In this document: positions 1-41,436 of the stretch, piece by piece
Layout of the letters: the number at the start of each line of letters is the position of its first letter
How positions within the stretch are numbered: the first letter of the stretch is position 1
Source of the DNA: a virus
Reading direction: 5' to 3' (one strand)
Virus record (IMG/VR): IMGVR_UViG_3300048894_000085
Span: 1 to 41,436 of that record
Length of the DNA: 41,436 bases
Program-made: the position numbers and the translations under genes
The notes under the pieces: generated by a model
Database searches by the model: none
What the model saw: only the letters and a program-made list of their open reading frames with translations
What the model was told of the DNA's origin: nothing

Positions 1-127
1 CGCAGAAACAAAAATCTTATATGAAGTATCAAATATCCTATTTAGATAAACATATTATAGATAATGCTTATCTAAGACATAAAATAGAAGAACGATTAGT
101 TAAAAAGAAGGCCGCTAATAAACGGGA
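1..127. repeat. Terminal 127-bp direct repeat, identical to 41310-41436 (circular closure / assembly overlap)
   Basis: Base-by-base comparison: 'cgcagaaacaaaaatcttatatgaag...gccgctaataaacggga' occurs at both ends of the window. Confidence 0.95.
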
Positions 128-317
128 TCAAGACGAGTTAACTAATCATTATGTTAAAAGAAAAATAGCATATAGAACAGGGCTTAAATCAGCTGATATT
201 CCTGAAGAGTTAGTTGAAGCAAAAAGAGCGGTTATGGTATTGAATCGTGGTATTAGACGAAAAAGAGATGAATTTATTTTTAATTACATAGAGGAGAAAG
301 AAAATGGCAAAAGATGA
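1..317 (+). CDS. C-terminal part of the junction-spanning double zinc-ribbon/basic protein (continues from 40766-41436; 286 aa in total)
   Basis: The frame of ORF 21..317 is continuous with the open frame from ATG 40766 once the 127-bp overlap is collapsed (41330 equals position 21, and 41330-40766=564=188 codons). It ends with the family motif 'HYVKRKI...IPEELVEAKRAVMVLNRGI'. Confidence 0.7.
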   Translation, partial: QKQKSYMKYQISYLDKHIIDNAYLRHKIEERLVKKKAANKRDQDELTNHYVKRKIAYRTGLKSADIPEELVEAKRAVMVLNRGIRRKRDEFIFNYIEEKENGKR

Positions 318-585
318 TAGTAAGATTAAAAGCATTACAGAATTACGAGATCATGCACTCATGGCGATAGAGCGGTTATCGAATGGTGAAATTGACACAG
401 CGACGGCTGCTGCCACTGGCAAGCTCTGTGATAGCGTTATTCATACGATTAAAACCCAGCTTGAATATTCACGAATGGTAGGGATTGAGCCTGAGATTCC
501 GTTTATGTTGACACAAGTGAAAGGTAATTTAATTGAGCATGACAATAAAAAGCCGAATTTAGCTTTAGATCATAAACGTAGATAA
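304..585 (+). CDS. Hypothetical protein, 93 aa
   Basis: ORF with an ATG overlapping the upstream stop. Composition is helical and hydrophilic. No motif recognised. Confidence 0.6.
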   Translation: MAKDDSKIKSITELRDHALMAIERLSNGEIDTATAAATGKLCDSVIHTIKTQLEYSRMVGIEPEIPFMLTQVKGNLIEHDNKKPNLALDHKRR

Positions 586-591
586 AAAAAA

Positions 592-609
592 GCCAGTCGA
601 AAGACTGGC
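592..609 (-). terminator. Hairpin gccagtc-gaaa-gactggc flanked by A8 on the + strand 5' side (T8 after the stem on the minus strand)
   Basis: 7-bp GC-rich stem immediately after the stop at 585. A U-tract is present only for a minus-strand transcript; the + strand continues 'aaacctat'. Confidence 0.4.
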
Positions 610-663
610 AAACCTATAACTTAACAGAACAGGACAATAAGAGTTTAATCTTTATTAAGCTCT

Positions 664-691
664 TTGTCTTTCAATTTCTTTTGTGTATAAT
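664..691 (+). promoter_or_regulatory. Candidate sigma70 promoter TTGTCT-16-TATAAT in the rep leader
   Basis: ttgtct at 664-669 and tataat at 686-691. About 260 nt upstream of the rep ATG. Confidence 0.35.
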
Positions 692-736
692 TAAATCACA
701 TTCCCCAGTTTATCATCTATAGTTTTATGTCCAGAA

Positions 737-769
737 AATGACTATAAGTCATTGCTTTAAAAGTCATTG
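737..769. promoter_or_regulatory. Inverted repeat AATGACT-ata-AGTCATT plus a direct repeat of AAGTCATTG (746-754 and 761-769): candidate Rep operator
   Basis: Perfect 7-bp inverted repeat at 737-753. The 9-mer is repeated 15 bp apart. It shares the AAGTC core with the iterons inside rep. Confidence 0.35.
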
Positions 770-865
770 GATTTATCTTGAGTTTAATATTAGTATTTGA
801 GACAGTCGATAAGGAGAGCCTAGATAACTCTCCCCCGATGGAAATATCCATTTTCAGAGCAAAAC

Positions 866-913
866 ACCATTAAAAAATAGTCTTGGTCAGACGTTGTTAA
901 TTTTAATGGTTTT
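866..913 (+). promoter_or_regulatory. Leader hairpin ACCATTAAAA...TTTTAATGGT followed by TTT: attenuator-like structure 40 nt before the rep ATG
   Basis: 10-bp perfect inverted repeat (866-875 / 901-910) with a 25-nt loop, then ttt. Two smaller hairpins precede it (813-833 ggagag/ctctcc; 838-851 atgga/tccat). Confidence 0.35.
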
Positions 914-951
914 ACTCTAAAAAGCAATCATTAAATTTAACAAGGATAGCT

Positions 952-1824
952 ATGATAGAGAATAAAAAAGAAGTAAATTCAATTAAACTTTTACATGCTA
1001 TTCGTCAAATTCCCGCTACTTTAATCTCTGCAAACGAAAAATATATCTTAACTATTATTCTCTCTTGTATAAATATTGACAATATAACTTGGCATTCAAT
1101 GGATATTATTGCTGAATTTGCATGTGTTAGTAGATGGACAATTAGTAGACATATTAAAACATTAGAAGATAAAAAATTCATTTCAATCGTAAAACCTAAT
1201 CATTATACCCATGATGAAACAAATCATTATAGTTTAAATATTGACCTAATCTTATCTTTTTCTGTGGATAAGTCGCGTAGCAAATTGCTACATGATCCTA
1301 AAGTCGCGTTGCAATCTGCTACGCAATATACACAAGTCGCGTTGCAAGTTGCTCCAAGTCGCGTAGCAGATTGCAACGCCCTATATAATGAAGTAGAAGA
1401 AAAAAGAAGAAAGAAAGAAGAGAGGAAACGCGCACGCGAAAAACGCGTGCCACTCTCTGATTATTTTTTACCCAATGAAAAACTGAATGCGCTCATTCGT
1501 GAGACTTCAACCAAATCGGGCAAGTCCCCAGAAACCCTTTTGGCAAAATTTAAAAATATCCAAAAATCCAAAGACGGAACCAGCGCAGATTGGAATGCAG
1601 AGTATGAAAATTATTTGCACAATGAAAAACCACAGGGGTATGTCACAGGTGTCAGGGGTCAAGGCAACACTGAAATCAAAAGCACTGTACAATTTTATGG
1701 CGTAGGACACCCAGACTATGAGCGAGATAAGGAAATCAGGGAACGGGCAGAGCGAGAAAGGATTGCTAGAACTTCGCTCTCCCTCATGGATATGCAAGAA
1801 AAACGAAATAGCAAGTCACATTAA
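952..1824 (+). CDS. Replication initiator-like winged-HTH protein (lambda O / plasmid Rep-like) containing its own iteron array
   Basis: N-terminal HTH pattern 'MDIIAEFACVSRWTISRHIKTLEDKKFISIV'. Four 21-bp iterons and a purine tract lie inside the gene. C-terminal half is basic. Confidence 0.7.
   Translation: MIENKKEVNSIKLLHAIRQIPATLISANEKYILTIILSCINIDNITWHSMDIIAEFACVSRWTISRHIKTLEDKKFISIVKPNHYTHDETNHYSLNIDLILSFSVDKSRSKLLHDPKVALQSATQYTQVALQVAPSRVADCNALYNEVEEKRRKKEERKRAREKRVPLSDYFLPNEKLNALIRETSTKSGKSPETLLAKFKNIQKSKDGTSADWNAEYENYLHNEKPQGYVTGVRGQGNTEIKSTVQFYGVGHPDYERDKEIRERAERERIARTSLSLMDMQEKRNSKSH
1270..1376. repeat. Four iterons AAGTCGCGTWGCAAnnTGC (1270, 1301, 1334, 1356): candidate replication origin
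   Basis: Copies: aagtcgcgtagcaaattgcta / aagtcgcgttgcaatctgcta / aagtcgcgttgcaagttgctc / aagtcgcgtagcagattgcaa. Spacing is 31, 33 and 22 bp. Each contains a GCA..TGC dyad. Confidence 0.7.
1395..1450. promoter_or_regulatory. 34-nt all-purine tract (1395-1428) followed by palindrome GCACGCG-aaaaa-CGCGTGC (1432-1450), next to the iterons
   Basis: Read directly. The layout of iterons followed by an easily melted asymmetric tract mirrors lambda ori inside gene O. Confidence 0.55.
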
Positions 1825-2059
1825 GTTTTATTTTGAGCATTATCATGAGGATCTGAATTACTTTGATGAATATTTAAACAATGTGTTAAAATTCGATATC
1901 GACAAAGCACTGGATTGCTGGCGTTCGTTATCGAAAAATTTGGAGTTTTACAAAAGGGAAAGGATTAAAAATGAACAATCGAATCAACGCGTGGTACCAA
2001 AAAAAGCAGCTTATCAAAAAAAAGGTAAGTTTTGCGCAGCTTACCGAAGCACAACGTAA
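1718..2059 (+). CDS. Hypothetical ORF in the +1 frame relative to rep; real start unclear
   Basis: Plausible protein-like stretch 'KFYFEHYHEDLNYFDEYLNNVLKFDIDKALDCWRSL' begins after the rep stop. There is no ATG after 1824, and the 3' end overlaps ORF 1972-2142. Confidence 0.25.
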   Translation: MSEIRKSGNGQSEKGLLELRSPSWICKKNEIASHIKFYFEHYHEDLNYFDEYLNNVLKFDIDKALDCWRSLSKNLEFYKRERIKNEQSNQRVVPKKAAYQKKGKFCAAYRSTT

Positions 2060-2142
2060 GGTTTATTGGGAAAACTTGAAAAAGCTTTCGGAAGTTGGAT
2101 CAGGGATATGCCTAGAAGGCACCAAAATTGACCGTGGTTGAA
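1972..2142 (+). CDS. Small hypothetical protein, 56 aa
   Basis: ATG preceded by 'gggaaagga'. Translation is MNNRINAWYQKKQLIKKKVSFAQLTEAQRKVYWENLKKLSEVG... It is below the length cutoff of the ORF track. Confidence 0.45.
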
Positions 2143-2204
2143 CGTTTGAATATTTTTCAGGTGCGAACTACCCTTCCTTTAAAAACGGCGTAGGAGCGAA
2201 ATTT

Positions 2205-2615
2205 ATGGCTAAAAGTAAAGTTGTTCATTTTTATCACAACCATCCTTCCATTTATGATTCTGAATGTTTTTATTGTGGAAGTTTTGGACAATCTAAAGAT
2301 CATATTCCTCCAATCTCCTATCCAGAATATTTTGAAGAGGAAAAAAGATGGATTGTTCGAGCTTGTTTGATGTGTAATGGATTGCTAAGTAATCGGCCAT
2401 ATTTAACTTTTTTATCAAGATATGATTTTTTATTAATCAGATATCGTTTTAAATTTAGAAAATTATTAACAATGCCTATTTGGACTTATGAAGAAATATT
2501 AGATCTTCAAGGCAAATTAAAACGTACGATCATTTTAAATCAAAAGAAGAAAAAATACATTGAAAATAAAATATTATTTATCGAAGAGAAAATAAAATTC
2601 CTTCAAGGTTATTAA
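2205..2615 (+). CDS. HNH-type endonuclease-like protein
   Basis: 'CFYCGSFGQSKDHIPP' followed by 'ACLMCNGLLSNR' fits the CxxC...DH...CxxCN layout of HNH nucleases. Confidence 0.55.
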   Translation: MAKSKVVHFYHNHPSIYDSECFYCGSFGQSKDHIPPISYPEYFEEEKRWIVRACLMCNGLLSNRPYLTFLSRYDFLLIRYRFKFRKLLTMPIWTYEEILDLQGKLKRTIILNQKKKKYIENKILFIEEKIKFLQGY

Positions 2616-2639
2616 TTTTTTGTCAAATGGAGTTTGACT

Positions 2640-2927
2640 ATGCGGGCAAAACGAGTGGATGCGAATCAAAATGAGATAGTGAAATTTTTAAGAACAATCG
2701 GAGCGAGTGTGTGTAATATAAGCTCATTTGGAGAAGGTGCCCCAGATCTGATTGTTGGTTTATTTGGAAAAAACTTTTTATGGGAAGTGAAAGACGGTAA
2801 AAAATTCAAGTCACAGCAAAAGCTCACTCCGGCTGAGGAAAAGTTTCATGCAGGTTGGAAAGGACAAGTGTGTATTATTCGATCTATTGATGATGCGCTT
2901 CGTTTTATTAAAGATAATACAATATAA
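2640..2927 (+). CDS. PD-(D/E)xK nuclease (VRR-NUC / resolvase-like)
   Basis: 'GAPDLIVG...NFLWEVKDG' gives the D...E-x-K motif. 'DANQNEIVKFLRTIGASV' and 'KLTPAEEKFHAGWKGQV' are typical of small phage VRR-NUC-like proteins. GGAG lies 7 nt before ATG 2640. Confidence 0.65.
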   Translation: MRAKRVDANQNEIVKFLRTIGASVCNISSFGEGAPDLIVGLFGKNFLWEVKDGKKFKSQQKLTPAEEKFHAGWKGQVCIIRSIDDALRFIKDNTI

Positions 2928-2952
2928 TATACTATAATAATATTATATTGTA
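2918..2952. promoter_or_regulatory. All-AT 13-bp inverted repeat (tacaatataatat / atattatattgta) containing TATAAT-like hexamers
   Basis: Stem 2918-2930 / 2940-2952 with a 9-nt loop. It spans the stop of the nuclease gene and precedes the lysis cassette. Confidence 0.35.
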
Positions 2953-2984
2953 ATATATTAATAATCATTAGGAAGGGATTTTTT

Positions 2985-3140
2985 ATGATTGTAAGCCGTT
3001 GCTGTCATGCGGAGGTCATTGCTGCGTCTGCGATTTATTCTGCGCAGCTTTATGACGATTGGTATGAATGTTCTCAGTGTGAGAGAGTGTGTGCTACTAT
3101 GCAAATTAATATAACAAATAGGGATGTTGAAGATGAGTGA
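2985..3140 (+). CDS. Small Cys-rich protein, 51 aa
   Basis: 'aggaaggg' SD, then ATG. Translation is MIVSRCCHAEV...YECSQCERVCATM... The stop overlaps the endolysin start region. Confidence 0.45.
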   Translation: MIVSRCCHAEVIAASAIYSAQLYDDWYECSQCERVCATMQINITNRDVEDE

Positions 3141-3678
3141 TTTTGAATGTGCTGTCAATTATGTATTACGGAATGAAATGGGAATAGTTGAAAATCCGCA
3201 TGATAATGGGGGCATTACAAATTTTGGTATTTCATTACGATTTTTAAAAAGTCTTTCAGTTTTAGAATTAACAAAAATCAGTATTTTTGAAGAGCCTAAC
3301 GAAAAAACAATTCGTGATTTAACATTAAGTAAAGCGAAACTCATTTATTTTATGTACTTTTGGAGTGCAGCGCCTTTTGAAAAAATAATGAATCAGGAAC
3401 ATGGAAATTATATATTCGATATGGCGGTTTCAATGGGTGTGGCTCCTGCGATTAAATGTGTACAGCGTGCAAGCTGGGCAGTTCTTAAAAAAAGAGATTT
3501 AGTTGATGATGGGATACTGGGTGAAACGACATTACAAGCAATTAATGATCGTTGTGGGTTTTTGATTATGCCAGCATTGCGTTCGGAGCGTGCTGGATAT
3601 TATCGATTGATTGTGTCTAATTCTCACGATGAAAAGGAATTCATTAATGGATGGCTTAATAGAGCCTATTGCTCTTAA
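3124..3678 (+). CDS. Endolysin: GH108 N-terminal domain plus PG_binding_3 C-terminal domain
   Basis: 'FECAVNYVLRNEMGIVENPHDNGGITNFGIS' fits the GH108 signature. 'DDGILGETTLQAIN...RAGYYRLI...FINGWLNRAY' fits the PG_binding_3 signature. The start may be ATG 3133. Confidence 0.85.
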   Translation: MLKMSDFECAVNYVLRNEMGIVENPHDNGGITNFGISLRFLKSLSVLELTKISIFEEPNEKTIRDLTLSKAKLIYFMYFWSAAPFEKIMNQEHGNYIFDMAVSMGVAPAIKCVQRASWAVLKKRDLVDDGILGETTLQAINDRCGFLIMPALRSERAGYYRLIVSNSHDEKEFINGWLNRAYCS

Positions 3679-3880
3679 AAAAAATAGAGCGGATTACTAT
3701 GTACCATCAATTTTAGCTATCGGATTTTTGATTATTTATTCAGTTATCCAGATTTATTGTCTTTTACACATTGGATCAGAAGATGATATTATTAGCGCAC
3801 GATTACAAGATATTTTAATCATGATTGTGAGTTACTATTTTGGCAGTAGTCAGGAAAAACTAAAAGTAGGAAGCAATTAA
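3647..3880 (+). CDS. Small membrane protein, holin candidate
   Basis: Hydrophobic span 'VPSILAIGFLIIYSVIQIYCLL' and a second one 'ILIMIVSYYF'. It overlaps the endolysin 3' end. Confidence 0.4.
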   Translation: MDGLIEPIALKKNRADYYVPSILAIGFLIIYSVIQIYCLLHIGSEDDIISARLQDILIMIVSYYFGSSQEKLKVGSN

Positions 3881-3893
3881 ACTTCCTACTTTT
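3862..3893. terminator. Bidirectional intrinsic terminator between convergent operons
   Basis: 12-bp perfect stem aaaagtaggaag / cttcctactttt with an 8-nt loop. There is an A-run on one side and a T-run on the other. Confidence 0.7.
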
Positions 3894-3899
3894 GATAAG

Positions 3900-4148
3900 T
3901 TATTTTAATAATTCATCAAGTGATTTATCAAACGCATTAAAAATAATGAGTTCTAATACTTTACTTTTTGCAATGTTAATGCGTGCTTCCTGACATAAGC
4001 GAGCGGTGAGTTCGTCTAGTGCTTCGACTGCATTTAAAGTAATACGATATGTTTTAGTGAGATATTTCGATTCGCTCATTAAACCTATTTTTTCATCTTT
4101 GGGACTACTGGTTGTCATCATGCTTGAAACTCCTTTTAATTTAGACAT
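3900..4148 (-). CDS. Ribbon-helix-helix partition adaptor (ParG/ParB-like, type Ib)
   Basis: 82-aa protein directly downstream of ParA and overlapping it. C-terminal 'YRITLNAVEALDELTARL...SKVLELII' has a beta-helix-helix pattern. Confidence 0.55.
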   Translation of the reverse strand: MSKLKGVSSMMTTSSPKDEKIGLMSESKYLTKTYRITLNAVEALDELTARLCQEARINIAKSKVLELIIFNAFDKSLDELLK

Positions 4149-4912
4149 ATAATTTCCTCTGCTAACGCGTTAAAATCTTTTGCACCGTTAGAATGCGGTG
4201 CATAAAGAAAAATGGGTAATCCTTCGATCTTCGCTTGATTGATATTTTCATCTTGACGAATAATGGTTTTCAGAATTTGGTCATAAATCATCATCTCAGA
4301 TAGTTTGGCTTCGATATATTCGTTCGTTTTAGATTTTCGTACATCCTTTTGGTTGCGTAAAATATGATAGGAATGCGCTCTGTTTTCTTTTATTTCACGC
4401 GTGACTGCAAATAAATCATACATACCTTCTAATGCATCATTTTCATAAGTAATAGGAACGATAATTTTATCTGCTGCTAAAATTGCATTCACTGTTAAAT
4501 CGCCAAGAGTAGGGCAGCAATCAATAAAACAATAATCAAACTGATCTTTTATTTTATGAAGTTGACGATATAAAAGAGTTTCACGATAAGGCCGTGAACT
4601 CATTTCACGTTGCGCCATAGCTAAATCAATACGTGCGGGCATAATTGATAAATATTGAGCTATTTCTCGATTATCACTGACTGACATAATAGCACGGGAT
4701 GGATGGGATATTCTCTGTAAAATAACGTCTGAGACTGTATAAGCATCTTTTAAGTGAGTATCTGGAATGGTGCCTTTAGTTGCATTGCCACTCGGATCAA
4801 GATCGACTAATAAAGTACGTTTTGATTTTGTCGCAAAACAATAAGCGAGATTATAAGCGCACGCTGTTTTACCTACGCCCCCTTTTTGATTAATTAAAGC
4901 TATGATTTTCAT
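4136..4912 (-). CDS. parA: ParA/Soj-family partition ATPase
   Basis: Deviant Walker A 'NQKGGVGKT', 'LLVDLDPSGNAT', 'IDCCP' and 'VPI' motifs. 258 aa. Confidence 0.9.
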   Translation of the reverse strand: MKIIALINQKGGVGKTACAYNLAYCFATKSKRTLLVDLDPSGNATKGTIPDTHLKDAYTVSDVILQRISHPSRAIMSVSDNREIAQYLSIMPARIDLAMAQREMSSRPYRETLLYRQLHKIKDQFDYCFIDCCPTLGDLTVNAILAADKIIVPITYENDALEGMYDLFAVTREIKENRAHSYHILRNQKDVRKSKTNEYIEAKLSEMMIYDQILKTIIRQDENINQAKIEGLPIFLYAPHSNGAKDFNALAEEIICLN

Positions 4913-4913
4913 T

Positions 4914-5351
4914 TTATTTTGTCCTATCTTTTATTAATTGTTTTAATTGAATTAATGCACGTTTTGTCTGTATCAATTCTTGTGGTATTTTACTTTTTTT
5001 TATTTTTAATTGAGAAAGTAATAATCTTTTTATATAAGAATCATGAAGTGTCTCTTTTGTTTTTTTAGAATATTGTTTTTGATAGTCAATTCCATTAGGT
5101 GATTTATTCCATTGCAAAGCTTTTTGTATACGTTTTTCGCGATTTTTCAATTCAGTTTTTTTATTATAAATATAAACTGCATTAGGATTCTTAGCTTTAA
5201 AATTCATTGTTTTAATAATATTACATAAACGACATAATTTAACTAATAATGGTTTTCCTGTTTTTTTAGAAATATTTTTTGATGAATAAATCGCAATGTC
5301 TTTTTCATCTAAAATACCATGAGTTTTACATTTTTTATGTTTATGCATCAT
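4914..5351 (-). CDS. Zinc-ribbon/basic/helical family protein (paralogue B)
   Basis: 'CKTHG...LCRLCN' followed by 'LHDSYIKRLL...IPQELIQTKRALIQLKQLI'. The same architecture occurs in 13675-14121 and twice in 40766-317. Confidence 0.7.
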   Translation of the reverse strand: MMHKHKKCKTHGILDEKDIAIYSSKNISKKTGKPLLVKLCRLCNIIKTMNFKAKNPNAVYIYNKKTELKNREKRIQKALQWNKSPNGIDYQKQYSKKTKETLHDSYIKRLLLSQLKIKKSKIPQELIQTKRALIQLKQLIKDRTK

Positions 5352-5550
5352 AGGTAGCTTGAGCCAGCTCGTCTGTAGTAGATTTTTCATTCCATTCCCA
5401 TGTATTTAATTGCATTACACGGCGTATTTTAGATAACGGGAAGTAACGCGCTACAGTATCGGCAGTGTATTTAAAAGCTGTAAAAGCGAGTGTATGTTCT
5501 TTATTGCTGCCACGTTTATCCTCTTCGTAAACTTGATACCAGATAATCAT
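5341..5550 (-). CDS. Hypothetical protein, 69 aa
   Basis: ORF packed tightly within the operon. No motif recognised. Confidence 0.5.
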   Translation of the reverse strand: MIIWYQVYEEDKRGSNKEHTLAFTAFKYTADTVARYFPLSKIRRVMQLNTWEWNEKSTTDELAQATYDA

Positions 5551-5724
5551 TTAAACATCCTCACTAGCATGGTTTTTCATTTTAATAGCGATTAGTTGTA
5601 ATGTTTCTAATAATTGAGCCATATTGATATTTAATTCTAGTAATTCACGAGCTATATTGTCGATTACCGCTAATTCAGTGGTTAAATTATCGCCATGGAT
5701 CATATTGTATAGTTCTTTTCTCAT
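5551..5724 (-). CDS. Small hypothetical protein, 57 aa
   Basis: ATGA overlap with the upstream stop, and TAA directly abuts the next ATG. Translation is MRKELYNMIHGDNLTTELAVIDNIARELLELN... Confidence 0.45.
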   Translation of the reverse strand: MRKELYNMIHGDNLTTELAVIDNIARELLELNINMAQLLETLQLIAIKMKNHASEDV

Positions 5725-6089
5725 TCTTCATCATCCTCTAAACATTTAATATAATGGGTTATATCTTCGCGAGTCATAGAATTAATGTAGCAATAAGCTA
5801 GATCATCTTTAGCTAAAGTCATTAAATCATCAAATATAAGTTGGAATTCTTTTTCGGTATATTCGCCTCGTTTATTTTTTTCTAATTCAGAGTCAATATC
5901 GATAGAAAGAGATTTAATAAAACCAAGAAGCTCTGTTTCTTCCCAATGAGTGAATGGCTCCCAGATTGTTATATTATCATCGCTCGCAACAATCATAGAT
6001 AAAATACTATCAAAGTTATGACTCCTTGGATAATCACTCATGATATGATTTAAAACTAATATTTGTCCTATTGTTAAAGAATTATTCAT
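5721..6089 (-). CDS. Acidic hypothetical protein
   Basis: ORF with a very acidic C-terminus (..CLEDDEE). Probable start is MNNSL at 6089. Confidence 0.55.
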   Translation of the reverse strand: MNNSLTIGQILVLNHIMSDYPRSHNFDSILSMIVASDDNITIWEPFTHWEETELLGFIKSLSIDIDSELEKNKRGEYTEKEFQLIFDDLMTLAKDDLAYCYINSMTREDITHYIKCLEDDEE

Positions 6090-6402
6090 TTTTATCACTC
6101 CAAACATAAAGATCAGCGCAAATACGCTCTACAGCATACCAACATAATAAGTTTTTAAATTGAGCCATAGAGCCAACATCTTTTTGACCACTCCATGTTT
6201 TTATAAATTCAATGATGGTGAGACCTTGGTTATCAGCATCATTCCATAATAGATCCCATATTTCATCCTCGAATTTGTCATGAAACTCGGATGTTTCATG
6301 GTAATAGATAAAACCACCTACGCCACCGGAACAGCCATGTTTAGCGACATCCTGAATTTCGTCAGGGGATAGATTTTCGAGAATATATTCTTTAATTGTC
6401 AT
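6082..6402 (-). CDS. Hypothetical protein, 106 aa
   Basis: ORF with 'VAKHGCSGGVGGFIYYHETSEF...DEIWDLL'. First gene after promoter 6426-6454. Confidence 0.6.
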   Translation of the reverse strand: MTIKEYILENLSPDEIQDVAKHGCSGGVGGFIYYHETSEFHDKFEDEIWDLLWNDADNQGLTIIEFIKTWSGQKDVGSMAQFKNLLCWYAVERICADLYVWSDKNE

Positions 6403-6425
6403 GTTCGTTTCCTGTAATGTTAATA

Positions 6426-6454
6426 TATTATAATATAATGTTAATATAAATGCA
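6426..6454 (-). promoter_or_regulatory. Candidate sigma70 promoter TTGCAT-17-TATAAT (minus strand)
   Basis: Reverse complement of 6449-6454 is ttgcat, and of 6426-6431 is tataat. About 24 nt upstream of ATG 6402. Confidence 0.5.
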
Positions 6455-6461
6455 ACTATTT

Positions 6462-6641
6462 ATTAATGCGATTCTCCGTGTTCTTTGCGTCTATGTAATA
6501 GGATAGCGTTAATCATTCCTATTATATCTTCAAGATTTTCAGTAGGTACTGAATGTAAAGCTGAAAATACTATTTCGCCATTTCCAGCATTTTTAAGAGC
6601 ATTAACTAAATTTTGCATTCTAATTTTTTGAGATTTTTTCA
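6462..6641 (-). CDS. Small hypothetical protein, 59 aa
   Basis: TAATG overlap with the upstream gene. Translation is MKKSQKIRMQNLVNALKNAGNGEIVFSALHS... Confidence 0.45.
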
Positions 6642-6992
6642 TTACTTTGCCCTCAATTGAGCGTTAATCGATTTAATGGGATATTTTTGCGAGTTTAAGG
6701 TTTTCCACTGGCCTATTTCGTTATAGAGTGGGGTGCCATAAAGTAATTCATTTAAAGTTTCTTGAGGAATTGTATTGCGCCAATAACTATCTTCTGAATT
6801 AGAAACTTGTAAAGTACCCCACCATTTTGATATTTGACGCTTTGTAGTAGGTGACCAGTTTTTAACGGTACAGGCGAATATCCCGTCTGGAAAACGAATT
6901 GCCACGGGTGTTGAATAGCTTATTAAAATACGTGTTTCGTGGTCATCTAGGATTAGTTCGCGAGTGTTGGCTGAGATGCGGATTACTTTCAT
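6642..6992 (-). CDS. Hypothetical protein, 116 aa
   Basis: ATGA-coupled start MKVIRISANTRELI. Shares its first ~20 codons with ORF 7493-7678. Confidence 0.6.
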   Translation of the reverse strand: MKVIRISANTRELILDDHETRILISYSTPVAIRFPDGIFACTVKNWSPTTKRQISKWWGTLQVSNSEDSYWRNTIPQETLNELLYGTPLYNEIGQWKTLNSQKYPIKSINAQLRAK

Positions 6993-7273
6993 ACTATTTC
7001 CCTCGTTTTTAGGCCACATAAAAAAGCGTAAAGCTCGTTATATAAGTTAGATTTAGTGATATAACCTGAATGTGTAACTGTACGAATACCACCAGAATCG
7101 TTAACAGTTTGCACAAGTTTATAGCCACCATAAGCTGAATCTATATGATAATGACCTACATTAGCTTTAAACGGAGGATCATTGATTCTATCGCAATAAG
7201 AAAGAGGAGTTTTAGCCTCTTTGTTAATGACTTCAATTAGAGTGTTGAGTTGTTTCATTGTCGTTCGTGTCAT
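6989..7273 (-). CDS. Hypothetical protein, 94 aa
   Basis: ORF with 'NVGHYHIDSAYGGYKLV'. No function recognised. Confidence 0.55.
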   Translation of the reverse strand: MTRTTMKQLNTLIEVINKEAKTPLSYCDRINDPPFKANVGHYHIDSAYGGYKLVQTVNDSGGIRTVTHSGYITKSNLYNELYAFLCGLKTREIV

Positions 7274-7275
7274 AT

Positions 7276-7491
7276 TTAAGCCTCACTTTGTTTAATGATA
7301 TGTTGATCTACACTTCGTAATTGCCATTTCCAGTCACTTGGATTAATACGCACTAATCCCGCAAAAGCTAGAAGGGCAGTAGTTTGATCTTCCCACATTT
7401 CAGCATAAATAAGATTGTGTGCTATTCCACCGCCTGAGATAGCGCCGTATTTTTTCATTTCAGGGGTTTTAAGATAGATTCTATAATTCAT
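7276..7491 (-). CDS. Hypothetical protein, 71 aa
   Basis: ORF tightly packed within the operon. Confidence 0.5.
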   Translation of the reverse strand: MNYRIYLKTPEMKKYGAISGGGIAHNLIYAEMWEDQTTALLAFAGLVRINPSDWKWQLRSVDQHIIKQSEA

Positions 7492-7492
7492 G

Positions 7493-7678
7493 TTATGCCC
7501 TTATTAGTTCTTCAATAGTATTGACTTGCTTAGAGAAACGTACTTCAAAGCCGAGTTTCTGCATGGTTTGCATATCGGTAGTACTAAACGTCTTTTTGCC
7601 TGTAAGCTGAGCAAAGAGCTTACGTGTTTCACCCATGATTAGCTCGCGGGTGTTAGCTGAAATGCGGATTAGTTTCAT
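7493..7678 (-). CDS. Hypothetical protein, 61 aa
   Basis: Starts MKLIRISANTRELI. Its 5' 58 nt are homologous to 6929-6992. Confidence 0.5.
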   Translation of the reverse strand: MKLIRISANTRELIMGETRKLFAQLTGKKTFSTTDMQTMQKLGFEVRFSKQVNTIEELIRA

Positions 7679-7938
7679 TAGATTAACTCCTCTTTTCGTA
7701 GTTCACATATAGGCTTGCCGTTTTTTTTAGAGATAATGTACAAGGTGTTTTCATCTCCGATAGGATCGAATTCAACATGATTCTGAGATTGTGGTTTAAT
7801 ACCTATTTCCTTAAATATCTCTTTATCAGTTAATATATCGAGATTTAATGTATAAATGCCTTGATAATAATAATCATTAACTTGATATCCGTCTTTATCA
7901 TTGCCCCATAGATCGTATGTGAATAGTCTGTATTTCAT
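7678..7938 (-). CDS. Hypothetical protein, 86 aa
   Basis: Start MKYRLFTYDLWGNDKDGYQV lies one nt after the upstream stop. The longer 111-aa version in the ORF track would overlap the upstream gene. Confidence 0.5.
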   Translation of the reverse strand: MKYRLFTYDLWGNDKDGYQVNDYYYQGIYTLNLDILTDKEIFKEIGIKPQSQNHVEFDPIGDENTLYIISKKNGKPICELRKEELI

Positions 7939-7939
7939 A

Positions 7940-8101
7940 TTAAGCCTCGTTAATGAAGTATTTAAGGTTTTCGTCTTGTAATCTGATACGGAGCTTTTGG
8001 GCGTAGTCTTCAATCGTTCTTAGTTCGCCCACTGTTAATTCATTTAATATTTCTTTTAGCTTAGCCTTACGATCTGATTGTGCGATTGTTTCAGTAGTCA
8101 T
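7940..8101 (-). CDS. Hypothetical protein, 53 aa
   Basis: Start MTTETIAQS is preceded by AGGA 8 nt upstream. First gene of the minus-strand operon. Confidence 0.45.
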   Translation of the reverse strand: MTTETIAQSDRKAKLKEILNELTVGELRTIEDYAQKLRIRLQDENLKYFINEA

Positions 8102-8134
8102 GTTGTTTGTCCTATATAATGTTAATGAAATGCT

Positions 8135-8163
8135 AATATAATACATTAATAATATAATAGCAA
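8135..8163 (-). promoter_or_regulatory. Candidate promoter TTGCTA-17-TATATT (minus strand)
   Basis: Reverse complement of 8158-8163 and 8135-8140. About 30 nt upstream of ATG 8101. Confidence 0.4.
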
Positions 8164-8189
8164 TAGATAAGTGACATTATTTTATCGTG

Positions 8190-8218
8190 TTGTATCTTAT
8201 TGATTGATTAGTTATAAT
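8190..8218 (+). promoter_or_regulatory. Candidate promoter TTGTAT-17-TATAAT (+ strand), divergent from 8135-8163
   Basis: ttgtat at 8190-8195 and tataat at 8213-8218. 20 nt upstream of ATG 8239. Confidence 0.5.
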
Positions 8219-8238
8219 CGCTTGAATTAATCAATGGA

Positions 8239-8505
8239 ATGATAATAATGAGTAATTTGGTGCAGTGTGGCTGTTGTAGAGGACAGAAAAAGATTATTGG
8301 GTTAGGCAATATGAGTGTGGATTGCTTTGGATGTAAAGGGGTTGGATTTGTTGAGCGGTTGGCTTTGAAGGTTGAAGCTGAGGTTACACCAAACGTGGTT
8401 ATTACTGAATATAGCGACGAGCCAAGCCATGAAGTGTTTCAGAGTGAGATTGCTAAGAAGCTGGCTAAGCGGGTTAATGTGGGTAGGCGAAAGAAAGTGG
8501 CTTAG
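8239..8505 (+). CDS. Small protein with DnaJ-type CxxCxGxG zinc-finger motifs
   Basis: 'CGCCRGQK' and 'CFGCKGVG' at the N-terminus. Basic C-terminus. Confidence 0.55.
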   Translation: MIIMSNLVQCGCCRGQKKIIGLGNMSVDCFGCKGVGFVERLALKVEAEVTPNVVITEYSDEPSHEVFQSEIAKKLAKRVNVGRRKKVA

Positions 8506-8518
8506 ATGAAATTACCTA

Positions 8519-8545
8519 TAGTTAAGTGAAGTTAATAGAAGTTAG
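8519..8545. repeat. Three AAGTTA boxes spaced exactly 10 bp apart, upstream of terS
   Basis: tagttaa (8519), aagttaa (8529) and aagttag (8539). Confidence 0.4.
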
Positions 8546-8597
8546 TGTATTTTGAGAGTAGATCATAATATGTATAATACCTCAGTAAGGTTGCAAT

Positions 8598-9035
8598 ATG
8601 ATGCGAAAACCTTTAACGCCAATGCAATATTCATTCTGTAATGAATACATCAAGAATGGTTTTAATGCTTATCAAGCTGCGTTACATGCTGGTTATAGTG
8701 AAAGCTATGCTAATACTCAAATGGGCGCCTTAATGAATAAACCTGTCATTAAAGATCGCTTAATTAAAGCTTATAAGAAAATGGAAAACGCTCAGATTGA
8801 TAAGCTTGCAATCACATTCACTGATAAAGCTAACATACTGTTACGCATTATCTATGATGTGATACCTAAAGATGGCTCAGAGCCTAAGCGAGCATACTAT
8901 AAGGATGCGATTAAGGCTATGGCTGAGCTAAACAAGATGCAAGGTGATTACGCACCTGAGAAACGCATGAACATGACAGTGAATGCAACGCTTGATAAGC
9001 TCACTGAAGCACGCAAAGCGTATGAGGAGTTCTAA
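8598..9035 (+). CDS. terS: Terminase small subunit (Terminase_2-like)
   Basis: 'LTPMQYSFCNEYIKNGFNAYQAALHAGYSESYANTQMGALMNKPVIKDRL' matches the conserved N-terminal HTH signature of Terminase_2 small subunits. Confidence 0.8.
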   Translation: MMRKPLTPMQYSFCNEYIKNGFNAYQAALHAGYSESYANTQMGALMNKPVIKDRLIKAYKKMENAQIDKLAITFTDKANILLRIIYDVIPKDGSEPKRAYYKDAIKAMAELNKMQGDYAPEKRMNMTVNATLDKLTEARKAYEEF

Positions 9036-9086
9036 GCTATTGATTCGTCTTGTGAATATAAATGTAATAAAATATAATATAATGTA

Positions 9087-9115
9087 TTGACAATGTAATA
9101 CATTATATTTATAAT
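9087..9115 (+). promoter_or_regulatory. Perfect consensus sigma70 promoter TTGACA-17-TATAAT
   Basis: ttgaca at 9087-9092, a 17-nt spacer, and tataat at 9110-9115. Confidence 0.7.
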
Positions 9116-9121
9116 ACTCTC

Positions 9122-9456
9122 ATACATTAACTAACGAGGTGAAGCAATGAGATACCAACTAAACAAGATGATCCTAACGATACTTTGGAATGCAAACAGA
9201 TTGAAGATGATAAGCATCAAGACTCAACTAAGACTAACGAGACTGTGTGGGATGTAACCCACGCAGCGTGGCGTGGTGAGGCTCCAAACGGGGCAGGGGT
9301 GGCATGGAGCGGGGGATAGGATCTGGAAATGCAGGGGTGAGATTAAAGAATGTAAAGGTGTGCTGCATCCTTAAACTCCTATTTAACATTTAGGTTTTTA
9401 GAAAAATCCTTAAACTCTTAAACAACTTTTATATATTTTAGAAAATTCAGGTAGAT
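9122..9456 (+). ncRNA. Candidate non-coding transcript or long leader; locally G/GC-rich (9245-9340) in an AT-rich genome
   Basis: Lies downstream of the consensus promoter. The only ATG ORF is 36 aa with implausible composition. The protein-like frame has no start codon. Contains stem-loops gtggg/cccac, ccacg/cgtgg and atgcag/ctgcat, four G4-5 runs, and a 12-bp direct repeat ATCCTTAAACTC at 9367 and 9406. Confidence 0.35.
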
Positions 9457-9780
9457 ATGATCATAGACATAACAAAATGCAAACAAATCTCAAAAAATAA
9501 ACAACTGTATTTATTAAAAACAGACGTATTAGAAGTCTTAGGTTGGGAGAATAAAAAATTAATACAGCTAGAAAACCTAGTTATAGAAAAAAATGAAAAT
9601 ATAAACATATTAATGGATAGCATATCTATTCTAAGACGTTCTGAAGAATCCTACAGTAAATACAGCGCTATGTATGAAAAAGAAACAGCTCGTATTGAAA
9701 ATGCCTTATTTAATATGGATGAATATTTAAACAAAATAAAAGAGCGATTAGACACAATAGAAAGTAAAATTAACTATTAG
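9457..9780 (+). CDS. Coiled-coil protein, 107 aa (first of three tandem related small genes)
   Basis: Heptad-like, K/E/N-rich. C-terminus is '...LDTIESKINY'. Confidence 0.5.
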   Translation: MIIDITKCKQISKNKQLYLLKTDVLEVLGWENKKLIQLENLVIEKNENINILMDSISILRRSEESYSKYSAMYEKETARIENALFNMDEYLNKIKERLDTIESKINY

Positions 9781-9789
9781 GACAAAAAA

Positions 9790-9966
9790 ATGACAACTAA
9801 AAAAAACGATGACTTAATGCTAGAAATGATTATAGGACTAGATAAAATTTTCAAAAAAACAATGGTAGAGAATCTGGAACGAGTCTCTAAACTAGAAAAA
9901 AACCTAGAAACAATAGATAGAGAACTCACAGCACTTATAAAAAATATAGAAAATAAAATAAACTAA
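9790..9966 (+). CDS. Coiled-coil protein, 58 aa
   Basis: Not in the ORF track. Translation is MTTKKNDDLMLEMIIGLDKIFKK...LIKNIENKIN. The 'taggaca-A-rich-ATG' junction also occurs at 9978. Confidence 0.45.
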   Translation: MTTKKNDDLMLEMIIGLDKIFKKTMVENLERVSKLEKNLETIDRELTALIKNIENKIN

Positions 9967-9977
9967 TAGGACAGAAA

Positions 9978-10160
9978 ATGGCATTTAATAAAGAGTATGA
10001 AGAAAAAATTCTCGTAAAAGTAGAATTAGTAGAAAAGATTCTAGAACGAGTGTTGGTGAGAATCAGTGAAAGATTACTTAAACTAGAAGAAAATGTAAAA
10101 GATTTAAACGATTTTGCTATAAATTTGAGTGTTCGTTTAGGTATAAAGAAGGAAGAGTAA
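9978..10160 (+). CDS. Coiled-coil protein, 60 aa
   Basis: ORF with heptad-like 'VELVEKILERVLVRISERLLKLEENVKDL'. Confidence 0.5.
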   Translation: MAFNKEYEEKILVKVELVEKILERVLVRISERLLKLEENVKDLNDFAINLSVRLGIKKEE

Positions 10161-10366
10161 TGATGGATTTAAACAGATTACAGACATTAAAGACAGTCTT
10201 AAGTGACCTACACACATTAAGCAGTTTTTATACTAATGCATCACCCGGATGGACACTCATTCAGAATGCATGGCGACATATTGACAGTATTTATCATTTA
10301 GAAAAAGACACTAATTTTGATAAAAAAACCCTAGGAGTTAAACAGGATGAACATGATGAAAATTAA
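10160..10366 (+). CDS. Hypothetical protein, 68 aa
   Basis: TAATG-coupled ORF. Confidence 0.5.
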   Translation: MMDLNRLQTLKTVLSDLHTLSSFYTNASPGWTLIQNAWRHIDSIYHLEKDTNFDKKTLGVKQDEHDEN

Positions 10367-10727
10367 AATCTGGAAAGAAGGCATTACCGAATCAGAACCC
10401 AATCAAATGTATCTTAAATTGGATTATGCAAATGGTGAAGATATTATGCTATCCGCCTGTGATATGGATGGCAATTATATAGAAAAAGGGGCACATATTT
10501 TATACATTGATAGTAATTATAGAGTCGTCGTTACATTAGATGGAATCAATCCAGCTATCCCTTTAAAAACGGATCTTGAAGATCAAGTCTTAATTTATGA
10601 GGAGACTGAAATTCATAATCTTGAAAAAGGTCGTTTTATGCAAATTGCATCAAAAGACATGTTAAGGCAGATAAAAGAGAAAATCGCAGAAGTAGAGCAA
10701 CCTGATCCAATACCCCAAACTCATTGA
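10347..10727 (+). CDS. Hypothetical protein, 126 aa
   Basis: ORF preceded by 'aggag'. Confidence 0.55.
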   Translation: MNMMKIKIWKEGITESEPNQMYLKLDYANGEDIMLSACDMDGNYIEKGAHILYIDSNYRVVVTLDGINPAIPLKTDLEDQVLIYEETEIHNLEKGRFMQIASKDMLRQIKEKIAEVEQPDPIPQTH

Positions 10728-10736
10728 GTAAAAAAT

Positions 10737-10874
10737 ATGCTTACATGGTTAATTTCTTTTATATTTGCATGGATAATAGCGTTTATATTTAAATGGGATA
10801 TGTTTCAGCTGTTAGTATTTGCAGCACTATATGCTATATTCCTTACATTAAAAGAGATAAAAAGTAAATTATGA
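10737..10874 (+). CDS. Small two-TM membrane protein, 45 aa
   Basis: Translation is MLTWLISFIFAWIIAFIFKWDMFQLLVFAALYAIFLTLKEIKSKL. ATGA overlap with the next gene. Confidence 0.4.
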   Translation: MLTWLISFIFAWIIAFIFKWDMFQLLVFAALYAIFLTLKEIKSKL

Positions 10875-11317
10875 ATCTAGAAGATCAAGTCTGTTCTATT
10901 GATAATGCAAATAAACTATTTACATTAATAGGTAAAAAAGACTGTTTGTATTACCATTCTTTTAACTATAAGTCATTCTCTGATGAGCAAATCGTAGATC
11001 ATGCTATTACCATGATCCCGTGTGGTGAACATATCCCAGCCTATACATCGGATGAGTTATTAGATTTATTACCTGCTTTTATTTATTACAACCTGTTTAA
11101 GCCTCATGATTATTATTATCTACGTATAGACAAAAGAACTTATAAAGATATTCGATACTGTGCTAAATATGTCTGTAGCTCGATCGAGGGAAAAGAGATT
11201 AATAATCCTTTCTTTGAAGTGCCAAGTCCTGCTAAGTCACATGCCAGCACACTGGCTGATTGTTTAGCTGAAATGCTGATTTATCTCCTTGAAAATAAAA
11301 TGATGGATATACCATGA
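10871..11317 (+). CDS. Hypothetical protein (tandem paralogue 1)
   Basis: 'MNLEDQVCSIDNANKLF...ADCLAEMLIYLLENKMMD' parallels the next ORF. Confidence 0.6.
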   Translation: MNLEDQVCSIDNANKLFTLIGKKDCLYYHSFNYKSFSDEQIVDHAITMIPCGEHIPAYTSDELLDLLPAFIYYNLFKPHDYYYLRIDKRTYKDIRYCAKYVCSSIEGKEINNPFFEVPSPAKSHASTLADCLAEMLIYLLENKMMDIP

Positions 11318-11718
11318 AATTAGAAGAACAGGTTTGCTCACTTGAATTAGCAAAGCGTTTAAAAGAGCTTAAGATTAATCAAGAGAGCATCTTTTATTGG
11401 CGACGCTGGGTACCCATTAGAGGATCATCTTATATAACGCCTGAATGGAGTTTATCTTATTACAAAGGTTCAGATGATGATTATGAAGTCATATCAGCAT
11501 TTTCAGTTGCAGAACTAGGTGAATTATTACCTGATCTAATAAAAATAAGAGCTGAAAATTATTTCATAACCATGGATAGCGATAAATATGTTTGTTATGA
11601 GAACATGGAAAAGACCTGTGAAATACATTTCATGGATAATGGTGATGAATTCACAGAAGCGGATGCACGTGCTAAAATGCTTATTTATCTGATCGAGAAT
11701 GAATATGTGGAGAGTTAA
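11314..11718 (+). CDS. Hypothetical protein (tandem paralogue 2)
   Basis: 'MKLEEQVCSLELAKRLKEL...ADARAKMLIYLIENEYVE'. ATGA overlap with paralogue 1. Confidence 0.6.
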   Translation: MKLEEQVCSLELAKRLKELKINQESIFYWRRWVPIRGSSYITPEWSLSYYKGSDDDYEVISAFSVAELGELLPDLIKIRAENYFITMDSDKYVCYENMEKTCEIHFMDNGDEFTEADARAKMLIYLIENEYVES

Positions 11719-11839
11719 ATTGGATAACGACGTATTTGGTTTAATTACTGCTTTAATCCTATTGCTTAATTTATTTGTATTAAGCGATATAAGGTCAGAT
11801 TTACACAAAATAGCGATTAAAATAGAGATAAAGAAATGA
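11705..11839 (+). CDS. Small TM protein, 44 aa
   Basis: Translation is MWRVKLDNDVFGLITALILLLNLFVLSDIRSDL... ATGA overlap with the next gene. Confidence 0.35.
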   Translation: MWRVKLDNDVFGLITALILLLNLFVLSDIRSDLHKIAIKIEIKK

Positions 11840-12048
11840 GTGAATGGATATCAGTTGATGATAAGTTACCTGACGATTTTGAAGAAGTTTTATATTTTTG
11901 CATGAATGATCATGGGAAAAAAACAATGATGATGGGGCACAGAGAAAAAGGATACTGGACACATTGCTATATGTTTTATTCAACTGTCACACTTAATAAA
12001 TTAGTTACAGTCACGCATTGGATGCCGTTACCGGAGTATCCACAATGA
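11836..12048 (+). CDS. DUF551-like protein
   Basis: 'WISVDDKLPDDFEEVL...VTHWMPLPEYP' matches the DUF551 pattern. Confidence 0.7.
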   Translation: MSEWISVDDKLPDDFEEVLYFCMNDHGKKTMMMGHREKGYWTHCYMFYSTVTLNKLVTVTHWMPLPEYPQ

Positions 12049-12149
12049 TCGAGACTATACTCATTTCCTTTGCATTAAGCGCATTAGCCATTTTATTATA
12101 TCGATTCTTTAGAGTCGTTTATTGGATATGGAAAATGGGGAAATATTAA
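12045..12149 (+). CDS. Small TM protein, 34 aa
   Basis: Translation is MIETILISFALSALAILLYRFFRVVYWIWKMGKY. ATGA overlap upstream, and the stop abuts the next ATG. Confidence 0.35.
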   Translation: MIETILISFALSALAILLYRFFRVVYWIWKMGKY

Positions 12150-12320
12150 ATGATGATCGATGTCTGTACGCAATGCGGTGGCAGTGGCGAGATGCGTGTA
12201 CCTCAAACATATATGACTTGTCGTTGCTGCAGAGGACGAGATAAATTCAGGCCTTGTAAAGCTTGTCATGGCAAAGGCGTTGAGCATATAAAAACTAATA
12301 ATAAAAATGGAGATGTTTAG
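12150..12320 (+). CDS. Mini-protein with three DnaJ-type CxxCxGxG zinc-finger motifs, 56 aa
   Basis: 'CTQCGGSG', 'CRCCRGRD' and 'CKACHGKG'. The opposite-strand ORF 12096-12287 in the track is the antisense shadow. Confidence 0.5.
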   Translation: MMIDVCTQCGGSGEMRVPQTYMTCRCCRGRDKFRPCKACHGKGVEHIKTNNKNGDV

Positions 12321-12323
12321 CTA

Positions 12324-12551
12324 ATGCACAAAGTAGAAATTAATGAAGAGGATAATGAGTTGTTGAGTTTATTGATAGAATCTATTTCTCATTTGATGAC
12401 GATAGTAAGTAAAAGATCACCACCCGATGTTGATTTAACTAAACACTTAGGTGAATCTTTTAAATCATTAGGCCATTTCTGTCTCAGAATGAGCGTGATT
12501 AGAGGAGAAACTGATGAAGTCAAATATCACAACACAATTCATCCCCACTGA
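12324..12551 (+). CDS. Hypothetical protein, 75 aa
   Basis: ORF only. Confidence 0.5.
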   Translation: MHKVEINEEDNELLSLLIESISHLMTIVSKRSPPDVDLTKHLGESFKSLGHFCLRMSVIRGETDEVKYHNTIHPH

Positions 12552-13173
12552 TGGCATAACAGATCTTAGTCCTGAATTATTAGAGAGCAATCGTTTAAAA
12601 TTGTTTCACGCAGAACATTATAAAAAATATAAGTGGAACGATTTAAGACTATTTTGTCATTATTATGCGCGTTATGGCTTACCTACGATTGAATTAGTCG
12701 ATTATATTAAAATGCTGATTCATGGGCGCTCTGTAATCGAGATAGGAGCTGGAGCGGGCGATCTTGGATATCATCTCGGTATTAAGATGACAGACTCCTA
12801 TCAACAGACAGATCCTCTTATTAAGATGATATATGAGGCCATGGGACAACCTGCAATTACATATCCGCCTGATGTGGAGAAGATTGATGCGCTCGATGCA
12901 GTGATAAAATATCAACCAAAAGTGGTTGTAGCATCATGGATTACATCTCACTCACCAACTCAGCAAGTTTACTGCAGTAATCCAGAAGGTATTAAAGAGG
13001 CGAAGATATTAGATCTGATTGATACTTTTATCATTATCGGTAATATCGATGTGCATGGCACTAAACCTATTCTTAAAATAGGGCATGAAGTTATTCAGGA
13101 ACCATGGATTCTATCTCGTGCTAAAAACCAAAGTCATAATTGTATTTATATATGGGATAAACACAATGTCTGA
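12514..13173 (+). CDS. Possible SAM-dependent methyltransferase-fold protein
   Basis: Motif-I-like 'VIEIGAGAGDLGYHLG'. No clear catalytic motif was recognised. Confidence 0.45.
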   Translation: MKSNITTQFIPTDGITDLSPELLESNRLKLFHAEHYKKYKWNDLRLFCHYYARYGLPTIELVDYIKMLIHGRSVIEIGAGAGDLGYHLGIKMTDSYQQTDPLIKMIYEAMGQPAITYPPDVEKIDALDAVIKYQPKVVVASWITSHSPTQQVYCSNPEGIKEAKILDLIDTFIIIGNIDVHGTKPILKIGHEVIQEPWILSRAKNQSHNCIYIWDKHNV

Positions 13174-13369
13174 TGAATATAATAAAGGCTTTAATGATGC
13201 GATTAATAAAATAATATTCTATTGCAGAGAGCAAGCTGAAAATTATGCCAGACTTTATACTGAAGCGCCAAAAGACTTAAAGTCTTCATTTTCTCATAAA
13301 GCGATAGCTATAGTGGATTTTAGGATATTGATTGAAGATTTATTTCAAACAGAGGTTATTGATGATTGA
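13166..13369 (+). CDS. Hypothetical protein, 67 aa
   Basis: Start MSDEYNKGF overlaps the upstream stop by 8 nt. Confidence 0.5.
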   Translation: MSDEYNKGFNDAINKIIFYCREQAENYARLYTEAPKDLKSSFSHKAIAIVDFRILIEDLFQTEVIDD

Positions 13370-13685
13370 CAAATGCCAACGCTGTGATACAGAAGACGAT
13401 GAATTAAGAACGTTATTCATGTCATGTGGATATGATATGAGCGAACTTGAATTACCTTTTATGATAAAAACAGATGGATCATTTGCTTTATTTGTTTGCA
13501 AGCGATGCCGGTCTGACTGGATGCATTTTATCAGAATATGGTTTCAAACGAATGCGGCTTCTAATGAATCTATAGGAAGTGGAATTTTTATCAGAGATTT
13601 AGGTTGCAGTCGTGAAGTATCTGAGGAGACATTTAAAAAAATAAATCCTGATGTTGAACCCACGAGATTTATCGATGATCAGTAA
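13362..13685 (+). CDS. Cys-rich hypothetical protein, 107 aa
   Basis: 'MIDKCQRCDT...FVCKRCRSDW'. GAGG SD before ATG 13362. Confidence 0.5.
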   Translation: MIDKCQRCDTEDDELRTLFMSCGYDMSELELPFMIKTDGSFALFVCKRCRSDWMHFIRIWFQTNAASNESIGSGIFIRDLGCSREVSEETFKKINPDVEPTRFIDDQ

Positions 13686-14121
13686 GCGTTGCAAAAAACA
13701 CGGTGATTTAAAGCCAGAAGATATAAGAATAGATAAAAAATATGGTCGAGAATATAAAAATTGTGTCATATGTAGAAGAGAGTATCAACAAAAACAGACA
13801 TTAAGCGGTAAAAGAAAAGAACTATCCAGAAAAAGAAGACTTAAACCTGATTTTTTAGAAAAACGTAGGATGTACGATAAAAATTATCATGAACGCAGAT
13901 TAATAGTCGCTAAGGCTATGTATGAAAGAAAAAAAGATGATCCTTGTTTTAAAGAGAAAAATAATAAAAGAAGTCTAAATAGGTATAAGGTAATAAAAGA
14001 ATCATTTCATGATTCATATGTTAAAAAAGTATTACGATTTCACAAAGATGCAACACCTGAGATCTGTGAATTAAAAAGACAAATCATTTTACTGAAAAGA
14101 ATAATAAGGGCTAAAAGATGA
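13675..14121 (+). CDS. Zinc-ribbon/basic/helical family protein (paralogue C)
   Basis: 'RCKKHGDL...NCVICRR', a K/R-rich middle, then 'FHDSYVKKVL...TPEICELKRQIILLKRII'. Confidence 0.7.
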   Translation: MISKRCKKHGDLKPEDIRIDKKYGREYKNCVICRREYQQKQTLSGKRKELSRKRRLKPDFLEKRRMYDKNYHERRLIVAKAMYERKKDDPCFKEKNNKRSLNRYKVIKESFHDSYVKKVLRFHKDATPEICELKRQIILLKRIIRAKR

Positions 14122-14402
14122 AATGCAAGCATGATCCGACTTTAACAATAGGCCCAATCGGTATGTATCATTGCCCTGAATGTGGTGATATGGTGCTTGC
14201 TGGTATGGCGCATGGTGATCAGGATGAAGCTGAAAAAGAGTATGGCGAATTTTGTGATCGTGAGATGGAAAAAATGATGGTATGGCTCAATGAGCGATTA
14301 CCAAAAGATGAGTTCATCAGTATAACTCAAACAATGAAAAATACATTGATTGAGTTATGGTTAAGAGCGGAACCCGTAATGCGACAACAAGGGTGCTTTT
14401 AA
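14118..14402 (+). CDS. Hypothetical protein with a CPxC knuckle, 94 aa
   Basis: 'YHCPECGDMV'. ATGA-coupled. Confidence 0.55.
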   Translation: MKCKHDPTLTIGPIGMYHCPECGDMVLAGMAHGDQDEAEKEYGEFCDREMEKMMVWLNERLPKDEFISITQTMKNTLIELWLRAEPVMRQQGCF

Positions 14403-14974
14403 TGGAAACGTGGTTTACGAGTGACACACATTTTGGCCATAGTAATATTCTTGAATATGAGAAAGAAGCGCGTCCCTTTGAAACAATAGAGAGAATGAAT
14501 GAAGAACTCATTATGCGTTGGAACTCAGTCGTCCATCCCCATGATACTATTTACCATCTTGGTGATTTTTGTTTTGGTAAACATAACCTTAGCATTGCTA
14601 CTCGACTTCATGGGAAAAAAAGGCTTATCCTGGGAAATCATGATCTATACCCTTGCAGCGATTATTTGCAGTATTTTAATAAAGTATTTGGTGTGACTTA
14701 TTGGAAAAATTGTATATTAAGTCATATGCCAATTCATCCTACTTTATTAGGATCACGATTTTTTTTAAATCTACACGGACATTTGCATAGTAAGCATGTT
14801 AGAAGAAATGTATTTCATATGATGGAAATTAAAACAGATAAAGGCCCTGTTCAATTTTCAAAATTTTTTCATGAAGAGAATGATCCTAATTATTTTAATG
14901 TGAGTTGTGAGCAAAATAACTTGACCCCGATCCACAGTGATGAAATTATGAAGCGATTGAAAGAGTTGGAATAA
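14402..14974 (+). CDS. Metallophosphoesterase (calcineurin-like phosphatase fold)
   Basis: 'FTSDTHFGH', 'YHLGDF', 'LGNHD' and 'HGHLH' motifs in canonical order. TAATG-coupled start METWF. Confidence 0.8.
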   Translation: METWFTSDTHFGHSNILEYEKEARPFETIERMNEELIMRWNSVVHPHDTIYHLGDFCFGKHNLSIATRLHGKKRLILGNHDLYPCSDYLQYFNKVFGVTYWKNCILSHMPIHPTLLGSRFFLNLHGHLHSKHVRRNVFHMMEIKTDKGPVQFSKFFHEENDPNYFNVSCEQNNLTPIHSDEIMKRLKELE

Positions 14975-14975
14975 T

Positions 14976-15077
14976 GGCAGTCGCGGCGTGGACAGTGACA
15001 CGCTAGAAACTTGCAGTACAGTACCCGCGTCGTAGTTGTAATCTGTACATAGCCAGTGCAATTCTGGCCGACTGCCT
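14976..15077 (+). ncRNA. tRNA-like element of uncertain identity (8-bp acceptor-like stem, T-arm-like hairpin, no canonical anticodon arm)
   Basis: ggcagtcg (14976-83) pairs with cgactgcc (15069-76). T-arm-like gccag-tgcaatt-ctggc at 15052-68. D-like stem gcgtg/cacgc. The central 48 nt fold as gtacag/ctgtac rather than as a 5-bp stem with a 7-nt loop. Confidence 0.2.
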
Positions 15078-15114
15078 TCCATTTTGTTGGAGTTAACAAT
15101 ATGGTTATGAAAAT

Positions 15115-15186
15115 TGGCATGTAGCATAAAGGTAATGCGGCATCCTGTTAAGGTGCTCAGTGCTGGTTCGAGTCCAGCCATGCCAG
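15115..15186 (+). tRNA. tRNA-Asn (anticodon GTT)
   Basis: Manual cloverleaf. Acceptor tggcatg/catgcca; D arm gcat-aaaggta-atgc; anticodon arm gcatc-ctGTTaa-ggtgc; variable region tcagt; T arm gctgg-ttcgagt-ccagc; discriminator G. U1-A72 and G73 match bacterial tRNA-Asn. Confidence 0.9.
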
Positions 15187-15388
15187 AAAGTTTATGGCCG
15201 AGGATAAGTTGAGACGTCCAGCTATTAGCTAATAACTGAAAGTAGGCCACTTGATTTAAATTGATACATTGGGTGAGTAAAAAGAAGGAGGCAATGTATT
15301 TAAATAAAGGAGGTGCGGATATTCGAGGCACTGTTGATTCTATTTTTTTACATCTCTGGGCGGCTTAAACCTATCTATTCTAAACTAT

Positions 15389-15451
15389 GAGATTGATGGT
15401 ATAGCATCTATAATCCCATAGTCGCAGGTTCAAATCCTGCATGTATCACCA
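15389..15451 (+). pseudogene. Degenerate tRNA: intact T arm, 3' acceptor strand and encoded ACCA, with no matching 5' half
   Basis: gcagg-ttcaaat-cctgc-atgtatc-ACCA at 15424-15451 is canonical. The upstream 'gatggtatagca' resembles a D loop, but no anticodon stem or local 5' acceptor strand can be paired. Confidence 0.45.
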
Positions 15452-15477
15452 AATTAAAGTTTAACAAGGAAGTTAAA

Positions 15478-17007
15478 TTGAAAGACGCATCCACGGAGAG
15501 GGATCGTTTACAGCGTTCACTCTTGGCATTTACCCAAGATTTTTATTACCTTCGAACGGGTAGACGGTTTGATTTATCACAGCCTGTAGGGCGAGAGAGT
15601 CATTATCTGACTATCTGTAGGGCTTTGGTTAAAGTCATCAAGGGCGAAACAAAACGCCTGATGATCAATGTGCCACCTCGCTATGGTAAGACTGAGCTGC
15701 TCATTGAATTTGTCGCATGGGCATTATCTCAATATCCTGATTCTAATTTTCTCTATGTCTCCTATTCATTGGGTTTAGCCAAAAAACAAACAAAGACCAT
15801 TCGTCAGATTGTCGCTATGAATGAATATCGGGATTTGTTTGATGTAGCTTTATCGGGTGACACGGCAGCGCAAGGCAACTTTGAAACATCGCTCGGGGGC
15901 AGTGTCTACGCGGCTGGTGCGGATGGTGAAATAACAGGTCGTGGTGCAGGTATCAAAGGCAGTAATCGTTTTGGTGGCTGCATTGTTATTGATGATATTC
16001 ATAAACCATCTGAAGTCAGTTCTGACACGATGCGTAAAACGGTGAATGAATGGTATTTCAATACACTGCAATCCCGTCTGAATGATCCAGAGAGCACACC
16101 GATCATATTCATCGGCCAACGGCTTCATGAGGATGATCTGGCTGCAAATTTAATCAAGTCAGGTGATTGGGAGACGATTGTCATACCGGCGCTTGATGGG
16201 GCTGGAAATGCCTTACATCCTGAAATGCATAGTGTGACGATGCTGCGTAATATGCAGGAAACAATGCCCTATGTATTTTCTTCACAATACCAGCAAGATC
16301 CACTCCCTGCAGGAGGCGGTATCTTCAAACCTGAATGGTTCTTTCAGATGGATGATGAGCCTAATATTATTGCGACATTCATTACGGCTGACACTGCTGA
16401 AACCTCGAAAGATTATAACGATGCTACCGTATTCAGTTTCTTCGGTATCTATAAAATTGCGCATGGTGATATAGAGAGTGACATATTGGCCTTGCATTGG
16501 ATCGATTGTTTAGAGCTTCGTATTGAACCTAAAGATTTGGAGAAAGAGTTTTTAGCTTTTTATGCATCCTGTATGCGTCACCGGATTAAGCCACGCATTG
16601 CGGCAGTTGAGAGAAAGAGCACAGGTGTGACTCTGGCATCAGTCCTTAAGAATATTCGTGGTCTTACCATGATGGATGTGGAGCGTACAAAGCTCTCTGG
16701 TAATAAGACAACACGGTTTTTAGAGATACAACCTATTATTGCGAGTAAGCAAGTTTCATTGCCGTCCGATGGTAAGCATACGGTGATGGTATTGGAACAC
16801 ATGAGAAAGATCACGGCTAATGATACACATCGTCATGATGATATTGCAGATACTTTGTATGATGGTGTAAAGTTAGGCATTATAGACAATGTAATATTGT
16901 CACAAACCCCCGGTAAAGTCCAAGAGGACGAGCGTGTAGCGCGGGGGATAATGGGCGCATTTCATCGCGTTCTCCAATTAAGAAGTAAGCGTTATGCGGG
17001 TTTGTAG
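15478..17007 (+). CDS. terL: Terminase large subunit
   Basis: Walker A 'PPRYGKTEL', Walker B 'CIVIDDIHK', and C-terminal nuclease-type acidic motifs ('FITADTAE', 'HDDIADT'). 509 aa. TTG start preceded by 'aaggaag'. Confidence 0.9.
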   Translation: MKDASTERDRLQRSLLAFTQDFYYLRTGRRFDLSQPVGRESHYLTICRALVKVIKGETKRLMINVPPRYGKTELLIEFVAWALSQYPDSNFLYVSYSLGLAKKQTKTIRQIVAMNEYRDLFDVALSGDTAAQGNFETSLGGSVYAAGADGEITGRGAGIKGSNRFGGCIVIDDIHKPSEVSSDTMRKTVNEWYFNTLQSRLNDPESTPIIFIGQRLHEDDLAANLIKSGDWETIVIPALDGAGNALHPEMHSVTMLRNMQETMPYVFSSQYQQDPLPAGGGIFKPEWFFQMDDEPNIIATFITADTAETSKDYNDATVFSFFGIYKIAHGDIESDILALHWIDCLELRIEPKDLEKEFLAFYASCMRHRIKPRIAAVERKSTGVTLASVLKNIRGLTMMDVERTKLSGNKTTRFLEIQPIIASKQVSLPSDGKHTVMVLEHMRKITANDTHRHDDIADTLYDGVKLGIIDNVILSQTPGKVQEDERVARGIMGAFHRVLQLRSKRYAGL

Positions 17008-17022
17008 CGATGCTTTTTAACA

Positions 17023-19206
17023 ATGACACTGAAAAGGATTTCAGTCATGCCAGAAGTAGCAAAGAAATATGTAGATCAATTACCTCGTATAATGAAGTCA
17101 GTAAAGAATGCGTACAGTTACTGGCAACCCAACTATAAAACTTTCAATGATTTTCGCCGTTTTGTTTTTGACACCTCACTTACTGAGGATGACAAAATGG
17201 TGCTTTCTACCTTAAAAAAACCTGAAATTGAGTTCAATATTCTCGAAGCGTATATCTCACGATTACGTGGTGAATTTGCAAAGCAAGAACCTTCTATTGT
17301 CGTCATGGCTGATGATGGGGCGCAAATCGATAGCCAGACTATTGAACTCGTTGGTGCTCATTTGCGTCATATTCTCTTCGATGCAAATAAGAATGGTTGT
17401 GAGTATAATGTTTATACAGATCTCCTGAGTGGAGGCTATTCAGCAATCAAAGTATGGACAGAATATGCTCATTCCATGAGCATGAATCAGATTATACGCT
17501 TTGAACGTGTCTACGATCCCACGCTGGTGGGCTTTGATCCATTGGCACGTGAACCGCATAAAGGCGATGGTCGTTTCTGCTTTGAGTTATTTCCAAAATC
17601 GAAAGAAGAGTTTGAAGATGAATATCCCGATATTGATTTAAGAGAAATTAATTTTACACGTAATGTGGAAGGATTTAATTGGTCATACGCCAATAATCAA
17701 GAAGATATATTACTCATTTGCGATTTTTATGAAAAGAAAAAACGCAGAAAGAAAATAGTCGAATTAGTCAATGGCAAAGTCATGACAATCGATGATTATG
17801 AAGATTTTCTACAACGTTGGAATTCTGATCCTACTATTATTGAACAAGCGCCCGCTGTTAAGGGTAAACCTCGATGGACTGATATAGAAACTATTTGTCG
17901 TTATCGTTTTATTCAAAATCACTTGCTGGAATATATCGAAACTAATTATCCGCAATTACCCATTATTTTTGTCGATGGAAATTCAATTGTGATGCGTCAT
18001 GGTGATACAGGTTCATTCATTCAAAAGACACGGCCTTATGTTTATCATGCAAAGGGAATGCAGCAACTTAAAAACTTTGCAGGTCAGACACTTGCGAATG
18101 AACTTGAAAATATGGTGCAGCATAAATTCATTGTAGCTAAAGAGGCATTACCTGATGAACAAGCCTATTTAGATGCATATACCAATGTTCAGATTGCTAA
18201 TACGCTGGTCTTTAAAGCATTTAAAGAAAATGATCCAAAAGTGCCTATTCCATCACCCATTCGGGAAGTGGCACGAGTTGGCGCACCTGCTGAAGTCATG
18301 TCAAGTTTCACAGTTACTGATCAAATGGCGCAATCCATTTTAGGATCGTATGACGCATCTCTCGGTATCAATGATAATCAATTATCAGGGACTGCAATCA
18401 TTGAGGGTGCAACGCAAAGCAATGCAACAGCGATGCCCTATGTTGTAGGTTTCTTGCAAGCATTATCACAAGTAGCTCGCATAATAGTTGATCTGATTCC
18501 AAAATATTATATGACAGCACGAACCATTCCTATTATTAAACCTGATGGTTCTCGTGATTATCAAAAGATTAATCAACAAGGTGGTATTGATATTAATTAT
18601 GATCAAAATGCCTTATCCGTCAAAGTAGAAGCCGGTGTCAATTTTGCAGTGCAAAAATCACGTGCTTTGCAACAAATTATCGCTATGACGCAGGTCTCAC
18701 CTATCTTCCAGCAATTCATTAATGCGAAAGGTCTCAAAGTTATTATCGATAATTTTGAAATCAAAGGTTCTGAGCAGCTTAAAGAACTAGCGGATGAATT
18801 TATGCAGGAAATGCAGAAACAGCAAGAACAACAGCAACAAATGCAGCAACAGCAAATGCAAAACGATCCGATGGTACTTAAAGCGAAAAATGAGCAAATG
18901 AAGATTCAGATGCAAGGTCAGCAAGATGCTCAGGAAAATCAATTGAAAGCAGCACAGGTTGCAATTAATAAGCAACAGGTAGATATTGATTTTGTGAAAG
19001 TGCTTGCTGAGATGAATAATGCAAAAGCGGAACAACAAGTAGCGGAATCAAGATCACAAGCTGAGGAAACGCGTGCTGCAGTTGATCTTGCGATCAAACA
19101 TGCAGATATGGCGCATTCTCACGGCATGAGTGAAAAAACTCATGAGCTTGATGAAAAGAAATTAATGCATGAAATGACAGAGGCCAGAAAAGATGCTTCA
19201 GTGTAA
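17023..19206 (+). CDS. Portal protein (P22 gp1-like size, with a Q-rich C-terminal helical extension)
   Basis: 727 aa, directly after terL. C-terminal ~130 aa are 'QKQQEQQQQMQQQQMQ...' helical. The start may be ATG 17047 (MPEVAKKY), which has a better SD. Confidence 0.85.
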   Translation: MTLKRISVMPEVAKKYVDQLPRIMKSVKNAYSYWQPNYKTFNDFRRFVFDTSLTEDDKMVLSTLKKPEIEFNILEAYISRLRGEFAKQEPSIVVMADDGAQIDSQTIELVGAHLRHILFDANKNGCEYNVYTDLLSGGYSAIKVWTEYAHSMSMNQIIRFERVYDPTLVGFDPLAREPHKGDGRFCFELFPKSKEEFEDEYPDIDLREINFTRNVEGFNWSYANNQEDILLICDFYEKKKRRKKIVELVNGKVMTIDDYEDFLQRWNSDPTIIEQAPAVKGKPRWTDIETICRYRFIQNHLLEYIETNYPQLPIIFVDGNSIVMRHGDTGSFIQKTRPYVYHAKGMQQLKNFAGQTLANELENMVQHKFIVAKEALPDEQAYLDAYTNVQIANTLVFKAFKENDPKVPIPSPIREVARVGAPAEVMSSFTVTDQMAQSILGSYDASLGINDNQLSGTAIIEGATQSNATAMPYVVGFLQALSQVARIIVDLIPKYYMTARTIPIIKPDGSRDYQKINQQGGIDINYDQNALSVKVEAGVNFAVQKSRALQQIIAMTQVSPIFQQFINAKGLKVIIDNFEIKGSEQLKELADEFMQEMQKQQEQQQQMQQQQMQNDPMVLKAKNEQMKIQMQGQQDAQENQLKAAQVAINKQQVDIDFVKVLAEMNNAKAEQQVAESRSQAEETRAAVDLAIKHADMAHSHGMSEKTHELDEKKLMHEMTEARKDASV

Positions 19207-19471
19207 AGTAGATTATTTATACATTTTTGGAAGGAAGGATCATGCAATTGCTTTATATTTCTGGGATGACGAAGAAACAGACAAAGAAAAAAGCGCGGCG
19301 CATATCGCATTGGATGCCGATATTTTTAAAAAAAATACGTTGCATCAAATTGCGGACATGCTTGAAATCTCGATTAATGCGTGTTTGGAAAAAATTAACC
19401 AAAAGGAGAAAGAAGATGGCAGACAAGAAGTTTATACAGAAAGCAATCAAGAAGCCGGGCGCGTTGCATAA
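19193..19471 (+). CDS. Acidic hypothetical protein, 92 aa
   Basis: This frame has strong purine-first codon bias (gat gac gaa gaa aca gac aaa gaa...). It overlaps the portal stop and the next gene. Confidence 0.35.
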   Translation: MLQCKVDYLYIFGRKDHAIALYFWDDEETDKEKSAAHIALDADIFKKNTLHQIADMLEISINACLEKINQKEKEDGRQEVYTESNQEAGRVA

Positions 19472-19595
19472 AGAGCTAGGTGTGCCAATGGGTAAAAAAA
19501 TCCCTGAAGCTAAACTTAATGCAGCTGCTAAGAAGGGAGGAAAAGAAGGTCAACGTGCACGTTTTGCTAAAACTCTTAAAGGTTTGAATAAATGA
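19415..19595 (+). CDS. Small basic protein, 60 aa
   Basis: 'aggagaaagaag' SD before the ATG. Translation is MADKKFIQKAIKKPGALHKELGVPMGKKIPEAKLNAAAKKGGKEGQRARFAKTLKGLNK. Confidence 0.55.
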
Positions 19596-19789
19596 ATTGT
19601 TCTGACTTTACCGGAAATACCGCGATTGACTTGGGGTTTACGACAAGCTGTCATTGCCCCTGTCATCGCGGTATGCCTTTATGGATAGAATCTATTTGTT
19701 GTGCCTGCAGAATAAATAATTTCAAGAAAAGACCCTCATTAATCGTTATATCAGATAATACAAAAGGACAGTATGTCTATAAATCATGA
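19592..19789 (+). CDS. Possible Cys/His-rich mini-protein, 65 aa (alternatively a structured leader)
   Basis: ATGA overlap with the upstream stop. 'SCHCPCHRG...ICCACR'. It contains the 10-bp inverted repeat 19617-19626 / 19665-19674. Confidence 0.3.
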   Translation: MNCSDFTGNTAIDLGFTTSCHCPCHRGMPLWIESICCACRINNFKKRPSLIVISDNTKGQYVYKS

Positions 19790-20363
19790 ATACAGAGTGG
19801 ATGTTAAGATTAGAAATAATTTATTTATAGAACGGATTGAAGGAGCAGGTTATAAAACGATTGGTGAATTTTGTAGGATAAATAAAATCAGTCAATCAAG
19901 AATTAATGAAATAATTGCTATGAAGTTATCACCCCTCATGTCTAACGGAAAATTTAGATTTCATATCATAAAAACAGCGGATGTTTTAGGTTGCTCTCCT
20001 GAAGATTTATTTACAGATACGCAAATGTCGATGGCTATTAAAAATAATAAATATTGTCTTAAAGTGAATGAAGCTGAAGTAAAATGTATGATAGATCAAA
20101 ATAATCAGCCTCTATTATTAGAAGATCATGTTTTTGAAGATCAAAAAAATAAATTATTAAAAAAAGCACTAGAGACTTTACCTATTCGAGAAAAAAAGAT
20201 ATTGTCTCTTAGATTTGGTTTAGATGATGGTAAAGAGCATACATACCAAGACATTAGTGATGAATTTGGTTGTAGTCGTGAGAATATAAGACGAATTGAG
20301 TCTCAAGCACTACGTAGGCTTAGACATCCTTCAAGATCAGATCAATTGCAGGATTTAATTTAA
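19773..20363 (+). CDS. HTH protein with a C-terminal sigma70 (RpoD) region-4 domain and no region 2
   Basis: C-terminus 'LPIREKKILSLRFGLDDGKEHTYQDISDEFGCSRENIRRIESQALRRLRHPSRSDQLQDLI' follows RpoD region 4.1/4.2, including 'LRHPSRS'. The N-terminus has an XRE-like HTH ('IGEFCRINKISQSRINEI'). Confidence 0.8.
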   Translation: MSINHEYRVDVKIRNNLFIERIEGAGYKTIGEFCRINKISQSRINEIIAMKLSPLMSNGKFRFHIIKTADVLGCSPEDLFTDTQMSMAIKNNKYCLKVNEAEVKCMIDQNNQPLLLEDHVFEDQKNKLLKKALETLPIREKKILSLRFGLDDGKEHTYQDISDEFGCSRENIRRIESQALRRLRHPSRSDQLQDLI

Positions 20364-20378
20364 CTTAAGGAGTAGTAC

Positions 20379-20621
20379 ATGTTAGAGAAAAAAGAAATGG
20401 AAATGGCGCATCTTGAAAAAATTCAAAATGTCGTTTTACATATTAATGAAATATTAAATATCGTAGATCTCTTTGAGCCTTCTCGTCCCGGCTCTATGGT
20501 CATTACAAAGTGCGAAGAAGCAGTTCATTGGTGTCAGACAATGATGTCTAATGTTCCACTTAGAAAAGAACTTGTAAACCCAGTGGATGAAAATATAAGT
20601 GAAATAAATACGCCTGAGTAG
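20379..20621 (+). CDS. Hypothetical protein, 80 aa
   Basis: ORF with 'aaggag' SD. Confidence 0.55.
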   Translation: MLEKKEMEMAHLEKIQNVVLHINEILNIVDLFEPSRPGSMVITKCEEAVHWCQTMMSNVPLRKELVNPVDENISEINTPE

Positions 20622-20751
20622 TATTGACACATTTTGATTATTATTGTTAGTCTAAAGTTACGGATTCATCCGGTAAAATGATCGCTGACACACAGCGAAA
20701 AAAACGTGGCAACACCGTGACGCGGGCAACAGTCTAAGGAAGGATGAGCTA

Positions 20752-21438
20752 ATGGATTTAGCTGAAGGGATGCAAGTTCAGAATACAGCTCCATCGGAAA
20801 GTTCTTCAGGTTCGCAGGATGCGTCCTCTGAGAAACTATTAAAGCAAAGTGAAGTAAATGAGTTAGTCGGTCGTAGTAAGCATGAAGCTTATACGAAAGG
20901 CTTAAGAGATGCTCAAGCTGCAACACCTCCACAAGCAGCGACGCCTGTCGCGCAAAGTATGGGTGGTATGCCGCAGGTCACGGAAGATCACGTTAGGCAA
21001 ATGATTGCCGACGAGCATCAAAAGCAAACTCATATGGCAGCAGTACATAATGTATTGTCTAACTTTGCAAATCAGATGGGTACAGCAAAGAGTAAGTATT
21101 CTGATTTTGACGAGACTGTTGGTAATTTGGGTGACTTGAAGAACATACCTCATGTCGTTCAACTTGCCGCAGAGTCAGGGATGGCAGGGGATGTGATGTA
21201 CGAACTGGGACGGAATCCCGGTAAGGTTGCCACGTTAACGACGCTTGCGTACGTCAATCCCGATCTCGCCAAATATGAAATGAAGAAATTAACTGATTCC
21301 ATTAAAACGAATCAGGACTCTTCAAAAGCACCCGATATAGCTGAGCCATTAAGCCAAGTAAAACCTTCTGCGGTTGGAACGGATAATGGCTCGAACTCTG
21401 TTCGGGATTTGCGGCGTAAGTCATGGGCTAGAGGTTAG
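20752..21438 (+). CDS. Scaffolding protein (assigned by position)
   Basis: 228 aa, between portal and coat. Low-complexity N-terminus and a helical charged body. Confidence 0.55.
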   Translation: MDLAEGMQVQNTAPSESSSGSQDASSEKLLKQSEVNELVGRSKHEAYTKGLRDAQAATPPQAATPVAQSMGGMPQVTEDHVRQMIADEHQKQTHMAAVHNVLSNFANQMGTAKSKYSDFDETVGNLGDLKNIPHVVQLAAESGMAGDVMYELGRNPGKVATLTTLAYVNPDLAKYEMKKLTDSIKTNQDSSKAPDIAEPLSQVKPSAVGTDNGSNSVRDLRRKSWARG

Positions 21439-21504
21439 CCACCCAAATAGTTGAGTCATTATCTCCGATAAAAAATGGATTTTTTATTTTTGGAGAAATG
21501 TATC

Positions 21505-22845
21505 ATGGCATTACCGACAAATATTTTGCAACAGGTGCAAACGTACCAACGCTCAGCACTTGCATTGCTTGAAAACCTCAATTGTTTTATTTCCACAGCT
21601 AATACAAAGTTTAAAGATTTCGATAAGATAACCGCGAATTTAGGCAGTACAGTGACGTTCGACTTGCCTCCTCGTTTTACAACTGCCGCAGGTTTAGTTG
21701 CAAGTTTCCAACCTGCAGTTCAGCGCGTATTACCACTGACTTGCGATCAAGCAACTAACACATCCTATGCGTTTACTGCTCAAGATCGTATCTTTAACGT
21801 TGAAAAAGACACTGAATCCTATATGGAGCAATTCGGTCGTTCTGCAACAGCTGAAATGGGTGCAAATACTGAAGCGAATTTAGCATTGAATGCAAATTCA
21901 CATGTACCAGTGAATACCGTTGTCAATGGTCAAACTGTTCCAACAGGTGCATTGCATACAGAATCAGGCCCTTATCGTTTCTTCGGAAATGGAACAACGG
22001 CTATCAATTCTTTCCAGCAATTAGCACAGATGATTGCAAATTTCAAAAACTACGGTGCGGTTAAAGAAGGCATTAAAGTTTATCTGCCTGATACCATCGT
22101 TCCCGCTATTGTCGGTTCTGGTTTAAATCAATTTGCACCAGATCGCAATAATGAAATTGCAATGTCTTGGGAAGTCGGAAAGTTTGGGACTCCTCCTGTC
22201 ATGTATTATCAGTCTAACTTATTGCCTATTCATACAGCTGGAACCATTGGTGATACGGCAGCGCCTAATAATGTGATGACAGTGGTTAGCACCAATGATC
22301 CAACAGGTGCAGCAATTACCCAAATTACATTCACAGAACCTACCAGTGGAACTGATGCAAATGCAATTAAATCAGGTGATTTAATTCAATTTAACGATGG
22401 TGTAGCCGGTCAAGCCAATATCCGTTATTTAACTTTCATCGGACATACTATTTCCAATCAACCTGTACAAGTCAGAGCAACTGCTGATGCTGCAACTGTT
22501 GCAGGTACTGTTGTTATTAATATAACACCTACTCTTCAATCAACTGCGGGCGGTAATCAAAATATCAGCCGCAATATCGTAGCTGGTATGACTGCAACAC
22601 CTTTACCTTCCCACAGATGTGGATTGGTCGTGGGTGGCAATGCATTGTACATGGCTATGCCAAGACTACCTGATCAATATCCATTCCCAACTTCTGCTGA
22701 ATACGATTCTGATACTGGTGTGTCTTTGCGTATGACATACGGTTCACTCTTCGGTCAGAACCAAATGGGTATGATTCACGATTGCACATGGGGTTCAGTA
22801 CTTGTACCTGAATATTCCATGCGTATGGCGTTCCCACTGAGTTAA
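21505..22845 (+). CDS. Major capsid protein (P22-coat-like / HK97 fold)
   Basis: 446 aa from MALPTNILQQ (GGAGA SD). Position is after the scaffold and before a strong terminator. Overall layout is like P22 gp5-family coats. Confidence 0.8.
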   Translation: MALPTNILQQVQTYQRSALALLENLNCFISTANTKFKDFDKITANLGSTVTFDLPPRFTTAAGLVASFQPAVQRVLPLTCDQATNTSYAFTAQDRIFNVEKDTESYMEQFGRSATAEMGANTEANLALNANSHVPVNTVVNGQTVPTGALHTESGPYRFFGNGTTAINSFQQLAQMIANFKNYGAVKEGIKVYLPDTIVPAIVGSGLNQFAPDRNNEIAMSWEVGKFGTPPVMYYQSNLLPIHTAGTIGDTAAPNNVMTVVSTNDPTGAAITQITFTEPTSGTDANAIKSGDLIQFNDGVAGQANIRYLTFIGHTISNQPVQVRATADAATVAGTVVINITPTLQSTAGGNQNISRNIVAGMTATPLPSHRCGLVVGGNALYMAMPRLPDQYPFPTSAEYDSDTGVSLRMTYGSLFGQNQMGMIHDCTWGSVLVPEYSMRMAFPLS

Positions 22846-22858
22846 TAGGGCCCCTCAC

Positions 22859-22885
22859 GGCGATTAAGGAGTGACCTTAATCGCC
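22859..22885 (+). terminator. Stem-loop after the coat gene
   Basis: 11-bp perfect stem ggcgattaagg / ccttaatcgcc with loop agtga, followed by 'gcccttatttg'. Confidence 0.6.
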
Positions 22886-22914
22886 GCCCTTATTTGATTA
22901 ACATATTTTAAAGG

Positions 22915-23709
22915 ATGAATACTATGAGCCAGCTAGATCCGATCGTAAATGGAGCTTCACTTTATATTAATGGGCTTATCATTAGCAATAATGGTACAAC
23001 CCCTCACACAAAACTTGATATTGCTGCAGGTCAAGCGCGTGATTCTAATAATTTGGTTGATATGATACTGGGTGATTATCTTAATGAAGGCACTGGAACA
23101 GCGAATGCTGCGACTACACTGAATTTTTCTGTTAAAGGCGCTAATGGTATTGATGTCGGTACAATTGCAGCAACTACTTGGTACTACATTTTTATCATTG
23201 CAGATTCCAGCAATAAAAATGCAACTGCAACTATTGCATCTTTAAGTGCTACAGCTCCTACACTTCCTTTTGGATATGATTCCATTAGATGTATTGGATC
23301 TGTAAAAACAGATGGATCTGCATTCCTTTTGAAGTTCTATGAAACTAATAACAATAGCACCAATCGCTTTTTCGAGTGGGATGCACCGATTGCTGTTACT
23401 GTGACAGATTCTGGTACTTCAGCTACTTATTCTGCGATGGATTTTTCAACCGGTGTTCCTGTCAGTAATTATGGAAAAGTAACTGTTTATTATATATGGG
23501 ATCCAAATGCAGCGGGTGATATCTTAGATTTCACGCCAGCTGGTGCAACTGGTGATTATCTTGTCAATACCGCAATCACTACAGCAATTCAAGATGGCAC
23601 ATTCTCGATTAAACCATTAACTGTTTCTTCAGTTCCTAAAGTGAGCTACAAAATTAGTGCAGGCACTTTAACTGGTGTGAAAGTGATGGGCTATGACATG
23701 AATTTGTAA
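22915..23709 (+). CDS. Virion-associated protein, 264 aa
   Basis: ORF in the structural block. T/S/A/G-rich, beta-type composition. The start may be ATG 22924. Confidence 0.55.
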   Translation: MNTMSQLDPIVNGASLYINGLIISNNGTTPHTKLDIAAGQARDSNNLVDMILGDYLNEGTGTANAATTLNFSVKGANGIDVGTIAATTWYYIFIIADSSNKNATATIASLSATAPTLPFGYDSIRCIGSVKTDGSAFLLKFYETNNNSTNRFFEWDAPIAVTVTDSGTSATYSAMDFSTGVPVSNYGKVTVYYIWDPNAAGDILDFTPAGATGDYLVNTAITTAIQDGTFSIKPLTVSSVPKVSYKISAGTLTGVKVMGYDMNL

Positions 23710-23731
23710 GGTGATGTAAGGATGACTCACT

Positions 23732-24436
23732 ATGGCTTACACGGTAACAGAGTTAATTACGCGTGCTTACTACTTATCACAAGTAGTAAGCCGTGAATTA
23801 GAGCAGGTCAGTGGCCAGCAACTTGAAGATGGCCTCGTATTCCTAAATGCTCTGTTATCGTTAAAGTCTGCTAATACACGTGTTATTCCTTATTACAATG
23901 AATTCGATTTTAATGCAGTCGTAGGACAAGAACAATATTTTGTTCCTAATCTAGTCAATGCTGAAACTCTCACGTTTAATATTGGCCCGGTTCGTTATTC
24001 AACCATGGCTCAATCTAGAAAACCGTATTTTGGTTCTGGCCGCGTTGATAATATTCAATCACTTCCTTTTAATTGGCATTCGGAACGTACTTTAAATGGA
24101 TCGAATATTTTTCTCTATTTTGTACCTAATACGAATTATCCTATAAAAATTTGGGGTAAATTTGGTTTTGCAAATGTCGCACTTAATCAAGATTTAGAAT
24201 TAATTTATGATGAATATTATATTGATTATTTACGTTATCGCTTAGCTCAACGTATATGTTCTGAATATGGTATTCCGATGCAAGCTCAAACAATGAATGA
24301 GCTTGAAGAGCTTGAATCAGCAGTGACAGATGTAAGTCCTCCTGATCTAACTATTGGTAAAGTATCATCCCTTGGTAACAATACTGCACTCACATGGGCT
24401 GACGTCAATCTTGGGAAAGGTTGGAGACCTCTATAA
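23732..24436 (+). CDS. Head-to-tail adaptor (P22 gp4-like; assigned by position and N-terminal pattern)
   Basis: 'ELITRAYYLSQVV...QLEDGLVFLNALLS' resembles the N-terminal helix pattern of gp4-type adaptors. It lies immediately upstream of the gp10-like gene. Confidence 0.5.
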   Translation: MAYTVTELITRAYYLSQVVSRELEQVSGQQLEDGLVFLNALLSLKSANTRVIPYYNEFDFNAVVGQEQYFVPNLVNAETLTFNIGPVRYSTMAQSRKPYFGSGRVDNIQSLPFNWHSERTLNGSNIFLYFVPNTNYPIKIWGKFGFANVALNQDLELIYDEYYIDYLRYRLAQRICSEYGIPMQAQTMNELEELESAVTDVSPPDLTIGKVSSLGNNTALTWADVNLGKGWRPL

Positions 24437-25977
24437 TGAAAGGTCGCTCTCCTGCATTTACTCAGTATCCGCTTGATATTGTAGGTTCTACGAAATTCGG
24501 TCGTTATCCAAAAATCAGTATTGAAGAAACGTATAATATGATTATTTCTGATAATTTTCTTGTGCCCTATGCAGGACATAAGAAAGTCGCGGAAATTATT
24601 GAAGATGGTCAAGGTCGTGCTATATATTCGAGCACTCGATTTAAGCATATGATCATTGTTATTGATAATATCGTATATTCTGTTTCAAACAATATTTCAG
24701 TCACACCAGTTGGAACGATTGCAACATTCATCGGTGATGTCTTTATTGATGAAAATAATGTCAATCAAATAGCGATTTGCGATCTTCAGAATATCTATAT
24801 TTATAACTGGGTCACGTCTGTATTTACTACAGCGACTATTGATTTTATTCCGGGTTATATTTCATTTCAAAATGGAAGATTTATTGCTGCATCGACTGGA
24901 ACAAATCAATGGAGGTTAAGCAAAGATGGTGATGGTCTTACTTGGCCTAATGATTCTCAGCATGTGGGCTTGTTACAAACAAAACCTGACACCGTTGTCG
25001 GTGCTCAGCGATTTCCCGGTCGAGGCAATTTGTTATTTGTTTTTGGGAATACTGTTATTGAGCCTTGGCAGGATATAGGAGCAACCTTATTTCCCTATCT
25101 CAGAAATAATAATTTAAATATTGATTATGGTTGTCTTAATCCTGCAACAATTGCATTTAATGAAACTCTTATTGTCTGGCTTGCTGCAAATGAAAAATCA
25201 GGCCCTGCTATCATGTATACAACTGGAGGAGACGCTACTAAAATTTCTACAGATGGTATTGATTTTAGATTAGCGCAATTAAAAAATCCTTCTAATTCAT
25301 ATGGGTTTTTATTCAGGCAAGACGGTCATATACTTTATCAAATTACATTTCCTGATGATAATGTAACCTATGTTTATGATTTTAATAGTAAGCTATTTTT
25401 TACATTGAGTGATGAATTTCTTAATTCTCATATCGCAAAACGAGTCGCATTTTTTAATGATAGTTATTATTTCGTCAGTTTTAATGACGGTAACTTATAT
25501 GAATTGAATACAAAATATACAAATTATGATGGTGTTGAAATACCCAGAATTAGAATCTGTAGACCCATGCGTTTAACAGATGCATCTCGGTTTTCAGTGA
25601 ATAATCTCACTTTTACAATTGAGCAAGGGAATGGCCCCACCGTTCCTGATCCGGGTGGATTAGTCGAAACGACTGATTTTGATTTTATATCAGAAGCCGG
25701 AGATGATTTTATAACTGAGGCAGGTGATCAATTAGAGGGGACTGAATCTGATAAATTTGTTTTCACAATTCCTGCAACTGTCGCTTTGTCTATTTCTAAA
25801 AACGGCGGAGAGAGTTTTGGTTCGACTTGGACAAAGATATTAAATCAGGAAGGAATAAGAAAGAATCGTTTAAATTATTGGAATTTAGGTGCCGCTAATG
25901 ATTTTACAGCCCAGTTTCGATTCTGGGGATTAGGTCGGTTTGTCATAACAAATGGTGTTGTGAGTTTATTCCAATGA
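24436..25977 (+). CDS. P22 gp10-like tail hub ('DNA stabilisation') protein
   Basis: 'WRLSKDGDGLTW...KPDTVVGAQRFPGRGNLLFVFGNTVIEPWQDIGA' parallels P22 gp10 'WSKDGTDSWF...QPDGIIGIGTWRDFIVCFGSSTIEYFSLTGA'. TAATG-coupled start MKGRSPAF. Confidence 0.6.
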   Translation: MKGRSPAFTQYPLDIVGSTKFGRYPKISIEETYNMIISDNFLVPYAGHKKVAEIIEDGQGRAIYSSTRFKHMIIVIDNIVYSVSNNISVTPVGTIATFIGDVFIDENNVNQIAICDLQNIYIYNWVTSVFTTATIDFIPGYISFQNGRFIAASTGTNQWRLSKDGDGLTWPNDSQHVGLLQTKPDTVVGAQRFPGRGNLLFVFGNTVIEPWQDIGATLFPYLRNNNLNIDYGCLNPATIAFNETLIVWLAANEKSGPAIMYTTGGDATKISTDGIDFRLAQLKNPSNSYGFLFRQDGHILYQITFPDDNVTYVYDFNSKLFFTLSDEFLNSHIAKRVAFFNDSYYFVSFNDGNLYELNTKYTNYDGVEIPRIRICRPMRLTDASRFSVNNLTFTIEQGNGPTVPDPGGLVETTDFDFISEAGDDFITEAGDQLEGTESDKFVFTIPATVALSISKNGGESFGSTWTKILNQEGIRKNRLNYWNLGAANDFTAQFRFWGLGRFVITNGVVSLFQ

Positions 25978-26273
25978 AAATACCTAATTTTTCATTCGGT
26001 GCATTAACAGATCGCAATGGGATAGCAACTGATGATAGTTATTATTTTTTTCAGCAGTTGACGAGTGAGCTACAAAAAAATGCAGGTAATGAAGGATTAG
26101 TGGTACCGACTTTATCATCTGAAAATACATCTGTCACACCGCCTGCAGCAGGTGGTCAGATAACACAGATTCAGGCAGATGCAGAAAATGGCACGTTGAT
26201 TTATGATTCCTTTACTAACAAATTAAAGGTAAGATTAAATGATGGAACCTTCCACGTTATAGTAACGTTGTAG
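25974..26273 (+). CDS. Virion protein, 99 aa
   Basis: ATGA-coupled ORF in the tail block. Confidence 0.5.
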   Translation: MKIPNFSFGALTDRNGIATDDSYYFFQQLTSELQKNAGNEGLVVPTLSSENTSVTPPAAGGQITQIQADAENGTLIYDSFTNKLKVRLNDGTFHVIVTL

Positions 26274-26301
26274 GCTCTAAATAGTTTACAAGGATGTGAC
26301 T

Positions 26302-27159
26302 ATGGATAGTTTAACTAAGTTTGGTATTGGATCAGCACTGGGTGGAATAGGAGCTGGTGCAGGTGGCATGTTAATGGGTGGTGGTAATAACCCTTATGAT
26401 GCTGCTAAAGGTTCGTTCGCCCAAATTCCGGGTCAGATTTCTCCTTATTTTAATCCTTACATTAATGCTGGTCAAAGTGCATTGCCTCAATTGCAAGGTC
26501 AATTCAGTGGCATGATGGGGAACTATCCCGGACTCCAAAATCAATTTAATACCATGCAAGGTCAATATCCGGCTCTGCAAAATCAATATAATGCTATGCA
26601 AGGTCAATACGGTGGCGTTCAAAATCAATATAATGATTTAATGAATAATCCTGCAGCTAAATACAATTCAATAGCTGGCGGATATCAAAGTTCTCCGGGT
26701 TACAATTGGAATTTAAGCCAAGGCATGAATGCCGCTGATAATGCAGCTGCAGCGGGTGGAATGCAGGGATCACCTCAGCATCAGCAACAAGCAGCGACGA
26801 TGGCATCCGGTCTTGCAAGTCAAGATTTTCAGAATTATCTTAATCATGCAATGGGTCTATATAATACTGGATTACAAGGCAATCAGAATATGTTTTCAAC
26901 TGGATTGCAAGGTAATCAGAATATATTCTCAACAGGTTTGCAAGGTAATCAAGGATTATTGAATACTGGATTGAGCGGCATGCAAGGCATTAATAATCAA
27001 GGGTATCAAGCTTCAGATACGTTGGCTGGTTCTTTAGCTAATAATTTAATGAATCAAGGCAATTTAGCCTTTTCAGGTGCTGCGTCTCAGAATCAAAATA
27101 AAGGCACGCAGATGGGTGATATTATGGGCGGCCTAGGCACATTGGCTATGTTTCTCTAA
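26302..27159 (+). CDS. G/Q/N-rich internal virion (ejection-type) protein with tandem repeats
   Basis: Gly-rich N-terminus. 14-aa repeats 'MQGQYPALQNQYNA', and four 11-aa repeats 'TGLQGNQNMFS' (33-bp period, 26866-26997). Confidence 0.6.
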   Translation: MDSLTKFGIGSALGGIGAGAGGMLMGGGNNPYDAAKGSFAQIPGQISPYFNPYINAGQSALPQLQGQFSGMMGNYPGLQNQFNTMQGQYPALQNQYNAMQGQYGGVQNQYNDLMNNPAAKYNSIAGGYQSSPGYNWNLSQGMNAADNAAAAGGMQGSPQHQQQAATMASGLASQDFQNYLNHAMGLYNTGLQGNQNMFSTGLQGNQNIFSTGLQGNQGLLNTGLSGMQGINNQGYQASDTLAGSLANNLMNQGNLAFSGAASQNQNKGTQMGDIMGGLGTLAMFL

Positions 27160-27171
27160 AGGAATAGAGAT

Positions 27172-28494
27172 ATGGAATTACCAGTAGAAAATTTTCCAAT
27201 TTTAACACCCGGTCAGATGAATCCATTTCATCAAGCATTGCAATCCGGTTTGGAAAATTATCAAAATAATATGAAAACAGCATACACTCCTTATGCGCTA
27301 CAAGCTGATATTGCATCAAAGCAAGCTTATGCTCAGAATTTACAACGTCAGATTGCAGCCCAAGCATTAAGCAGTCCAGCTGCTGCAAGCATGTCGAATG
27401 ATCAAATTACTAATCTTTTAAATATGGTACAAGGTCAGGGAAATCAAAGTCAGACTGTAGGTTTACCCGGTCAATCAAATGGCCCCGGTGGAGGATTAAT
27501 TGATTGGTTAAAATCATTACGAGGAGGAAGTCAGACTGCAAATCAAGCTGCAGCTCCAATGGCATCTCAATCACCTGCTAATAATAATCCTGCGCCCATG
27601 CAACAAACTGGATCTACGGGAAGTGGTGTTAATAGTGGTTATTCTTATAATCCTGATGGAACCAATACAGTTGCATCACCTGCAGAACAAAAAGCTGTGG
27701 CAGATAAAGATACTGGTTTTGAAACAGACGATAATTCTACAAATAATGCTGCAAATAATACTAATCAAACTCCTCCTATGTCACCTCAACAAGTTGCAAA
27801 TAATGTAAGACTTCGCTCACAGATGCAACAAACTGGCAATGTTATGACAGGAGGTGGTAAAGGTGTAGGACAAGGTACAGTTTATCCAGATCCTGTGACT
27901 GGTGAAATGTATTCATCTTTAGAATCAAAAAATGTCGCTCCTACACAAGCTTCTATTTTAGCGACTCAACGTGTTGCACCTTATCTTGGTAACTTAGCAG
28001 AAAATTATGAAAAATCATTTGGTATGGTACATGCTATTCAAGCAGGTTTAGAAGCAGCAGGTAGTTTTGTGATGCCCGGTCATATGGATACTCCTCATTT
28101 GAGTGCTTATCAACAAACAACTGCAGATCGAAAAGCAGCTTCAGAAGCATTGATTCGTGATTTTGCTTTAAATGCCACTGGTGGAAATCGAGAAGCTTTA
28201 GAAGATATGTTACAGAATGCACCCGGTGAATCGCCTGATTCATATACAGCACGTTTAAAATGGATTTATAATTCGTTTAAAACTCGTGATAAAGCTGGTC
28301 GGGATGCGCTTTTACATGGTATTAAATTAACTCCTTCAGCAGTATCAACCCCGGCAGGCCGTAATATATTAGCAGCAACAACTAATAAGACAGTTAAACC
28401 AACTGCAGATTCACCAACTGTAAGAAATATTGGTGGAACAACATTCCATAAACTCAAAGATGGTAAATGGTATCCCTATCTAGGAGACCAATAA
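27172..28494 (+). CDS. Internal virion / ejection protein, 440 aa
   Basis: Q/N/S/P-rich low-complexity centre. Lies in the position of podovirus ejection proteins. Confidence 0.55.
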   Translation: MELPVENFPILTPGQMNPFHQALQSGLENYQNNMKTAYTPYALQADIASKQAYAQNLQRQIAAQALSSPAAASMSNDQITNLLNMVQGQGNQSQTVGLPGQSNGPGGGLIDWLKSLRGGSQTANQAAAPMASQSPANNNPAPMQQTGSTGSGVNSGYSYNPDGTNTVASPAEQKAVADKDTGFETDDNSTNNAANNTNQTPPMSPQQVANNVRLRSQMQQTGNVMTGGGKGVGQGTVYPDPVTGEMYSSLESKNVAPTQASILATQRVAPYLGNLAENYEKSFGMVHAIQAGLEAAGSFVMPGHMDTPHLSAYQQTTADRKAASEALIRDFALNATGGNREALEDMLQNAPGESPDSYTARLKWIYNSFKTRDKAGRDALLHGIKLTPSAVSTPAGRNILAATTNKTVKPTADSPTVRNIGGTTFHKLKDGKWYPYLGDQ

Positions 28495-28495
28495 G

Positions 28496-30589
28496 ATGAC
28501 GCAGTATGGATCAGCTGTCACTAATCCAAGTTTGCTTGCTGAATTAGAGGGAAATCCTCAGCAAGCAGCGCCTCAAGGATCTAGTTCACCTAATTATGGT
28601 GATGCAGTATCTGATCCACATTTATTAATGCAATTGAATAATCAAGGCGCACCCCATCCTAATGATCGATTAAATTCTTTATGGGATAAATTAAATGAGC
28701 AAATGCAACCGCAAAAGCAAGAAAATACTGTTACTAATGATTTAAGAAAGATAGCCGGTTATGGCACGATGTTAGCTGCACCGGAGATTAAAATAGCTTC
28801 CATGTTGCCATCCGGTATTAGATCTCTATTGCCAGAAGTTTCGGGTGGGTTAAAAATTGGAAGAGATCTATTAAGTTCAGTAGGTAAAACTGCTGCAGCA
28901 GGTTTTACAGGTACGAAAATTTTACCTGATACAACAAATAAGCAAGCTGAAGAAAATGCAGCTTTAGGAGGCGGTCTTGCAGCTTTGACAACTCCTCTTA
29001 TGATGGCCATGGGTTCTACTAATCCATTTATACGTTATCTCACAGGTGGTGCATTAGGTGCATTGGGTGGATATGGTGCATCACAACTCACTGGTCATCC
29101 TGCAATTACATCCGCAATAGGTGCAGGAACAGGTGCATTATTAGGAGGTCGATCTGTTGCACCTGCTGAAATGGCAGCACGTAATGCACAAGAAGCCATG
29201 ATCCCTGCCAATACTGCAAATGCCGCACAACGCATTCCTGCAGCTAATGCTGAAGGTATTCCATTAAACATGGCAGAAGCTACAGGAAGTCCTATTCACG
29301 CTCAGATGATGAATAATGCCGCTATGAGCGATAGTGGAAGCAAGGTTATCTATCCATGGGCTTTAGCTCGTCAGCAAGCTGAAGAAAAAGCTATTGCTGA
29401 TACTTCGACTAAAATATCGCCTAATTATCCCAGCACGGGAAATGGTGCTTTGCCTTTTAGTTCAGCTCAAACAATGGAACCAGCGGCTTATCAATATGCA
29501 TTTGATAAAGCGCGTCAAGCGAATACGAAAGTCGATGTGAAACCTGTTCTAGATTATATTGATAGAGCGCTTCCTAATTATGAGGAAGGTAGTAAAATTG
29601 CTTTAGCTTTAAGAACTGCTAAATCAGCTTTATCATTAACACCTAAAACAGCTCTTCAATATCAAGCAGCGCTTCAGCCAGCTCGTGATGCTCAATTAAA
29701 AATTCAAAATAATATGAATAAGATTAATTCTGAGATTTCAGATATGCAAGCAAATAGACCTAAAGCCTATTTTGTAAGAGATCAGACGGGATATGATGCA
29801 AAACTTCAAGATTTAAAAACGGATTTAAAAACTCATCAAGGTATGATGGATCAATTAGGATCAGCTACTCAGAATTTTATTAAGAGCAATAAAATCAGTA
29901 ATTATGAAAATACTGTTGAAGGACTTCATAATGCTAAAAAAGGGATTCAGGGTATTATTGAATCTCAAGGTGATACGGCTGTAGGTAATACTGCAGCAGG
30001 TGAATTAAAACAAGTCAATAAACGATTGAATGCTCAACTAACTTCAGCAAGTCCTGAATATGCATCTGCCAATAATATTTCTAATATGCGTCAAGCACGA
30101 GAAGAAATTGATAAGACAATGGCAAAAACTGATCTTACTGGAAAAGATTTTTACAATCGTGTATTAAAAAATCCACAAGAATATAAAATGCTTTATGATA
30201 GATTAGCTAATCCAACTAATCCAAAAGTCGCAACACAAGCTCAAACAGCTTTATCTAACTTAAGAACCGCTATGCCTGATCTCATGGATAATCTAGCCAT
30301 GGTATCAGGTAAAGCACTTGCCAAAGAGCATCCAAATAGTAATTTTAAATTATTGGATTTAGCTAAAACTTTTGCTAATAAAGTTTTCATGAATAGGTAT
30401 AATAAAGCTGTCGCTGAGCTTATGACTAATCCTCGTTGGCAAGATGAGTTAGCTAAAGTTACGAAGATGAAAGAAGGTGAAGATCGCGGAATAAGCCTAG
30501 GAAGGCTGATTTCTAAAGTGAATGTTGCAGGAAATGCAGCTTACGGTAATCAACAGGGAAGTGATCAATATGGCGGCCAGTCTAGATAG
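28496..30589 (+). CDS. Large internal virion / ejection protein, 697 aa
   Basis: Gly/Ala-rich hydrophobic segment (aa ~150-215) followed by a long helical region. Assigned by position. Confidence 0.6.
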   Translation: MTQYGSAVTNPSLLAELEGNPQQAAPQGSSSPNYGDAVSDPHLLMQLNNQGAPHPNDRLNSLWDKLNEQMQPQKQENTVTNDLRKIAGYGTMLAAPEIKIASMLPSGIRSLLPEVSGGLKIGRDLLSSVGKTAAAGFTGTKILPDTTNKQAEENAALGGGLAALTTPLMMAMGSTNPFIRYLTGGALGALGGYGASQLTGHPAITSAIGAGTGALLGGRSVAPAEMAARNAQEAMIPANTANAAQRIPAANAEGIPLNMAEATGSPIHAQMMNNAAMSDSGSKVIYPWALARQQAEEKAIADTSTKISPNYPSTGNGALPFSSAQTMEPAAYQYAFDKARQANTKVDVKPVLDYIDRALPNYEEGSKIALALRTAKSALSLTPKTALQYQAALQPARDAQLKIQNNMNKINSEISDMQANRPKAYFVRDQTGYDAKLQDLKTDLKTHQGMMDQLGSATQNFIKSNKISNYENTVEGLHNAKKGIQGIIESQGDTAVGNTAAGELKQVNKRLNAQLTSASPEYASANNISNMRQAREEIDKTMAKTDLTGKDFYNRVLKNPQEYKMLYDRLANPTNPKVATQAQTALSNLRTAMPDLMDNLAMVSGKALAKEHPNSNFKLLDLAKTFANKVFMNRYNKAVAELMTNPRWQDELAKVTKMKEGEDRGISLGRLISKVNVAGNAAYGNQQGSDQYGGQSR

Positions 30590-32963
30590 TCATTTTGTAT
30601 TAGCGCCAAGTCTGGAAATGTACTTTGTTAACAAAGATACAGGGCTTCCACTTGTTAATGGAAAAATCTATTTCTTTGAAGATCAGGCTCGTACTGTTCC
30701 GAAATCAGTTTATCAGATAGTAAGCGCTGCACCCGGTGGCCCTTATACATATGTGGCTCTTCCTAATCCTGTGACACTCAGCGCAGTAGGTACTTTTCAA
30801 GATAATAACAATAACGATATCTTGCCTTATTATTTCCCTTTCTCTGGCACACCTGATTCCCCGGGTGGCATAGAACTTTATTATATTGAAGTTTATGACT
30901 CATTAGGCGTATTACAATTCACACGTGAAGCATGGCCTAATTTAACTGAATCTGATATTACAGCAAATCAAGATGTGACTAATTTCGTTCCTAATGGTCA
31001 ATTCTTACTTCATAATAATGTGCCAGCAAGTACGGCTAATACATTTATTGCGAATCAGATTAGTCAATCATCGACGATTATAGGTCAGGGTGGCTGGTCT
31101 TTTGATAGACCCATTGGATCAACTGCTGTTGATTCTGTTAGTTTTATTCGATATCCAACGACTGAGAGTCCTACTGGAAATCCTCGTTTTGCAGTGCAAA
31201 TTCAAACAACAACACCTGCAGGGGATGCATTTAAAGATTTACGATTAAAATTTCCAAGTGTGAATCAATTTGCATCACTTGATATACCCTATAATTTATA
31301 TTTTGAAGCTGAAGCATTGAATGGCTCTGATATTAATAATTGTCAGATTGTGATACGAAAATTCTATGGATCTAATGGTTCTCCTACTACTGAAGATATC
31401 AAAGGTACATTTTCTTTAGTGAATGGCACTATTAAAAAATATAATTTTTCAATTATTTTTGGAGAAAATACAGGAAAATCGATTGGTGCACTTGATGACG
31501 ATTATATGCAGGTCATTATGCGATTACCCGGTAATGCCGCACAGACTGCCGTTTTCACTGATTTTTGTATTACTGTCAATGATGAAAAAGTAAGCACTTT
31601 TCCTACGCAAACAAATGCAGAACAATTAACGGAATCTACATCAGGCTGGTTTCCAACACCTGATCACAATGGTCAAGATCTCTATTTACCTGCTATTTTA
31701 ACACCTACTGGAATGACTTTTGATCATTCACAAATAGGTAAAATAAATGCAGCAACCTATAATACTGCATTTCCCGGTGAATTACTTTGTGATGGTTCAC
31801 AATTTTATACATTAGATTACTCGACAGATGGAATACCCTATAGCCGATTATTCAATGTTTTATTTGATGGTGGTGTAGGTGCATCCATTTTTGGAACAGG
31901 TAGTAATTTTGTTAATAGTTATCGTGATTCCAATGTTAATACACAGTTAAGAATTCATACGAATAAAGCAGGTGCACAGACTGCGCCTGTTGATGGTACG
32001 ACGGGATTTAATTTTACATTAGTCGGAGGCGCTACTACATCAGTTACTGGTAATACCAGTTTAGGTTATAGTGCTGGAACAAATGGATCTTCTACATTTA
32101 CTGCAATATTAGGAGGTTCGAGTAATCCTATTTTTAATATGTCAAATGCAGGCAATGGTTTAACTTCAGGTTCTGAAAATACACAAAATGATGTAACTGG
32201 AATTAAATATTCTTTTGTAGGCGTTACAAAAGCCGCTGGCGCTTTAGTCACAGGAGGAGCAGGATTATATTTTCAATTTGCAACTGCAGCTGCAAAATTT
32301 TATATTTGGTATAATACTGGAACTGAAGTAGATCCTGCTCTAGGTGGCGGATTTGTTGGCATTCAAGTAAAACTTATAAGCACAATGACTGCAACTGATA
32401 TTGCATCTATTACGGCAAGTGCAATAAGTCAATTTCAAGTCGATATTATTGGTATTAATGCAGCATCTACAATTGCTGCTGGATCATATTTTAATTTTCA
32501 TTCAAGCACATTACTTTATACAGTTTGGTATACGAAGGATGGCTTAGGTACTCAGCCAAATGTACCAACTACATCAAAATATATTCCAGTAGCTGTTATT
32601 TCAACTGATACAGCAACAGTTGTTTCACTTAAAACACAAATTGCTATTAACTCAACATTTTTTTCAATACCTGATTTGAGAGGTGCATTTCTTCGTGGTA
32701 CTGATGCTAGTGGTACATGGGATATTAGTGTTGCTAGTCGTTATAACAGTAATAATTTACTGATATCCACCTTAACGGGTTCATTTGAAGTGAATCAGAT
32801 GGCATCTCATTATCATGGAATTCCAGCTGCTAATTCGACTAATGCATCAGCGACAGCTGCAGCATCAACTATTACACCTAACTTAGCTTTTGCAAGTCAG
32901 CTCACAGGTGGTACAGAAAATAGACCTTATAACATGTTTGTTAATTGGTTCATTAAATACTAG
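30570..32963 (+). CDS. Tail fibre/spike with a C-terminal tail-collar-type domain
   Basis: C-terminus 'IPDLRGAFLRGTD...FEVNQMASHYHGIP...GGTENRPYNMFVNWFIKY' fits the phage tail-collar signature. Start at MAASLDSHF. Confidence 0.75.
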   Translation: MAASLDSHFVLAPSLEMYFVNKDTGLPLVNGKIYFFEDQARTVPKSVYQIVSAAPGGPYTYVALPNPVTLSAVGTFQDNNNNDILPYYFPFSGTPDSPGGIELYYIEVYDSLGVLQFTREAWPNLTESDITANQDVTNFVPNGQFLLHNNVPASTANTFIANQISQSSTIIGQGGWSFDRPIGSTAVDSVSFIRYPTTESPTGNPRFAVQIQTTTPAGDAFKDLRLKFPSVNQFASLDIPYNLYFEAEALNGSDINNCQIVIRKFYGSNGSPTTEDIKGTFSLVNGTIKKYNFSIIFGENTGKSIGALDDDYMQVIMRLPGNAAQTAVFTDFCITVNDEKVSTFPTQTNAEQLTESTSGWFPTPDHNGQDLYLPAILTPTGMTFDHSQIGKINAATYNTAFPGELLCDGSQFYTLDYSTDGIPYSRLFNVLFDGGVGASIFGTGSNFVNSYRDSNVNTQLRIHTNKAGAQTAPVDGTTGFNFTLVGGATTSVTGNTSLGYSAGTNGSSTFTAILGGSSNPIFNMSNAGNGLTSGSENTQNDVTGIKYSFVGVTKAAGALVTGGAGLYFQFATAAAKFYIWYNTGTEVDPALGGGFVGIQVKLISTMTATDIASITASAISQFQVDIIGINAASTIAAGSYFNFHSSTLLYTVWYTKDGLGTQPNVPTTSKYIPVAVISTDTATVVSLKTQIAINSTFFSIPDLRGAFLRGTDASGTWDISVASRYNSNNLLISTLTGSFEVNQMASHYHGIPAANSTNASATAAASTITPNLAFASQLTGGTENRPYNMFVNWFIKY

Positions 32964-32974
32964 GGAAGATAATT

Positions 32975-33331
32975 ATGAACATATCAGATATAGAATTAGA
33001 TTTTGGTCGCGACGTTCAAGGATTGAATGCATTCGCACCTCAAATATCAAATAATATGTTTTCAGCTGAATTAAAATCAGGTGGAAATGATTCAATTACT
33101 GTCCCAAGCACATCAGCTGATTGGATTGCGGTTTTCTCTTATGAACCCGGTGCCGATGTATGGACTGCCCTTAATACAACAGCAGCGCCACCTGCAGGAT
33201 CAACATTTGTAGCAACACATTCATTTTTATTACCGGCTCAGTTTTCAGTGAAAGCAGCAGATACGATAAGCATGTATAATAATTCTTCAACTGCTCAAGA
33301 TGTAGGAATTGCACTTTATGCAGTCGCGTAG
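32975..33331 (+). CDS. Virion / fibre-associated protein, 118 aa
   Basis: ORF with 'gggaagataatt' before the ATG. Confidence 0.5.
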   Translation: MNISDIELDFGRDVQGLNAFAPQISNNMFSAELKSGGNDSITVPSTSADWIAVFSYEPGADVWTALNTTAAPPAGSTFVATHSFLLPAQFSVKAADTISMYNNSSTAQDVGIALYAVA

Positions 33332-33494
33332 TTTTTTTACTTTCGGGCCTACATTTAACATTATATGTGATTCATTATTTGTTAATGAGCCTAAAGTATT
33401 TGCAGCTATTTTGCCTATTCTTACTGATCATTTAATTTCTGAAGCAGGTGATAATTTTATTACAGAAAGTGGGGACGAATTTATTATTGAATAA
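33309..33494 (+). CDS. Small protein ending in 'LISEAGDNFITESGDEFIIE'
   Basis: The C-terminal motif duplicates 'FISEAGDDFITEAGDQLEG' found inside the gp10-like protein. Confidence 0.35.
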   Translation: MHFMQSRSFFTFGPTFNIICDSLFVNEPKVFAAILPILTDHLISEAGDNFITESGDEFIIE

Positions 33495-33508
33495 CAAGGA
33501 TGTTAATC

Positions 33509-35179
33509 ATGGCTAATATAAAATATACAGGTTTACCCGCTGCAACGACAGTTGTCGATGGCGACTTATGGGCGCAATCACAGAATATATCTACAACTCC
33601 TGTCAGTAAAAAAGTCACATCAACTCAATTTTGGGCATATGTCTTATCCAAAACATTAACGAATGCAGGAACTCCGAATGGTGCTGTTGCAGGAACTGCA
33701 AATCAATTATGTTTTGATTCGACAAATAAAATTATTTATATCTGTACATCTACAGGTTCATCAAGTACTGCAGTATGGAATCGTGCAGGAAATACTTTTT
33801 CTCATGCAGGAGATCCAAATGGAAATACGGCAGGACAACTTTATGATTTTGTCTATGATACTACAGGCACAAAATTATGGGTTTGCTCAACTGCTGGAAC
33901 ATCATCAACTGCAACATGGACATCCGTTACTTCTAATTTAAGTAATCCTGTCACATTAGCGCAAGGTGGTACGAATAATAATATCACTGCTGATAATGGT
34001 GGTATTGTTTATTCTGATGCATCTAAATTGCTTTTACTTGCTCATAATGCAGCTGCGGGTCATATACTACAATCAGGTGCATCAGTGGCACCCACATGGT
34101 CTACACCTACATATCCAAGTGCCAGTGGTACGTCATTACATATTTTAATTTCTGATGGTACAAATAATGTTTACAGTACACCTGCTTATCCGAATGCATC
34201 TGTAACTGCAGGAAAGGTAATTATTTCTGATGGTACTAATTACATTGCAAGCACATCCATTTTTCCAAATACTGTCGGAACTGCATTACATCTAGTCTTA
34301 TCTGACGGTACTTCCAATGTTTATTCAACACCTGCCTATCCAAATGCGAGTGTCACAGCCGGAAAAGTTATCATATCGGATGGCACTAATTATATCGCGA
34401 GCACTTCTATTTTTCCAAATACAGTGGGAACAACAGGGAAAATTTTAATTTCTGATGGTACATCCAATGTTTACAGTACACCAACCTATCCAGCAGCAGC
34501 TGGCACTACTGGTAATGTATTAACATCGGATGGAACTAATTGGTTATCTTCATCTGCTACTGGAACAGGTACTGTTAATTCTGGTTTGCAAAATCAGTTA
34601 GCTTATTATGCTGCAAATGGAACGGCTGTTAGTGGCTTAGCTACTGCTGCAAGTGGTGTACTTGTAACAAGCGCAGGAAGTATACCTTCTATTAGTTCAA
34701 CTTTACCAGCATTTACAACTTCTAGTATTACATTTAGCCCTACGACAGGTGGTATCGTTGGAACGACAACAAATGATAATGCGGACGCTGGCAAAGTTGG
34801 AGAATTTGTTTCTAGTACTATTGCAGTAGCTTCAGCTATTAATCCAGCAAATACAACTCCTACAAATTTAACTAGCATTAGTTTAACCGCTGGTGATTGG
34901 GATGTATGGGGAAATGTTGGATTTTCTCAAGATACGGTGGGTTTTACATTAGTTGTAGCTTATATTAGTAATGCAACAGCAGGAGCACTTCCCGATGCTT
35001 CTTTATATAATTCTATTTTTATAGGAGCAGCATCAGGAATGTCATCGATAGGAATTAATGCACCTGGAGTTAGATTAAGTCTATCTACAACGACTACTAT
35101 TTATATTATAGGAAGAGCCGATTATTCTGCTGGAACGACTAAAATGTTCGGCGGTATTTTTGCAAGACGTGCGCGTTAA
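33509..35179 (+). CDS. Tail fibre with internal 150-bp tandem repeats
   Basis: N-terminus 'IKYTGLPAATTVVDGDLW'. S/T/G/A-rich. Repeats of 'ISDGTN.VYSTPAYPNASVTAGKVIISDGTNYIASTSIFPNTVGT'. Confidence 0.7.
   Translation: MANIKYTGLPAATTVVDGDLWAQSQNISTTPVSKKVTSTQFWAYVLSKTLTNAGTPNGAVAGTANQLCFDSTNKIIYICTSTGSSSTAVWNRAGNTFSHAGDPNGNTAGQLYDFVYDTTGTKLWVCSTAGTSSTATWTSVTSNLSNPVTLAQGGTNNNITADNGGIVYSDASKLLLLAHNAAAGHILQSGASVAPTWSTPTYPSASGTSLHILISDGTNNVYSTPAYPNASVTAGKVIISDGTNYIASTSIFPNTVGTALHLVLSDGTSNVYSTPAYPNASVTAGKVIISDGTNYIASTSIFPNTVGTTGKILISDGTSNVYSTPTYPAAAGTTGNVLTSDGTNWLSSSATGTGTVNSGLQNQLAYYAANGTAVSGLATAASGVLVTSAGSIPSISSTLPAFTTSSITFSPTTGGIVGTTTNDNADAGKVGEFVSSTIAVASAINPANTTPTNLTSISLTAGDWDVWGNVGFSQDTVGFTLVVAYISNATAGALPDASLYNSIFIGAASGMSSIGINAPGVRLSLSTTTTIYIIGRADYSAGTTKMFGGIFARRAR
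34135..34500. repeat. 150-bp tandem repeat, about 2.4 copies, inside the tail-fibre gene
   Basis: 34135-34284 corresponds to 34285-34434, with a partial third copy from 34435. 'tctga(t/c)ggta' recurs at 34151, 34301 and 34451. Confidence 0.85.
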
Positions 35180-35232
35180 TTGATTTATTTTTTAAATGGA
35201 ATTTTTTTTTAATCTAAGGAAGGAGTAATACC

Positions 35233-36429
35233 ATGGGAATTTTACAAATTACAACCGATGAAATAGGTCAAGTAGCTGAATTACCACGTAGAGTGAAAAT
35301 CATTACTACGGATGCATTAGCCGTTGTCACAGCTGCTGGCTATTTAAATCCAATCTCATTGCTTTCTAATACAATCTATCCAAGTGATGTCATTGATTTA
35401 GTTTATTCATGGTCTAATGCAACACAGAGCGGAACCTATGAAGTGTTTTTACCTTCATTTTCAGGTTCCACTATTACACTAGTCGCTTGGGTCGATCCGG
35501 GTAATGTATTATTGCCAGTCGTTGCAAATGATTTTGCAAATTTCAATGGTACAACAGGTCAGCTTAAAGATGCAGGTTATTCCCCATCTGATCCAGCTAA
35601 AACTAAAGTAGTTATGGCAACAGGTGCAACCGTTGCAAATCATTTAATGGTTTCAACTGATACCGCAGGAACTGTTGGAAATAAAACAGGTACAGCGATT
35701 AATGATGGTTCAGTTCAAGCAGGGCGAGATACAGTTGCAGGTTCTTTAATTTCATATCCAGCAACAACAGCAACCGGATTTTTCTCTGTCACAGGAATAT
35801 CCAACTCAGGTGCTTTCAATGGTATTTTAAGCAATGTGGCATTAGGACAAACTAGTACTTGGTCTTTGCCTGATCCTGCTAATGCTGCAGCTCGCATATT
35901 AGTTGCTGCAACTGCGACCCCATTTACAACAGGTCGCTTCCCAGTAGCATCTGGTACGGGTGGTTTAATGGTTGATTCAGGCGTTCTCGCTGCAAATCTT
36001 GACTCTTCATTAAGTTCAGCAACCGCTACAACTAATAAAGTTTTTGTTAAAACAATTACTGCAACTGCTGCAGCTCTAGCAACATCAGGACATGTCGCTG
36101 TTATGGCCGCACCTTCAGGTACTTCACAATTTAAGATTTTGAATATTAGAGTGATGTATGCTGCAGCAGGTTTAAGTGGTGGTGGTGGTGATAGATTATT
36201 AACTTTAACTGATGGCACGATTGTCTTTAATCAAGCAGGTATTACAGCAGCTTTACTCGGAACGCCAATTTGGACATTATGGGGTGGTACAGGTAATCCA
36301 ATTCCTGCAACAGTTTCTACTATCTCGACTGCAGGTGCAGAAATTTATCTAGTTTATTCTGGTGGTGCAGCAGATTATACGACTGGACAAATTGTAATCG
36401 AGGTGGAATTAGCGCAGGTTACAGCTTAA
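35233..36429 (+). CDS. Fibre-like / receptor-binding-type virion protein, 398 aa
   Basis: A/T/G/S-rich beta-type composition. Last large gene of the structural block. Confidence 0.55.
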   Translation: MGILQITTDEIGQVAELPRRVKIITTDALAVVTAAGYLNPISLLSNTIYPSDVIDLVYSWSNATQSGTYEVFLPSFSGSTITLVAWVDPGNVLLPVVANDFANFNGTTGQLKDAGYSPSDPAKTKVVMATGATVANHLMVSTDTAGTVGNKTGTAINDGSVQAGRDTVAGSLISYPATTATGFFSVTGISNSGAFNGILSNVALGQTSTWSLPDPANAAARILVAATATPFTTGRFPVASGTGGLMVDSGVLAANLDSSLSSATATTNKVFVKTITATAAALATSGHVAVMAAPSGTSQFKILNIRVMYAAAGLSGGGGDRLLTLTDGTIVFNQAGITAALLGTPIWTLWGGTGNPIPATVSTISTAGAEIYLVYSGGAADYTTGQIVIEVELAQVTA

Positions 36430-36448
36430 CAAATTAAGGCGATAATTT

Positions 36449-36703
36449 ATGAAAAATATGATCCGATTTTTATCACACTGCTTATACCGCTTCATTGTGG
36501 GATGGCTCCCATTGATGATTCTCGGATTCATAGTATTTACTATCGCCATTAATTGCTTAGGCAATTATTTATATCATCAGGAGGATTTAGCAAATGCCTT
36601 TCAAGAGTCAGGCGCAGGCCAAGTTTATGTTTGCAAAACACCCGAAGATTGCGAGAGAGTTCGCCTCAGAAACGAGGAGTATTCGGAATTTACCGGAGCA
36701 TAA
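36449..36703 (+). CDS. Membrane-anchored small protein, 84 aa
   Basis: N-terminal TM 'FIVGWLPLMILGFIVFTIAINCL' and a soluble acidic C-terminus. Confidence 0.5.
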   Translation: MKNMIRFLSHCLYRFIVGWLPLMILGFIVFTIAINCLGNYLYHQEDLANAFQESGAGQVYVCKTPEDCERVRLRNEEYSEFTGA

Positions 36704-36746
36704 AGCGGAAACTAAACAACCTACGATTAAGATATTAAGACAGAAA

Positions 36747-36771
36747 AAGGCTCTCAAAGCTTGAGAGCCTT
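36747..36771 (-). terminator. Intrinsic terminator for the leftward recombination operon (possibly bidirectional)
   Basis: Stem aaggctctcaa / ttgagagcctt. On the minus strand it is followed by TTTTT. Confidence 0.65.
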
Positions 36772-36781
36772 CTACTATACA

Positions 36782-37243
36782 TCAGAATGGAATATCTTCA
36801 TTTAGCATTTTATCGTCTGCAGCTTTCTGTGTTTTATCTGATTTAACATAATCTTTAATCGAGTTTTTATCAGGATAATTTCCAGTACCATCTGGTTTTG
36901 CATTGCCTTTTTGAATGCTTAATATAGCCATTCCTGATCGATCTATGCATTCTTGTGGATCAAACATACCTTTACTGTATTGATCAGCAAGACCTATAGA
37001 TTCGCAAAAATGTTTAATCTTAAACATCATGGTATCCATAGCAACGAGGTAATCAAAGATAATACGAGCTGATCCGTCTTTTTCAAGCACAGATAATTTC
37101 ACTTTTAACATTGAATTGCCTGATTTAGAAATCAGTTGATCAATGGCTTTAACTTGGAAGGGATATGTCCCTTCAGTTAATAATCCTTGATTCTGAAGGG
37201 CTTCAATTTCTGCATCGGTTTTTGGAACAAATGAAAACGACAT
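36782..37243 (-). CDS. DUF669-type single-stranded DNA-binding protein
   Basis: Start MSFSFVPK has a GGAG SD. The acidic SSB-type C-terminal tail is 'DDKMLNEDIPF'. It lies beside the Sak4 and Gp157 genes. Confidence 0.7.
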   Translation of the reverse strand: MSFSFVPKTDAEIEALQNQGLLTEGTYPFQVKAIDQLISKSGNSMLKVKLSVLEKDGSARIIFDYLVAMDTMMFKIKHFCESIGLADQYSKGMFDPQECIDRSGMAILSIQKGNAKPDGTGNYPDKNSIKDYVKSDKTQKAADDKMLNEDIPF

Positions 37244-37316
37244 TCTACATCTCCTTATGTTGTTAAAAATTCCTTTCACATATCACATCATCATCGAAAA
37301 ACCATTCTACAAAATA

Positions 37317-37454
37317 TTATTCACATATACAGCAAAATAATAATAGAAGTGCAAATATGACTAATATTGGACAACAAACTCCTAATGCAATCGTTATAAT
37401 AATCAATCCAATAATAATGCTACCGCGTAAGATCGATTCTAAAAATTTCTTCAT
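37317..37454 (-). CDS. Small TM protein, 45 aa
   Basis: ATGA overlap with the Gp157 stop. Translation is MKKFLESILRGSIIIGLIIITIALGVCCPILVIFALLLLFCCICE. Confidence 0.4.
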   Translation of the reverse strand: MKKFLESILRGSIIIGLIIITIALGVCCPILVIFALLLLFCCICE

Positions 37455-37960
37455 CGAATCTCTACTCGCGTATTTTGCTTTAAAGCAGCGCCTTGAATAA
37501 GAACACCCGCAATGAGATCTTCTTTCATTTTGATCTTATCAGGAGTAATCACTTCTTTTACTCTTAAATATTGAACAGGCAATTCCTTTTCATTAATCAC
37601 ATCAACTGATAGAGGACATTTTTTAAGCTTAATCGTAAAGTAAGGTGAACGAGTAATCTCACTAATCCCACAGGCTTCCATATTCGTTTTAAGATAATCC
37701 ATGAGATAGTTTACTTTTCGGTCAAGTCTAGCTTCACGATCTGCCATTGCTTTTTTAGCATTCTCGATTGCAGCACGTTCCGCATCTGCATTTTTGATAA
37801 ACGAGGCCACCGCAATGGCCTTGTTCTCTGCTAATTCTGCAATATCATCTAGTTTCATTAAGATCTTTGGATTAATCTCGCCATTTTCATCATAGTATTC
37901 ATCGATCATGCTGAATACTTGCTGATACTTTTCTGTTATTTCGTATAATTTTAAACTCAT
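37451..37960 (-). CDS. Siphovirus Gp157-family protein
   Basis: Coiled-coil N-terminus. 'FTIKLKKCPLSVDVINEKELPVQYL...PDKIKMKEDLIAGVLIQGAALKQNTRVEIR' fits the Gp157 pattern. Confidence 0.65.
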   Translation of the reverse strand: MSLKLYEITEKYQQVFSMIDEYYDENGEINPKILMKLDDIAELAENKAIAVASFIKNADAERAAIENAKKAMADREARLDRKVNYLMDYLKTNMEACGISEITRSPYFTIKLKKCPLSVDVINEKELPVQYLRVKEVITPDKIKMKEDLIAGVLIQGAALKQNTRVEIR

Positions 37961-38898
37961 TACATCGCTCCTCTTCTAGCTTGTTGAATTTCAGGCTGAC
38001 GGACAAGTGGAGGGATATCTATCTTATCTAGCTCAGTCTCCATTAACTCCTCACGACGGGCGTCTTTTGCAGCTGTAATCGCTTTGAACTCCTCTGTATA
38101 AAGCTCTTGATAATCGCGATAGACTTTAATGAAATATTCTTTTAATTCAGAGGCTGATTCTGTTTCTGCAATATGAGCCAGTATTTCGGGAAGTTTGTTT
38201 TTAACAAAAGCTTCCTGTTCACTGATGCCGGTATTTAACCATTCCATTAACTTCTCACCCATCTCAGTTGACGGCTTAATGAATTGCTGATCAAACATCT
38301 TGGTATTGTCTTTAGTGATATGCGCGATATGATCCTGATTGCTGATATCCATAAATACAGTGAATTCATATTCCAGACCATCACGCTGTACGGGGGCTAA
38401 ACCGACTTTGCGAGGTTCTGCTTTGCCTCTATCATTTTTCTCTACTACATACTCTGTTTTAACACGGAGTGTAGTAATAATATGCATCTTGCTATTAACC
38501 AGTGCATCAATTAATGCATTTTGCTTTGGTGTACCGACTTTCCAGCCTTGAGTAAAACTATTTGATCCAGCCTTGTCAACTATGGATAATACACCGCCCT
38601 CGCCAACCCAAGCATGAGATAAGCTATCTATGATAAGGGTATCGTAACCGGCTTTTTCAAATGTCTTTATAGCTTCGATGTAACGATCGGGGCTATAGGG
38701 GGCTTCAAGTCTGATAATGTCATAATCAAAGTCACTACCGTATAATTCCCCACGTCCGGCTTCTGTATCAATCATTCCTACTTTACCACCCATTCCTTTT
38801 GCAATTTCTAATGCCGACCACGTTTTACCACTTCCAGATGGCCCGGAAATGCCTAGGCGTAGTTTAGCCTTCTTTCTTTCTGCTTTTCGTATAAACAT
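37960..38898 (-). CDS. Sak4-like AAA_24 / RecA-type ATPase (ssDNA annealing)
   Basis: Walker A 'GISGPSGSGKTWSA' and Walker B 'TLIIDSLSHAW'. 312 aa. Confidence 0.8.
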   Translation of the reverse strand: MFIRKAERKKAKLRLGISGPSGSGKTWSALEIAKGMGGKVGMIDTEAGRGELYGSDFDYDIIRLEAPYSPDRYIEAIKTFEKAGYDTLIIDSLSHAWVGEGGVLSIVDKAGSNSFTQGWKVGTPKQNALIDALVNSKMHIITTLRVKTEYVVEKNDRGKAEPRKVGLAPVQRDGLEYEFTVFMDISNQDHIAHITKDNTKMFDQQFIKPSTEMGEKLMEWLNTGISEQEAFVKNKLPEILAHIAETESASELKEYFIKVYRDYQELYTEEFKAITAAKDARREELMETELDKIDIPPLVRQPEIQQARRGAM

Positions 38899-38906
38899 AA
38901 TTCACC

Positions 38907-39032
38907 TCAGTTAGTTAAACACACATACAATACAAATATCCCTAAACACACAATCGTCCACATTAAATCATTATTGACTAATCTTTTTCTAGGCCATGCC
39001 ATTCTCTCTGCAGCACTCATATAATCTTTCAT
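38907..39032 (-). CDS. Small TM protein, 41 aa
   Basis: ATGA overlap with the upstream stop. Translation is MKDYMSAAERMAWPRKRLVNNDLMWTIVCLGIFVLYVCLTN. Confidence 0.35.
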   Translation of the reverse strand: MKDYMSAAERMAWPRKRLVNNDLMWTIVCLGIFVLYVCLTN

Positions 39033-39451
39033 AATAGATTGTCCTTAAGTTGGTCGTAGGCTTCATCTGGATTACCATTCTTAGCTACCGCATCACTCCA
39101 TTCATTGCGCTCGCTGCGATAATGATCCCAGACATAATTAAACAGTTCTTCCATGGATCGGTCGTAATAATCGATTGCATTTTTCTTAATCACTTCTAAG
39201 AAATTTTCATCATCAATAGCAGTCCCGCACAGGGCTTTTCTAAAATAGGAAATAGTTTTATCAAGATTGTCTGATTCAAAGATAAAGTCATGCTCACTCT
39301 GACTACCCGCTGATTCGCTGAGTAATGAGGCTAATTGTGCTTTATCGTGTTCGGAAAGGTCGAAGTAATGATCATAGTCATAATCAATGATGAGATCTGC
39401 AATATACGTTAAGACCTTTTTGGTTTTGTAGATGGGATTAGGATATTTCAT
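39029..39451 (-). CDS. Hypothetical acidic protein, 140 aa
   Basis: Start MKYPNPIYK lies one nt after the upstream stop. Confidence 0.55.
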   Translation of the reverse strand: MKYPNPIYKTKKVLTYIADLIIDYDYDHYFDLSEHDKAQLASLLSESAGSQSEHDFIFESDNLDKTISYFRKALCGTAIDDENFLEVIKKNAIDYYDRSMEELFNYVWDHYRSERNEWSDAVAKNGNPDEAYDQLKDNLL

Positions 39452-39452
39452 A

Positions 39453-39623
39453 TTAACCATTCCTTTGGTCATTTCTTTGACAATTAGTATTATTGCCATG
39501 CTGTCCTTCGCATAATTGACATACTATATCTTTTTCTGATTTTCTTTCATATAGATACCAGAGTCCATCTAAACCATATTCGCTATATAAGTCAAAATCA
39601 GTTTTTAAATCTCTACTATTCAT
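39453..39623 (-). CDS. Hypothetical protein, 56 aa (first gene of the leftward early operon)
   Basis: Start MNSRDLKTDF is preceded by AGGAAA. Confidence 0.45.
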   Translation of the reverse strand: MNSRDLKTDFDLYSEYGLDGLWYLYERKSEKDIVCQLCEGQHGNNTNCQRNDQRNG

Positions 39624-39657
39624 TATCGTTTCCTCATTTGTAATCATCATGTACACG

Positions 39658-39687
39658 ATATTAAACTTAATGCTTAACGCTTGTCAA
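39658..39687 (-). promoter_or_regulatory. Leftward early promoter TTGACA-18-TAATAT
   Basis: Reverse complement of 39682-39687 is ttgaca, and of 39658-39663 is taatat. Confidence 0.45.
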
Positions 39688-39691
39688 GCAT
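39670..39691. promoter_or_regulatory. Operator-like imperfect palindrome ATGCTTAAC-gctt-GTCAAGCAT overlapping the leftward -35
   Basis: 8 of 9 positions are complementary between the two arms. Confidence 0.45.
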
Positions 39692-39716
39692 CTTGCAATC
39701 ATTATGAGTAAATTTG

Positions 39717-39744
39717 TTGACATATTAATTTAAGATGGTATAAA
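39717..39744 (+). promoter_or_regulatory. Rightward early promoter TTGACA-16-(TGg)TATAAA with an extended -10
   Basis: ttgaca at 39717-39722 and tggtataaa at 39736-39744. 'aaggagg' SD before ATG 39768. Confidence 0.6.
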
Positions 39745-39767
39745 GCACATATTAAGGAGGAGTTAAA

Positions 39768-39974
39768 ATGAAAAGCTCAGAAATGATAAAAAGAATACGC
39801 TTGTCTTTCTGTCTTGATCAGAAAGAATTCGGCGAACTCATCGCAATGAGCAGACAAGCAATCTGGCAATATGAAAAAGGTATTCGTAAACCTCGGCTAC
39901 CTACTATTCGTAAATTGTTAATGTTAGCAAAAAAAAATCATATAAAGACATGCACAGAAGATTTTATGGAATAA
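39768..39974 (+). CDS. XRE-family HTH regulator (Cro-like position)
   Basis: 'LDQKEFGELIAMSRQAIWQYEKGIRKPRLPTIRKL' is a classic HTH_3 pattern. 68 aa. Confidence 0.8.
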   Translation: MKSSEMIKRIRLSFCLDQKEFGELIAMSRQAIWQYEKGIRKPRLPTIRKLLMLAKKNHIKTCTEDFME

Positions 39975-39983
39975 GGAATAGGA

Positions 39984-40283
39984 ATGAACGCACCGCATAA
40001 GATTAAAAAAGAGGATATAAGTATGAAAGCATCTGATTTAAGTAATAGAGTAGTTCGATTAGAAACTATCATTGAGCACATTCATTTATCACTTGAAAGA
40101 ATAGAGAAAAGATTTGATGATTTAGAAAAAAATATTAATATTCGTTTTGATAAAATTGAACAGCGTTTAGATAAAAGTGAAAATCGTTTATGGATAAACT
40201 TTTATTTTATGCTAACTACAATAATTGGATTATCTGGAACACTTGGCGCAATTATGGCTAAAGGTTTCGGATGGTTTAAATAA
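39984..40283 (+). CDS. Coiled-coil protein with a C-terminal TM anchor (XhlA-like architecture)
   Basis: Repeats 'RLETIIEHIHLSLERIEKRFDDLEKNINIRFDKIEQRLDKSENRL' followed by the TM 'INFYFMLTTIIGLSGTLGAIMA'. Confidence 0.5.
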   Translation: MNAPHKIKKEDISMKASDLSNRVVRLETIIEHIHLSLERIEKRFDDLEKNINIRFDKIEQRLDKSENRLWINFYFMLTTIIGLSGTLGAIMAKGFGWFK

Positions 40284-40313
40284 AGTTTTTTTAACTACAG
40301 TAAGGACGTTTAA

Positions 40314-40760
40314 ATGAGAAACCGTAAAAATAGCTTTGAAAGTTTGTTTTCAAAAATAGATTGGGTCATGATCGAATCAAAACGTACATGGCGATTATCC
40401 CCTGATCATGTTGCCATTGGCTTTTATCCTAAAGACAAAAAGAAACCTGACATTATAAATGATGTTAGAATCAGAATTGGTATGAATGTGATGGATAAGT
40501 TGCAATGGAATTATGGTGATAAAATATGTGTTCTACATGATCCAGATGATTTAATGAGTTTTTATCTAACACGATCAGATACCGGCAAAGGCTTTTCATT
40601 AGGAAAAGAAGCAGAATCTGGCACAGGACGAATTCAATTTAAATGGGATCGTGATATAGCCATTGAGCAAATTAATTCACATGCCGTTAAATTTCATATT
40701 CATAAAGGCGGTCTTGTTATATTCCGTGTTGGCAATCAAGAAGAAGATGAAGATTTATAA
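40314..40760 (+). CDS. Hypothetical protein, 148 aa
   Basis: ORF with an acidic tail. No motif recognised. Confidence 0.55.
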   Translation: MRNRKNSFESLFSKIDWVMIESKRTWRLSPDHVAIGFYPKDKKKPDIINDVRIRIGMNVMDKLQWNYGDKICVLHDPDDLMSFYLTRSDTGKGFSLGKEAESGTGRIQFKWDRDIAIEQINSHAVKFHIHKGGLVIFRVGNQEEDEDL

Positions 40761-40765
40761 ATTTT

Positions 40766-41436
40766 ATGTCTGACTTTAAATTATCCAATGACCCCATTGT
40801 TAAATTAGATGAGAATTCTTACTATTGTAAGATTCATCCCTATGCTTTTGGCGATTCTTTTGTAGAAGTCACTAATAAAAAGACTAATACAACTATGATT
40901 CGATGTGGTTATTGTGAAAATATAAAAGAGGAAAATAAAAAACTACGTGCAGAAGAATGGCAAAAAGAGAAAGAAAATATTACGCCGTATTATGTACGGC
41001 GTATTCTTACTACAGGTCGTAATATAAAAATGCATCAAATTCCTGATGAATTAGTTGAAGTGAAAACGGCTGTCATCCAATTAAATCGTTTGAAAGAAAA
41101 AATAGATGCACCCATAAAAGTTTGTTCAAGACATGGTAATCTATATGAAAATGCTGTGATTAAAGCAGGAAAAAATAAAAGTGGTGAGCAAAAATATAAA
41201 TGTAAAGCGTGCATGAGTTCAATTCATGCTCGTAATTATCAATTAAACAAAGTTAAAATAGCTATTAGATGTGCAAAATACAGATCTGAGAATAAAGAAA
41301 AGGTGAGAGCGCAGAAACAAAAATCTTATATGAAGTATCAAATATCCTATTTAGATAAACATATTATAGATAATGCTTATCTAAGACATAAAATAGAAGA
41401 ACGATTAGTTAAAAAGAAGGCCGCTAATAAACGGGA
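40766..41436 (+). CDS. N-terminal part of the junction-spanning double zinc-ribbon/basic protein (paralogue A; continues at 1-317)
   Basis: Hand-translated. Module 1 is 'YCKIHP...RCGYCEN...YYVRRIL...IPDELVEVKTAVIQLNRL'. Module 2 starts 'VCSRHG...KCKACMS'. The frame is still open at the window end. Confidence 0.7.
   Translation, partial: MSDFKLSNDPIVKLDENSYYCKIHPYAFGDSFVEVTNKKTNTTMIRCGYCENIKEENKKLRAEEWQKEKENITPYYVRRILTTGRNIKMHQIPDELVEVKTAVIQLNRLKEKIDAPIKVCSRHGNLYENAVIKAGKNKSGEQKYKCKACMSSIHARNYQLNKVKIAIRCAKYRSENKEKVRAQKQKSYMKYQISYLDKHIIDNAYLRHKIEERLVKKKAANKR
41310..41436. repeat. Second copy of the 127-bp terminal overlap
   Basis: Identical to 1-127. Confidence 0.95.

Follow-up and report, generated by a model that had tools for sequence, protein, structure and literature searches.

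A putative lambda-type replication origin with a plasmid-style DnaA box inside the initiator gene of a tailed phage

Results

An initiator gene that encloses its putative origin

Analysis of a 41,436-nt stretch of viral DNA (IMG/VR record IMGVR_UViG_3300048894_000085, positions 1 to 41,436; hereafter, the window) suggested that this phage has its theta-type replication origin within its own initiator gene, rep, in the part that codes for the linker, a reading to which we assign a probability of roughly 0.8. Its layout would combine an intragenic origin of the lambda type with a DnaA box of the plasmid style. All of its elements lie at 1263-1458, within the open reading frame (ORF) at 952-1824; the original prediction had likewise placed the iterons, purine tract and palindrome inside the ORF of a winged-helix Rep. 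The genome is treated as a circle of 41,309 bp, and an identical Rep is encoded on a contig of sequencing run SRR35925347. The features are as follows.

952..1824, + strand: rep gene, ORF of 290 aa, winged-helix initiator
1263..1271, - strand: perfect DnaA box, TTATCCACA on the minus strand and TGTGGATAA on the plus strand, overlapping the first 2 bases of iteron 1
1270..1293, + strand: iteron 1, AAGTC followed by the dyad GCGTAGCAAATTGCTACAT; rep frame offset 0
1301..1324, + strand: iteron 2, AAGTC followed by the dyad GCGTTGCAATCTGCTACGC; frame offset 1
1334..1357, + strand: iteron 3, AAGTC followed by GCGTTGCAAGTTGCTCCAA, right half-site degenerate; frame offset 1
1356..1379, + strand: iteron 4, AAGTC followed by the dyad GCGTAGCAGATTGCAACGC, exact reverse complement of the iteron 2 core; frame offset 2
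1380..1428, + strand: A-rich strand-asymmetric tract, proposed unwinding element, with an all-purine run at 1395-1428
1419..1458, no strand assigned: GC-rich palindrome, inner arms GCACGCG/CGCGTGC (1432-1438 and 1444-1450) around an A5 loop, outer arms AGAGAG/CTCTCT

From N to C terminus, Rep has a winged-helix DNA-binding domain at aa ~10-101, a linker at aa ~107-143 that is disordered, a charged helix at aa 141-163 and, at aa ~168-262, a C-terminal domain of helices. In the AF2 model, pLDDT was above 93 for aa 10-101 and below 50 for aa 111-136, and the putative origin elements map to the disordered linker and the helix that follows it, between the DNA-binding and C-terminal domains. The linker peptides quoted earlier (KSRSKLL, KVALQSA, QVALQVA and SRVADCN, then a poly-E/K/R stretch) were correct. 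The K/E/R tract and an 'ARxKRxPLS' motif form a confidently predicted helix in the same model, so part of their conservation could be at the protein level.

Rep matched the Pfam model HTH_36 (2.9e-6); at E <= 1 the remaining Pfam matches were weak generic HTH models, and none was a lambda O-family model (Phage_rep_O). No Rep_3-type Pfam match was obtained, and Rep has one winged-helix domain only. Weak matches to PHROG 270/391, 'replication initiation (O-like)', were found (1.9e-7 over aa 25-117), and the predicted fold of the N-domain matched that of the predicted O protein of Stx phage Min27 with an rmsd of 2.4 A over 90 columns. Sequence and fold searches of the PDB returned generic winged-helix matches only, and searches of NCBIfam and PHROGs with the C-terminal domain returned nothing.

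Four phased dyad iterons appear to be selected as DNA

Exact matches to AAGTCGCGTWGCA start at 1270, 1301, 1334 and 1356, which bears out the four repeats and the 31/33/22-bp spacing of the original prediction; this number of matches was reached in 0 of 100 shuffles. The consensus that it gave, AAGTCGCGTWGCAAnnTGC, was called 21 bp long; the repeats are real, but the written form has 19 letters, and copy 4 is one base off (GCAG instead of GCAA). Likewise, the internal GCA..TGC dyad is present but was stated too short, since every iteron extends into a 19-bp dyad, GCGTWGCAnnnTGCWACGC. This dyad has four sites in the window, all of them iterons, where 0.21 were expected, and iterons 2 (1306-1324) and 4 (1361-1379) are perfect reverse complements of each other. 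The GC content is 48% in the iterons, 29% in the A-rich tract and 67% in the palindrome.

The region encodes repeat-like peptides and a K/E/R-rich stretch, and peptide repeats occur at the same position in other family members, so one might suppose that the repeats reflect a protein linker that is repetitive or of low complexity and have no function as DNA. The reading frames contradict this: the iterons are translated in frames 0, 1, 1 and 2, and one DNA repeat read in three frames yields differing peptides, which are moreover predicted to be disordered in the AF2 model. When rep was compared with that of a sister phage (L004), differences at codon positions 1/2/3 numbered 25/19/46 in the N-domain and 23/25/46 in the C-domain, whereas the iteron segment gave 13/14/10, with no third-position excess, and its amino acid identity (52%) was lower than its nucleotide identity (69%). 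In L004, the DnaA box and the exact 31/33/22 spacing are kept, and both dyad arms co-vary (GCGTAGCA/TGCTACGC to GCGTATAA/TTATACGC). The protein-repeat reading was therefore rejected as having next to no chance of being right. With translation in three frames and no excess of third-position changes, the repeats are, as judged from these comparisons, a DNA feature rather than a protein feature, and selection acts on the DNA.

The tract and palindrome together differed from L004 by 4/2/2 at the three codon positions (89% nucleotide identity), with just 2 third-position changes in the 24 codons of the palindrome segment. Arginine codons switch from AGR in the purine tract (3 of 3; 29% genome-wide) to CGC in the palindrome (3 of 3; 11% genome-wide).

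Rep relatives carry arrays of their own at the same position

An exhaustive HMMER search yielded a Rep family of 116 cluster representatives at E <= 0.001, and it was this search that found the closest relatives, which a word-indexed protein search missed. Searches of the rep region by blastn and tblastn detected no relative among ~50,000 sequenced phages and 72,000 plasmids, and scans of the GTDB species-representative genomes with N-domain and with C-domain alignments gave none either. The original prediction had named absence of the repeats from relatives as a finding that would count against it; this was checked, and arrays were present in all relatives examined. In each of 20 distinct loci (the present one and 19 relatives), an array of 2-4 copies with a lineage-specific sequence lies inside rep. 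In the loci with clear four-copy arrays, spacings cluster at 31-33 and 21-24 bp (43 in L019). The relatives agree in the position of the array and, if it has four clear copies, in its phasing, whereas their repeat sequences differ along with the Rep N-domain.

Two relatives, L021 and L022, share 97-100% identity across most of 5.6 kb, apart from a few 100-nt windows at 88-94%. The exception is a block of ~440 bp, only 50-67% identical, that corresponds exactly to the rep N-domain and the iterons. As read from these alignments, the Rep DNA-binding domain and the iterons are swapped and inherited together as one cassette.

The same observations bear on whether the array is instead the centromere (parS) of a ParA partition system, whose genes lie downstream.

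3900-4148: gene for a ParB-like protein of 82 aa
4136-4912: ParA gene, 2.7 kb from the array

The ParA gene is near, and a search around it for a parS-like repeat array revealed nothing convincing. However, the repeats follow the Rep N-domain in sequence and are swapped along with it, rep encloses the array in each of the 20 loci, and no ParA-like gene was called in the stretches analysed for L005, L019, L021, L022, L023 and L024. The parS reading was rejected as highly improbable.

A strand-asymmetric tract and a GC-rich palindrome follow the array

The all-purine 34-nt run proposed at 1395-1428 was found there (24 A and 10 G). No other homopurine or homopyrimidine run in the window exceeds 20 nt, and an A/T skew of 0.76 places the tract among the top 0.14% of windows. 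In duplex stability, by contrast, the tract ranks no lower than the 6th percentile, and 40-bp windows not far away, at 1037 and 1221, are less stable. Thus, of the AT-rich unwinding region that had been proposed to follow the iterons, the tract itself is real, but strand asymmetry and not AT-richness sets it apart. An A-rich tract follows the array in most of the 20 loci.

The palindrome GCACGCG-a5-CGCGTGC was confirmed at 1432-1450, and outer arms extend it to 1419-1458; it codes for ...RKRAREKRVPLS. A perfect GC palindrome with arms of at least 5 nt follows the array in about ten of the 20 loci. None with such arms is present in L009, L019, L023 and L012, and that of L015 is just a short loop-less CGCGC/GCGCG. 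Arms are reported here per locus; formal pair counting was dropped because in some relatives the centre is displaced by 2-3 nt from the flanks, and one column-wise structure misfits some rows.

Folded as DNA, the palindrome reaches -12 kcal/mol (z = -3.3). This stable fold, the compensatory variation of the arms among relatives (GCACGC/GCGTGC, GCGCGC/GCGCGC and GCGAAC/GTTCGC) and a terminator-like site on the minus strand (1447-1431) in a consensus scan would also suit an RNA-level pause, attenuator or processing hairpin in the rep mRNA, lying outside the origin. We consider this unlikely: the sense strand has no U-run after the stem, no Rfam family matched, and the centre moves by a few bases against the protein alignment, while the palindrome always lies 38-52 nt after the A-tract and a palindrome occupies the same place in lambda.

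A perfect DnaA box adjoins the array in most loci lacking a phage helicase

The DnaA box at 1263-1271, absent from the original prediction, is the sole perfect box in the window. It is read as Val-Asp-Lys in rep, and the opposite orientation would be read as Leu-Ser-Thr; 36 of 120 family proteins have VDK or LST in the linker, where 6.7 +/- 2.5 would be expected. A perfect box lies at the array, in either orientation, in 10 other loci (L004, L007, L008, L009, L011, L013, L016, L019, L023 and L024).

Neither a helicase nor a lambda-P-like loader was recognisable among the genes of the phage. The ORF downstream of rep (1718-2059) had no family match in NCBIfam or PHROGs, and those at 1971-2141, 2205-2615 and 2634-2927 are not loader-like. 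Among the relatives, L003, L005, L021, L022 and L028 encode a short Rep of ~190-207 aa without the C-terminal domain. A perfect box is present at the array in 11 of the 15 helicase-less loci (the other four have none) vs 0 of the 5 loci with their own phage dnaB, a link that is a correlation only, drawn from few, phylogenetically clustered loci.

A conserved leader precedes rep

Upstream of rep, the following features were noted.

592-609, + strand: terminator-like hairpin closing the upstream gene (consensus match only)
664-691, + strand: promoter-like site for rep (consensus match only)
682-690: one-mismatch DnaA box, overlapping the -10 hexamer of the promoter-like site
746..951, + strand: conserved non-coding leader directly upstream of rep

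Over its best-conserved part (roughly 770-951), the leader shares about 90% identity with L004, above the 65-71% of rep coding DNA. It also precedes rep in L013 and L011, and one hairpin in it shows a compensatory change. A pattern scan for it in viral contigs gave two chance matches in unrelated coding DNA. The leader may control rep expression, and it could carry origin functions.

The array might be a Rep-binding control element only (for autoregulation, copy control or handcuffing), with initiation elsewhere, for example in the leader. The conservation of the leader, its recurrence upstream of rep genes with a different N-domain, the one-mismatch DnaA box on the promoter-like -10 and the perfect boxes upstream of rep in L011, L015 and L016 fit this idea, as does the array's lack of a GC-skew signal. 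The strand-asymmetry switch in cumulative GC skew for which the original prediction had suggested looking at this site is absent or uninformative: skew values are 0.149 on the upstream side and 0.198 on the downstream side, and the cumulative curve tracks gene orientation, with its maximum at 36.7 kb. On the other hand, the leader contains no iteron copies; the DnaA box, phased iterons, asymmetric A-tract and GC palindrome are contiguous and conserved as a unit; this set of elements mirrors the proven origin of lambda; and in iteron replicons, the control arrays that are known exist alongside origin iterons rather than in their place. A purely regulatory array thus has, in our judgement, only a small chance of being the correct explanation, and an origin within rep is preferred.

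Discussion

Based on these results, we infer the following course for binding, opening, the role of DnaA and helicase loading at an origin inside rep. Rep dimers would bind the four dyad iterons through the N-terminal winged-helix domain, and the spacing of about 3, 3 and 2 helical turns would place the bound proteins on one face of the DNA, where they could wrap it. With host DnaA occupying the abutting box, Rep and DnaA would strain and open the adjacent A-rich purine-asymmetric tract, and the GC-rich palindrome would bound the opening. Host DnaB might then be recruited via DnaA, via the Rep C-terminal domain or via both.

It is tentatively hypothesised, with somewhat less than even confidence, that an in-frame host DnaA box is a functional alternative in this family to carrying a phage helicase. 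Modules that pair a long Rep with a new C-terminal domain would borrow DnaA and thereby DnaB, short-Rep modules would bring DnaB and drop the box, and the present origin would be lambda-shaped and yet initiate like an RK2 or P1 plasmid, with the conserved GC palindrome as a further origin element. If this trade-off is true, phage modules switch between hijacking host initiation factors and encoding their own, and the Rep DNA-binding domains with their cognate iterons would be compact cassettes of differing specificities for building compatible replicons. The general principle is already textbook knowledge from lambda and iteron-plasmid biology. Origins of uncultured phages are almost never annotated, and the family offers a rule for locating them (a winged-helix domain and then, still within rep, phased dyad repeats, a tract rich in A and a palindrome), with the sequence of the repeats as a signature of specificity or incompatibility.

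One comparison is with the short-Rep modules of the family (L003, L005, L021, L022 and L028). Their N-terminal winged-helix domain is homologous, their linker likewise carries four phased iterons, and a purine-rich tract is present too, but they have a gene for a DnaB-family helicase directly downstream of rep, and no DnaA box was found at their arrays.

The origin of lambda lies in the middle of gene O and has an A+T-rich region with purines nearly all on one strand (PMC7466680, PMC3349717, PMC5043065). When the lambda sequence was analysed directly, it too showed four iterons, each with a dyad inside it and together read in three frames; an A-rich purine-asymmetric tract of ~40-50 bp (26 A of 41 in lambda) and then a palindrome come next. 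Both arrays lie in the linker-coding middle of the initiator gene, starting 36% of the way in here and 39% in lambda; the predicted N-domain fold resembles that of lambdoid O, and in the lambda O/ori module the N-terminal domain and iterons likewise form an exchangeable specificity cassette. The proposal that the region follows the logic of lambda ori within gene O is thus supported by comparative tests at the sequence level. There are differences: the iteron spacing of lambda is 20/24/23 as against 31/33/22, and no DnaA box within one mismatch occurs at 38600-40400 in lambda, whereas a perfect box adjoins the array here. The lambda O/P module has a gene for a P-type loader where the ORF downstream of rep has no family match, and Rep falls outside the O family by Pfam, its C-terminal domain representing an unannotated family. 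Since a DnaA box is present and no lambda-P-like partner is recognisable, the module appears not to be simply a copy of lambda's.

The order of DnaA box, phased iterons and A+T-rich unwinding element recalls RK2 oriV, P1 oriR, F oriS and pSC101, for which DnaA boxes beside iterons and DnaA-mediated delivery of DnaB are established (PMC4980987). Iteron plasmid origins depend on host DnaA and DnaB, a dependence that would be shared by this phage, and a ParA partition gene on the same replicon is a further likeness. In RK2 oriV, a G+C-rich segment follows the A+T-rich element. Unlike here, where the putative origin lies inside the rep coding sequence, the plasmid origins lie beside rep; their initiators are WH1-WH2 proteins of the Rep_3/RepE/pi/TrfA type, whereas Rep has a single winged-helix domain and an unrelated C-domain; and the replicon studied here, with genes for terminase, portal and endolysin, is that of a tailed phage. 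Plasmid iterons bind monomers, and lambda iterons bind dimers (PMC5043065). The dyad iterons found here therefore suggest dimer binding, as in lambda and unlike in plasmids.

A putative replication origin lies inside rep

The original prediction placed a lambda-ori-like origin within rep, and this reading was supported: judged from the sequence, the element is probably (about 0.8) the replication origin of this phage. All of its parts fall inside the rep ORF, as listed below.

952-1824 (+), rep, coding for Rep (290 aa)
1263-1271, perfect DnaA box TGTGGATAA (TTATCCACA on the minus strand)
1270, 1301, 1334 and 1356, starts of iterons 1 to 4
1395-1428, purine run (24 A, 10 G)
1432-1450, palindrome GCACGCG-a5-CGCGTGC

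The core AAGTCGCGTWGCA was found exactly at all four iteron positions with the predicted spacing of 31/33/22, and its count in the window was reached by 0 of 100 dinucleotide shuffles; when a single mismatch was allowed, one more match appeared, at 14596. While the predicted repeats were present, their consensus has 19 letters and not 21, and copy 4 differs at one base. The internal dyad ascribed to each iteron extends to a 19-bp near-palindrome, GCGTWGCAnnnTGCWACGC, which occurred in the window with up to three mismatches only at the four iteron sites (0.21 expected), and the cores of iterons 2 (1306-1324) and 4 (1361-1379) are exact reverse complements of each other. The all-purine tract is 34 nt long as predicted and is the longest homopurine/homopyrimidine run of the window (runner-up, 20 nt). 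The GC palindrome, likewise recovered, continues outward through arms AGAGAG/CTCTCT to 1419-1458, and its stability as single-stranded DNA (-12 kcal/mol) was equalled by 1 of 200 shuffles. GC content was 48% in the iterons, 29% in the A-rich tract and 67% in the palindrome, and CpG was enriched threefold over 1263-1450. The duplex stability of the A-rich tract was only at the 6th percentile, some nearby windows being less stable, and the computed GC skew showed no strand-asymmetry switch of the kind anticipated at this site.

The repeats are constrained as DNA

Rep has an HTH_36 domain (Pfam, aa 25-77, 2.9e-6) and weak matches to PHROG 'replication initiation (O-like)' families. In the AlphaFold model, aa 10-101 form a confident winged-helix domain (pLDDT >93), aa 111-136, which are exactly the iteron-coded part, are disordered (pLDDT <50), aa 141-163 form a helix encoded by the purine tract together with the palindrome, and the C-domain is helical. 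Among predicted viral structures, the N-domain superposed on O of the lambdoid Stx phage Min27, whose predicted fold it resembles (rmsd 2.4 A, 90 columns, E = 6e-5); the PDB returned generic winged-helix proteins only.

Since the four iterons stand in differing frames (offsets 0, 1, 1 and 2 in rep), the same DNA repeat yields four different peptides (KSRSKLL, KVALQSA, QVALQVA and SRVADCN). Codon positions were compared with L004, a syntenic sister phage (40.9-kb ENA contig) whose Rep is 60% identical to that of the window over the part called as P0003.

Differences between rep of the window and of L004 at codon positions 1/2/3
N-domain, aa 1-103: 25/19/46, normal third-position excess
Iterons, aa 104-143: 13/14/10, identity 52% (aa) and 69% (nt)
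A-tract and palindrome, aa 144-167: 4/2/2, nt identity 89%
C-domain, aa 168-262: 23/25/46, normal third-position excess

Arginine was encoded by AGR at 3 of 3 positions in the purine tract and by CGC at 3 of 3 in the palindrome, as compared to 29% (AGR) and 11% (CGC) of the Arg codons across 17 long window ORFs. At the sequence level, these patterns show that the rep repeats are a DNA feature and that the putative origin elements are under DNA-level selection. The charged helix predicted for the tract and palindrome part of Rep could be a protein-level cause of some of the conservation.

The architecture is conserved among relatives

A tblastn search of about 50,000 sequenced phages and 72,000 plasmids gave no relatives of Rep, and neither did two pattern-based scans of GTDB representative genomes; the family is not represented among cultured phages and plasmids. 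An exhaustive HMMER search gave 116 cluster representatives (E <= 0.001), a modular family whose members have the N-domain only, the C-domain only (signature SADWNAEYENFLxNERP...GPGHP) or both. DNA was compared for 19 further distinct loci (designated L plus a number). Rather than being absent from relatives, repeat arrays of 2-4 copies lay at the same place inside rep in all 19, with lineage-specific sequence and, for most of the repeats, visible dyad symmetry.

Repeats of related loci
L003: AGGTATGCTGACAGC
L007: AAGTCGGrGGTCACACAG
L008: TCGCATGTCAAAATGAC
L011: GGTGATCCACAGATCACC
L023: GCACGCAGATTCTGCGT
L024: GGGTCCGAATCGGACCC

Spacings in the clear four-copy arrays clustered at 31-33 and 21-24 bp; the arrays of L001, L012, L013 and L023 were less regular under the cores used for searching. 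In L004, the 31/33/22 spacing was kept exactly, and the dyad arms had changed in concert, from GCGTAGCA/TGCTACGC in the window to GCGTATAA/TTATACGC. Most loci had an A-rich tract 3' of the array, and about ten had a perfect GC palindrome (arms of at least 5 nt) after it, the arms varying in a compensatory manner (GCACGC/GCGTGC, GCGCGC/GCGCGC, GGCGCG/CGCGCC, GCGAAC/GTTCGC). No perfect palindrome with such arms was found in L009, L012, L019 or L023, and that of L015 was short and loop-less only.

The strongest single evidence is a natural swap between L021 and L022. Over most of a 5.6-kb stretch these loci are 97-100% identical, identity falling to 88-94% in a few 100-nt windows, and their divergent block (2501-2940, 50-67% identity) corresponds precisely to the rep N-domain and iterons and ends in the purine tract. 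Since this block was swapped whole, the DNA-binding domain and the repeats travel as one specificity cassette.

A DnaA box accompanies the array

The DnaA box at 1263-1271, the only perfect one in the window, overlaps iteron 1 and was missed by the original prediction. The block TGTGGATAAGTCG was kept in L004, L007, L008 and L009 despite differing iterons, and L007-L009 had a second box, with one mismatch, 18 bp upstream. In other N-domain classes, the box was present at the array in one or the other orientation, as TTATCCACA (L011, L013, L019, L023 and L024) or TGTGGATAA (L016), and perfect boxes elsewhere in the compared loci were rare. In 36 of 120 family proteins, the linker contained VDK or LST, the two readings of the box in frame; shuffled linkers gave an expectation of 6.7 +/- 2.5. 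Comparison of the loci thus demonstrates an architecture conserved with co-varying specificity, together with a conserved DnaA box.

A perfect box lay at the array in 11 of 15 loci without a helicase gene in the stretch fetched and in 0 of 5 loci (L003, L005, L021, L022 and L028) in which a short Rep (ca. 190-207 aa), without the C-domain, is directly followed by a DnaB-family gene (hypergeometric chance about 0.008). Because all five helicase loci fall in a single clade, the association of the box with gene content is only suggestive. On balance, the evidence leans towards DnaA taking part at this origin.

A one-mismatch DnaA box (TTATACACA) at 682-690 (-) overlaps the -10 hexamer of a promoter-like site for rep (664-691), and perfect boxes upstream of rep were also seen in L011 (1885), L015 (1659) and L016 (484); DnaA may have a second role, in the control of rep transcription. 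In L010 (2357-2456) and L015 (2333-2409), scored as without a perfect box, the iterons (GGTGATCCACAGATCACC) contain TGATCCACA, itself a one-mismatch DnaA box, and DnaA and iteron binding specificities may overlap there.

Directly upstream of rep is a non-coding leader (746-951, about 190 nt), with counterparts in L004 (2640-2853), L013 (1859-2039) and L011 (1841-2054); it is recognisable upstream of rep genes of different N-domain class. Between the window and L004, identity is about 90% in the best-conserved part of the leader, as compared to 65-71% for rep coding DNA, and one hairpin shows a compensatory change (GGAGAG...CTCTCC to GGGGAG...CTCCCC). The region may be a structured leader of rep, or else the target of an antisense control RNA.

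The phage replicon

The first 127 nt of the window (1-127) recur without change at its other end (41310-41436), so that the contig closes into a circle, or represents a terminally redundant unit, with a length of 41,309 bp; an ORF spans the junction. The window is a tailed phage with genes for small and large terminase subunits, portal, head-closure protein and GH108-type endolysin, and it encodes a Sak4/Gp157 recombination module. No integrase was found among the ORFs scanned, and no DnaB-like gene in the window. Other genes were as follows.

4136-4912 (-), ParA-like ATPase gene
3900-4148 (-), 82-aa ORF after the ParA-like gene
39768-39974, divergent HTH_3 (Cro-like) gene

The ParA-like gene, near which no parS-like repeat array was found, the Cro-like gene and the lack of a detected integrase suggest a plasmid-like prophage lifestyle.

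A small ORF (1718-2059 (+)), conserved in L004 (WICKKNEIxSHI..FEHY) and without a PHROG match, overlaps rep at its 3' end, in a different frame; it occupies the place of the lambda helicase loader P but is far smaller. Amid the structural gene block, 19773-20363 (+) encodes a protein of 196 aa that has a sigma-70 region 4 domain (Pfam 2.3e-17), and a tRNA-Asn (GTT) gene (15114-15187 (+)) closely precedes the large terminase gene. Two Cys-rich ORFs, one at 4914-5390 (-) and the other spanning the junction (from about 40770 to 41436, continuing at 1-317), share the C-terminal motif IPxELVExKRAxxxL and resemble paralogous copies of a protein of HNH or zinc-ribbon type; for one of them, a weak PHROG 'endonuclease' match was obtained.

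Proposed mechanism and comparison with known origins

Rep dimers would occupy the phased dyads, bending or wrapping the DNA, and DnaA at the flanking box would cooperate with Rep. Together they could open the A-rich tract, a low-stability island between iterons and palindrome, and host DnaB would arrive via DnaA, via the Rep C-domain, or via both, as at RK2 oriV (PMC4980987).

The lambda origin lies in the middle of gene O and comprises four iterons and a 38-bp AT-rich sequence (PMC3349717, PMC7466680); its A+T-rich region has nearly all purines on one strand, and O dimers bind the iterons (PMC5043065). When lambda (NC_001416) was read directly, four annotated 18-bp iterons in frames 0, 2, 2 and 1 (spacing 20/24/23) were followed by ACACAAAAGACACTATTACAAAAGAAAAAAGAAAAGATTAT (26 A of 41) and an imperfect inverted repeat, roughly GTCAGAGAATTC...GAATCCTCTGAC. 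The array starts at 39% of O and at 36% of rep, and the two elements have the same anatomy. No DnaA box within one mismatch was found in lambda 38600-40400. At RK2 oriV, a G+C-rich segment follows the A-rich part. RK2 oriV shares with the window the order DnaA box, iterons, A-rich tract (PMC4980987). The element is best classed as an intragenic origin of lambda type that has a plasmid-type DnaA box and no P-like loader.

Follow-up and report, generated by a model that had tools for sequence, protein, structure and literature searches.

Phage-plasmids are increasingly seen as gene shuttles between phages and plasmids, and the catalogues drawn up so far consist mostly of sipho- and myoviruses whose hosts are cultured Enterobacteria and Firmicutes. 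P1, N15 and SSU5 are myo- or siphoviruses of 46-110 kb, in which a plasmid-type initiator is combined with a partition locus of type Ia, i.e. a large ParA-family ATPase bearing a helix-turn-helix (HTH) domain and a ParB-type partner (ParA/ParB/parS in P1; SopAB, with dispersed centromeres, in N15). Their repressors are defined, and P1 also carries Cre/lox and a toxin-antitoxin (TA) pair. Cluster A mycobacteriophages, which are siphoviruses of Actinobacteria, offer another case, as those without an integrase are said, in work of Dedrick and co-workers from 2016 (quoted as ref. 38 in PMC11652158), to carry a parABS prophage cassette, with a ParB-type (HTH) partner and parS adjoining the genes. 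Podoviruses make up little of the known set: sipho- and myoviruses account for 95.9% of the typed phage-plasmids, of which 'few are Podoviridae', with some of these in the F116 community (Pfeifer et al. 2021, PMC7969092). Circular viral scaffolds of 37-38 kb with ParA/ParB and TA genes have also been described as putative phage-plasmids ('Group 10'; Bellas et al. 2015, PMC4490671).

The window, i.e. the whole stretch of 41,436 nucleotides analysed here, appears from its sequence to cover the entire genome (41.3 kb) of a P22-like podovirus not yet in culture, the prophage of which would most likely be a low-copy circular plasmid (probability about 0.6). The core of the argument is that a type Ib-style ParA and its small partner occur in a genome with no integrase, which makes a plasmid prophage likely. 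An initial annotation of the window had remarked that such a life is not best known from elements with podovirus-type genes; podoviral phage-plasmids are indeed rare, yet already known (PMC7969092, PMC4490671), and we infer that the window joins this rare class.

Genome form, virion genes and host

The following features describe the ends of the window and the virion genes.

41310..41436, no strand: 127-nt exact direct repeat of positions 1-127, as left by the assembly when a genome is circular or circularly permuted
15478..36429, plus strand: P22-like packaging and morphogenesis module (TerL, portal, scaffold, capsid, connectors, ejection protein, fibres)

The true genome unit is 41,309 bp, and the junction of the window is read through by three independent contigs with 99.9-100% identity. 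The closed circle described earlier is, thus, well founded on the repeat and on these contigs, but it does not serve as evidence for a plasmid, since circularly permuted virion DNA from headful packaging would be just as likely to assemble into a circle.

The virion, packaging and lysis set is complete (TerS, TerL, P22 portal, scaffold, connectors, ejection protein and GH108 endolysin). The gp1/gp4/gp10-type genes of the initial annotation are recovered by the P22-type portal at 17023-19206 (P22_portal, 2e-86), by the gp10-type connector (Hc3, 3e-47) and, weakly, by the gp4-type protein (Ad3, 2e-4); the ejection protein is matched at 6e-7. Tape-measure, tube, sheath or other long-tail genes found no match in the window. 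Similarity to isolates is remote, the portal being at most ~22% identical to that of any isolated phage. Megablast of window positions 1-25000 and of the relative L030 against phage and plasmid collections gave no match, and no relatives were found in PLSDB or in the phage collection, so that no cultured lysogen supports a plasmid lifestyle. The best portal matches, Vibrio crassostreae podoviruses, are without ParA and are not of the published phage-plasmid TG34 type, while the only portal tblastn match among plasmids, Acinetobacter seifertii pAS51-4, is a P22-like phage with an integrase and without ParA, and is irrelevant here. The host is probably a low-GC Gram-negative bacterium. A Bacteroidota host, to which the label of one relative's protein (Hanamia sp. 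MAG) would point, is contradicted by the strong Shine-Dalgarno usage (34 of the 55 genes, versus a background of 8.5%).

When all stop-to-stop ORFs of 75 aa or more, in the six frames of the window, were scanned with Pfam, no domain of an integrase, resolvase, transposase or protelomerase appeared, in agreement with the earlier statement that no recombinase, transposase or protelomerase ORF exists in any frame. No E. coli-type dif site is present in the window within 3 mismatches, although the host's own dif sequence may differ. The nine contigs with an identical ParA show phage context only and no host junction, and no joins to host DNA were seen among dozens of relatives' contigs. Among the best 120 clusters of ParA homologues no contig exceeds 45.3 kb, many being of 35-45 kb; one relative was found in 57 samples, in 51 as contigs of 20-50 kb (the listed ones of 37.7-40.6 kb), and never as a longer one.

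These results bear on the possibility that the phage is temperate and integrates through a host XerCD-type recombinase, or through an unrecognised one of its own, ParA only stabilizing the excised or pre-integration circle. The majority of ORFs are without annotation, three paralogous Zn-ribbon proteins have no assigned function, one ParA-less relative encodes an Arm-DNA-bind_3 protein and one relative a Xer-like recombinase, all of which leave some room for integration. However, the absence of recombinase domains in all frames at Pfam sensitivity, the lack of an E. coli-type dif site within 3 mismatches (with the same proviso on the host's version), the lack of host junctions in the nine contigs of the window phage and in dozens from relatives, and the size of the family contigs, never above 46 kb in the best 120 clusters, make it very unlikely. 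That no host junctions are found is, nevertheless, equally expected for a virulent headful-packaging phage.

The ParA protein

The candidate partition cassette consists of two overlapping genes.

4136..4912, minus strand: parA, encoding a 258-aa deviant-Walker-A ATPase of ParA/Soj type
3900..4148, minus strand: ParA partner gene, encoding an 82-aa candidate centromere-binding protein

The deviant-Walker-A ParA reported in the initial annotation stands. The sequence opens with MKIIALINQKGGVGKT, and the deviant Walker A motif KGGVGKT forms residues 10-16 (DNA 4865-4885). The protein matches Pfam AAA_31 (4e-45, residues 1-179) and CbiA (5e-17, residues 4-234), as well as PHROG family phrog_164, 'ParA-like partition protein' (5e-53, residues 1-255); both the signature-lysine Walker A (xKGGxxK[ST]) and a full-length ParA-type P-loop match are, therefore, present. 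ParA/Soj structures of the PDB align to residues 2-255, and neither the domain search nor the Soj alignment, which starts at residue 2, revealed an N-terminal HTH extension. Among solved structures, a ParA family protein (8ray, 1.8e-31) and Thermus thermophilus Soj (7e-26) come closest, chromosomal Soj-type proteins being closer than delta or ParF in this comparison, whereas MinD reaches 1e-11 only. The top NCBIfam model, ParA_partition (NF041546), reaches 96.5 bits, its cutoff being 180, and the MinD, SopA and RepA models are all under cutoff; since the protein falls below every curated cutoff, it is a generic family member and not the equivalog of a characterized protein. The plasmid ParAs nearest to it are 41-42% identical, and plasmid ParAs are its nearest annotated relatives. 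Searches of genome contigs and viral contigs returned only distant bacterial ParAs (29-37%), and no clue to the host.

The likeness to Soj could be read as the mark of a host-directed effector, i.e. a Soj/MinD mimic that would disturb segregation, division or other ParA-dependent cargo, with the partner as an adaptor. Indeed, a MinD/Soj-type protein with another role had been named as the outcome that would speak against partition. Of this pair of likenesses, that to chromosomal Soj-type proteins is real, and is the greatest similarity of the protein, while that to MinD fails, the MinD models lying far below the ParA models and under every cutoff. An effector role is most improbable, given also that plasmid ParAs are the nearest annotated relatives and that the partner is encoded by phages and plasmids, co-diverges with ParA and has a predicted core of DNA-binding type. 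Moreover, no defence or anti-defence model fits, the PADLOC defence models giving a P-loop-level match only in the window.

The small partner

The overlapping 82-aa protein had been described as of ribbon-helix-helix (RHH) type. The overlap with parA is confirmed and is of 13 nt; the fold is compatible with the data, although no fold test reaches significance. Its N-terminal tail, disordered and basic, contains the conserved motif K20-I-G-L; a strand (T33-x-R35) and two helices are predicted to follow. An alternative start at 4121, yielding 73 aa, is possible, but the first ATG is supported by the conservation of the N-terminal MSKLKG in homologues that do not overlap. The AF2 monomer model (25 sequences) has a pLDDT of 78 overall and of 89-96 in the core, and places an extended segment at residues 30-37 and helices at 38-55 and 61-73; its best Foldseek matches in two runs are RHH-like TCP domains (rmsd 2.3-2.6 Å, E ~3). 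Pfam found no match for the 82-aa protein, including ParB_N and HTH, and nothing significant for 25 members of the family; among 131 family representatives, one matched RHH_1 (1.7e-5) and one BrnA (0.009). With hhalign, an RHH_1 antitoxin and helix B of ParG were aligned to the partner in the correct register at a probability below 3%; a sequence search of the PDB and an hhalign comparison with ParG gave nothing significant, and no sequence similarity to ParG or omega is detectable. An RHH fold is no more than plausible.

In all the ParA-carrying relatives examined (L001, L003, L026, L020, L021, L027, L030 and L039), the partner gene lies directly downstream of parA, and the proteins form one homologous family in which T33, R35, L44 and E66 are invariant and K20 nearly so. 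The family comprises at least 137 clusters at 50% identity, from phages and true plasmids, and its tail motif is K-(I/L)-G-L. The tail is present in 10 of the 10 ParA-linked members seen, and absent from the homologues of 63-68 aa found in ParA-less syntenic phages (L035 and L037/L038), where they sit at the same operon end. As relatives without ParA retain copies that have no tail, the partner is, judging from these sequences, probably also a transcriptional regulator.

The operon and its control

The cassette is embedded in a transcription unit defined by the features below, to which the one recognisable regulator is added.

3862..3893, no strand: bidirectional intrinsic-terminator hairpin, a 13-bp stem followed by a T-run
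4914..8146, minus strand: leftward operon ahead of parA, ~15 small genes by ORF packing
39768..39974, plus strand: Cro/CI-type HTH_3 protein of 68 aa (Pfam HTH_3, 1e-6; PHROG transcriptional regulator/repressor families)

The hairpin ends both the leftward operon with parA and its partner and the convergent lysis operon. Upstream, the operon includes DUF7222, DUF8033 and a Zn-ribbon protein (4914-5390), as found by Pfam and precomputed domains; the Zn-ribbon protein has two paralogues in the window, at 13651-14121 and in the ORF spanning the junction. One base separates the stop of the ORF 4914..5390 (minus strand) from the ATG of parA, as expected of a gene said to be translationally packed behind another. 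The whole operon spans 4.2 kb and ~17 genes, with parA at its end; no promoter or operator belonging to parA was detected, weak internal promoter-like sites only being present. An autoregulated type Ib cassette would not typically be placed in this way, without an operator of its own.

The window encodes a single recognisable phage regulator, the 68-aa HTH_3 protein, whose gene is located at a divergent promoter region; the divergent gene facing it (156 aa) has no match and no S24-type CI was found. Pfam and PHROG searches of the genome revealed neither a CI-type maintenance repressor nor a toxin-antitoxin pair, nor any recognisable function for multimer resolution. The Rfam scan of the window returned tRNA only, and the leader at 9225-9400 does not fold better than its shuffles (z = -0.4).

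This organization bears on whether the phage is instead virulent, or in a transient carrier state, with ParA and its partner acting during infection. The pair might serve to position replicating phage DNA or to separate it, or the partner might mainly be a transcriptional regulator with ParA as its modulator, in the way of the N15 sop system, for which an effect on late gene expression is quoted in PMC11652158 (its ref. 39). Several observations fit an infection role: the window has no recognised maintenance repressor, and neither a TA pair nor a resolution system was recognised in it; parA lies within a long operon of early-type genes without an operator of its own; tail-less partner homologues at the same operon end in phages without ParA indicate that the partner has a function independent of ParA, probably in regulation; contigs that are circular and show no host junction suit a lytic phage equally well; and parA is also found in phage records not known as plasmids, e.g. 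those of cyanophages. However, a homologous ParA-partner pair occurs in a genuine plasmid backbone, and relatives possess, in addition to the pair, a RepA of plasmid type, small resolvases and a TA pair. Furthermore, the existence of ParA-less relatives implies that lytic growth is independent of ParA, which fits accessory maintenance better than a core infection role. An action confined to infection is, on balance, rather unlikely.

Replication initiator and search for a centromere

952..1824, plus strand: Rep, replication initiator with an HTH_36 N-terminal domain (Pfam, 3e-6)
1270..1378, no strand: four ~23-nt iterons (AAGTCGCGTWGCAA..TGC) within the rep ORF, with an A-rich stretch after them
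8520..8544, plus strand: three phased AGTTA-N5 repeats upstream of terS, a candidate site

The window contains plasmid-type genes for both replication (Rep with iterons) and partition (ParA with its partner), with the qualification that Rep is lambda-O-like, as in lambdoid phages. It matches phrog_270, phrog_391 and other replication-initiator families, including 'O-like' (2e-7), and its orthologue in L003 is 59% identical with an identical iteron core; equivalent intragenic arrays are found in L001, L003 and L026. The iterons are the presumed replication origin and the only significant repeat cluster of the window by k-mer cluster statistics. Four dyad-containing iterons and an A-rich stretch inside the initiator coding sequence form what we take to be the arrangement of lambda O/ori. 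Rep with intragenic iterons is normal for lambdoid/P22-like phages, and by itself is no evidence of a plasmid. Thus, the Rep gene and iteron origin invoked earlier in favour of a plasmid state are present, but carry less weight than was placed on them.

No centromere array was found flanking the cassette, either upstream or downstream, and in a search of the window that covered k-mer clusters, motifs in common with L003, dispersed 10-14-mers and perfect palindromes the iterons alone stand out; the initial annotation had likewise seen no obvious centromere repeats beside the cassette. As flanking repeats are missing, the layout departs from that of type Ib, and the centromere may lie elsewhere. 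The best of the three candidates put forward at first (as 8519-8545) is the AGTTA-N5 triple at 8520-8544, which is unique in the window and occurs in 0 of 200 shuffles. L003 has two AGTTA copies at the same place and a partner protein with the same recognition strand. A TerS/pac or regulatory site, however, explains the repeats equally well. A second candidate, 9367-9417, is rejected: the promoter-leader region around it is conserved, and the candidate itself resembles a piece of a transcription element. Two other repeats were discarded, namely five AATGTA around the promoter at 9087-9115, not conserved as a repeat in relatives, and three CAATTAA just upstream of parA, marginal and missing in L003. 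In the distant rep<->parA subgroup, 2-3 direct repeats GCTGTAYKTGCT are found in the par promoter region, upstream of parA, as candidate repeats in the classic type Ib layout.

Relatives and history of the pair

The pair of ParA and a small protein recurs across a deep uncultured clade of P22-portal phages of 36-45 kb and G+C 33-40%. Some syntenic relatives (L035, L037/L038) are without ParA, from which it follows that ParA is dispensable for the phage as such. With respect to the group of L020, L021 and L030, the window proteins are 45-49% (ParA), 42-44% (portal) and 46-48% (TerL) identical, while the replication (O-like versus IncFII-RepA-like) and recombination (Sak4/Gp157 versus RecT) modules differ; since ParA diverges in parallel with portal and TerL, the pair seems to travel with the virion core. 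Plasmid-type accessories are found in relatives, i.e. a ParE/RHH toxin-antitoxin pair with a 188-aa serine recombinase and, elsewhere, a 245-aa Xer-like recombinase; one ParA-less relative encodes an Arm-DNA-bind_3 domain protein. A contig of plasmid type, with a MobA/MobL relaxase, RepA_C, three TA pairs and a resolvase, encodes a ParA of 41% identity and, after it, a protein of 96 aa, which is matched by the partner-family profile with an hhalign probability of 95.4% (E 1.7e-8).

A wider reading, to be taken as tentative, is that the window belongs to an undescribed, widespread, deep P22-portal clade (36-45 kb, G+C 33-40%) in which the plasmid prophage would be ancestral, that the partners would form a so far unannotated family of small proteins, the N-terminal ParA-interaction tail of which would be gained and lost with parA, and that the centromere would not adjoin the cassette, but be dispersed, coincide with the iterons or correspond to the AGTTA repeats near terS.

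Lifestyle and significance

The low-copy extrachromosomal prophage of the initial annotation is, thus, retained on partly different grounds: the pair conserved across much of the clade, its divergence in step with portal and TerL, its plasmid homologue, the partner tail that goes with ParA, the TA module and small resolvases of some relatives, and the lack of a host join speak for it, while the arguments from Rep, from the circle and from the RHH fold are weaker than they had seemed. In a plasmid prophage of this kind, Rep would start replication from the iterons inside its own gene, in the manner of lambda O at ori (cf. the lambda-dv plasmids). The 82-aa partner would dimerize via its strand-helix-helix core and bind a centromere on the phage DNA, and its flexible basic tail (K20-I-G-L) would contact ParA and stimulate its ATPase. 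ParA-ATP dimers would coat the nucleoid non-specifically, and a diffusion ratchet would separate sister plasmids before division, as in the type Ib ParF/ParG and delta/omega systems. We infer every one of these steps, from the start of replication by Rep to the diffusion ratchet, from knowledge of the families; what the sequences themselves show is the identity of the genes, their synteny and conservation, the lack of recombinase domains and a topology that is circular or permuted.

If a P22-like clade has indeed swapped integration for partition, the range of morphotypes adopting the phage-plasmid lifestyle would be wider, a compact 41-kb model with natural ParA-plus and ParA-minus sister genomes would be at hand, and a new family of small ParA partners common to phages and plasmids would be defined. 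For the prediction of lifestyle from metagenomes, 'no integrase' need not equal 'virulent'.

Comparison with known systems

The type Ib systems, i.e. ParF/ParG of TP228 and delta/omega of pSM19035, likewise have a small Walker-type ParA (258 aa here) without an N-terminal HTH, and a downstream partner of less than 100 aa with a flexible tail and, in the window, a predicted strand-helix-helix core; a partner that is probably also a regulator is common to both. On the other hand, the window partner is without similarity to ParG or omega, ParA is nearer to Soj than to ParF or delta, and the cassette forms the tail of a long phage operon without an upstream operator/centromere. The direct repeats that type Ib systems have upstream of parA, in the promoter region, are matched only by the distant phage subgroup. 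The initial description as a type Ib-style pair, therefore, holds for the small ParA without HTH and the downstream partner that is not a ParB, and not for the repeat centromere/operator.

With respect to replication, lambda O/ori (lambda-dv) likewise has an initiator with an N-terminal HTH, and four dyad-containing iterons and an A-rich stretch within its coding sequence; the similarity of the window Rep to lambda O is at profile level only (phrog 'O-like', 2e-7), and no P-type helicase loader or DnaB is recognised beside it. P1, N15 and SSU5 share with the window a plasmid-type initiator, a ParA-family ATPase and no dependence on an integrase; they differ from it in morphotype, size and type of partition locus, and neither their kind of repressor nor the Cre/lox and TA pair of P1 is recognised in the window. 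In the cluster A mycobacteriophages partition replaces integration in a temperate backbone, as it would in the window, and in both cases relatives vary in having the cassette; the window, however, being that of a P22-like podovirus, has a small RHH-like partner and lacks a site beside the genes. Finally, the F116-community podoviruses and the 'Group 10' scaffolds, likened to the window by description and not by sequence, have its size class and follow the same logic.

The partition pair

The pair on which the initial annotation founded its proposal of a plasmid prophage closes a leftward operon starting near 8146, of which parA is the penultimate gene.

4136..4912, minus strand: parA, 258 aa (ORF call with Pfam and PHROG matches)
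3900..4148, minus strand: 82-aa partner gene (ORF call), directly 3' of parA
3862-3893: bidirectional terminator with a 13-bp stem, 3' of the 82-aa gene

Both ORFs lie where they had been placed, overlapping by 13 nt, and parA is, as described, tightly packed behind another ORF, with 1 base between it and the stop of 4914..5390. The protein begins with MKIIALINQKGGVGKT, carries the announced deviant Walker A motif KGGVGKT at residues 10-16 and lacks an N-terminal HTH extension. It matches Pfam AAA_31 (4e-45) and also CbiA, and over its full length phrog_164 'ParA-like partition protein' (5e-53); the top NCBIfam model, 'ParA family partition ATPase', falls, like all NCBIfam models, below its curated cutoff. 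The nearest plasmid ParAs (41-42% identity) are those of Skermanella, Candidatus Megaira and Rickettsia felis pRF. Among solved structures, the closest is 8ray (ParA family protein, 1.8e-31), followed by Thermus and Helicobacter Soj, with delta (3.5e-7) and ParF (5e-6) farther off than Soj. As to the MinD/Soj type that had been named as a possible objection, MinD matches at 1e-11 only, whereas Soj is indeed among the nearest structures; a Soj mimic directed at the host seems, nonetheless, very improbable.

The partner family

The 82-aa protein has no match in Pfam or PHROGs. A first search yielded 6 homologues, a profile built from the small genes 3' of parA in relatives yielded 25, and an exhaustive profile search yielded 137 clusters at 50% identity (56-130 aa in almost every case), forming a family for which Pfam has no model. 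Its alignment comprises a basic, variable N-terminal tail, which opens with a conserved MSKL.G and holds the K-(I/L)-G-L motif (K20 in the window's protein), an invariant T33-x-R35 segment and two amphipathic helices, the second opening with [KR]-[ST]-x-[IV]-[LIM]-E-[LA]-[LI]-I.

The AlphaFold2 model (25 sequences; pLDDT 78 overall, 89-96 in the core) has residues 1 to ~25 disordered, 30-37 extended and helices at 38-55 and 61-73, and resembles the monomer expected of a ribbon-helix-helix (RHH) protein, because the RHH strand pairs only in the dimer. Foldseek places the RHH-like TCP domains of plants first (rmsd 2.3-2.6 Å, E ~3, not significant), and a PDB sequence search was empty. By hhalign, the strand and helix A fall onto an RHH_1 antitoxin and helix B onto ParG (sequence checked against 1p94), in the right register with probabilities below 3%, while among 131 family representatives one matches RHH_1 (1.7e-5) and one BrnA (0.009) in Pfam. 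The modelled layout is compatible with the RHH type first assigned to the protein, but since all fold tests fall short of significance the assignment is only plausible.

Relatives without ParA bear on the function of the tail. L035 (41.2 kb) and L037/L038 (40.8 kb) are phages syntenic with the window that lack parA and carry, at the same operon end, partner homologues devoid of the N-terminal tail.

L035:3111-3317 and L037/L038:4001-4192: tail-less partner homologue, 63-68 aa

The tail is present in every ParA-linked member examined (10/10), and is absent in the ParA-less ones; P0173, a distant tail-bearing member, is encoded directly behind a ParA. ParB/Spo0J and ParG carry N-terminal peptides that stimulate ParA, and by analogy the tail is likely a ParA-interaction element, the core being probably a DNA-binding module and a candidate transcription regulator as well. 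The existence of these relatives also means that the phage as such can do without ParA, so that an accessory maintenance role fits better than a core role in infection. L037/L038 further encode a 166-aa protein in which an integrase arm-type DNA-binding domain (Arm-DNA-bind_3) stands alone.

A homologous pair is found on L034 (GCA_002059165.1 MWWI01000051.1), a plasmid-type contig with a MobA/MobL relaxase, RepA_C, three toxin-antitoxin pairs and a resolvase.

L034:9078-11042: RepA_C, then ParA, then a 96-aa partner-family protein

Its ParA is 41% identical, and the 96-aa protein, encoded directly after it, matches the family profile over 59 columns (hhalign probability 95.4%, E 1.7e-8). The pair is therefore a module that these phages have in common with true plasmids, and the unannotated small-protein family occurs in plasmids and phages alike.

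Comparison across phage relatives

Comparative genomics carries the main weight of the interpretation. The contigs of the best 120 ParA-homologue clusters (39-71% identity) gather at 35-45 kb, none exceeding 45.3 kb. The close relatives L001, L003/L004 and L026 (ParA 54-71% identical) share with the window the order of parA, small gene, convergent endolysin, Rep, Cro-like HTH and Sak4/Gp157, with no integrase in the 20 kb around parA. More distant groups of P22-portal phages (L020, L021-24, L027/28, L030-33, L039; 37-40 kb; ParA 45-49%) have an IncFII-RepA-like rep divergent from, and adjoining, parA and the small gene, and a RecT-type recombination module. Between the window and the L020/L021/L030 group, identity is 42-44% for the portal, 46-48% for TerL and 45-49% for ParA; the par pair has kept pace in its divergence with the virion core, whereas the modules for replication and recombination were swapped. 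One subgroup of relatives additionally has a ParE/RHH toxin-antitoxin pair together with a 188-aa serine recombinase, another a 245-aa Xer-like recombinase, all typical plasmid stability functions.

One relative occurs in 57 samples, 51 times as contigs of 20-50 kb (37.7-40.6 kb among the matches listed, with varied assembly breakpoints) and never on any longer contig. The P0146 element (L030-L033 and relatives), a ~37.7 kb P22-portal phage with IncFII-RepA-like rep, parA and RecT, encodes a 94-aa partner protein identical in 57 different samples, including what we take, from its JGI record name, to be an old Iowa soil metagenome; the protein has a further database entry under a MAG labelled Hanamia sp. 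So wide an occurrence might come from a very common host, or else from contamination of reagents or of the laboratory.

Virion genes, replication and topology

By its gene content, the window is a phage genome.

8598-9035: TerS, packaging
15478-17007: TerL, packaging
19773-20363, plus strand: 196-aa sigma-70 region 4 protein (Pfam 4e-18, RpoD C-terminal models), between portal and scaffold genes
15114-15187, plus strand: tRNA-Asn (GTT), directly upstream of terL
4914-5390 (minus), 13651-14121 (plus), 40751-41309 joined to 1-317 (plus): three paralogous Zn-ribbon-like proteins with CxxC motifs
952-1824: Rep, with HTH_36 domain; PHROG replication-initiator families including 'O-like'
1270-1378: four iterons of ~23 nt with internal dyads, inside the rep ORF, with an A-rich stretch after them
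39768-39974: 68-aa HTH_3 protein at a divergent promoter region, the sole recognisable regulator

A P22-type portal (Pfam 2e-86) is accompanied by scaffold, gp10-type Hc3 (3e-47), gp4-type adaptor (weak match) and ejection proteins, a GH108 endolysin and a Sak4/Gp157/SSB-like recombination module; no tape-measure, tube or sheath gene was detected in the window, which suggests a podovirus. Compared with isolated phages, the portal reaches only ~22% identity, and Megablast of the first 25 kb, as of one relative, gave no match in phage and plasmid collections. The 196-aa protein, whose C-terminal region 4 is its sole recognised domain, could serve the phage in late transcription, as a sigma-like or an appropriator factor. 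A 157-aa antisense ORF over the tRNA (14858-15331) is spurious. The Zn-ribbon-like proteins share a C-terminal motif, IPxEL..K.A...L.R, present twice in the 286-aa junction-spanning copy; none matches Pfam, and one weakly matches phrog_2340 'endonuclease'.

All stop-to-stop ORFs of at least 75 aa in six frames were translated and scanned against Pfam, and no tyrosine or serine recombinase, DDE transposase or protelomerase domain was found in the window, in agreement with what had been read from the sequence. Integration through a host recombinase, or through one that escapes recognition, is accordingly improbable, if somewhat less so than the Soj mimic. Rep and iterons are likewise present, but their value as a sign of a phage-plasmid is reduced: lambda O/ori has the same layout, ordinary for lambdoid phages, and by this analogy they would not, alone, be plasmid evidence. 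Neither a CI-type repressor nor a toxin-antitoxin pair or a resolution function was recognised in the window.

The first 127 bases of the 41,436 bp (G+C ~36%) recur exactly as the last 127 (41310-41436), giving a unit genome of 41,309 bp, and L013, L014 and L015, three contigs that come from other samples or assemblies, span the ends without break at 99.9-100% identity. This makes the molecule either circular or circularly permuted, the latter fitting as well as the closed circle originally described. Nine contigs with identical ParA have only phage context around the gene, consistent with the lack of a host junction.

The search for a centromere

No centromere was identified in the window among repeat clusters, dispersed 10-14-mers and palindromes. 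As had been noted, no obvious array flanks the pair: the iterons within rep form the only statistically clear repeat cluster, both here and in each of the close relatives, and no dispersed 10-14-mer or palindrome stands out. The iterons are also the only clustered motif common to the window and L003, whose partner proteins share the recognition strand, but this does not separate Rep from partner binding because the two Reps are also 59% identical. The subgroup with divergent rep and parA has 2-3 direct repeats, GCTGTAYKTGCT, in its par promoter region, the canonical arrangement of type Ib partition. Three candidate centromeres had been proposed, in or near these elements.

8520-8544 (proposed as 8519-8545): AGTTA-N5 three times in phase, as direct repeats, within the 92-nt gap that precedes terS
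9087-9115: perfect sigma-70 promoter TTGACA-17-TATAAT, flanked by AATGTA/TACATT repeats, within 9050-9456
737-769: palindrome ATGACTATAAGTCAT with adjacent half-site, ~190 nt upstream of rep
590-612: terminator-like hairpin GCCAGTCGAAAGACTGGC, after a 93-aa gene ending at 585

The AGTTA-N5 triple is real (the window has no second one, and 200 shuffles gave none), and L003 has two copies at the equivalent place. It could be the centromere sought, but recognition by TerS as a pac site, or a regulatory role as an operator, explains it equally well. The candidate at 9367-9417 looks instead like a transcription element, lying in a region where the promoter and its G+C-rich leader of ~340 nt are kept in position and sequence 3' of terS in L003 and L001, the proteins of which are only 50-70% identical. 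In folding, the leader does not stand out from shuffles (z = -0.4), and nothing in Rfam matches it; one possible reading of the whole is a late promoter of the PR' kind whose leader is processed or antiterminated. The third candidate, 737-769, is probably an operator.

Lifestyle and known systems

Taken together, the window is probably a phage-plasmid (probability roughly 0.6), which would replicate from the Rep/iteron origin and be segregated by a ParA diffusion-ratchet, with the small partner sitting on phage DNA as a dimer. The extrachromosomal low-copy prophage first proposed draws support from the divergence of the par pair with the virion core and from the plasmid homologue, Rep with its iterons and circularity being weaker arguments. 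The main rival, a virulent or carrier-state phage in which the pair would act during infection or serve chiefly in regulation, is appreciably less probable; the lack of an identified repressor and centromere in the window and the position of the pair inside a long operon speak for it, and circular contigs free of host junctions are uninformative on the prophage state of a headful packager.

Phage-plasmids with ParA-type partition, namely P1, N15 and SSU5, are known, as are integrase-less actinobacteriophages with parABS. The window, like one relative, is without match in phage and plasmid collections, its partner family is without a Pfam model, and the proposed lifestyle has good comparative support. 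Circular metagenomic putative phage-plasmids of 37-38 kb with ParA and toxin-antitoxin genes were described in 2015 (PMC4490671), and 95.9% of typed phage-plasmids are sipho- or myoviruses, while 'few are Podoviridae' (PMC7969092). Podoviral phage-plasmids are thus rare, the kind itself being already known.

Follow-up and report, generated by a model that had tools for sequence, protein, structure and literature searches.

A conserved non-coding DNA element downstream of the small terminase gene in a soil-phage clade: a candidate packaging-initiation site

The phage record IMGVR_UViG_3300048894_000085 is a complete IMG/VR record, and the window analyzed here is its whole stretch of 41,436 nt, with a genome GC content of 36%. 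The two ends of the record are an exact 127-nt repeat, which we read as an assembler overlap and hence as a circular genome of 41,309 bp. The region under study lies between terS, the gene of the small terminase, and the first gene of a variable block of small genes; its features are collected in Table 1. An earlier note on this DNA had treated the interval 9087-9456 as a single anomaly, a consensus promoter with no credible ORF behind it. In fact, the interval consists of two units joined together, a promoter cassette and, after it, a conserved DNA element. The cassette is found between terS and the conserved core in only two of the eight lineages of the clade (the window and L008), whereas in the other six there is none.

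Table 1. Features in and around the terS-proximal region of the window (positions of the 41,436-nt stretch).
Feature	Position	Strand	Remarks
terS, small terminase, SPP1/SF6 G1P type, HTH N-terminus	8598-9035	+	Pfam Terminase_2 7.6e-14; PHROG 51
Operator-like perfect inverted repeat, 13-bp arms (9076-9088 / 9097-9109), 8 bp apart	9076-9109		100% complementary
Sigma-70 promoter TTGACA-17-TATAAT	9087-9115	+	sole 12/12 consensus match in the 41.4-kb genome
Shine-Dalgarno GAGGTG (9136-9141) and 36-codon ATG ORF (9147-9257), orphan, putative	9136-9257	+	good Shine-Dalgarno spacing
Overlapping open frame, no ATG, TTG at 9185 (44 aa)	9143-9319	+	stop is the TAG inside conserved GGATAG
GC-rich 5' flank of the element	9245-9320		G runs at 9290, 9296, 9311; first GCAGGGGTG copy 9293-9301
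Conserved non-coding core, ~90 nt	9310-9401	+	just downstream of terS in 8/8 lineages
Box A, ATCTGGAAAT in the window	9321-9330		
Second GCAGGGGTG copy	9331-9339		
TAAAGGTGTG block	9353-9362		
CTGCATCC block	9363-9370		
Two tandem 39-nt AT-rich repeats (9367-9405 / 9406-9444)	9367-9444		72% identical, each beginning ATCCTTAAACTC
107-aa coiled-coil protein gene, first of the variable small-gene block	9457-9780	+	protein present in public collection

The TerS profile of the clade matches SF6 small-terminase structures (3zqp, 2cmp, 4zc3) at ~1e-11, the portal is of the P22 type, and the large terminase (TerL) is closest to that of the CP-T1 group, with ~35% identity with Vibrio phage CP-T1 and Pseudoalteromonas phages. 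Genomes of the CP-T1 group have been reported as circularly permuted (PMC3391216). Taken together, the P22-type portal, the CP-T1-like TerL and the circular assembly are consistent with headful packaging, which is the likely mode in the window phage. No close cultured relative was found among plasmid and phage records. Scans guided by the TerS protein retrieved seven more lineages, L003, L007, L008, L035, L036, L038 and L039, whose terS genes are 44-63% identical; with the window these form the eight lineages of the clade (L037 is the same contig as L007). Furthermore, L034 is a second strain, from a different metagenome, 98.8% identical to the window overall. The relatives searched for terL (G001, G002 and G003) carry a gene of 74-78% identity at a distance of 5-6 kb downstream from terS, the same arrangement as in the window; having the two terminase genes apart is thus a clade-wide trait.

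Several observations on these genomes stand by themselves. terL (74-78% identity) is far more conserved than terS (44-63%), and the two are separated by variable small genes in the window (8598-17007) as in G001, G002 and G003. In G001, the complete 42.2-kb contig of L007, the terL match (21990-23492) contains one in-frame TAG, which could reflect a sequencing error, a split gene or recoding. The variable block of L008 holds a tRNA gene on the minus strand (4727-4797; Rfam RF00005, 52 bits), and that of the window holds a tRNA-Asn gene (15114-15187). Just upstream of terS, L008 carries three tandem copies of a ~17-nt, TCTCATGTGNTAATGAT-like unit (2330-2400), and downstream of terS in L007 there are ~840 nt (2924-3762) devoid of any plus-strand ORF of at least 30 aa, rich in TAGTAAT/TAATAG-like repeats and much longer than the conserved core.

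The promoter at 9087-9115, singled out in the earlier note as the best of the genome, is borne out as the single exact consensus of the whole sequence. Shuffled genomes hold 0.11 full-consensus matches on average, and 11 of 100 shuffles contain one; a full-consensus promoter, taken by itself, is only mildly improbable. A promoter of the same kind, TTGACT-17-TATTCT with a TG ahead of the second hexamer, stands at the corresponding position after terS in L008, and its leader resembles that of the window (ACTCTCA..CATTAAC), with marginal pairwise similarity (z 1.9). Sigma-70 hexamers, a 17-bp spacer and a position kept in one relative are all found here. The inverted repeat listed in Table 1 overlaps the –35 hexamer and the spacer, and four AATGTAWT half-sites fall within the 44 nt of 9061-9104, the genome total being 20 as compared with 10 expected. 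Since the palindrome and the half-site cluster look like an operator, the promoter is probably under repressor control. One of these half-sites (AATGTATTGACA) is directly adjoined by the –35 hexamer, and a related AATATAATACATT box occurs at 8135-8147, where a divergent control region separates the leftward genes from the ZnF-terS operon; judging from the boxes, one repressor may govern both this region and the promoter region at 9061-9129.

No terminator was predicted between 9116 and 9456, and the gene at 9457 is probably the first of any size to be transcribed from the 9087 promoter. The upstream unit (9076-9257) can be pictured as an accessory cassette in which a palindromic operator would control a strong sigma-70 promoter, with a short leader and the 36-codon orphan ORF behind it, and its transcription would most likely run through the element into the small-gene block. 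Its role is most likely an ordinary one, namely the operator-controlled expression of the 36-codon ORF, if that ORF is real.

The statement that the promoter is followed by no credible ORF was too strong, because a good ribosome-binding site precedes the 36-codon ORF and L008 has, in the corresponding slot, an unrelated 44-codon ORF, followed by a 26-codon ORF in a TAATG stop/start overlap. The 36-codon ORF has no match in Pfam or PHROG, and an exact look-up of both window ORFs in a collection of 15 billion proteins returned neither. The overlapping frame that had been called protein-like and startless does lack an ATG, but the TTG at 9185 had been overlooked. This frame is probably not a gene: no homologue emerged from tblastn against phages, from a scan of viral contigs with its frame-2 peptide or from a search of 5.8 billion protein clusters, and when the region and its frames were compared with 50,697 phage records by blastn and tblastn, nothing meaningful came up. 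Short open frames of L003 and L008 stop at the same TAG, their sequences being unrelated and that of L003 having no start codon. A programmed –1 frameshift joining the two window frames was considered and dropped, as inspection of the surroundings of 9159-9167 revealed no canonical X XXY YYZ heptamer, and the clustering of the L008 44-aa ORF with glycosyltransferases proved spurious. An error of this one assembly had also been envisaged as a source of the frame arrangement; the second strain, L034, is unchanged over 9052-9364, which argues against such a one-off error.

Downstream of these frames lies the element proper (~9290-9445). It is composed of GGGGTR motifs, a CATCTGYAAAA box, a TAAAGGGGT/CTTATCC block and tandem repeats specific to each lineage. 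The blocks conserved across the family are box A (CATCTGYAAAA), a GGGT block ~20 bp on, T(A/T)AAGGGGT and CTTATCC(C)AAT, and motifs of this kind suggest a DNA site bound by protein. In the window genome GCAGGGGTG is found only at 9293 and 9331, 38 bp apart, and GGGGTR has only 10 occurrences in 41 kb. GGGGTR clusters around box A in every lineage, in varying orientation: in the window and in L036 it stands on the plus strand at –24 and +14 from the anchor, the two sites of the window being its GCAGGGGTG copies, and in L007 and L039 it lies on the minus strand of the 5' flank. The 12-bp direct repeat reported earlier was found again, its two ATCCTTAAACTC copies, at 9367 and 9406, being the heads of the 39-nt tandem duplication. 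At the same place the relatives carry tandem repeats of their own, 16-31 nt long, such as TATCCCAATACA in L035, three copies of ATCCCAAAA in L036 and CAATTTTTCAGATT in L039. No A-tract phasing or bend signal was detected, the power of AA/TT at a period of 10-11 being at the 15th-62nd percentile of the genome. Partial resemblances to a DnaA box, Xer/dif, IHF, Chi and CsrA-sponge sites were short, judged by eye and not conserved across lineages, and these readings were dropped. Two relatives have a further box A: in L035 it lies at +86, and in L039 (1112-1155) it is an exact second copy (CATCTACAAAA), 173 nt downstream of the first, and a perfect TATAAT, a GGAG ribosome-binding site and an ATG come immediately after it.

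The element is traced through the clade by sequence profiles. Matches placed directly after terS were obtained with nhmmer in L003, L036, L008, L007, L035, L039 and the second strain L034, and the element of L038 was placed by eye. A four-sequence profile recovered three more, each directly after terS (L036, 5.8e-11; L035, 1.4e-07; L039, 4.6e-06). When each sequence was left out in turn, the six detected relatives were recovered with E-values from 4.5e-06 to 2.4e-17, whereas the window, at the expected place (9312-9398), was the weakest family member detected, with E = 0.041, and L038 was not recovered. Pairwise local alignments of the 420-nt gap of the window with L003, L036 and L039 gave a collinear stretch, 9312-9430, at z 2.3-2.8. 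On these comparisons the family is solid, and the window copy is one of its two most divergent members.

There is one copy of the element per genome, and it stays with terS while the genes downstream of it differ between lineages. Its ATCTG anchor lies ~25-70 nt after the terS stop codon in six lineages; in the window and L008 the distance is ~290 nt, because here the cassette of promoter and small ORF sits between. By eye, the intergenic regions upstream of terS share no motif among the eight lineages. Neither the element nor analogous GC-rich or GGGGTR clusters were found downstream of more distant terS genes (at most 38% identity), and degenerate DNA patterns run against viral and genome contigs gave matches at about a rough chance estimate, none of which passed the profile. 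The second strain matches the window without a difference over 7500-9050 and 9052-9364, carries a GC to AT change at 9365-9366 that brings this stretch closer to the family consensus CTTATCC, and diverges by ~3% from 9432 on; the identity up to 9364 and the divergence after 9432 indicate that a sharp recombination (mosaic) boundary lies at the element's 3' edge.

The 5' flank of the element has a composition of its own. The GC-rich anomaly pointed out in the earlier note is real, with a GC content of up to 0.60 against 0.36 for the genome, as are the four runs of four to five G (9290, 9296, 9311 and 9334), which fall within 48 nt; nowhere else in the genome are four G or C runs so tightly spaced, and the same stretch is the highest G4Hunter peak of the genome (2.16, the runner-up being 1.4). 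The hairpins proposed there (GTGGG/CCCAC, CCACG/CGTGG with its CGTGG arm present twice, and GCTCC/GGAGC) do exist, but they are no more than chance would give, since the 335-nt RNA 9122-9456 folds no better than its shuffles (z = +0.76). The flank is GC-rich in relatives too, being G-rich in the window, L003 and L038 and C-rich in L039, L007 and L035, and the C-rich flanks carry the reverse complements of the motifs of the G-rich ones; in particular, GGGTGGCGTG of L038 is the reverse complement of a stretch of the L039 flank in 10 of 10 positions, a score reached by 1 of 500 shuffles. The G4Hunter values follow, with 2.16 in the window and 2.32 in L003 and the sign flipped in L039 (–1.88), L007 (–1.24) and L035 (–1.2). 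A conserved G-quadruplex was rejected, as C tracts replace the G tracts in these three. That the motifs hold their position but not their strand points to recognition by a DNA-binding protein, and argues against a base-paired RNA or a conserved RNA quadruplex.

Tests of coding and of RNA structure bear on several of the rival explanations. In the core no frame is open across lineages, each of the six being stopped in several of them, and over 9143-9401 the frames are interrupted and without homologues. The Rfam scan suggested in the earlier note returned nothing at E ≤1 in the window region or the seven related loci, and the covariation it had also proposed to look for did not appear, RNAalifold predicting 0 pairs in one alignment and 3 pairs in another. 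Eight single-sequence folds gave z from –1.3 to +0.8 and no two predicted shapes alike, so that none of the 9 stretches folded in all shows an energy excess. An abundant small RNA, one of the possibilities first raised, is disfavored by these results and by the lack of a predicted terminator before 9457, and is further weakened by the fact that in six of the eight lineages the conserved part follows terS with no promoter cassette; neither the window nor its relatives show an independent small RNA gene or Rfam family. A broader proposal is that the element acts as RNA, as an unstructured or G-quadruplex-forming terS 3' UTR, as the leader of the 9087 transcript or as a processed small RNA, and it would then affect mRNA stability, processing or the translation of the next gene. 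This proposal gains from the very strong promoter that reads into the element in the window and L008, from the at least four G tracts on the transcribed strand in the window and L003 (G4Hunter 2.16 and 2.32) and from the constant co-orientation of the element with terS. We nevertheless hold it to be improbable, in view of the negative structural results (Rfam, consensus structure, covariation, folding excess and terminator) and of the flip of the G-rich strand in L039, L007 and L035, which leaves no conserved RNA feature or quadruplex in the flank. A regulatory leader for the downstream block is borne out in part, as the promoter most likely reads into the 9457 gene; the element, however, stays with terS while the downstream genes differ. 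A decayed gene had also been suggested, and for 9147-9290 this is possible, although neither frame has a homologue in the searches run. In its fuller form, in which a small gene at 9147-9320 has decayed or been frameshifted and the similarity downstream is a functionless leftover, we give this explanation little credence: an ATG with a good ribosome-binding site does open the 36-aa frame, a longer open frame does lie in the –1 phase, and the L008 slot has intact 44- and 26-codon ORFs, but the sequence is unchanged in the second strain, the core has no conserved frame, and neutral DNA would not remain alignable where TerS identity is only 44-63%.

Other explanations accept a DNA site and assign it to another function. 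The element could be an array of transcription-factor sites, or a phage-specific promoter or insulator, that marks the start of the variable accessory block. It falls, in every lineage, right where the conserved terS module gives way to the variable small genes; in most lineages the GGGGTR block is followed 16-18 bp on by a weak TAT-type hexamer, and the second box A of L039 stands right before a promoter-like hexamer and ribosome-binding site. Set against this are the single copy per genome, with none of the 8 other GGGGTR sites promoter-like, the unrelated downstream genes of the different lineages, and the normal sigma-70 promoter of the window and L008, which lies upstream of the element and does not replace it. 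We regard this regulatory function as unlikely, though worth keeping in mind. A search for a GGGGTR-type promoter family elsewhere in the genome found none. The GC-rich stretch could alternatively be a cos site with adjacent TerS-binding boxes, in the style of lambda and the staphylococcal cos phages. In AT-rich phages, a GC-rich island beside terS is typical of a cos site, and the order seen here, with conserved boxes and repeats after a variable GC-rich part, recalls the cosN-cosB arrangement. Such a site would be very surprising here, considering that the portal is of the P22 type, that TerL has its nearest studied relatives in phages whose genomes are reported to be circularly permuted (PMC3391216), that no HNH gene was seen beside terS and that none of the clade's contigs terminates at the element.

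The reading that we put forward, tentatively and at somewhat less than an even chance, is that the element at ~9290-9445 is a candidate TerS recognition and packaging-initiation (pac) site of a headful phage. The earlier note had listed a pac region after terS among its options, and the comparative data favor it for this stretch and not for the whole interval. A unique cis site adjoining terS and inherited with it is what the comparison reveals, directly 3' of the gene in all eight lineages, and an element that is unique, non-coding, similar to a protein site and passed on with terS alone, in a phage whose packaging genes are of the headful type, is best explained as pac. The element would thus act at the DNA level as a cis site passed on with terS; a ring-shaped TerS would assemble on it through its HTH domains, positioning TerL for the first headful cut. 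We infer from the comparison of sequences that TerS would be the binding protein and that cutting would start at the element. Some considerations weigh against a pac site. The site of another DNA-binding protein would give an identical comparative pattern and, as terS is 5-6 kb from terL in the clade, nearness to terS need not mean packaging. Moreover, the window copy is a weak member of the family (leave-one-out E = 0.041, pairwise z below 3) and, by analogy, a pac site would be expected on the 5' side of terS, where the studied phages with this type of TerS (SPP1 and SF6) have it; the lack of A-tract phasing also speaks against such a site. A bolder version of the packaging site, which we think improbable and offer as one joint reading, is a new type of packaging signal, a flippable array of GGGGTR half-sites read by a ring of TerS HTH domains 3' of terS. 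In this joint reading a cut at the edge of the hypervariable block would also drive the shuffling of modules there, and the repressor-controlled transcription of the window and L008 would couple the accessibility of the packaging site to transcription.

The packaging signal is unknown for most uncultured phages, and the element offers a concrete 130-bp candidate in a soil-phage clade. If confirmed as pac, it would mean that the SPP1-type TerS family can use a site 3' of its own gene, and it would help to predict the DNA that these phages can transduce. As to the apparent promoter with nothing behind it, this turns out to be no new RNA gene but a small accessory cassette that lies between terS and the site accompanying it. 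The cassette recalls the late leader of lambdoid phages (PR' - 6S RNA - tR', with Q antitermination) in its strong, constitutive-looking promoter and in the few hundred nt without a sizeable gene that precede late or accessory genes. Unlike that leader, it has no predicted terminator, no Q-like gene was identified, the cassette is present in only two of eight lineages and the window leader holds a ribosome-binding site and a 36-codon ORF.

With the element taken as a candidate pac site, known packaging sites offer the closest comparisons and, in P22 and SPP1/SF6, precedents for a pac in or beside terS. The pac site of phage ICP1 has been predicted in an intergenic region, between gp1 and gp2, where an 88-bp stretch resembles an 89-bp fragment of PLE with a short identical core; deletions of the PLE mimic were assayed by transduction, and the ICP1 site is backed by read coverage (bioRxiv 10.1101/2024.04.22.590561). 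The candidate site is likewise intergenic, whereas phage, terminase and sequence are unrelated. In P22, pac consists of 22 bp inside gene 3, which is terS (PMC8022706, PMC11260489). The window phage shares with P22 a virion module of the same kind, as seen in its portal, and likely headful packaging, and its candidate site would be inherited with terS as well. The P22 site lies in coding sequence and serves a TerS of another family, whereas that of the window is intergenic and longer. The string ATCTG, which we take to be part of the P22 pac sequence, also occurs in the element and is too short to mean anything.

A parallel with a TerS of the same family is offered by the Bacillus phages SPP1 and SF6, in which the G1P small terminase binds a pac region (pacL-pacC-pacR) that covers the terS promoter together with the 5' end of the gene and contains repeated boxes (PMC4737164). 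The differences concern place and sequence: the candidate element is 3' of terS, whereas SPP1 pac is at the promoter and start of the gene, and there is no sequence similarity and no A-tract phasing in the window element. As to the short direct-repeat boxes and the intrinsically bent arm of the SPP1 site, the window has repeats, namely the two copies of GCAGGGGTG and the 39-nt tandem repeat, and its AA/TT periodicity at 10-11 bp is unremarkable. The likeness lies in the TerS family itself (Terminase_2, with an N-terminal HTH matching the SF6 structures) and in the general design, a composite non-coding site of more than 100 bp with short repeated boxes, adjoining terS (PMC4737164). By this comparison, a pac site in the element would most likely be a site of a known kind, found here in a new place and with a new sequence.

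Follow-up and report, generated by a model that had tools for sequence, protein, structure and literature searches.

The window, by which we mean the whole 41,436-nt stretch of viral DNA analysed here, carries between its portal and scaffold genes an ORF for a 196-aa protein, at exactly the position given in an earlier sequence-only reading (19773-20363, plus strand). The ORF starts with ATG, preceded 6 nt upstream by an AAGGA ribosome-binding site, and its product, a member of a conserved family of ~200-aa proteins, is a predicted XRE/Cro-type HTH joined to group-1 sigma region 4, hereafter the XRE-sigma4 protein. Together with three other small ORFs the gene forms a low-GC, variable accessory island; its GC content is 29.6% and its GC3 17.8%, against a GC3 of 30-40% in the flanking structural genes. 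The features at and around the locus are as follows.

19227..19595, plus strand: orf122, the small ORF that opens the island behind the portal gene (ORF call).
19592..19789, plus strand: Cys-rich ORF of 65 aa with the pattern CxCPCH...CCxCR, conserved in locus L001.
19773..20363, plus strand: XRE-sigma4 protein gene, 196 aa (ORF call and family conservation).
19773..20102, plus strand: N-terminal domain, aa 1-110 (AF2 model, Foldseek, weak HTH_26).
20106..20360, plus strand: sigma-derived C-terminal segment, aa 112-196 (PF04545, RpoD_Cterm and PDB profile matches).
20379..20621, plus strand: orf80, co-oriented, 15 bp downstream of the gene, Acb2/Tad1-like by orthology.
20624..20653, plus strand: sigma70-type promoter-like site before the scaffold gene (conservation in four phages).
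20654..20751, plus strand: conserved leader from this promoter to the scaffold start codon; it contains small hairpins and GGCAAC repeats.
39768-39974: 68-aa Cro-like HTH_3 ORF beside the divergent early promoters.

The neighbours of the gene give some indication of its setting. No PHROG or Pfam match was found for orf122, and none in Pfam for the Cys-rich ORF, which overlaps the start of the XRE-sigma4 gene by 17 nt and has a protein-level counterpart in L001 (cluster 70). By orthology, orf80 is predicted to be an Acb2/Tad1-like member of the anti-CBASS/Thoeris sponge family: it shares one BLAST cluster with its orthologues in L010, L011 and L001, which match PF24729 (Acb2_Tad1_hairpin; cut-off 27 bits) at E-values of 5.4e-8 (33.4 bits), 2.6e-5 and 1.5e-3, respectively, while orf80 of the window itself gave no match at E<=0.05. 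Acb2-like neighbours are absent from the other phage types carrying the gene. Directly before the gene no promoter was detected in the window's clade; the upstream ORF overlaps its start codon in L010, only ~30 bp separate the two genes in L011, and the gene appears to be co-transcribed with terminase and portal. The terS gene lies at 8598-9035, 10.7 kb upstream.

The promoter-like site before the scaffold gene begins 261 bp downstream of the XRE-sigma4 gene, with the gene cassette just upstream, and consists of TTGACA (20624-29), an 18-nt spacer ending in TGn (20645-47) and TAGTCT (20648-53). The 13-mer TAGTATTGACACA around its -35 box and the pattern TTATTG.TA...CT are invariant in four phages whose proteins are only 58-67% identical, and the more distant L018 has TTGACA at the same intergenic position. 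Over the aligned stretch 20600-20760 the four phages show a mean column identity of 86%, the columns of the leader being largely conserved; RNAalifold gives the leader 21 pairs, two of them with compensatory changes, and no Rfam family matches 20654-20751. The promoter is a possible target of the XRE-sigma4 protein. The 13-mer is unique in the genome, and a search for TAGTATTGACACA as a repeated operator found no excess of near-matches (18, with 17.3 expected). Furthermore, the four closest relatives differ from one another at the base-contact positions equivalent to E585 and Q589 and in the XRE recognition helix, yet the promoter is invariant, so that it is not obviously the co-evolving target.

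Elsewhere in the genome the sequence-only reading had counted three perfect TTGACA boxes; there are 23, including the one at 20624 that it missed, and the hexamer is under-represented, 32.5 copies being expected by chance. A perfect TTGACA-17-TATAAT promoter lies at 9087 and a PR/PL-like promoter pair at 39717/39687. By eye, the boxes at 9087 and 20624 share an A/T-rich stretch and 'GTA' ahead of them. Among the phage ORFs scanned no RNA polymerase or sigma gene was found; given this and its strong sigma70-type promoters, the phage must manage transcription that depends on host sigma region 4. No CI-type repressor is evident, as the sequence-only reading had said, but the Cro-like HTH_3 ORF is present at 39768-39974; nothing ties the XRE-sigma4 gene to the immunity role that this reading had offered.

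The C-terminal segment (aa 112-196) comprises a shortened region 3.2 linker and a complete region 4.1/4.2, and here we show that the RpoD-like region 4 that had been read from the sequence, with its LRHPSRS motif, is indeed present. Pfam PF04545 (Sigma70_r4) matches residues 132-185 over its full profile (1-50/50) with 62.7 bits against a cut-off of 24.1 bits (E=2.3e-17). In NCBIfam the protein best matches RpoD/SigA models at their C-terminal ends, the RpoD_Cterm model aligning with aa 102-195, and a profile of the family finds region 4 of B. subtilis and S. aureus SigA and of E. coli RpoD in the PDB at E=1e-31 to 1e-26, with alignments that begin at profile position 111-118. In Foldseek searches with the structure model the C-terminal domain superposes on SigA-region-4/beta-flap chimeras with 0.7-1.4 A rmsd at 46% identity. 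Over the 61 residues equivalent to 547-607 of sigma70, identity is 47.5% to E. coli and 55.7% to B. subtilis; by a manual count, about 24 residues, the sigma finger of region 3.2, are missing relative to both.

The residues with which sigma70 contacts DNA and polymerase are for the most part still recognisable. The window protein retains the equivalents of R584, E585 and R588 (R169, E170 and R173), has N in place of R586 and R in place of Q589, and carries G at sigma70 position 581, as do the SigA proteins of Firmicutes; in sigma70, the D581G substitution reportedly strengthens flap binding, a point on which no argument here depends. Among 187 members the equivalents of R554, R562, R586 and R588, which in the Campbell structure of 2002 reportedly make backbone or major-groove contacts, are retained in ~76-86%. 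The basic patch at 593-603, an activator-contact surface, is also kept (R596 in 79%, R599 in 80%), and LRHPSRS persists in many members. The equivalent of R584, the residue specifying position -31, is retained in only 50% of the 187; genetics and the Taq sigma4/-35 DNA structure link R584/E585/R588 with positions -31 and -33, and peptides of region 4 bind promoter DNA on their own (PMC2613000). Across the family, hydrophobic residues remain at the H1/H5 positions against which the flap-tip helix packs (sigma70 544, 547, 607 and 610; PMC3950348). On average, region 4 of the members is 49-51% identical to that of E. coli or B. subtilis and 40.6% identical among the members themselves, which suggests selection for sigma-likeness. 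Retained DNA contacts combined with an R584 kept in only half of the members form the pattern of a DNA reader of drifting specificity, a pattern that a decoy would not show, and of the three functions offered in the sequence-only reading, namely occupancy of -35 boxes, competition at the beta-flap and a decoy role, conservation thus favours those that read DNA rather than a pure decoy.

The XRE-type HTH that the sequence-only reading had placed in the N-terminal part is supported at the level of the predicted fold and weak at that of the sequence. Modelled alone (AF2; pLDDT 89.6, pTM 0.74), the domain is predicted to begin with a beta-strand (7-12), which is followed by five helices arranged as in XRE/Cro-C1 proteins but with ~8 aa inserted after helix 3, a second beta-strand (93-98) and a helix (100-110); compared with that fold it carries an additional beta-hairpin. 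Its best small-domain Foldseek matches are SinR, CylR2, C.AhdI, 434 Cro and P22 c2, with TM scores normalised to the target of 0.6-0.76 and E-values of only 0.05-1. HTH_26 matches the window protein over aa 64-82 alone, at 15.6 bits and thus below the Pfam cut-off of 22, and weakly matches 12 of 29 family members scanned; a single distant member of the 29, P0053, matches HTH_3 (1.3e-5). Across 187 members N15 is invariant, and G26, G59, P76, Q84 and N92 are each more than 90% conserved.

No sigma domain was found in this part of the protein. Sigma70_r2 (PF04542) matches none of the 29 members, there is no sigma domain among the 50 best PDB matches of the N-terminal domain in Foldseek, and hhalign of that domain alone against primary sigmas returns a probability of 0.5%, which rules out a cryptic region 2 or region 3 and bears out the absence of region 2 claimed from the sequence. 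With an HMM of sigma regions 1.2-3, the similarity is marginal and confined to residues 95-129, and where the full protein aligns at length with sigma factors in Foldseek and hhalign, region 4 accounts for the alignment. Without region 2, neither the main contact between sigma and core nor melting of the -10 element is possible, and the protein is therefore not a sigma factor. A partner supplying these functions was sought with the same HMM among 2,231 ORFs of 95 loci, including a complete 41.3-kb genome, and none was found, in a search whose sensitivity to divergence of the gp55 kind is low and which a very divergent gp55-like partner would escape.

A search with a profile of the N-terminal domain only identified 2,565 protein clusters, 1,419 of them at E<=1e-10. 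In 138 of the 147 members retrieved, sigma region 4 begins at about residue 128; the remaining nine, at 104-157 aa, are short and probably fragments. The two domains thus form a near-obligate unit among the retrieved members, and the architecture defines a family of at least about 1,400 sequence clusters (at the 50% identity level) in uncultured phages, drawn from many different metagenomes and phage backbones. No member was found among 50,697 GenBank phage records, and tblastn with two divergent members found in them only region-4 matches to full-length rpoD, in largely unannotated fragments that are taken to be host DNA. No cultured relative was recovered through DNA or capsid matches. TerL has relatives, at ~35% identity, in phages that infect Gammaproteobacteria, and matches in genome collections are to MAG contigs of mixed taxa that are probably mis-binned. 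A literature search returned nothing specific on a region-4-only phage protein or on the XRE-region-4 architecture.

The position between portal and scaffold, which had been remarked upon as atypical for a regulator, is real in the window but is not a property of the family. The morphogenesis block houses the gene in 8 of 95 loci, a placement specific to the window's clade; elsewhere it keeps company with early and replication genes, at least 53 of the 95 loci having replication or recombination genes within 6 kb. No neighbouring gene is conserved across the 95 loci, the commonest being present in 11. The early or replication-operon setting in most of the other phages is compatible with a temporal regulator. 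Linkage of the gene to consensus -35 promoters was considered across loci and is seen only in the window's clade; in the remaining 88 loci few such promoters lie near the gene.

Taken together, the sequence comparisons indicate that the XRE-sigma4 protein probably redirects host RNA polymerase. According to the model that we prefer, and to which we give about an even chance, it is a trans-acting regulator, built from the XRE/Cro-type domain and a piece of a housekeeping sigma factor that starts at the end of region 3, and working at the junction of sigma region 4, the -35 box and the beta-flap on the host enzyme. Its region 4 would read a -35-type hexamer; as only ~5-8 flexible residues connect the two modules, the XRE domain would recognise or clamp the DNA directly beside this hexamer. 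The protein would then either exclude host sigma region 4 from selected -10/-35 promoters or replace it on the beta-flap, and in both cases the promoter choice of the host polymerase would shift as infection proceeds. We infer the DNA binding and the beta-flap binding as well as the direction of regulation and the target promoters. There is precedent in gp39 and AsiA, which act on the sigma4/beta-flap node and thereby discriminate between -10/-35 and extended -10 promoters (PMC3950348), and in late activators of Gram-positive phages with a region-4-like domain, such as LtrA (PMC3753634). If the protein does read -35 boxes or replace host region 4, it would represent a new and apparently common form of transcriptional takeover in environmental phages, and a compact natural tool for retargeting bacterial polymerase.

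Several observations speak against this model. The 13-mer at 20624 is unique, TTGACA is under-represented and no operator was identified, and outside the window's clade, in 88 loci, few promoters with a consensus-type -35 box lie close to the gene. In the clade, the failure to detect a promoter of its own and the apparent co-transcription with terminase and portal make the gene a poor fit to a primary late switch. Host region 4, being tethered, should outcompete a free one for the beta-flap unless the latter has the help of another factor, and the anti-defence sponge next door points, through guilt by association, elsewhere. The particular version in which the phage region 4, with its XRE domain, docks on the beta-flap tip as a surrogate for that of the host is one that we regard as possible but unlikely. 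It would create a three-part complex of core, host sigma domains 2-3 and the phage region 4/XRE protein, in which upstream promoter recognition is set by the phage. Should this be true, host sigma would be appropriated by substitution instead of remodelling, perhaps in well over a thousand uncultured phage lineages.

One rival explanation is an ordinary operator-binding regulator of the Cro or Aca kind, whose region 4 would be simply a second HTH with no link to -35 boxes or RNA polymerase, and which would control the local cassette (the Cys-rich ORF, itself and the Acb2-like gene) or another phage operon. HTH regulators are common beside anti-defence genes, and here an Acb2-like ORF lies 15 bp downstream in a low-GC island; moreover, close relatives have different recognition residues in both HTH modules, which is also true of operator-specific repressors. 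Autoregulation is conceivable in three distant loci, where a sigma70-type promoter lies 73-131 bp upstream of the gene, but in the window's clade no promoter was detected before the cassette, as the overlap in L010 and the ~30-bp gap in L011 illustrate, and the Acb2-like neighbour is missing in other phage types. A generic HTH should also drift away from RpoD, whereas the members stand nearer to bacterial region 4 than to one another and many keep LRHPSRS. We consider this explanation unlikely; were it correct, the protein would still be an example of a sigma fragment recruited as a module of a transcription factor.

Another proposal is that the protein is a mimic or decoy without sequence-specific DNA binding. 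Seated on the beta-flap tip, its region 4 would prevent -35-dependent initiation, or the pausing and termination that depend on NusA and hairpins; alternatively it would titrate partners such as Rsd/AlgQ-type anti-sigmas, host activators, the AsiA-like protein of a rival phage or a defence sensor. The retained hydrophobic H1/H5 positions and basic 593-603 patch would serve it well, the gene adjoins an anti-defence gene, the C-terminus resembles the sigma70-family protein of the MZA anti-phage system (NF041931), and phage proteins recurrently target the sigma4/flap node (PMC3950348; bioRxiv 10.64898/2025.12.17.695035). However, the DNA-contacting residues are among the best conserved polar positions, a near-obligate XRE domain with an invariant N15 would be superfluous, and the family was recovered from many different metagenomes and phage backbones, whereas Rsd-type anti-sigmas have a narrow taxonomic range; we consider a decoy unlikely. 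Finally, a true sigma factor, either with a cryptic region 2 or as one half of a split sigma like T4 gp55/gp33 or B. subtilis SigO/RsoA, is very improbable: a length of 196 aa is typical of ECF sigmas, Foldseek alignments of the full-length protein to SigA cover ~185 columns, profile-profile alignment to primary sigmas extends from residue 62 to the end and automatic annotation labels members 'sigma-70 family', but the N-terminal domain alone has a predicted XRE-like fold with no sigma domain and the 0.5% probability given above, Sigma70_r2 is found in 0/29 members, a scan that would miss a very divergent gp55-like partner finds no protein of regions 1.2-3 among the 2,231 ORFs of 95 loci, and no neighbour gene is conserved across loci.

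Compared with known systems, the regulator that we favour combines familiar parts in an unfamiliar way. With RpoD/SigA it shares a region 4 recognisable by a full-length PF04545 match, its helices, the equivalents of R584/E585/R588 and LRHPSRS; unlike them it lacks regions 1.1-3.0 and the sigma finger and bears an unrelated XRE-type domain. T4 gp55 (region-2-like) and gp33 (a beta-flap binder) illustrate how the functions of sigma domains 2 and 4 can come from separate phage polypeptides, but no region-2-like partner for the XRE-sigma4 protein was found in the 95 loci, and gp33 is not known to be related to region 4 or to contact DNA. At the lambda PRM promoter the N-terminal domain of cI and sigma region 4 occupy adjacent sites on DNA (PDB 1RIO), an XRE HTH beside a region 4; by analogy we infer that the fusion would bind a composite site of this kind, with the difference that in lambda the modules are separate proteins, region 4 being part of the holoenzyme, whereas here they form one chain with a very short linker.

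Among phage regulators, LtrA of S. aureus phage 37 belongs to a late-operon activator family in the RinA/ArpU/Ltr superfamily, has 'limited similarity' to region 4, its sole recognisable feature, and is encoded directly upstream of terS in Gram-positive temperate phages, where the family controls late (terS) transcription by the host polymerase (PMC3753634). Both are small phage proteins with a sigma70 region-4-like domain that are proposed to bind promoter DNA. In our case, however, going by the description of LtrA, region 4 is of RpoD grade and the N-terminal domain XRE-like, and in the loci examined the gene never adjoins terS, lying among replication genes or after the portal. T4 AsiA (with MotA) and gp39 of Thermus phage P23-45 are also small phage proteins, which decide the use of -35-dependent promoters while sparing extended -10 promoters (PMC3950348, PMC6755090); the likeness is one of proposed function only, for they bind or remodel host region 4, are not themselves region-4 homologues and have no XRE domain. 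We saw no sequence or fold similarity between the XRE-sigma4 protein and the anti-sigmas or appropriators AsiA, gp39 and Rsd. By analogy, these sigma4/beta-flap modifiers (AsiA, gp39) nonetheless most likely constitute its closest functional neighbourhood. To our knowledge, takeover of the host polymerase at the sigma4/beta-flap node is accomplished in the known cases, AsiA, gp39 and p7, by proteins unrelated to sigma. Phages without a polymerase of their own must reprogram the host enzyme, and here the phage encodes a copy of region 4 itself.

We find that the gene lying between the portal and scaffold genes encodes a sigma region 4 joined to an XRE-like N-terminal domain:

19773-20363, + strand: XRE-sigma4 gene, 196 aa, ATG start, AAGGA six bases upstream

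The sequence-only reading had proposed a region-4-only C-terminus fused to an XRE-type HTH at this location, and the region-4-only C-terminus and the placement are borne out, with an N-terminus that is probably XRE-type by fold. Pfam Sigma70_r4 matches aa 132-185 along its whole profile (62.7 bits against a cut-off of 24.1, E=2.3e-17), and the top NCBIfam matches are to the final 70-95 positions of RpoD/SigA models. Among PDB chains, a profile built from 29 family members retrieves E. coli RpoD and the SigA proteins of B. subtilis and S. aureus, with E-values from 1e-31 to 1e-26; these matches begin at about position 111-118 of the profile and comprise the end of region 3.2 and the entire region 4. 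The expected fold was likewise recovered: SigA-region-4/beta-flap chimeras overlay the AlphaFold model of the window protein (mean pLDDT 84) to within 0.7-1.4 A and share 46% identity with it. When window residue n is mapped to E. coli sigma70 residue n+415, the equivalents of R554, E555, R562, F563, G564, T572, R584, E585 and R588 are retained, as are A594-R599 and HPSRS, with departures at 586 (N) and 589 (R).

When modelled in isolation, the first 110 residues adopt a confidently predicted fold (pLDDT 89.6, pTM 0.74) in which a strand is followed by five helices, a second strand paired with the first, and a final helix. The phosphonate enzymes MPnS and HEPD supply its six highest-ranked PDB matches, which fall in their XRE-like N-terminal segment; ranked lower are lambda-repressor-like domains from SinR, CylR2, C.AhdI, 434 Cro, P22 c2 and the cyanase N-terminus. 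The small-domain matches reach target-normalised TM scores of 0.6-0.76, yet their E-values are only 0.05-1. Weak HTH_26 matches occur in 12 of 29 members over the 'ADxLxCxPEDLF' stretch of helices 4-5, and P0053, a distant member without the insertion after helix 3, matches HTH_3 at 1.3e-5.

Region 2, which the earlier reading had also failed to see, is indeed missing: Sigma70_r2 matches 0 of 29 members, and no sigma domain is found among the N-domain's 50 best PDB matches. Because it has no region 2, the window protein fails the defining test of a sigma factor. An HMM of regions 1.2-3, made from primary sigmas recovered in the same search, matches only aa 95-129 of the window protein, and marginally, aligning 'IKVNEAEVKYML..QPLLLEED' with 'v..ekv..l....PlsLe.p' across the junction of regions 3.1 and 3.2. 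The sigma finger appears to be absent, since by manual count the stretch from the PLxLE motif to the 'RE' of region 4.1 is ~24 residues shorter than in E. coli and B. subtilis. The whole protein aligns to sigma over a long stretch, which was considered as a sign of a cryptic region 2 and rejected; the N-domain alone is insignificant against primary sigmas in hhalign (probability 0.5%), and the long alignment therefore reflects region 4.

Full-length relatives numbered ~38 in a first database search; they span 195-228 aa, and many come from contigs in the phage size range (30-45 kb). IMG/VR contains at least 93 relatives. Searching 1.84 billion representative proteins with a profile of the N-domain only retrieved 2,565 clusters at E<=1e-3 (1,419 at E<=1e-10). 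Region 4 follows from near residue 128 in 138 of 147 retrieved representatives; the other nine, which are short (104-157 aa), are probably fragments. PF04545 occupies the same relative position in all ten members sampled, longer ones included, and no alternative C-terminal partner for the N-domain was found among retrieved members. All 187 aligned sequences have N15, and conservation of G26, G59, P76, Q84 and N92 exceeds 90%. The size and conservation of the family exclude a non-functional rpoD fragment. Source databases name members automatically ('sigma-70 family'), a BFVD entry labelled 'Sigma-70 region 3 domain protein [uncultured marine virus]' is a likely member, and full-text literature searches found no paper describing the XRE-region-4 architecture. 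In 50,697 GenBank phage records, tblastn with the window protein and one divergent member gave region-4 matches to full-length rpoD only. Proteins that consist of region 4 alone (94-136 aa), with no N-terminal domain, are also found in uncultured Caudovirales (BFVD A0A6J5LKM7, A0A6J5LJJ3, A0A6J5S254), so the use of a free sigma region 4 by phages may extend beyond the present family. One member, at 33% identity, lies at 9986-10651 of locus L007 on CAZTNI010000003.1, a 230-kb contig labelled as a Candidatus Saccharibacteria MAG, and is preceded at 73 bp by a TTGACW-type promoter; this copy may be in a prophage and could yield a host assignment.

The window carries an exact 127-bp terminal direct repeat (1-127 and 41310-41436) and is therefore a complete, circularly closed genome assembly of ~41.3 kb. 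It belongs to a P22-like podovirus, with TerL, a P22-type portal, scaffold, capsid, head-closure and ejection proteins. The capsid has no relative among GenBank phages. A replication initiator, Gam and a Sak4-like protein are also encoded. Further features are:

4136-4912, - strand: ParA-like partition gene
8598-9035: terS, 6.4 kb before terL (15478)
9087: promoter, TTGACA-17-TATAAT, perfect consensus
15114-15187: tRNA-Asn, upstream of terL
19592-19789, + strand: Cys-rich ORF, 65 aa, CxCPCH...CCxCR, overlapping the XRE-sigma4 gene start by 17 nt
20379-20621, + strand: orf80, 80 aa, starting 15 bp after the XRE-sigma4 gene
20624, + strand: promoter-like site, TTGACA-18-TGn-TAGTCT, in the orf80-scaffold spacer
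39717 (+) and 39687 (-): PR/PL-like divergent promoters
39768-39974, + strand: Cro-like HTH_3 ORF, 68 aa, beside this divergent pair of strong sigma70-type promoters (39656-39768)

The scanned ORFs yielded no integrase, RNA polymerase or sigma factor, and the ParA-like gene together with the lack of an integrase match may indicate a plasmid-prophage lifestyle. The earlier statement that no CI-type repressor is visible stands in so far as no CI-like gene was recognised in the window, but is qualified by the Cro-like ORF. The terS-terL gap contains ~20 small low-GC ORFs headed by tandem promoters, of which the 9087 promoter, surrounded by ATGTAAT repeats, is one; both this layout and the promoter are conserved in loci L001 and L011. 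At 15424-15455 a separate T-arm/acceptor-like fragment, GCAGGTTCAAATCCTGC...CACCA, was not called by ARAGORN, and the same spacer in relatives (L001 5443-5720; L010 5260-5655) contains tRNA-like sequence and a repeated TATGGCCGA(C/G)GATA motif. These sequences (15114-15460 in the window) could represent either the decayed remains of a tRNA array or a tRNA remnant that resembles an attP site.

The XRE-sigma4 gene sits in a four-ORF island flanked by portal and scaffold, and its GC (29.6%) and GC3 (17.8%) are far below those of its structural neighbours, whose GC3 is 30-40%. Orthologues of orf80 match Pfam Acb2_Tad1_hairpin, an anti-CBASS/Thoeris nucleotide-sponge family, at 5.4e-8 in L010 (above cut-off), 2.6e-5 in L011 and 1.5e-3 in L001, while orf80 itself is below detection; these matches mark the island as a predicted accessory or counter-defence region. 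The Cys-rich ORF, conserved in L001 and without a family match, may be a small zinc-binding protein. The portal-scaffold position is shared by L001, L010 and L011 (58-67% identity) and by L018 and L022 (42-44%), where the other island genes differ, but it is exceptional: where other phage types were inspected closely, the gene belongs to an early/replication operon, after DNA polymerase, before helicase or DnaB, or after YqaJ. Replication or recombination genes lie within 6 kb in 53 of 95 loci and a portal gene nearby in eight, with no single neighbour gene conserved across the 95. No promoter was detected directly upstream of the XRE-sigma4 gene, whose start codon is overlapped by the upstream ORF in L010 and which follows its neighbour by ~30 bp in L011, so in the window clade it is probably co-transcribed with terminase and portal.

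The three perfect TTGACA boxes reported earlier were a miscount, since the hexamer occurs 23 times (32.5 expected); four copies, at 9087, 39717, 39687 and 20624, stand in convincing promoter contexts. The 20624 box, 261 bp past the XRE-sigma4 stop codon, lies in a stretch (20600-20760) with mean column identity of 86% across four phages that share only 58-67% identity at protein level, and TAGTATTGACACA and the TG/TAnnnT positions of the site are invariant. It is plausibly an internal promoter boosting scaffold and capsid expression, and would be the obvious candidate target of the XRE-sigma4 protein. No link between site and protein emerged, however. The base-contact residues and XRE helix 3 vary among the four phages whose site stays constant; its 13-mer has no second copy in the genome, and no promoter of this type accompanies the gene in other clades. 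Downstream of the site, the leader in the spacer (20621-20752) contains repeats of the motif GGCAAC as well as small hairpins, one with a compensatory change (GCTGAC..CAGC); it matches no Rfam family. The spacer could combine an internal late promoter with a regulatory leader. The P22 scaffold is autoregulated post-transcriptionally.

As to mechanism, we consider it an even call that the XRE-sigma4 protein acts in trans at the junction of host region 4, the -35 box and the beta-flap, where it would either occlude -35 boxes or substitute for host region 4; the specific version in which a surrogate region 4 rebuilds holoenzyme in trans is unlikely. Backbone-contact residues of region 4 are reportedly defined by the Campbell 2002 structure. 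In the 187 sequences, residues that contact -35 DNA are among the best-kept polar positions (R554 76%, R562 85%, R586 86%, R588 79%), whereas R584, the -31 specificity residue (PMC2613000), is kept in only 50% and E585 in 61%, a pattern that suggests a DNA reader of shifting specificity rather than an inert mimic. The H1/H5 positions packing against the flap-tip helix (PMC3950348) remain hydrophobic in the family, and members average 49-51% identity to bacterial region 4 against 40.6% to one another. With a flexible linker of only ~5-8 residues (pLDDT <50 at 111-113), the two HTH modules would, on the model, have to act on adjacent DNA.

Among the alternatives, an ordinary operator-binding regulator, for which region 4 is merely an HTH, is improbable though worth keeping in mind. 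A protein that blocks the flap, or that serves as a decoy for factors binding region 4, perhaps in counter-defence, would suit the Acb2-like neighbour gene, but we regard this reading as doubtful given how well the -35-contacting residues are conserved. A true or split sigma factor is very improbable.

Several known systems come nearest to the XRE-sigma4 protein. Its C-terminus is homologous to region 4 of group-1 sigmas. In Gram-positive phages, the LtrA late activators also use a region-4-like domain in a regulatory role (PMC3753634), but differ from the XRE-sigma4 protein in domain quality, architecture and position. AsiA and gp39 shut off -10/-35 promoters while leaving extended -10 promoters unaffected (PMC3950348), an outcome that parallels the one proposed here as a functional analogy only. 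Finally, lambda cI and region 4 occupy adjacent DNA sites at PRM (PDB 1RIO), as the two HTH modules of the XRE-sigma4 protein are expected to do.

Follow-up and report, generated by a model that had tools for sequence, protein, structure and literature searches.

Three genes of a circular phage genome encode members of a phage protein family, very large and unannotated, for which we coined the name ZR-HLH (zinc ribbon plus helix-loop-helix) in the present analysis. The C-terminal half of these proteins and the small partner protein associated with them have no domain model, structure or cultured-phage representative. Judging from profile and structure comparisons, the N-terminal zinc ribbon and basic repeats are homologous to the region ahead of the catalytic domain in phage HNH/endonuclease VII proteins. 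The nuclease domain is missing, and a helix-loop-helix (HLH) of about 45 aa stands in its place. The core copy of the family is always paired with a small partner gene, the two forming a conserved pair.

A module shared by three genes

The window analysed here (all 41,436 nt of IMG/VR record IMGVR_UViG_3300048894_000085) begins with 127 bases identical to its last 127 (1-127 and 41310-41436). This 127-nt assembly overlap indicates that the phage genome is circular, with a length of 41,309 bp. Gene A crosses the junction on the plus strand. Its 5' part (40766..41436) holds codons 1-223 and 2 nt of codon 224, and since bases 1-127 repeat 41310-41436 the gene resumes at 128..317, with its stop codon at 315-317. 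The sequence, the overlap, the translation and the module alignment agree on this assignment, and the HMM finds three domains in the 5' ORF. The 3' part is recovered in ORF 3-314 at 94 bits, and at 54 bits by an independent HMM.

The whole of gene A encodes 286 aa in two modules, delimited by the module alignment. Module A1 (aa 1-113; 40766-41104) carries a zinc ribbon, C21-x2-H24 … C47-x2-C50, at 40826..40915, and C21, H24, C47 and C50 are invariant in nine orthologues. Its HLH (ITPYYVRRIL…IPDELVEVKTAVIQLNRL) lies at 40961..41095 and was identified by BLASTP, module alignments and a DNA repeat, D9 (41039-41089 against 198-248, 76% identity). A1 has no long repeat linker. Module A2 starts at 41105; its ribbon (C120-x2-H123 … C146-x2-C149, 41123..41212) is seen in the translation and in a below-cut-off resemblance to NF050000, and its HLH occupies approximately 132-263.

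Genes B and C are single-module orphan copies. Gene B lies on the minus strand at 4914..5390, with candidate starts at 5390, 5351 or 5348 (P0009, as called by JGI, has 144 aa), and is defined by its translation, the HMM and an AlphaFold2 (AF2) model with a pLDDT of 92. Its ribbon spans about 5223-5330 and its HLH about 4929-5057, both on the minus strand. Gene C lies on the plus strand at 13651..14121, between the small and large terminase genes, with a likely start at 13675 (148 aa, P0010), a ribbon at about 13690-13773 and an HLH at about 13996-14109.

The initial annotation had described a module shared by these three genes in four copies, and alignment, BLASTP, shuffles and HMMs all bear this out. 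The four motif instances it quoted (YCKIHP..RCGYCEN, VCSRHG..KCKACMS, KCKTHG..LCRLCN and RCKKHG..NCVICRR) are all present in the translations. The module begins with a zinc ribbon (C-x2-H…C-x2-C), continues with a helical, basic 'Y..N.EK' stretch and ends in 'LxDxYVKR…DIPxELVExKR…LKR'; gene C lacks the 'DIP' because its HLH loop is shorter. The C, H, C and C of the ribbon and the Y, P, L and A of the C-terminal block are invariant or nearly so in alignments of 12 and 24 modules. Pairwise BLASTP over the C-terminal ~43 aa gave E values of 1e-8 (A1/A2), 2e-9 (A1/B), 7e-8 (A2/B) and 2e-6 (B/C). Smith-Waterman comparisons gave z scores of 9.8, 10.2, 4.5, 7.7, 5.7 and 8.8 against 1000 composition-preserving shuffles, with the real score matched by 0-2 of the 1000. 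With z between 4.5 and 10, module similarity is significant against composition-matched sequences, and low complexity therefore lacks the power to explain it.

The ribbon region by itself gave weak pairwise scores (z about -0.3 to 2.8, except for B/C at 6.9), so that its similarity is seen mainly at the profile level. All four modules were recovered by HMMs for which no sequences other than unrelated IMG/VR ones had been used (B at 61 bits, A2 at 54, A1 at 37-40 and C at 33). Together with the shuffles, these independent HMMs rule out chance or low complexity as the source of the similarity. A six-frame HMM scan of the window returned exactly genes A, B and C. All four copies in the window combine a CHCC/CCCC ribbon, basic repeat helices and a C-terminal HLH, the elements that define ZR-HLH.

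Family size and the nuclease-like N-terminal half

A profile of 24 modules searched against 1.84 billion representatives gave 6,360 matches at E ≤ 1e-3 and 1,074 at E ≤ 1e-10, placing the size of the family in metagenomes at no fewer than 6,360 clusters at 50% identity. ZR-HLH is thus far from confined to the present genome, a point absent from the initial annotation. Temperate siphovirus-like genomes carry members, as do T7-like contigs with DNA polymerase A and, in both Bacteroidota and Gammaproteobacteria, prophage-like regions; one prophage copy is that of Lewinella cohaerens DSM 23179 (L022). The typical member is a single module of 150-180 aa, and fusions of 2-4 modules are also seen. 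Conservation is concentrated in two blocks, at profile positions 1-75 and 111-152, on either side of a variable basic linker. The ribbon is CHCC, sometimes CCCC, and the HLH of ~45 aa follows the pattern 'LxDxY(V/I)(K/R)..L…DIPxEL(V/I)ExKR….LKR.IK'; it is the best-conserved part of the protein and is under strong purifying selection family-wide. In the AF2 model of gene B, four beta strands are followed by helices at 40-53, 55-82, 86-99, 103-114 and 123-143. The model of the two-module protein A (pTM 0.36, from an alignment of only nine sequences) shows two HLHs without defined packing, giving no sign of intramolecular pairing between them.

The initial annotation did not recognise the family, and the database searches likewise placed it in no well-characterised one. 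Pfam, NCBIfam and PHROGs gave nothing significant for A, B or C, and PADLOC-DB 2.0 gave no match for these proteins or the partner at E ≤ 0.1. Searching the PDB by sequence returned only spurious C2H2 zinc-finger linker matches. By fold, Foldseek with both AF2 models found nothing in the PDB at E ≤ 0.001, the best matches being eS21 (E 0.46) and the Rim2 zinc finger (E 2). Protein A had no tblastn match among GenBank phages, the C-terminal (HLH) consensus had none there even at E ≤ 10, and PLSDB plasmids gave no match. An IMG/VR search with protein A alone found no relative, and three short proteins were all that came back when 148 HLH segments were used in a word-indexed search; IMG/VR loci were found with a degenerate DNA pattern for the HLH.

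Relatives of the N-terminal half were detected among nucleases. The top Foldseek match against BFVD was a 'Recombination endonuclease VII' (A0A6J5KY21; E 6e-4, prob 1.0, 28% identity over 116 columns). With the family consensus, tblastn matches were confined to the N-terminal ends of genes annotated as HNH/endonuclease VII in Bacillus, Lactococcus, Flavobacterium and Roseobacter phages; the family HMM scored 53, 48 and 34 bits on their products. Members P0150 and P0132 match phrog_1035 endonuclease VII (9e-16), phrog_2340 endonuclease (5e-11) and phrog_5558 (4e-15), in every case through the ribbon and repeats only. The similarity to endonuclease VII is likewise limited to these parts (profile positions 47-154 of 271 in the PHROG; the 116 columns in BFVD). 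The window proteins have the ribbon and 'NPEK-repeat' arrangement of these nucleases, with two knuckles ~20-25 residues apart and Y..N.EK helices. For single window proteins this link is weak (gene B against phrog_2340, E 4e-4); it becomes significant when the family profile and other members are used.

Catalytic domains were absent from A, B and C. None matched HNH, Endonuclease_7 or other nuclease families in Pfam even at E ≤ 10, and Lactococcus C41431_30, the positive control for HNH, was detected at 7e-11. In the latter protein the Pfam HNH domain occupies aa 131-181, C-terminal of the shared region. The window proteins are all-helical after the ribbon and lack the beta-beta-alpha-metal core of HNH proteins (PF01844 and relatives), and they lack the DHDH…CN-type His-Me finger of endonuclease VII (PF02945; phrog_1035).

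The closest known counterparts are the zinc-ribbon HNH/endonuclease VII endonucleases (phrog_1035, phrog_2340, phrog_7091), exemplified by Lactococcus phage C41431 gp30/phi31 ORF4 and Flavobacterium phage elemoA gp9. Xu & Gupta (2013) described 'Group 1' ZR-HNH nickases, in which CxxH/CxxC zinc ribbons precede the nuclease; stand-alone ribbon proteins also exist, and deletion of the ribbon in a phage HNH nickase weakened activity and relaxed specificity (PMC3592412). By profile and structure, this group has the same N-terminal ribbon ([CxxH] or [CxxC] plus [CxxC]) and basic 'Y..N.EK / NPEK' repeats as ZR-HLH, and its members are also phage-encoded, small and often multi-copy. However, A, B and C have no catalytic domain, their HLH C-terminus is unmatched by PHROG, Pfam or GenBank phages, and the family has a conserved small partner. 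The stand-alone zinc-ribbon proteins (ZRP), proposed as regulators or specificity subunits (PMC3592412), and Bacillus phage Eyuki gp17 (132 aa, annotated as 'HNH endonuclease', 53 bits against the family HMM and no Pfam HNH domain) resemble ZR-HLH in being nuclease-free ribbon and repeat proteins. These proteins, by contrast, have no C-terminal HLH, and their definition depends on an adjacent HNH gene near cos and terminase, whereas the conserved neighbour of ZR-HLH is a partner of ~90 aa and not an HNH gene.

Two further comparisons concern zinc-binding regulators. The zinc-binding domain of IS1 InsA/IS1595 (NF050000, PF03811), which in InsA is part of a DNA-binding regulator, resembles the second knuckle region, 'G..G.q.YrCk.C', of A2 and of the family consensus. 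A2 scored 26 bits against a cut-off of 28, B and C had no match, and the family consensus gave E 3e-4; ZR-HLH also lacks a transposase or InsA helix-turn-helix and has a different genomic context. The P2 Ogr/P4 Delta zinc-finger activators of late genes, small phage zinc-binding regulators, offer a functional analogy only. P4 Delta is a tandem covalent duplication of the Ogr module, and gene A is likewise a tandem duplication, of a module found singly in related phages. There is, however, no sequence similarity (PF04606 is absent from Pfam matches of A, B and C at E ≤ 10), size and architecture differ, and RNA polymerase contact has no support for ZR-HLH.

A small partner gene and the conservation of copies

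Gene A is followed on the plus strand by a 93-aa gene at 304..585, which overlaps its end by 14 nt, is preceded by a GAGGAG ribosome-binding site at 291-296 and scores 60 bits with an independent HMM. This partner gene was absent from the initial annotation. Its family follows the pattern '..LRDhaL..L..GeID.aeA…KL…VIstIKtQLEYAr…P.IPF(M/L)', and homologues directly follow a member in L001, L002, L009, L010, L012, L055, L056, L057, L058, L059, L060, L029 and L040. For a wider view, 66 IMG/VR loci had been chosen solely by the DNA pattern within the HLH, and 65 of them encode a ZR-HLH member. All 48 partner matches in the IMG/VR loci are co-directional with and abut a member, 38 downstream and 10 upstream, and no match away from a member occurs in 530 kb of these loci. 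A diverged partner-like ORF holds the same position in 11 further loci. In the window, gene A has a co-directional, abutting neighbour of this type (~60-95 aa, 'LRD…GeID…IKtQLEYA…P.IPF'), and B and C do not. The genes beside them (5341-5550, 13332-13685 and 14118-14402) were considered as diverged partners and showed no similarity. The partner consensus had no match among GenBank phages.

Among related phages, a two-module A-type gene keeps its position in L001, L009, L010 and L012, with a single-module version in L002, L055 and L058; P0050 and P0046 are such single-module forms at the gene A locus. Across these relatives (35-59% identity) gene A and its partner remain fixed ahead of the replication genes. 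In the window lineage the context is a replication initiator: the first gene past the pair, after a gap of 366 nt, encodes an O-like initiator (952..1824, plus strand, phrog_270/391). Elsewhere the pair accompanies exonuclease, Erf and SSB genes (L025) or an SbcD-like protein (L029). A small Hjc/VRR-NUC-like nuclease follows it in about 22 IMG/VR loci, and in about 23 its surroundings include an Hjc-like nuclease, DUF3310 and DNA polymerase A.

The other copies are less stable. The B-type copy upstream of parA is missing in L012, a B-like copy is split by a frameshift in L005/L009, and L005 and L055 each have the C-type copy in duplicate. The earlier proposal that one copy is kept in each major operon, and hence that the proteins are operon-specific regulators, is not supported by this comparison, as only the A-type position is conserved. 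An AT-rich palindrome, ATGTAATACAT, was considered as a common operator near A, B and C and was unenriched (33 matches against 34 expected); no DNA repeat common to the three neighbourhoods was found as a candidate binding site.

The comparison with relatives also weakens gene B as a partition protein. The B stop codon lies 1 nt from the start of a parA-like partition ATPase gene directly downstream in the same operon (4136..4912, minus strand; phrog_164, E 5e-53), which is itself outside the ZR-HLH family, and a centromere-binding or parA-regulating accessory role would fit that arrangement. In L001, however, the B orthologue and parA have a 70-aa gene between them, L012 has an unrelated gene upstream of its parA, and the frameshifted B-like copy of L005/L009 has no parA nearby. 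An 82-aa gene downstream of parA (3900-4148) probably occupies the more usual site of a centromere-binding partner. A partition role for gene B is therefore highly improbable.

We also weighed whether the modules are selfish, mobile genes of homing-endonuclease type that lost their own nuclease, persisting as decaying passengers or as trans-acting specificity subunits that recruit a separate nuclease to target sites via the HLH or partner. Several diverged copies in different operons would be in line with such an origin, as would the N-terminal homology to HNH/endonuclease VII proteins. Presence and copy number vary between close relatives, with one copy frameshifted (L005/L009), and such variation is typical of free-standing homing endonuclease genes. 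Nearby nuclease genes would also fit: the Hjc/VRR-NUC-like nuclease after the pair in the IMG/VR loci, and, in the window, an endonuclease-like gene at 2634-2927 in the operon of gene A. Stand-alone zinc-ribbon proteins beside HNH nickases, proposed as 'mini-specificity subunits', provide a precedent (PMC3592412). We nevertheless consider a homing origin of this kind unlikely, as the A-type gene and its partner are fixed in position across diverged relatives and the HLH is under strong purifying selection, unlike decaying relics. In addition, no HNH gene lies beside any window copy, and the partner is a small helical protein (60-90 aa) and not a nuclease. The paralogues share only ~76% DNA identity over 51 nt, arguing against recent mobility.

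A putative role in early phage DNA transactions

The explanation we tentatively favour is that ZR-HLH is a nuclease-free DNA-binding protein working with its small partner in early DNA transactions or their regulation. A nucleic-acid-binding role, as the initial annotation had suggested, is plausible from the composition of A, B and C (pI 9.7-10.2; 22-33% K+R) and from the N-terminal homology to HNH/endonuclease VII. The ligand is presumably DNA rather than RNA or protein. The zinc ribbon and basic repeats would bind DNA, by homology with the nuclease front end, whose zinc ribbon aids DNA binding and specificity, and the HLH may serve in self-association and/or in docking the small helical partner (304..585), whose translation would be coupled to that of gene A. 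Sequence and fold searches detected no relatives of characterised function for the HLH or partner, and the roles proposed for these two are deduced from gene order and conservation. Gene A and its partner are the conserved core; they sit in the early operon, immediately before the replication/recombination genes, and would most probably take part in early DNA transactions of the phage or in the regulation of these. Genes B and C are orphan paralogues which kept the HLH, accessory copies turning over between related phages; since their ribbon and linker differ, they presumably bind other sites but share the same partner or interface. The HLH is conserved in thousands of phages whose hosts differ widely, which would also be consistent with a conserved role in catalysis or with one in host targeting.

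Binding of RNA by the ribbon and the long basic helices, with phage mRNA, the ribosome or RNA polymerase as target, would make these proteins translational or antitermination factors, much like certain small phage regulators with zinc fingers. The proteins are indeed very basic with extended helices, zinc ribbons can bind RNA, as in Nob1 (PMC3592412), and the best, non-significant, PDB Foldseek match is the ribosomal protein eS21 (E 0.46). However, no match was significant, the only significant relatives of the ribbon and repeats are DNA endonucleases, and the genomic context is one of DNA metabolism. There is no plus-strand terminator after gene A; in the hairpin at 592-609, it is the minus strand that carries the T-run. 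We regard RNA binding as very unlikely, and the antiterminator function suggested initially found no specific support.

Anti-defence or host takeover is also unlikely. Here the pair would bind and neutralise a host factor (for example RNA polymerase, SSB-interacting proteins, or a nuclease of restriction or other type), with paralogues broadening the target range. Early regions rich in small accessory genes and the fast copy-number turnover are consistent with such a module, and some members match phrog_5558, a 'Lar-like restriction alleviation protein', through ribbon and repeats (E 4e-15), although that PHROG name is most likely due to a generic zinc ribbon. The conserved P-x-I-(P/D)-F-(L/M) near the partner C-terminus recalls the SSB C-terminal tip, 'DIPF', in resemblance only, and in most partner members it is not at the extreme C-terminus. 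There was no relation to PADLOC entries, and hosts as different as Bacteroidota and Gammaproteobacteria argue against a narrow host target. The anti-defence decoys proposed in the initial annotation gained no specific support: the strong basic charge of A, B and C is the reverse of that of decoys which mimic DNA, and they are thus not DNA mimics.

Returning to a DNA-binding protein and its partner, a bolder version is possible if doubtful: ZR-HLH and the 'IPF' partner may be a widespread undescribed two-component system, in which interchangeable ribbon DNA-targeting subunits, whether single, tandem-fused or additional orphan paralogues like B and C, dock via the invariant HLH to one common effector or adaptor linking them to the replication/recombination or transcription machinery. 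If so, the DNA-binding domains of homing endonucleases would have given rise to a modular targeting system that works without a nuclease. ZR-HLH ranks with the larger parts of phage 'dark matter', and shows the DNA-binding front end of phage HNH/endonuclease VII nucleases re-used at large scale without a nuclease and coupled to a dedicated small partner. The outcome is a defined gene pair, open to experiment, for a function located at the start of phage replication/recombination modules. Should the ribbon/repeat region turn out to recognise DNA in a programmable manner, its occurrence in single, tandem and orphan forms would provide a natural series on how specificity is encoded. Within the replication initiator gene that follows the pair in the window, four 22-nt iterons were found at 1270-1377 (repeat family D5, inverted repeat I22).

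Genome layout and the shared module

The window holds an entire circular genome with a terminal overlap, either circularly closed or terminally redundant. Sequence comparison showed that positions 1-127 are an exact duplicate of 41310-41436; the unit length is 41,309 bp and G+C is 36%. Because of this 127-nt overlap, ORFs at the ends are split by linearisation, and gene A runs off the contig end and resumes further in. Translated across the overlap, it occupies 40766..41436 plus 128..317 on the plus strand and encodes 286 aa.

PHROG scans placed gene A fourth in an early rightward operon, which has a TTGACA-17-TATAAA promoter at 39717-39745 (plus) and begins with a Cro-like HTH gene (39768..39974, plus). 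Directly after gene A lies a 93-aa gene (304..585, plus), termed the partner, and a 366-nt gap separates this from an O-like replication initiator (952..1824, plus), followed downstream by an endonuclease-like gene and an endolysin. Gene B (4914..5390, minus) lies in a leftward operon and abuts a ParA-like gene. Gene C (13651..14121, plus) is found among small ORFs between the small (8598..9035) and large (15478..17007) terminase genes. The three transcription units described in the initial annotation were thus borne out. About 6.4 kb of small ORFs splits the two terminase genes, with gene C and a phosphoesterase (14357-14974) inside, an arrangement shared by the relatives L005, L055 and L012.

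All motif instances quoted for the proposed four-module zinc-ribbon family were found in the translations of A, B and C. Protein A was split at residue 113 into modules A1 and A2, and the four modules were aligned with their orthologues. The C-x2-H … C-x2-C ribbon was invariant, the lysine/arginine-rich linker variable and the C-terminal block conserved, 'L(T/H)DxYVKR..L….(D)IPxELVExKRA…LKR'. When the C-terminal ~43 residues were compared in pairs by BLASTP, the E-values were 2e-9 to 2e-6. Smith-Waterman comparison against 1000 composition-preserving shuffles gave z = 4.5-10.2; the similarity thus withstands the shuffle comparison that the initial annotation had named as able to refute it. The zinc-ribbon part by itself shows weak pairwise similarity, and its support comes from the profile. 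Using only unrelated IMG/VR sequences as input, HMMs recovered B (61 bits), A2 (54), A1 (37-40) and C (33), and a six-frame HMM scan of the window returned no further copy. The module as first observed is therefore confirmed.

A large family related to phage HNH and endonuclease VII proteins

Genes A, B and C had no significant match in Pfam, NCBIfam, PHROGs or PADLOC. Two hints were obtained, gene B with phrog_2340 ('endonuclease', E 4e-4) and A2 with the IS1/IS1595 zinc domain (26 bits, below the cut-off of 28). No tblastn match to protein A was found among 50,697 GenBank phage records, and a word-indexed search returned a handful of orthologues. Exhaustive HMMER with a 24-module profile recovered 6,360 representatives at E<=1e-3, of which 1,074 also pass E<=1e-10; the whole set consists of unnamed metagenomic proteins, mostly single modules of 150-180 aa and some with two to four modules. 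Across 101 single-module members there are two conserved blocks, the ribbon with the first helices and a C-terminal helix-loop-helix (HLH), with a variable basic linker between them; the first knuckle is CxxH in 90 and CxxC in 9. The ZR-HLH proteins are thus a very large family with a three-part module.

In the AF2 model of the gene B product (pLDDT 92), a ribbon of four strands precedes five helices, with the final pair (103-114 and 123-143) forming the HLH. The model of protein A (pLDDT 86) has a pTM of only 0.36, indicating modules without a fixed mutual arrangement. Neither model had a significant structural neighbour in the PDB.

Among predicted viral structures, the top match was an uncultured-phage 'Recombination endonuclease VII' (E 6e-4, 116 columns, 28% identity). 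Where the family consensus matches annotated HNH/endonuclease VII genes, in phages of Bacillus, Lactococcus, Flavobacterium, Roseobacter and others, it covers only their N-terminal ~65 residues, and the family HMM scored three of these proteins at 53, 48 and 34 bits. Members with a CxxC ribbon match phrog_1035 (endonuclease VII, 9e-16), phrog_2340 (5e-11) and phrog_5558 ('Lar-like', 4e-15), with every match confined to the ribbon and repeats. The ribbon and repeats are homologous to the non-catalytic N-terminal region of these enzymes. In the Lactococcus protein a Pfam HNH domain lies behind the shared region, whereas ZR-HLH proteins carry the HLH at that position and have no nuclease domain. 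The HLH had no match in Pfam, PHROGs, the PDB or GenBank phages. That the family consists of nuclease-recruiting proteins or relic homing-endonuclease relatives is unlikely.

Phage HNH nickases carry such N-terminal ribbons ([CxxH]/[CxxC]), whose removal weakens activity and relaxes specificity, and stand-alone ribbon proteins of unknown function have been noted (Xu and Gupta, PMC3592412). The ribbon/repeat half is of a type already known from the zinc-ribbon DNA-binding regions of phage HNH/endonuclease VII proteins and from stand-alone ribbon proteins. The nuclease-replacing HLH, the dedicated partner gene and the family scale are undescribed in the resources searched, and a limited literature search found no paper describing any of them. 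Bacillus phage Eyuki gp17 (L006, 1465-1863), annotated 'HNH endonuclease', is a 132-aa protein of zinc ribbon and NPEK repeats only, with no Pfam HNH domain reported at E<=1; the shared N-terminal region is the probable source of its label.

The partner gene and the conserved unit

The partner gene goes beyond what the initial annotation had found. Its first 14 nt overlap the end of gene A, and a GAGGAG ribosome-binding site of its own precedes it. Homologues with 31-68% identity occupy the same place in every fetched relative of the window phage and also occur in the unrelated contigs L056 and L057. The partner HMM matches only ORFs abutting a ZR-HLH gene. A genome scan yielded matches in Bacteroidetes (L029), Methylococcaceae (L040) and, more weakly, Pseudomonadota (L025) MAGs, and L058, L059 and L060, loci picked regardless of neighbours, also matched. 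For a larger sample, IMG/VR was scanned with a degenerate DNA pattern for 'DIPxEL[VI][ED]xKR', and 65 of the 66 loci picked encode a family member. The HMM matched 48 ORFs in these loci, all co-directional with and directly adjoining a member (38 downstream, 10 upstream), and none away from a member in 530 kb. Eleven more loci have a diverged small ORF of partner type in the same position. The window's own partner gene scored 60 bits with an IMG/VR-only partner HMM and had no match in Pfam, PHROG, PADLOC, the PDB or GenBank phages. Each genome examined has one partner gene, and the neighbours of genes B and C are unrelated to it. The partner is thus tightly linked to a ZR-HLH gene, in both gene orders.

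A conserved P-x-I-(P/D)-F-(L/M) motif closes the partner family, in many members 2-6 residues from the C-terminus rather than at the very end (window 304-585; L057 4056-4247; L040 308-535; L060 2485-2694). It is reminiscent of the 'DIPF' C-terminal tip of SSB.

The context of the pair is early and one of DNA metabolism. Elsewhere its neighbours are SSB, Erf and an exonuclease in L025, an SbcD-like protein in L029, and a phosphoesterase next to a Sak4-like ATPase-encoding gene set in L056. About 23 IMG/VR contigs have the order member, partner, small Hjc-like nuclease, DUF3310 and, further on, family A DNA polymerase. The Hjc-like nuclease, with a faint Pfam Hjc match in L057, is ~100-112 aa and directly follows the pair in L066 (the same locus as L057) and ~22 other IMG/VR loci, where pair, nuclease and DUF3310 protein make up a recurrent block of four genes.

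The A type and partner keep their position, preceded by the Cro-like gene plus two or three small genes and followed by the replication initiator, with two modules in L001, L009, L010 and L012 and one in L002, L055 and L058. The B type is separated from parA by another gene in L001 and is absent upstream of parA in L012; a partition role for gene B, which in the window abuts the ParA-like gene, is highly improbable. A B-like member on the minus strand (L005 3171-3682, equal to L009 9708-10219) is broken into two ORFs that overlap in different frames, one carrying the ribbon and the other the HLH. Contigs from two different sequencing runs show an identical split, and the locus is a pseudogene or else a frameshifted gene. 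L005 and L055 each have the C type in duplicate. Thus, the conserved unit consists of A and its partner, with B and C as accessory orphans that turn over fast. The paralogues are old, sharing only ~76% DNA identity over 51 nt. The interpretation given in the initial annotation is supported in part; one regulator kept per operon does not fit a conserved A and partner beside B and C copies that are variously absent, frameshifted or duplicated.

Taken together, we tentatively favour a composite role. The ZR-HLH proteins may bind DNA, given their pI of 9.7-10.2, the presence of the ribbon and what the homologous region does in nickases. The HLH would mediate self-association and/or dock the partner, as no other part of the module is as conserved and hydrophobic, orphan paralogues keep it while ribbon and linker diverge, and tandem fusions suggest a unit working as a multimer. 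The pair could act in early DNA transactions of the phage or in regulating them. Other roles for such an early pair are anti-defence or host takeover, which we regard as improbable; RNA-directed functions for these basic proteins are more improbable still.

Other features of the genome

A large ORF (33500-35179) without any PHROG match holds repeat family D1 (34107-34541), five overlapping 135-nt copies at 75-nt spacing with 61-70% identity to the reference copy. On the minus strand, 3900-4912 encodes the ParA-like ATPase and then an 82-aa gene. The window ORFs scanned included no integrase, and the phage may persist as a plasmid prophage.

The O-like initiator gene contains four 22-nt direct repeats resembling AAGTCGCGTAGCAAATTGCTAC (1270-1377) and a perfect 19-nt inverted repeat (1306-1324/1361-1379). 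Together these repeats make up an iteron-bearing origin of the lambda style. Immediately past the small terminase gene, at 9087-9115, is a promoter that matches the sigma-70 consensus perfectly, TTGACA-17-TATAAT, embedded in an AT-rich element (9059-9116) that recurs at three other intergenic places, 2909-2965, 6420-6448 and 8123-8159 (repeat families D4 and D6, inverted repeat I2). Its core palindrome is without statistical enrichment; the recurring elements are possible shared promoter/operator modules. A GC-rich hairpin, GCCAGTCGAAAGACTGGC, lies at 592-609 between the partner and replication genes, with a T-run on the minus strand only and no minus-strand gene there. It could terminate a short antisense RNA, for which lambda oop is the analogue.
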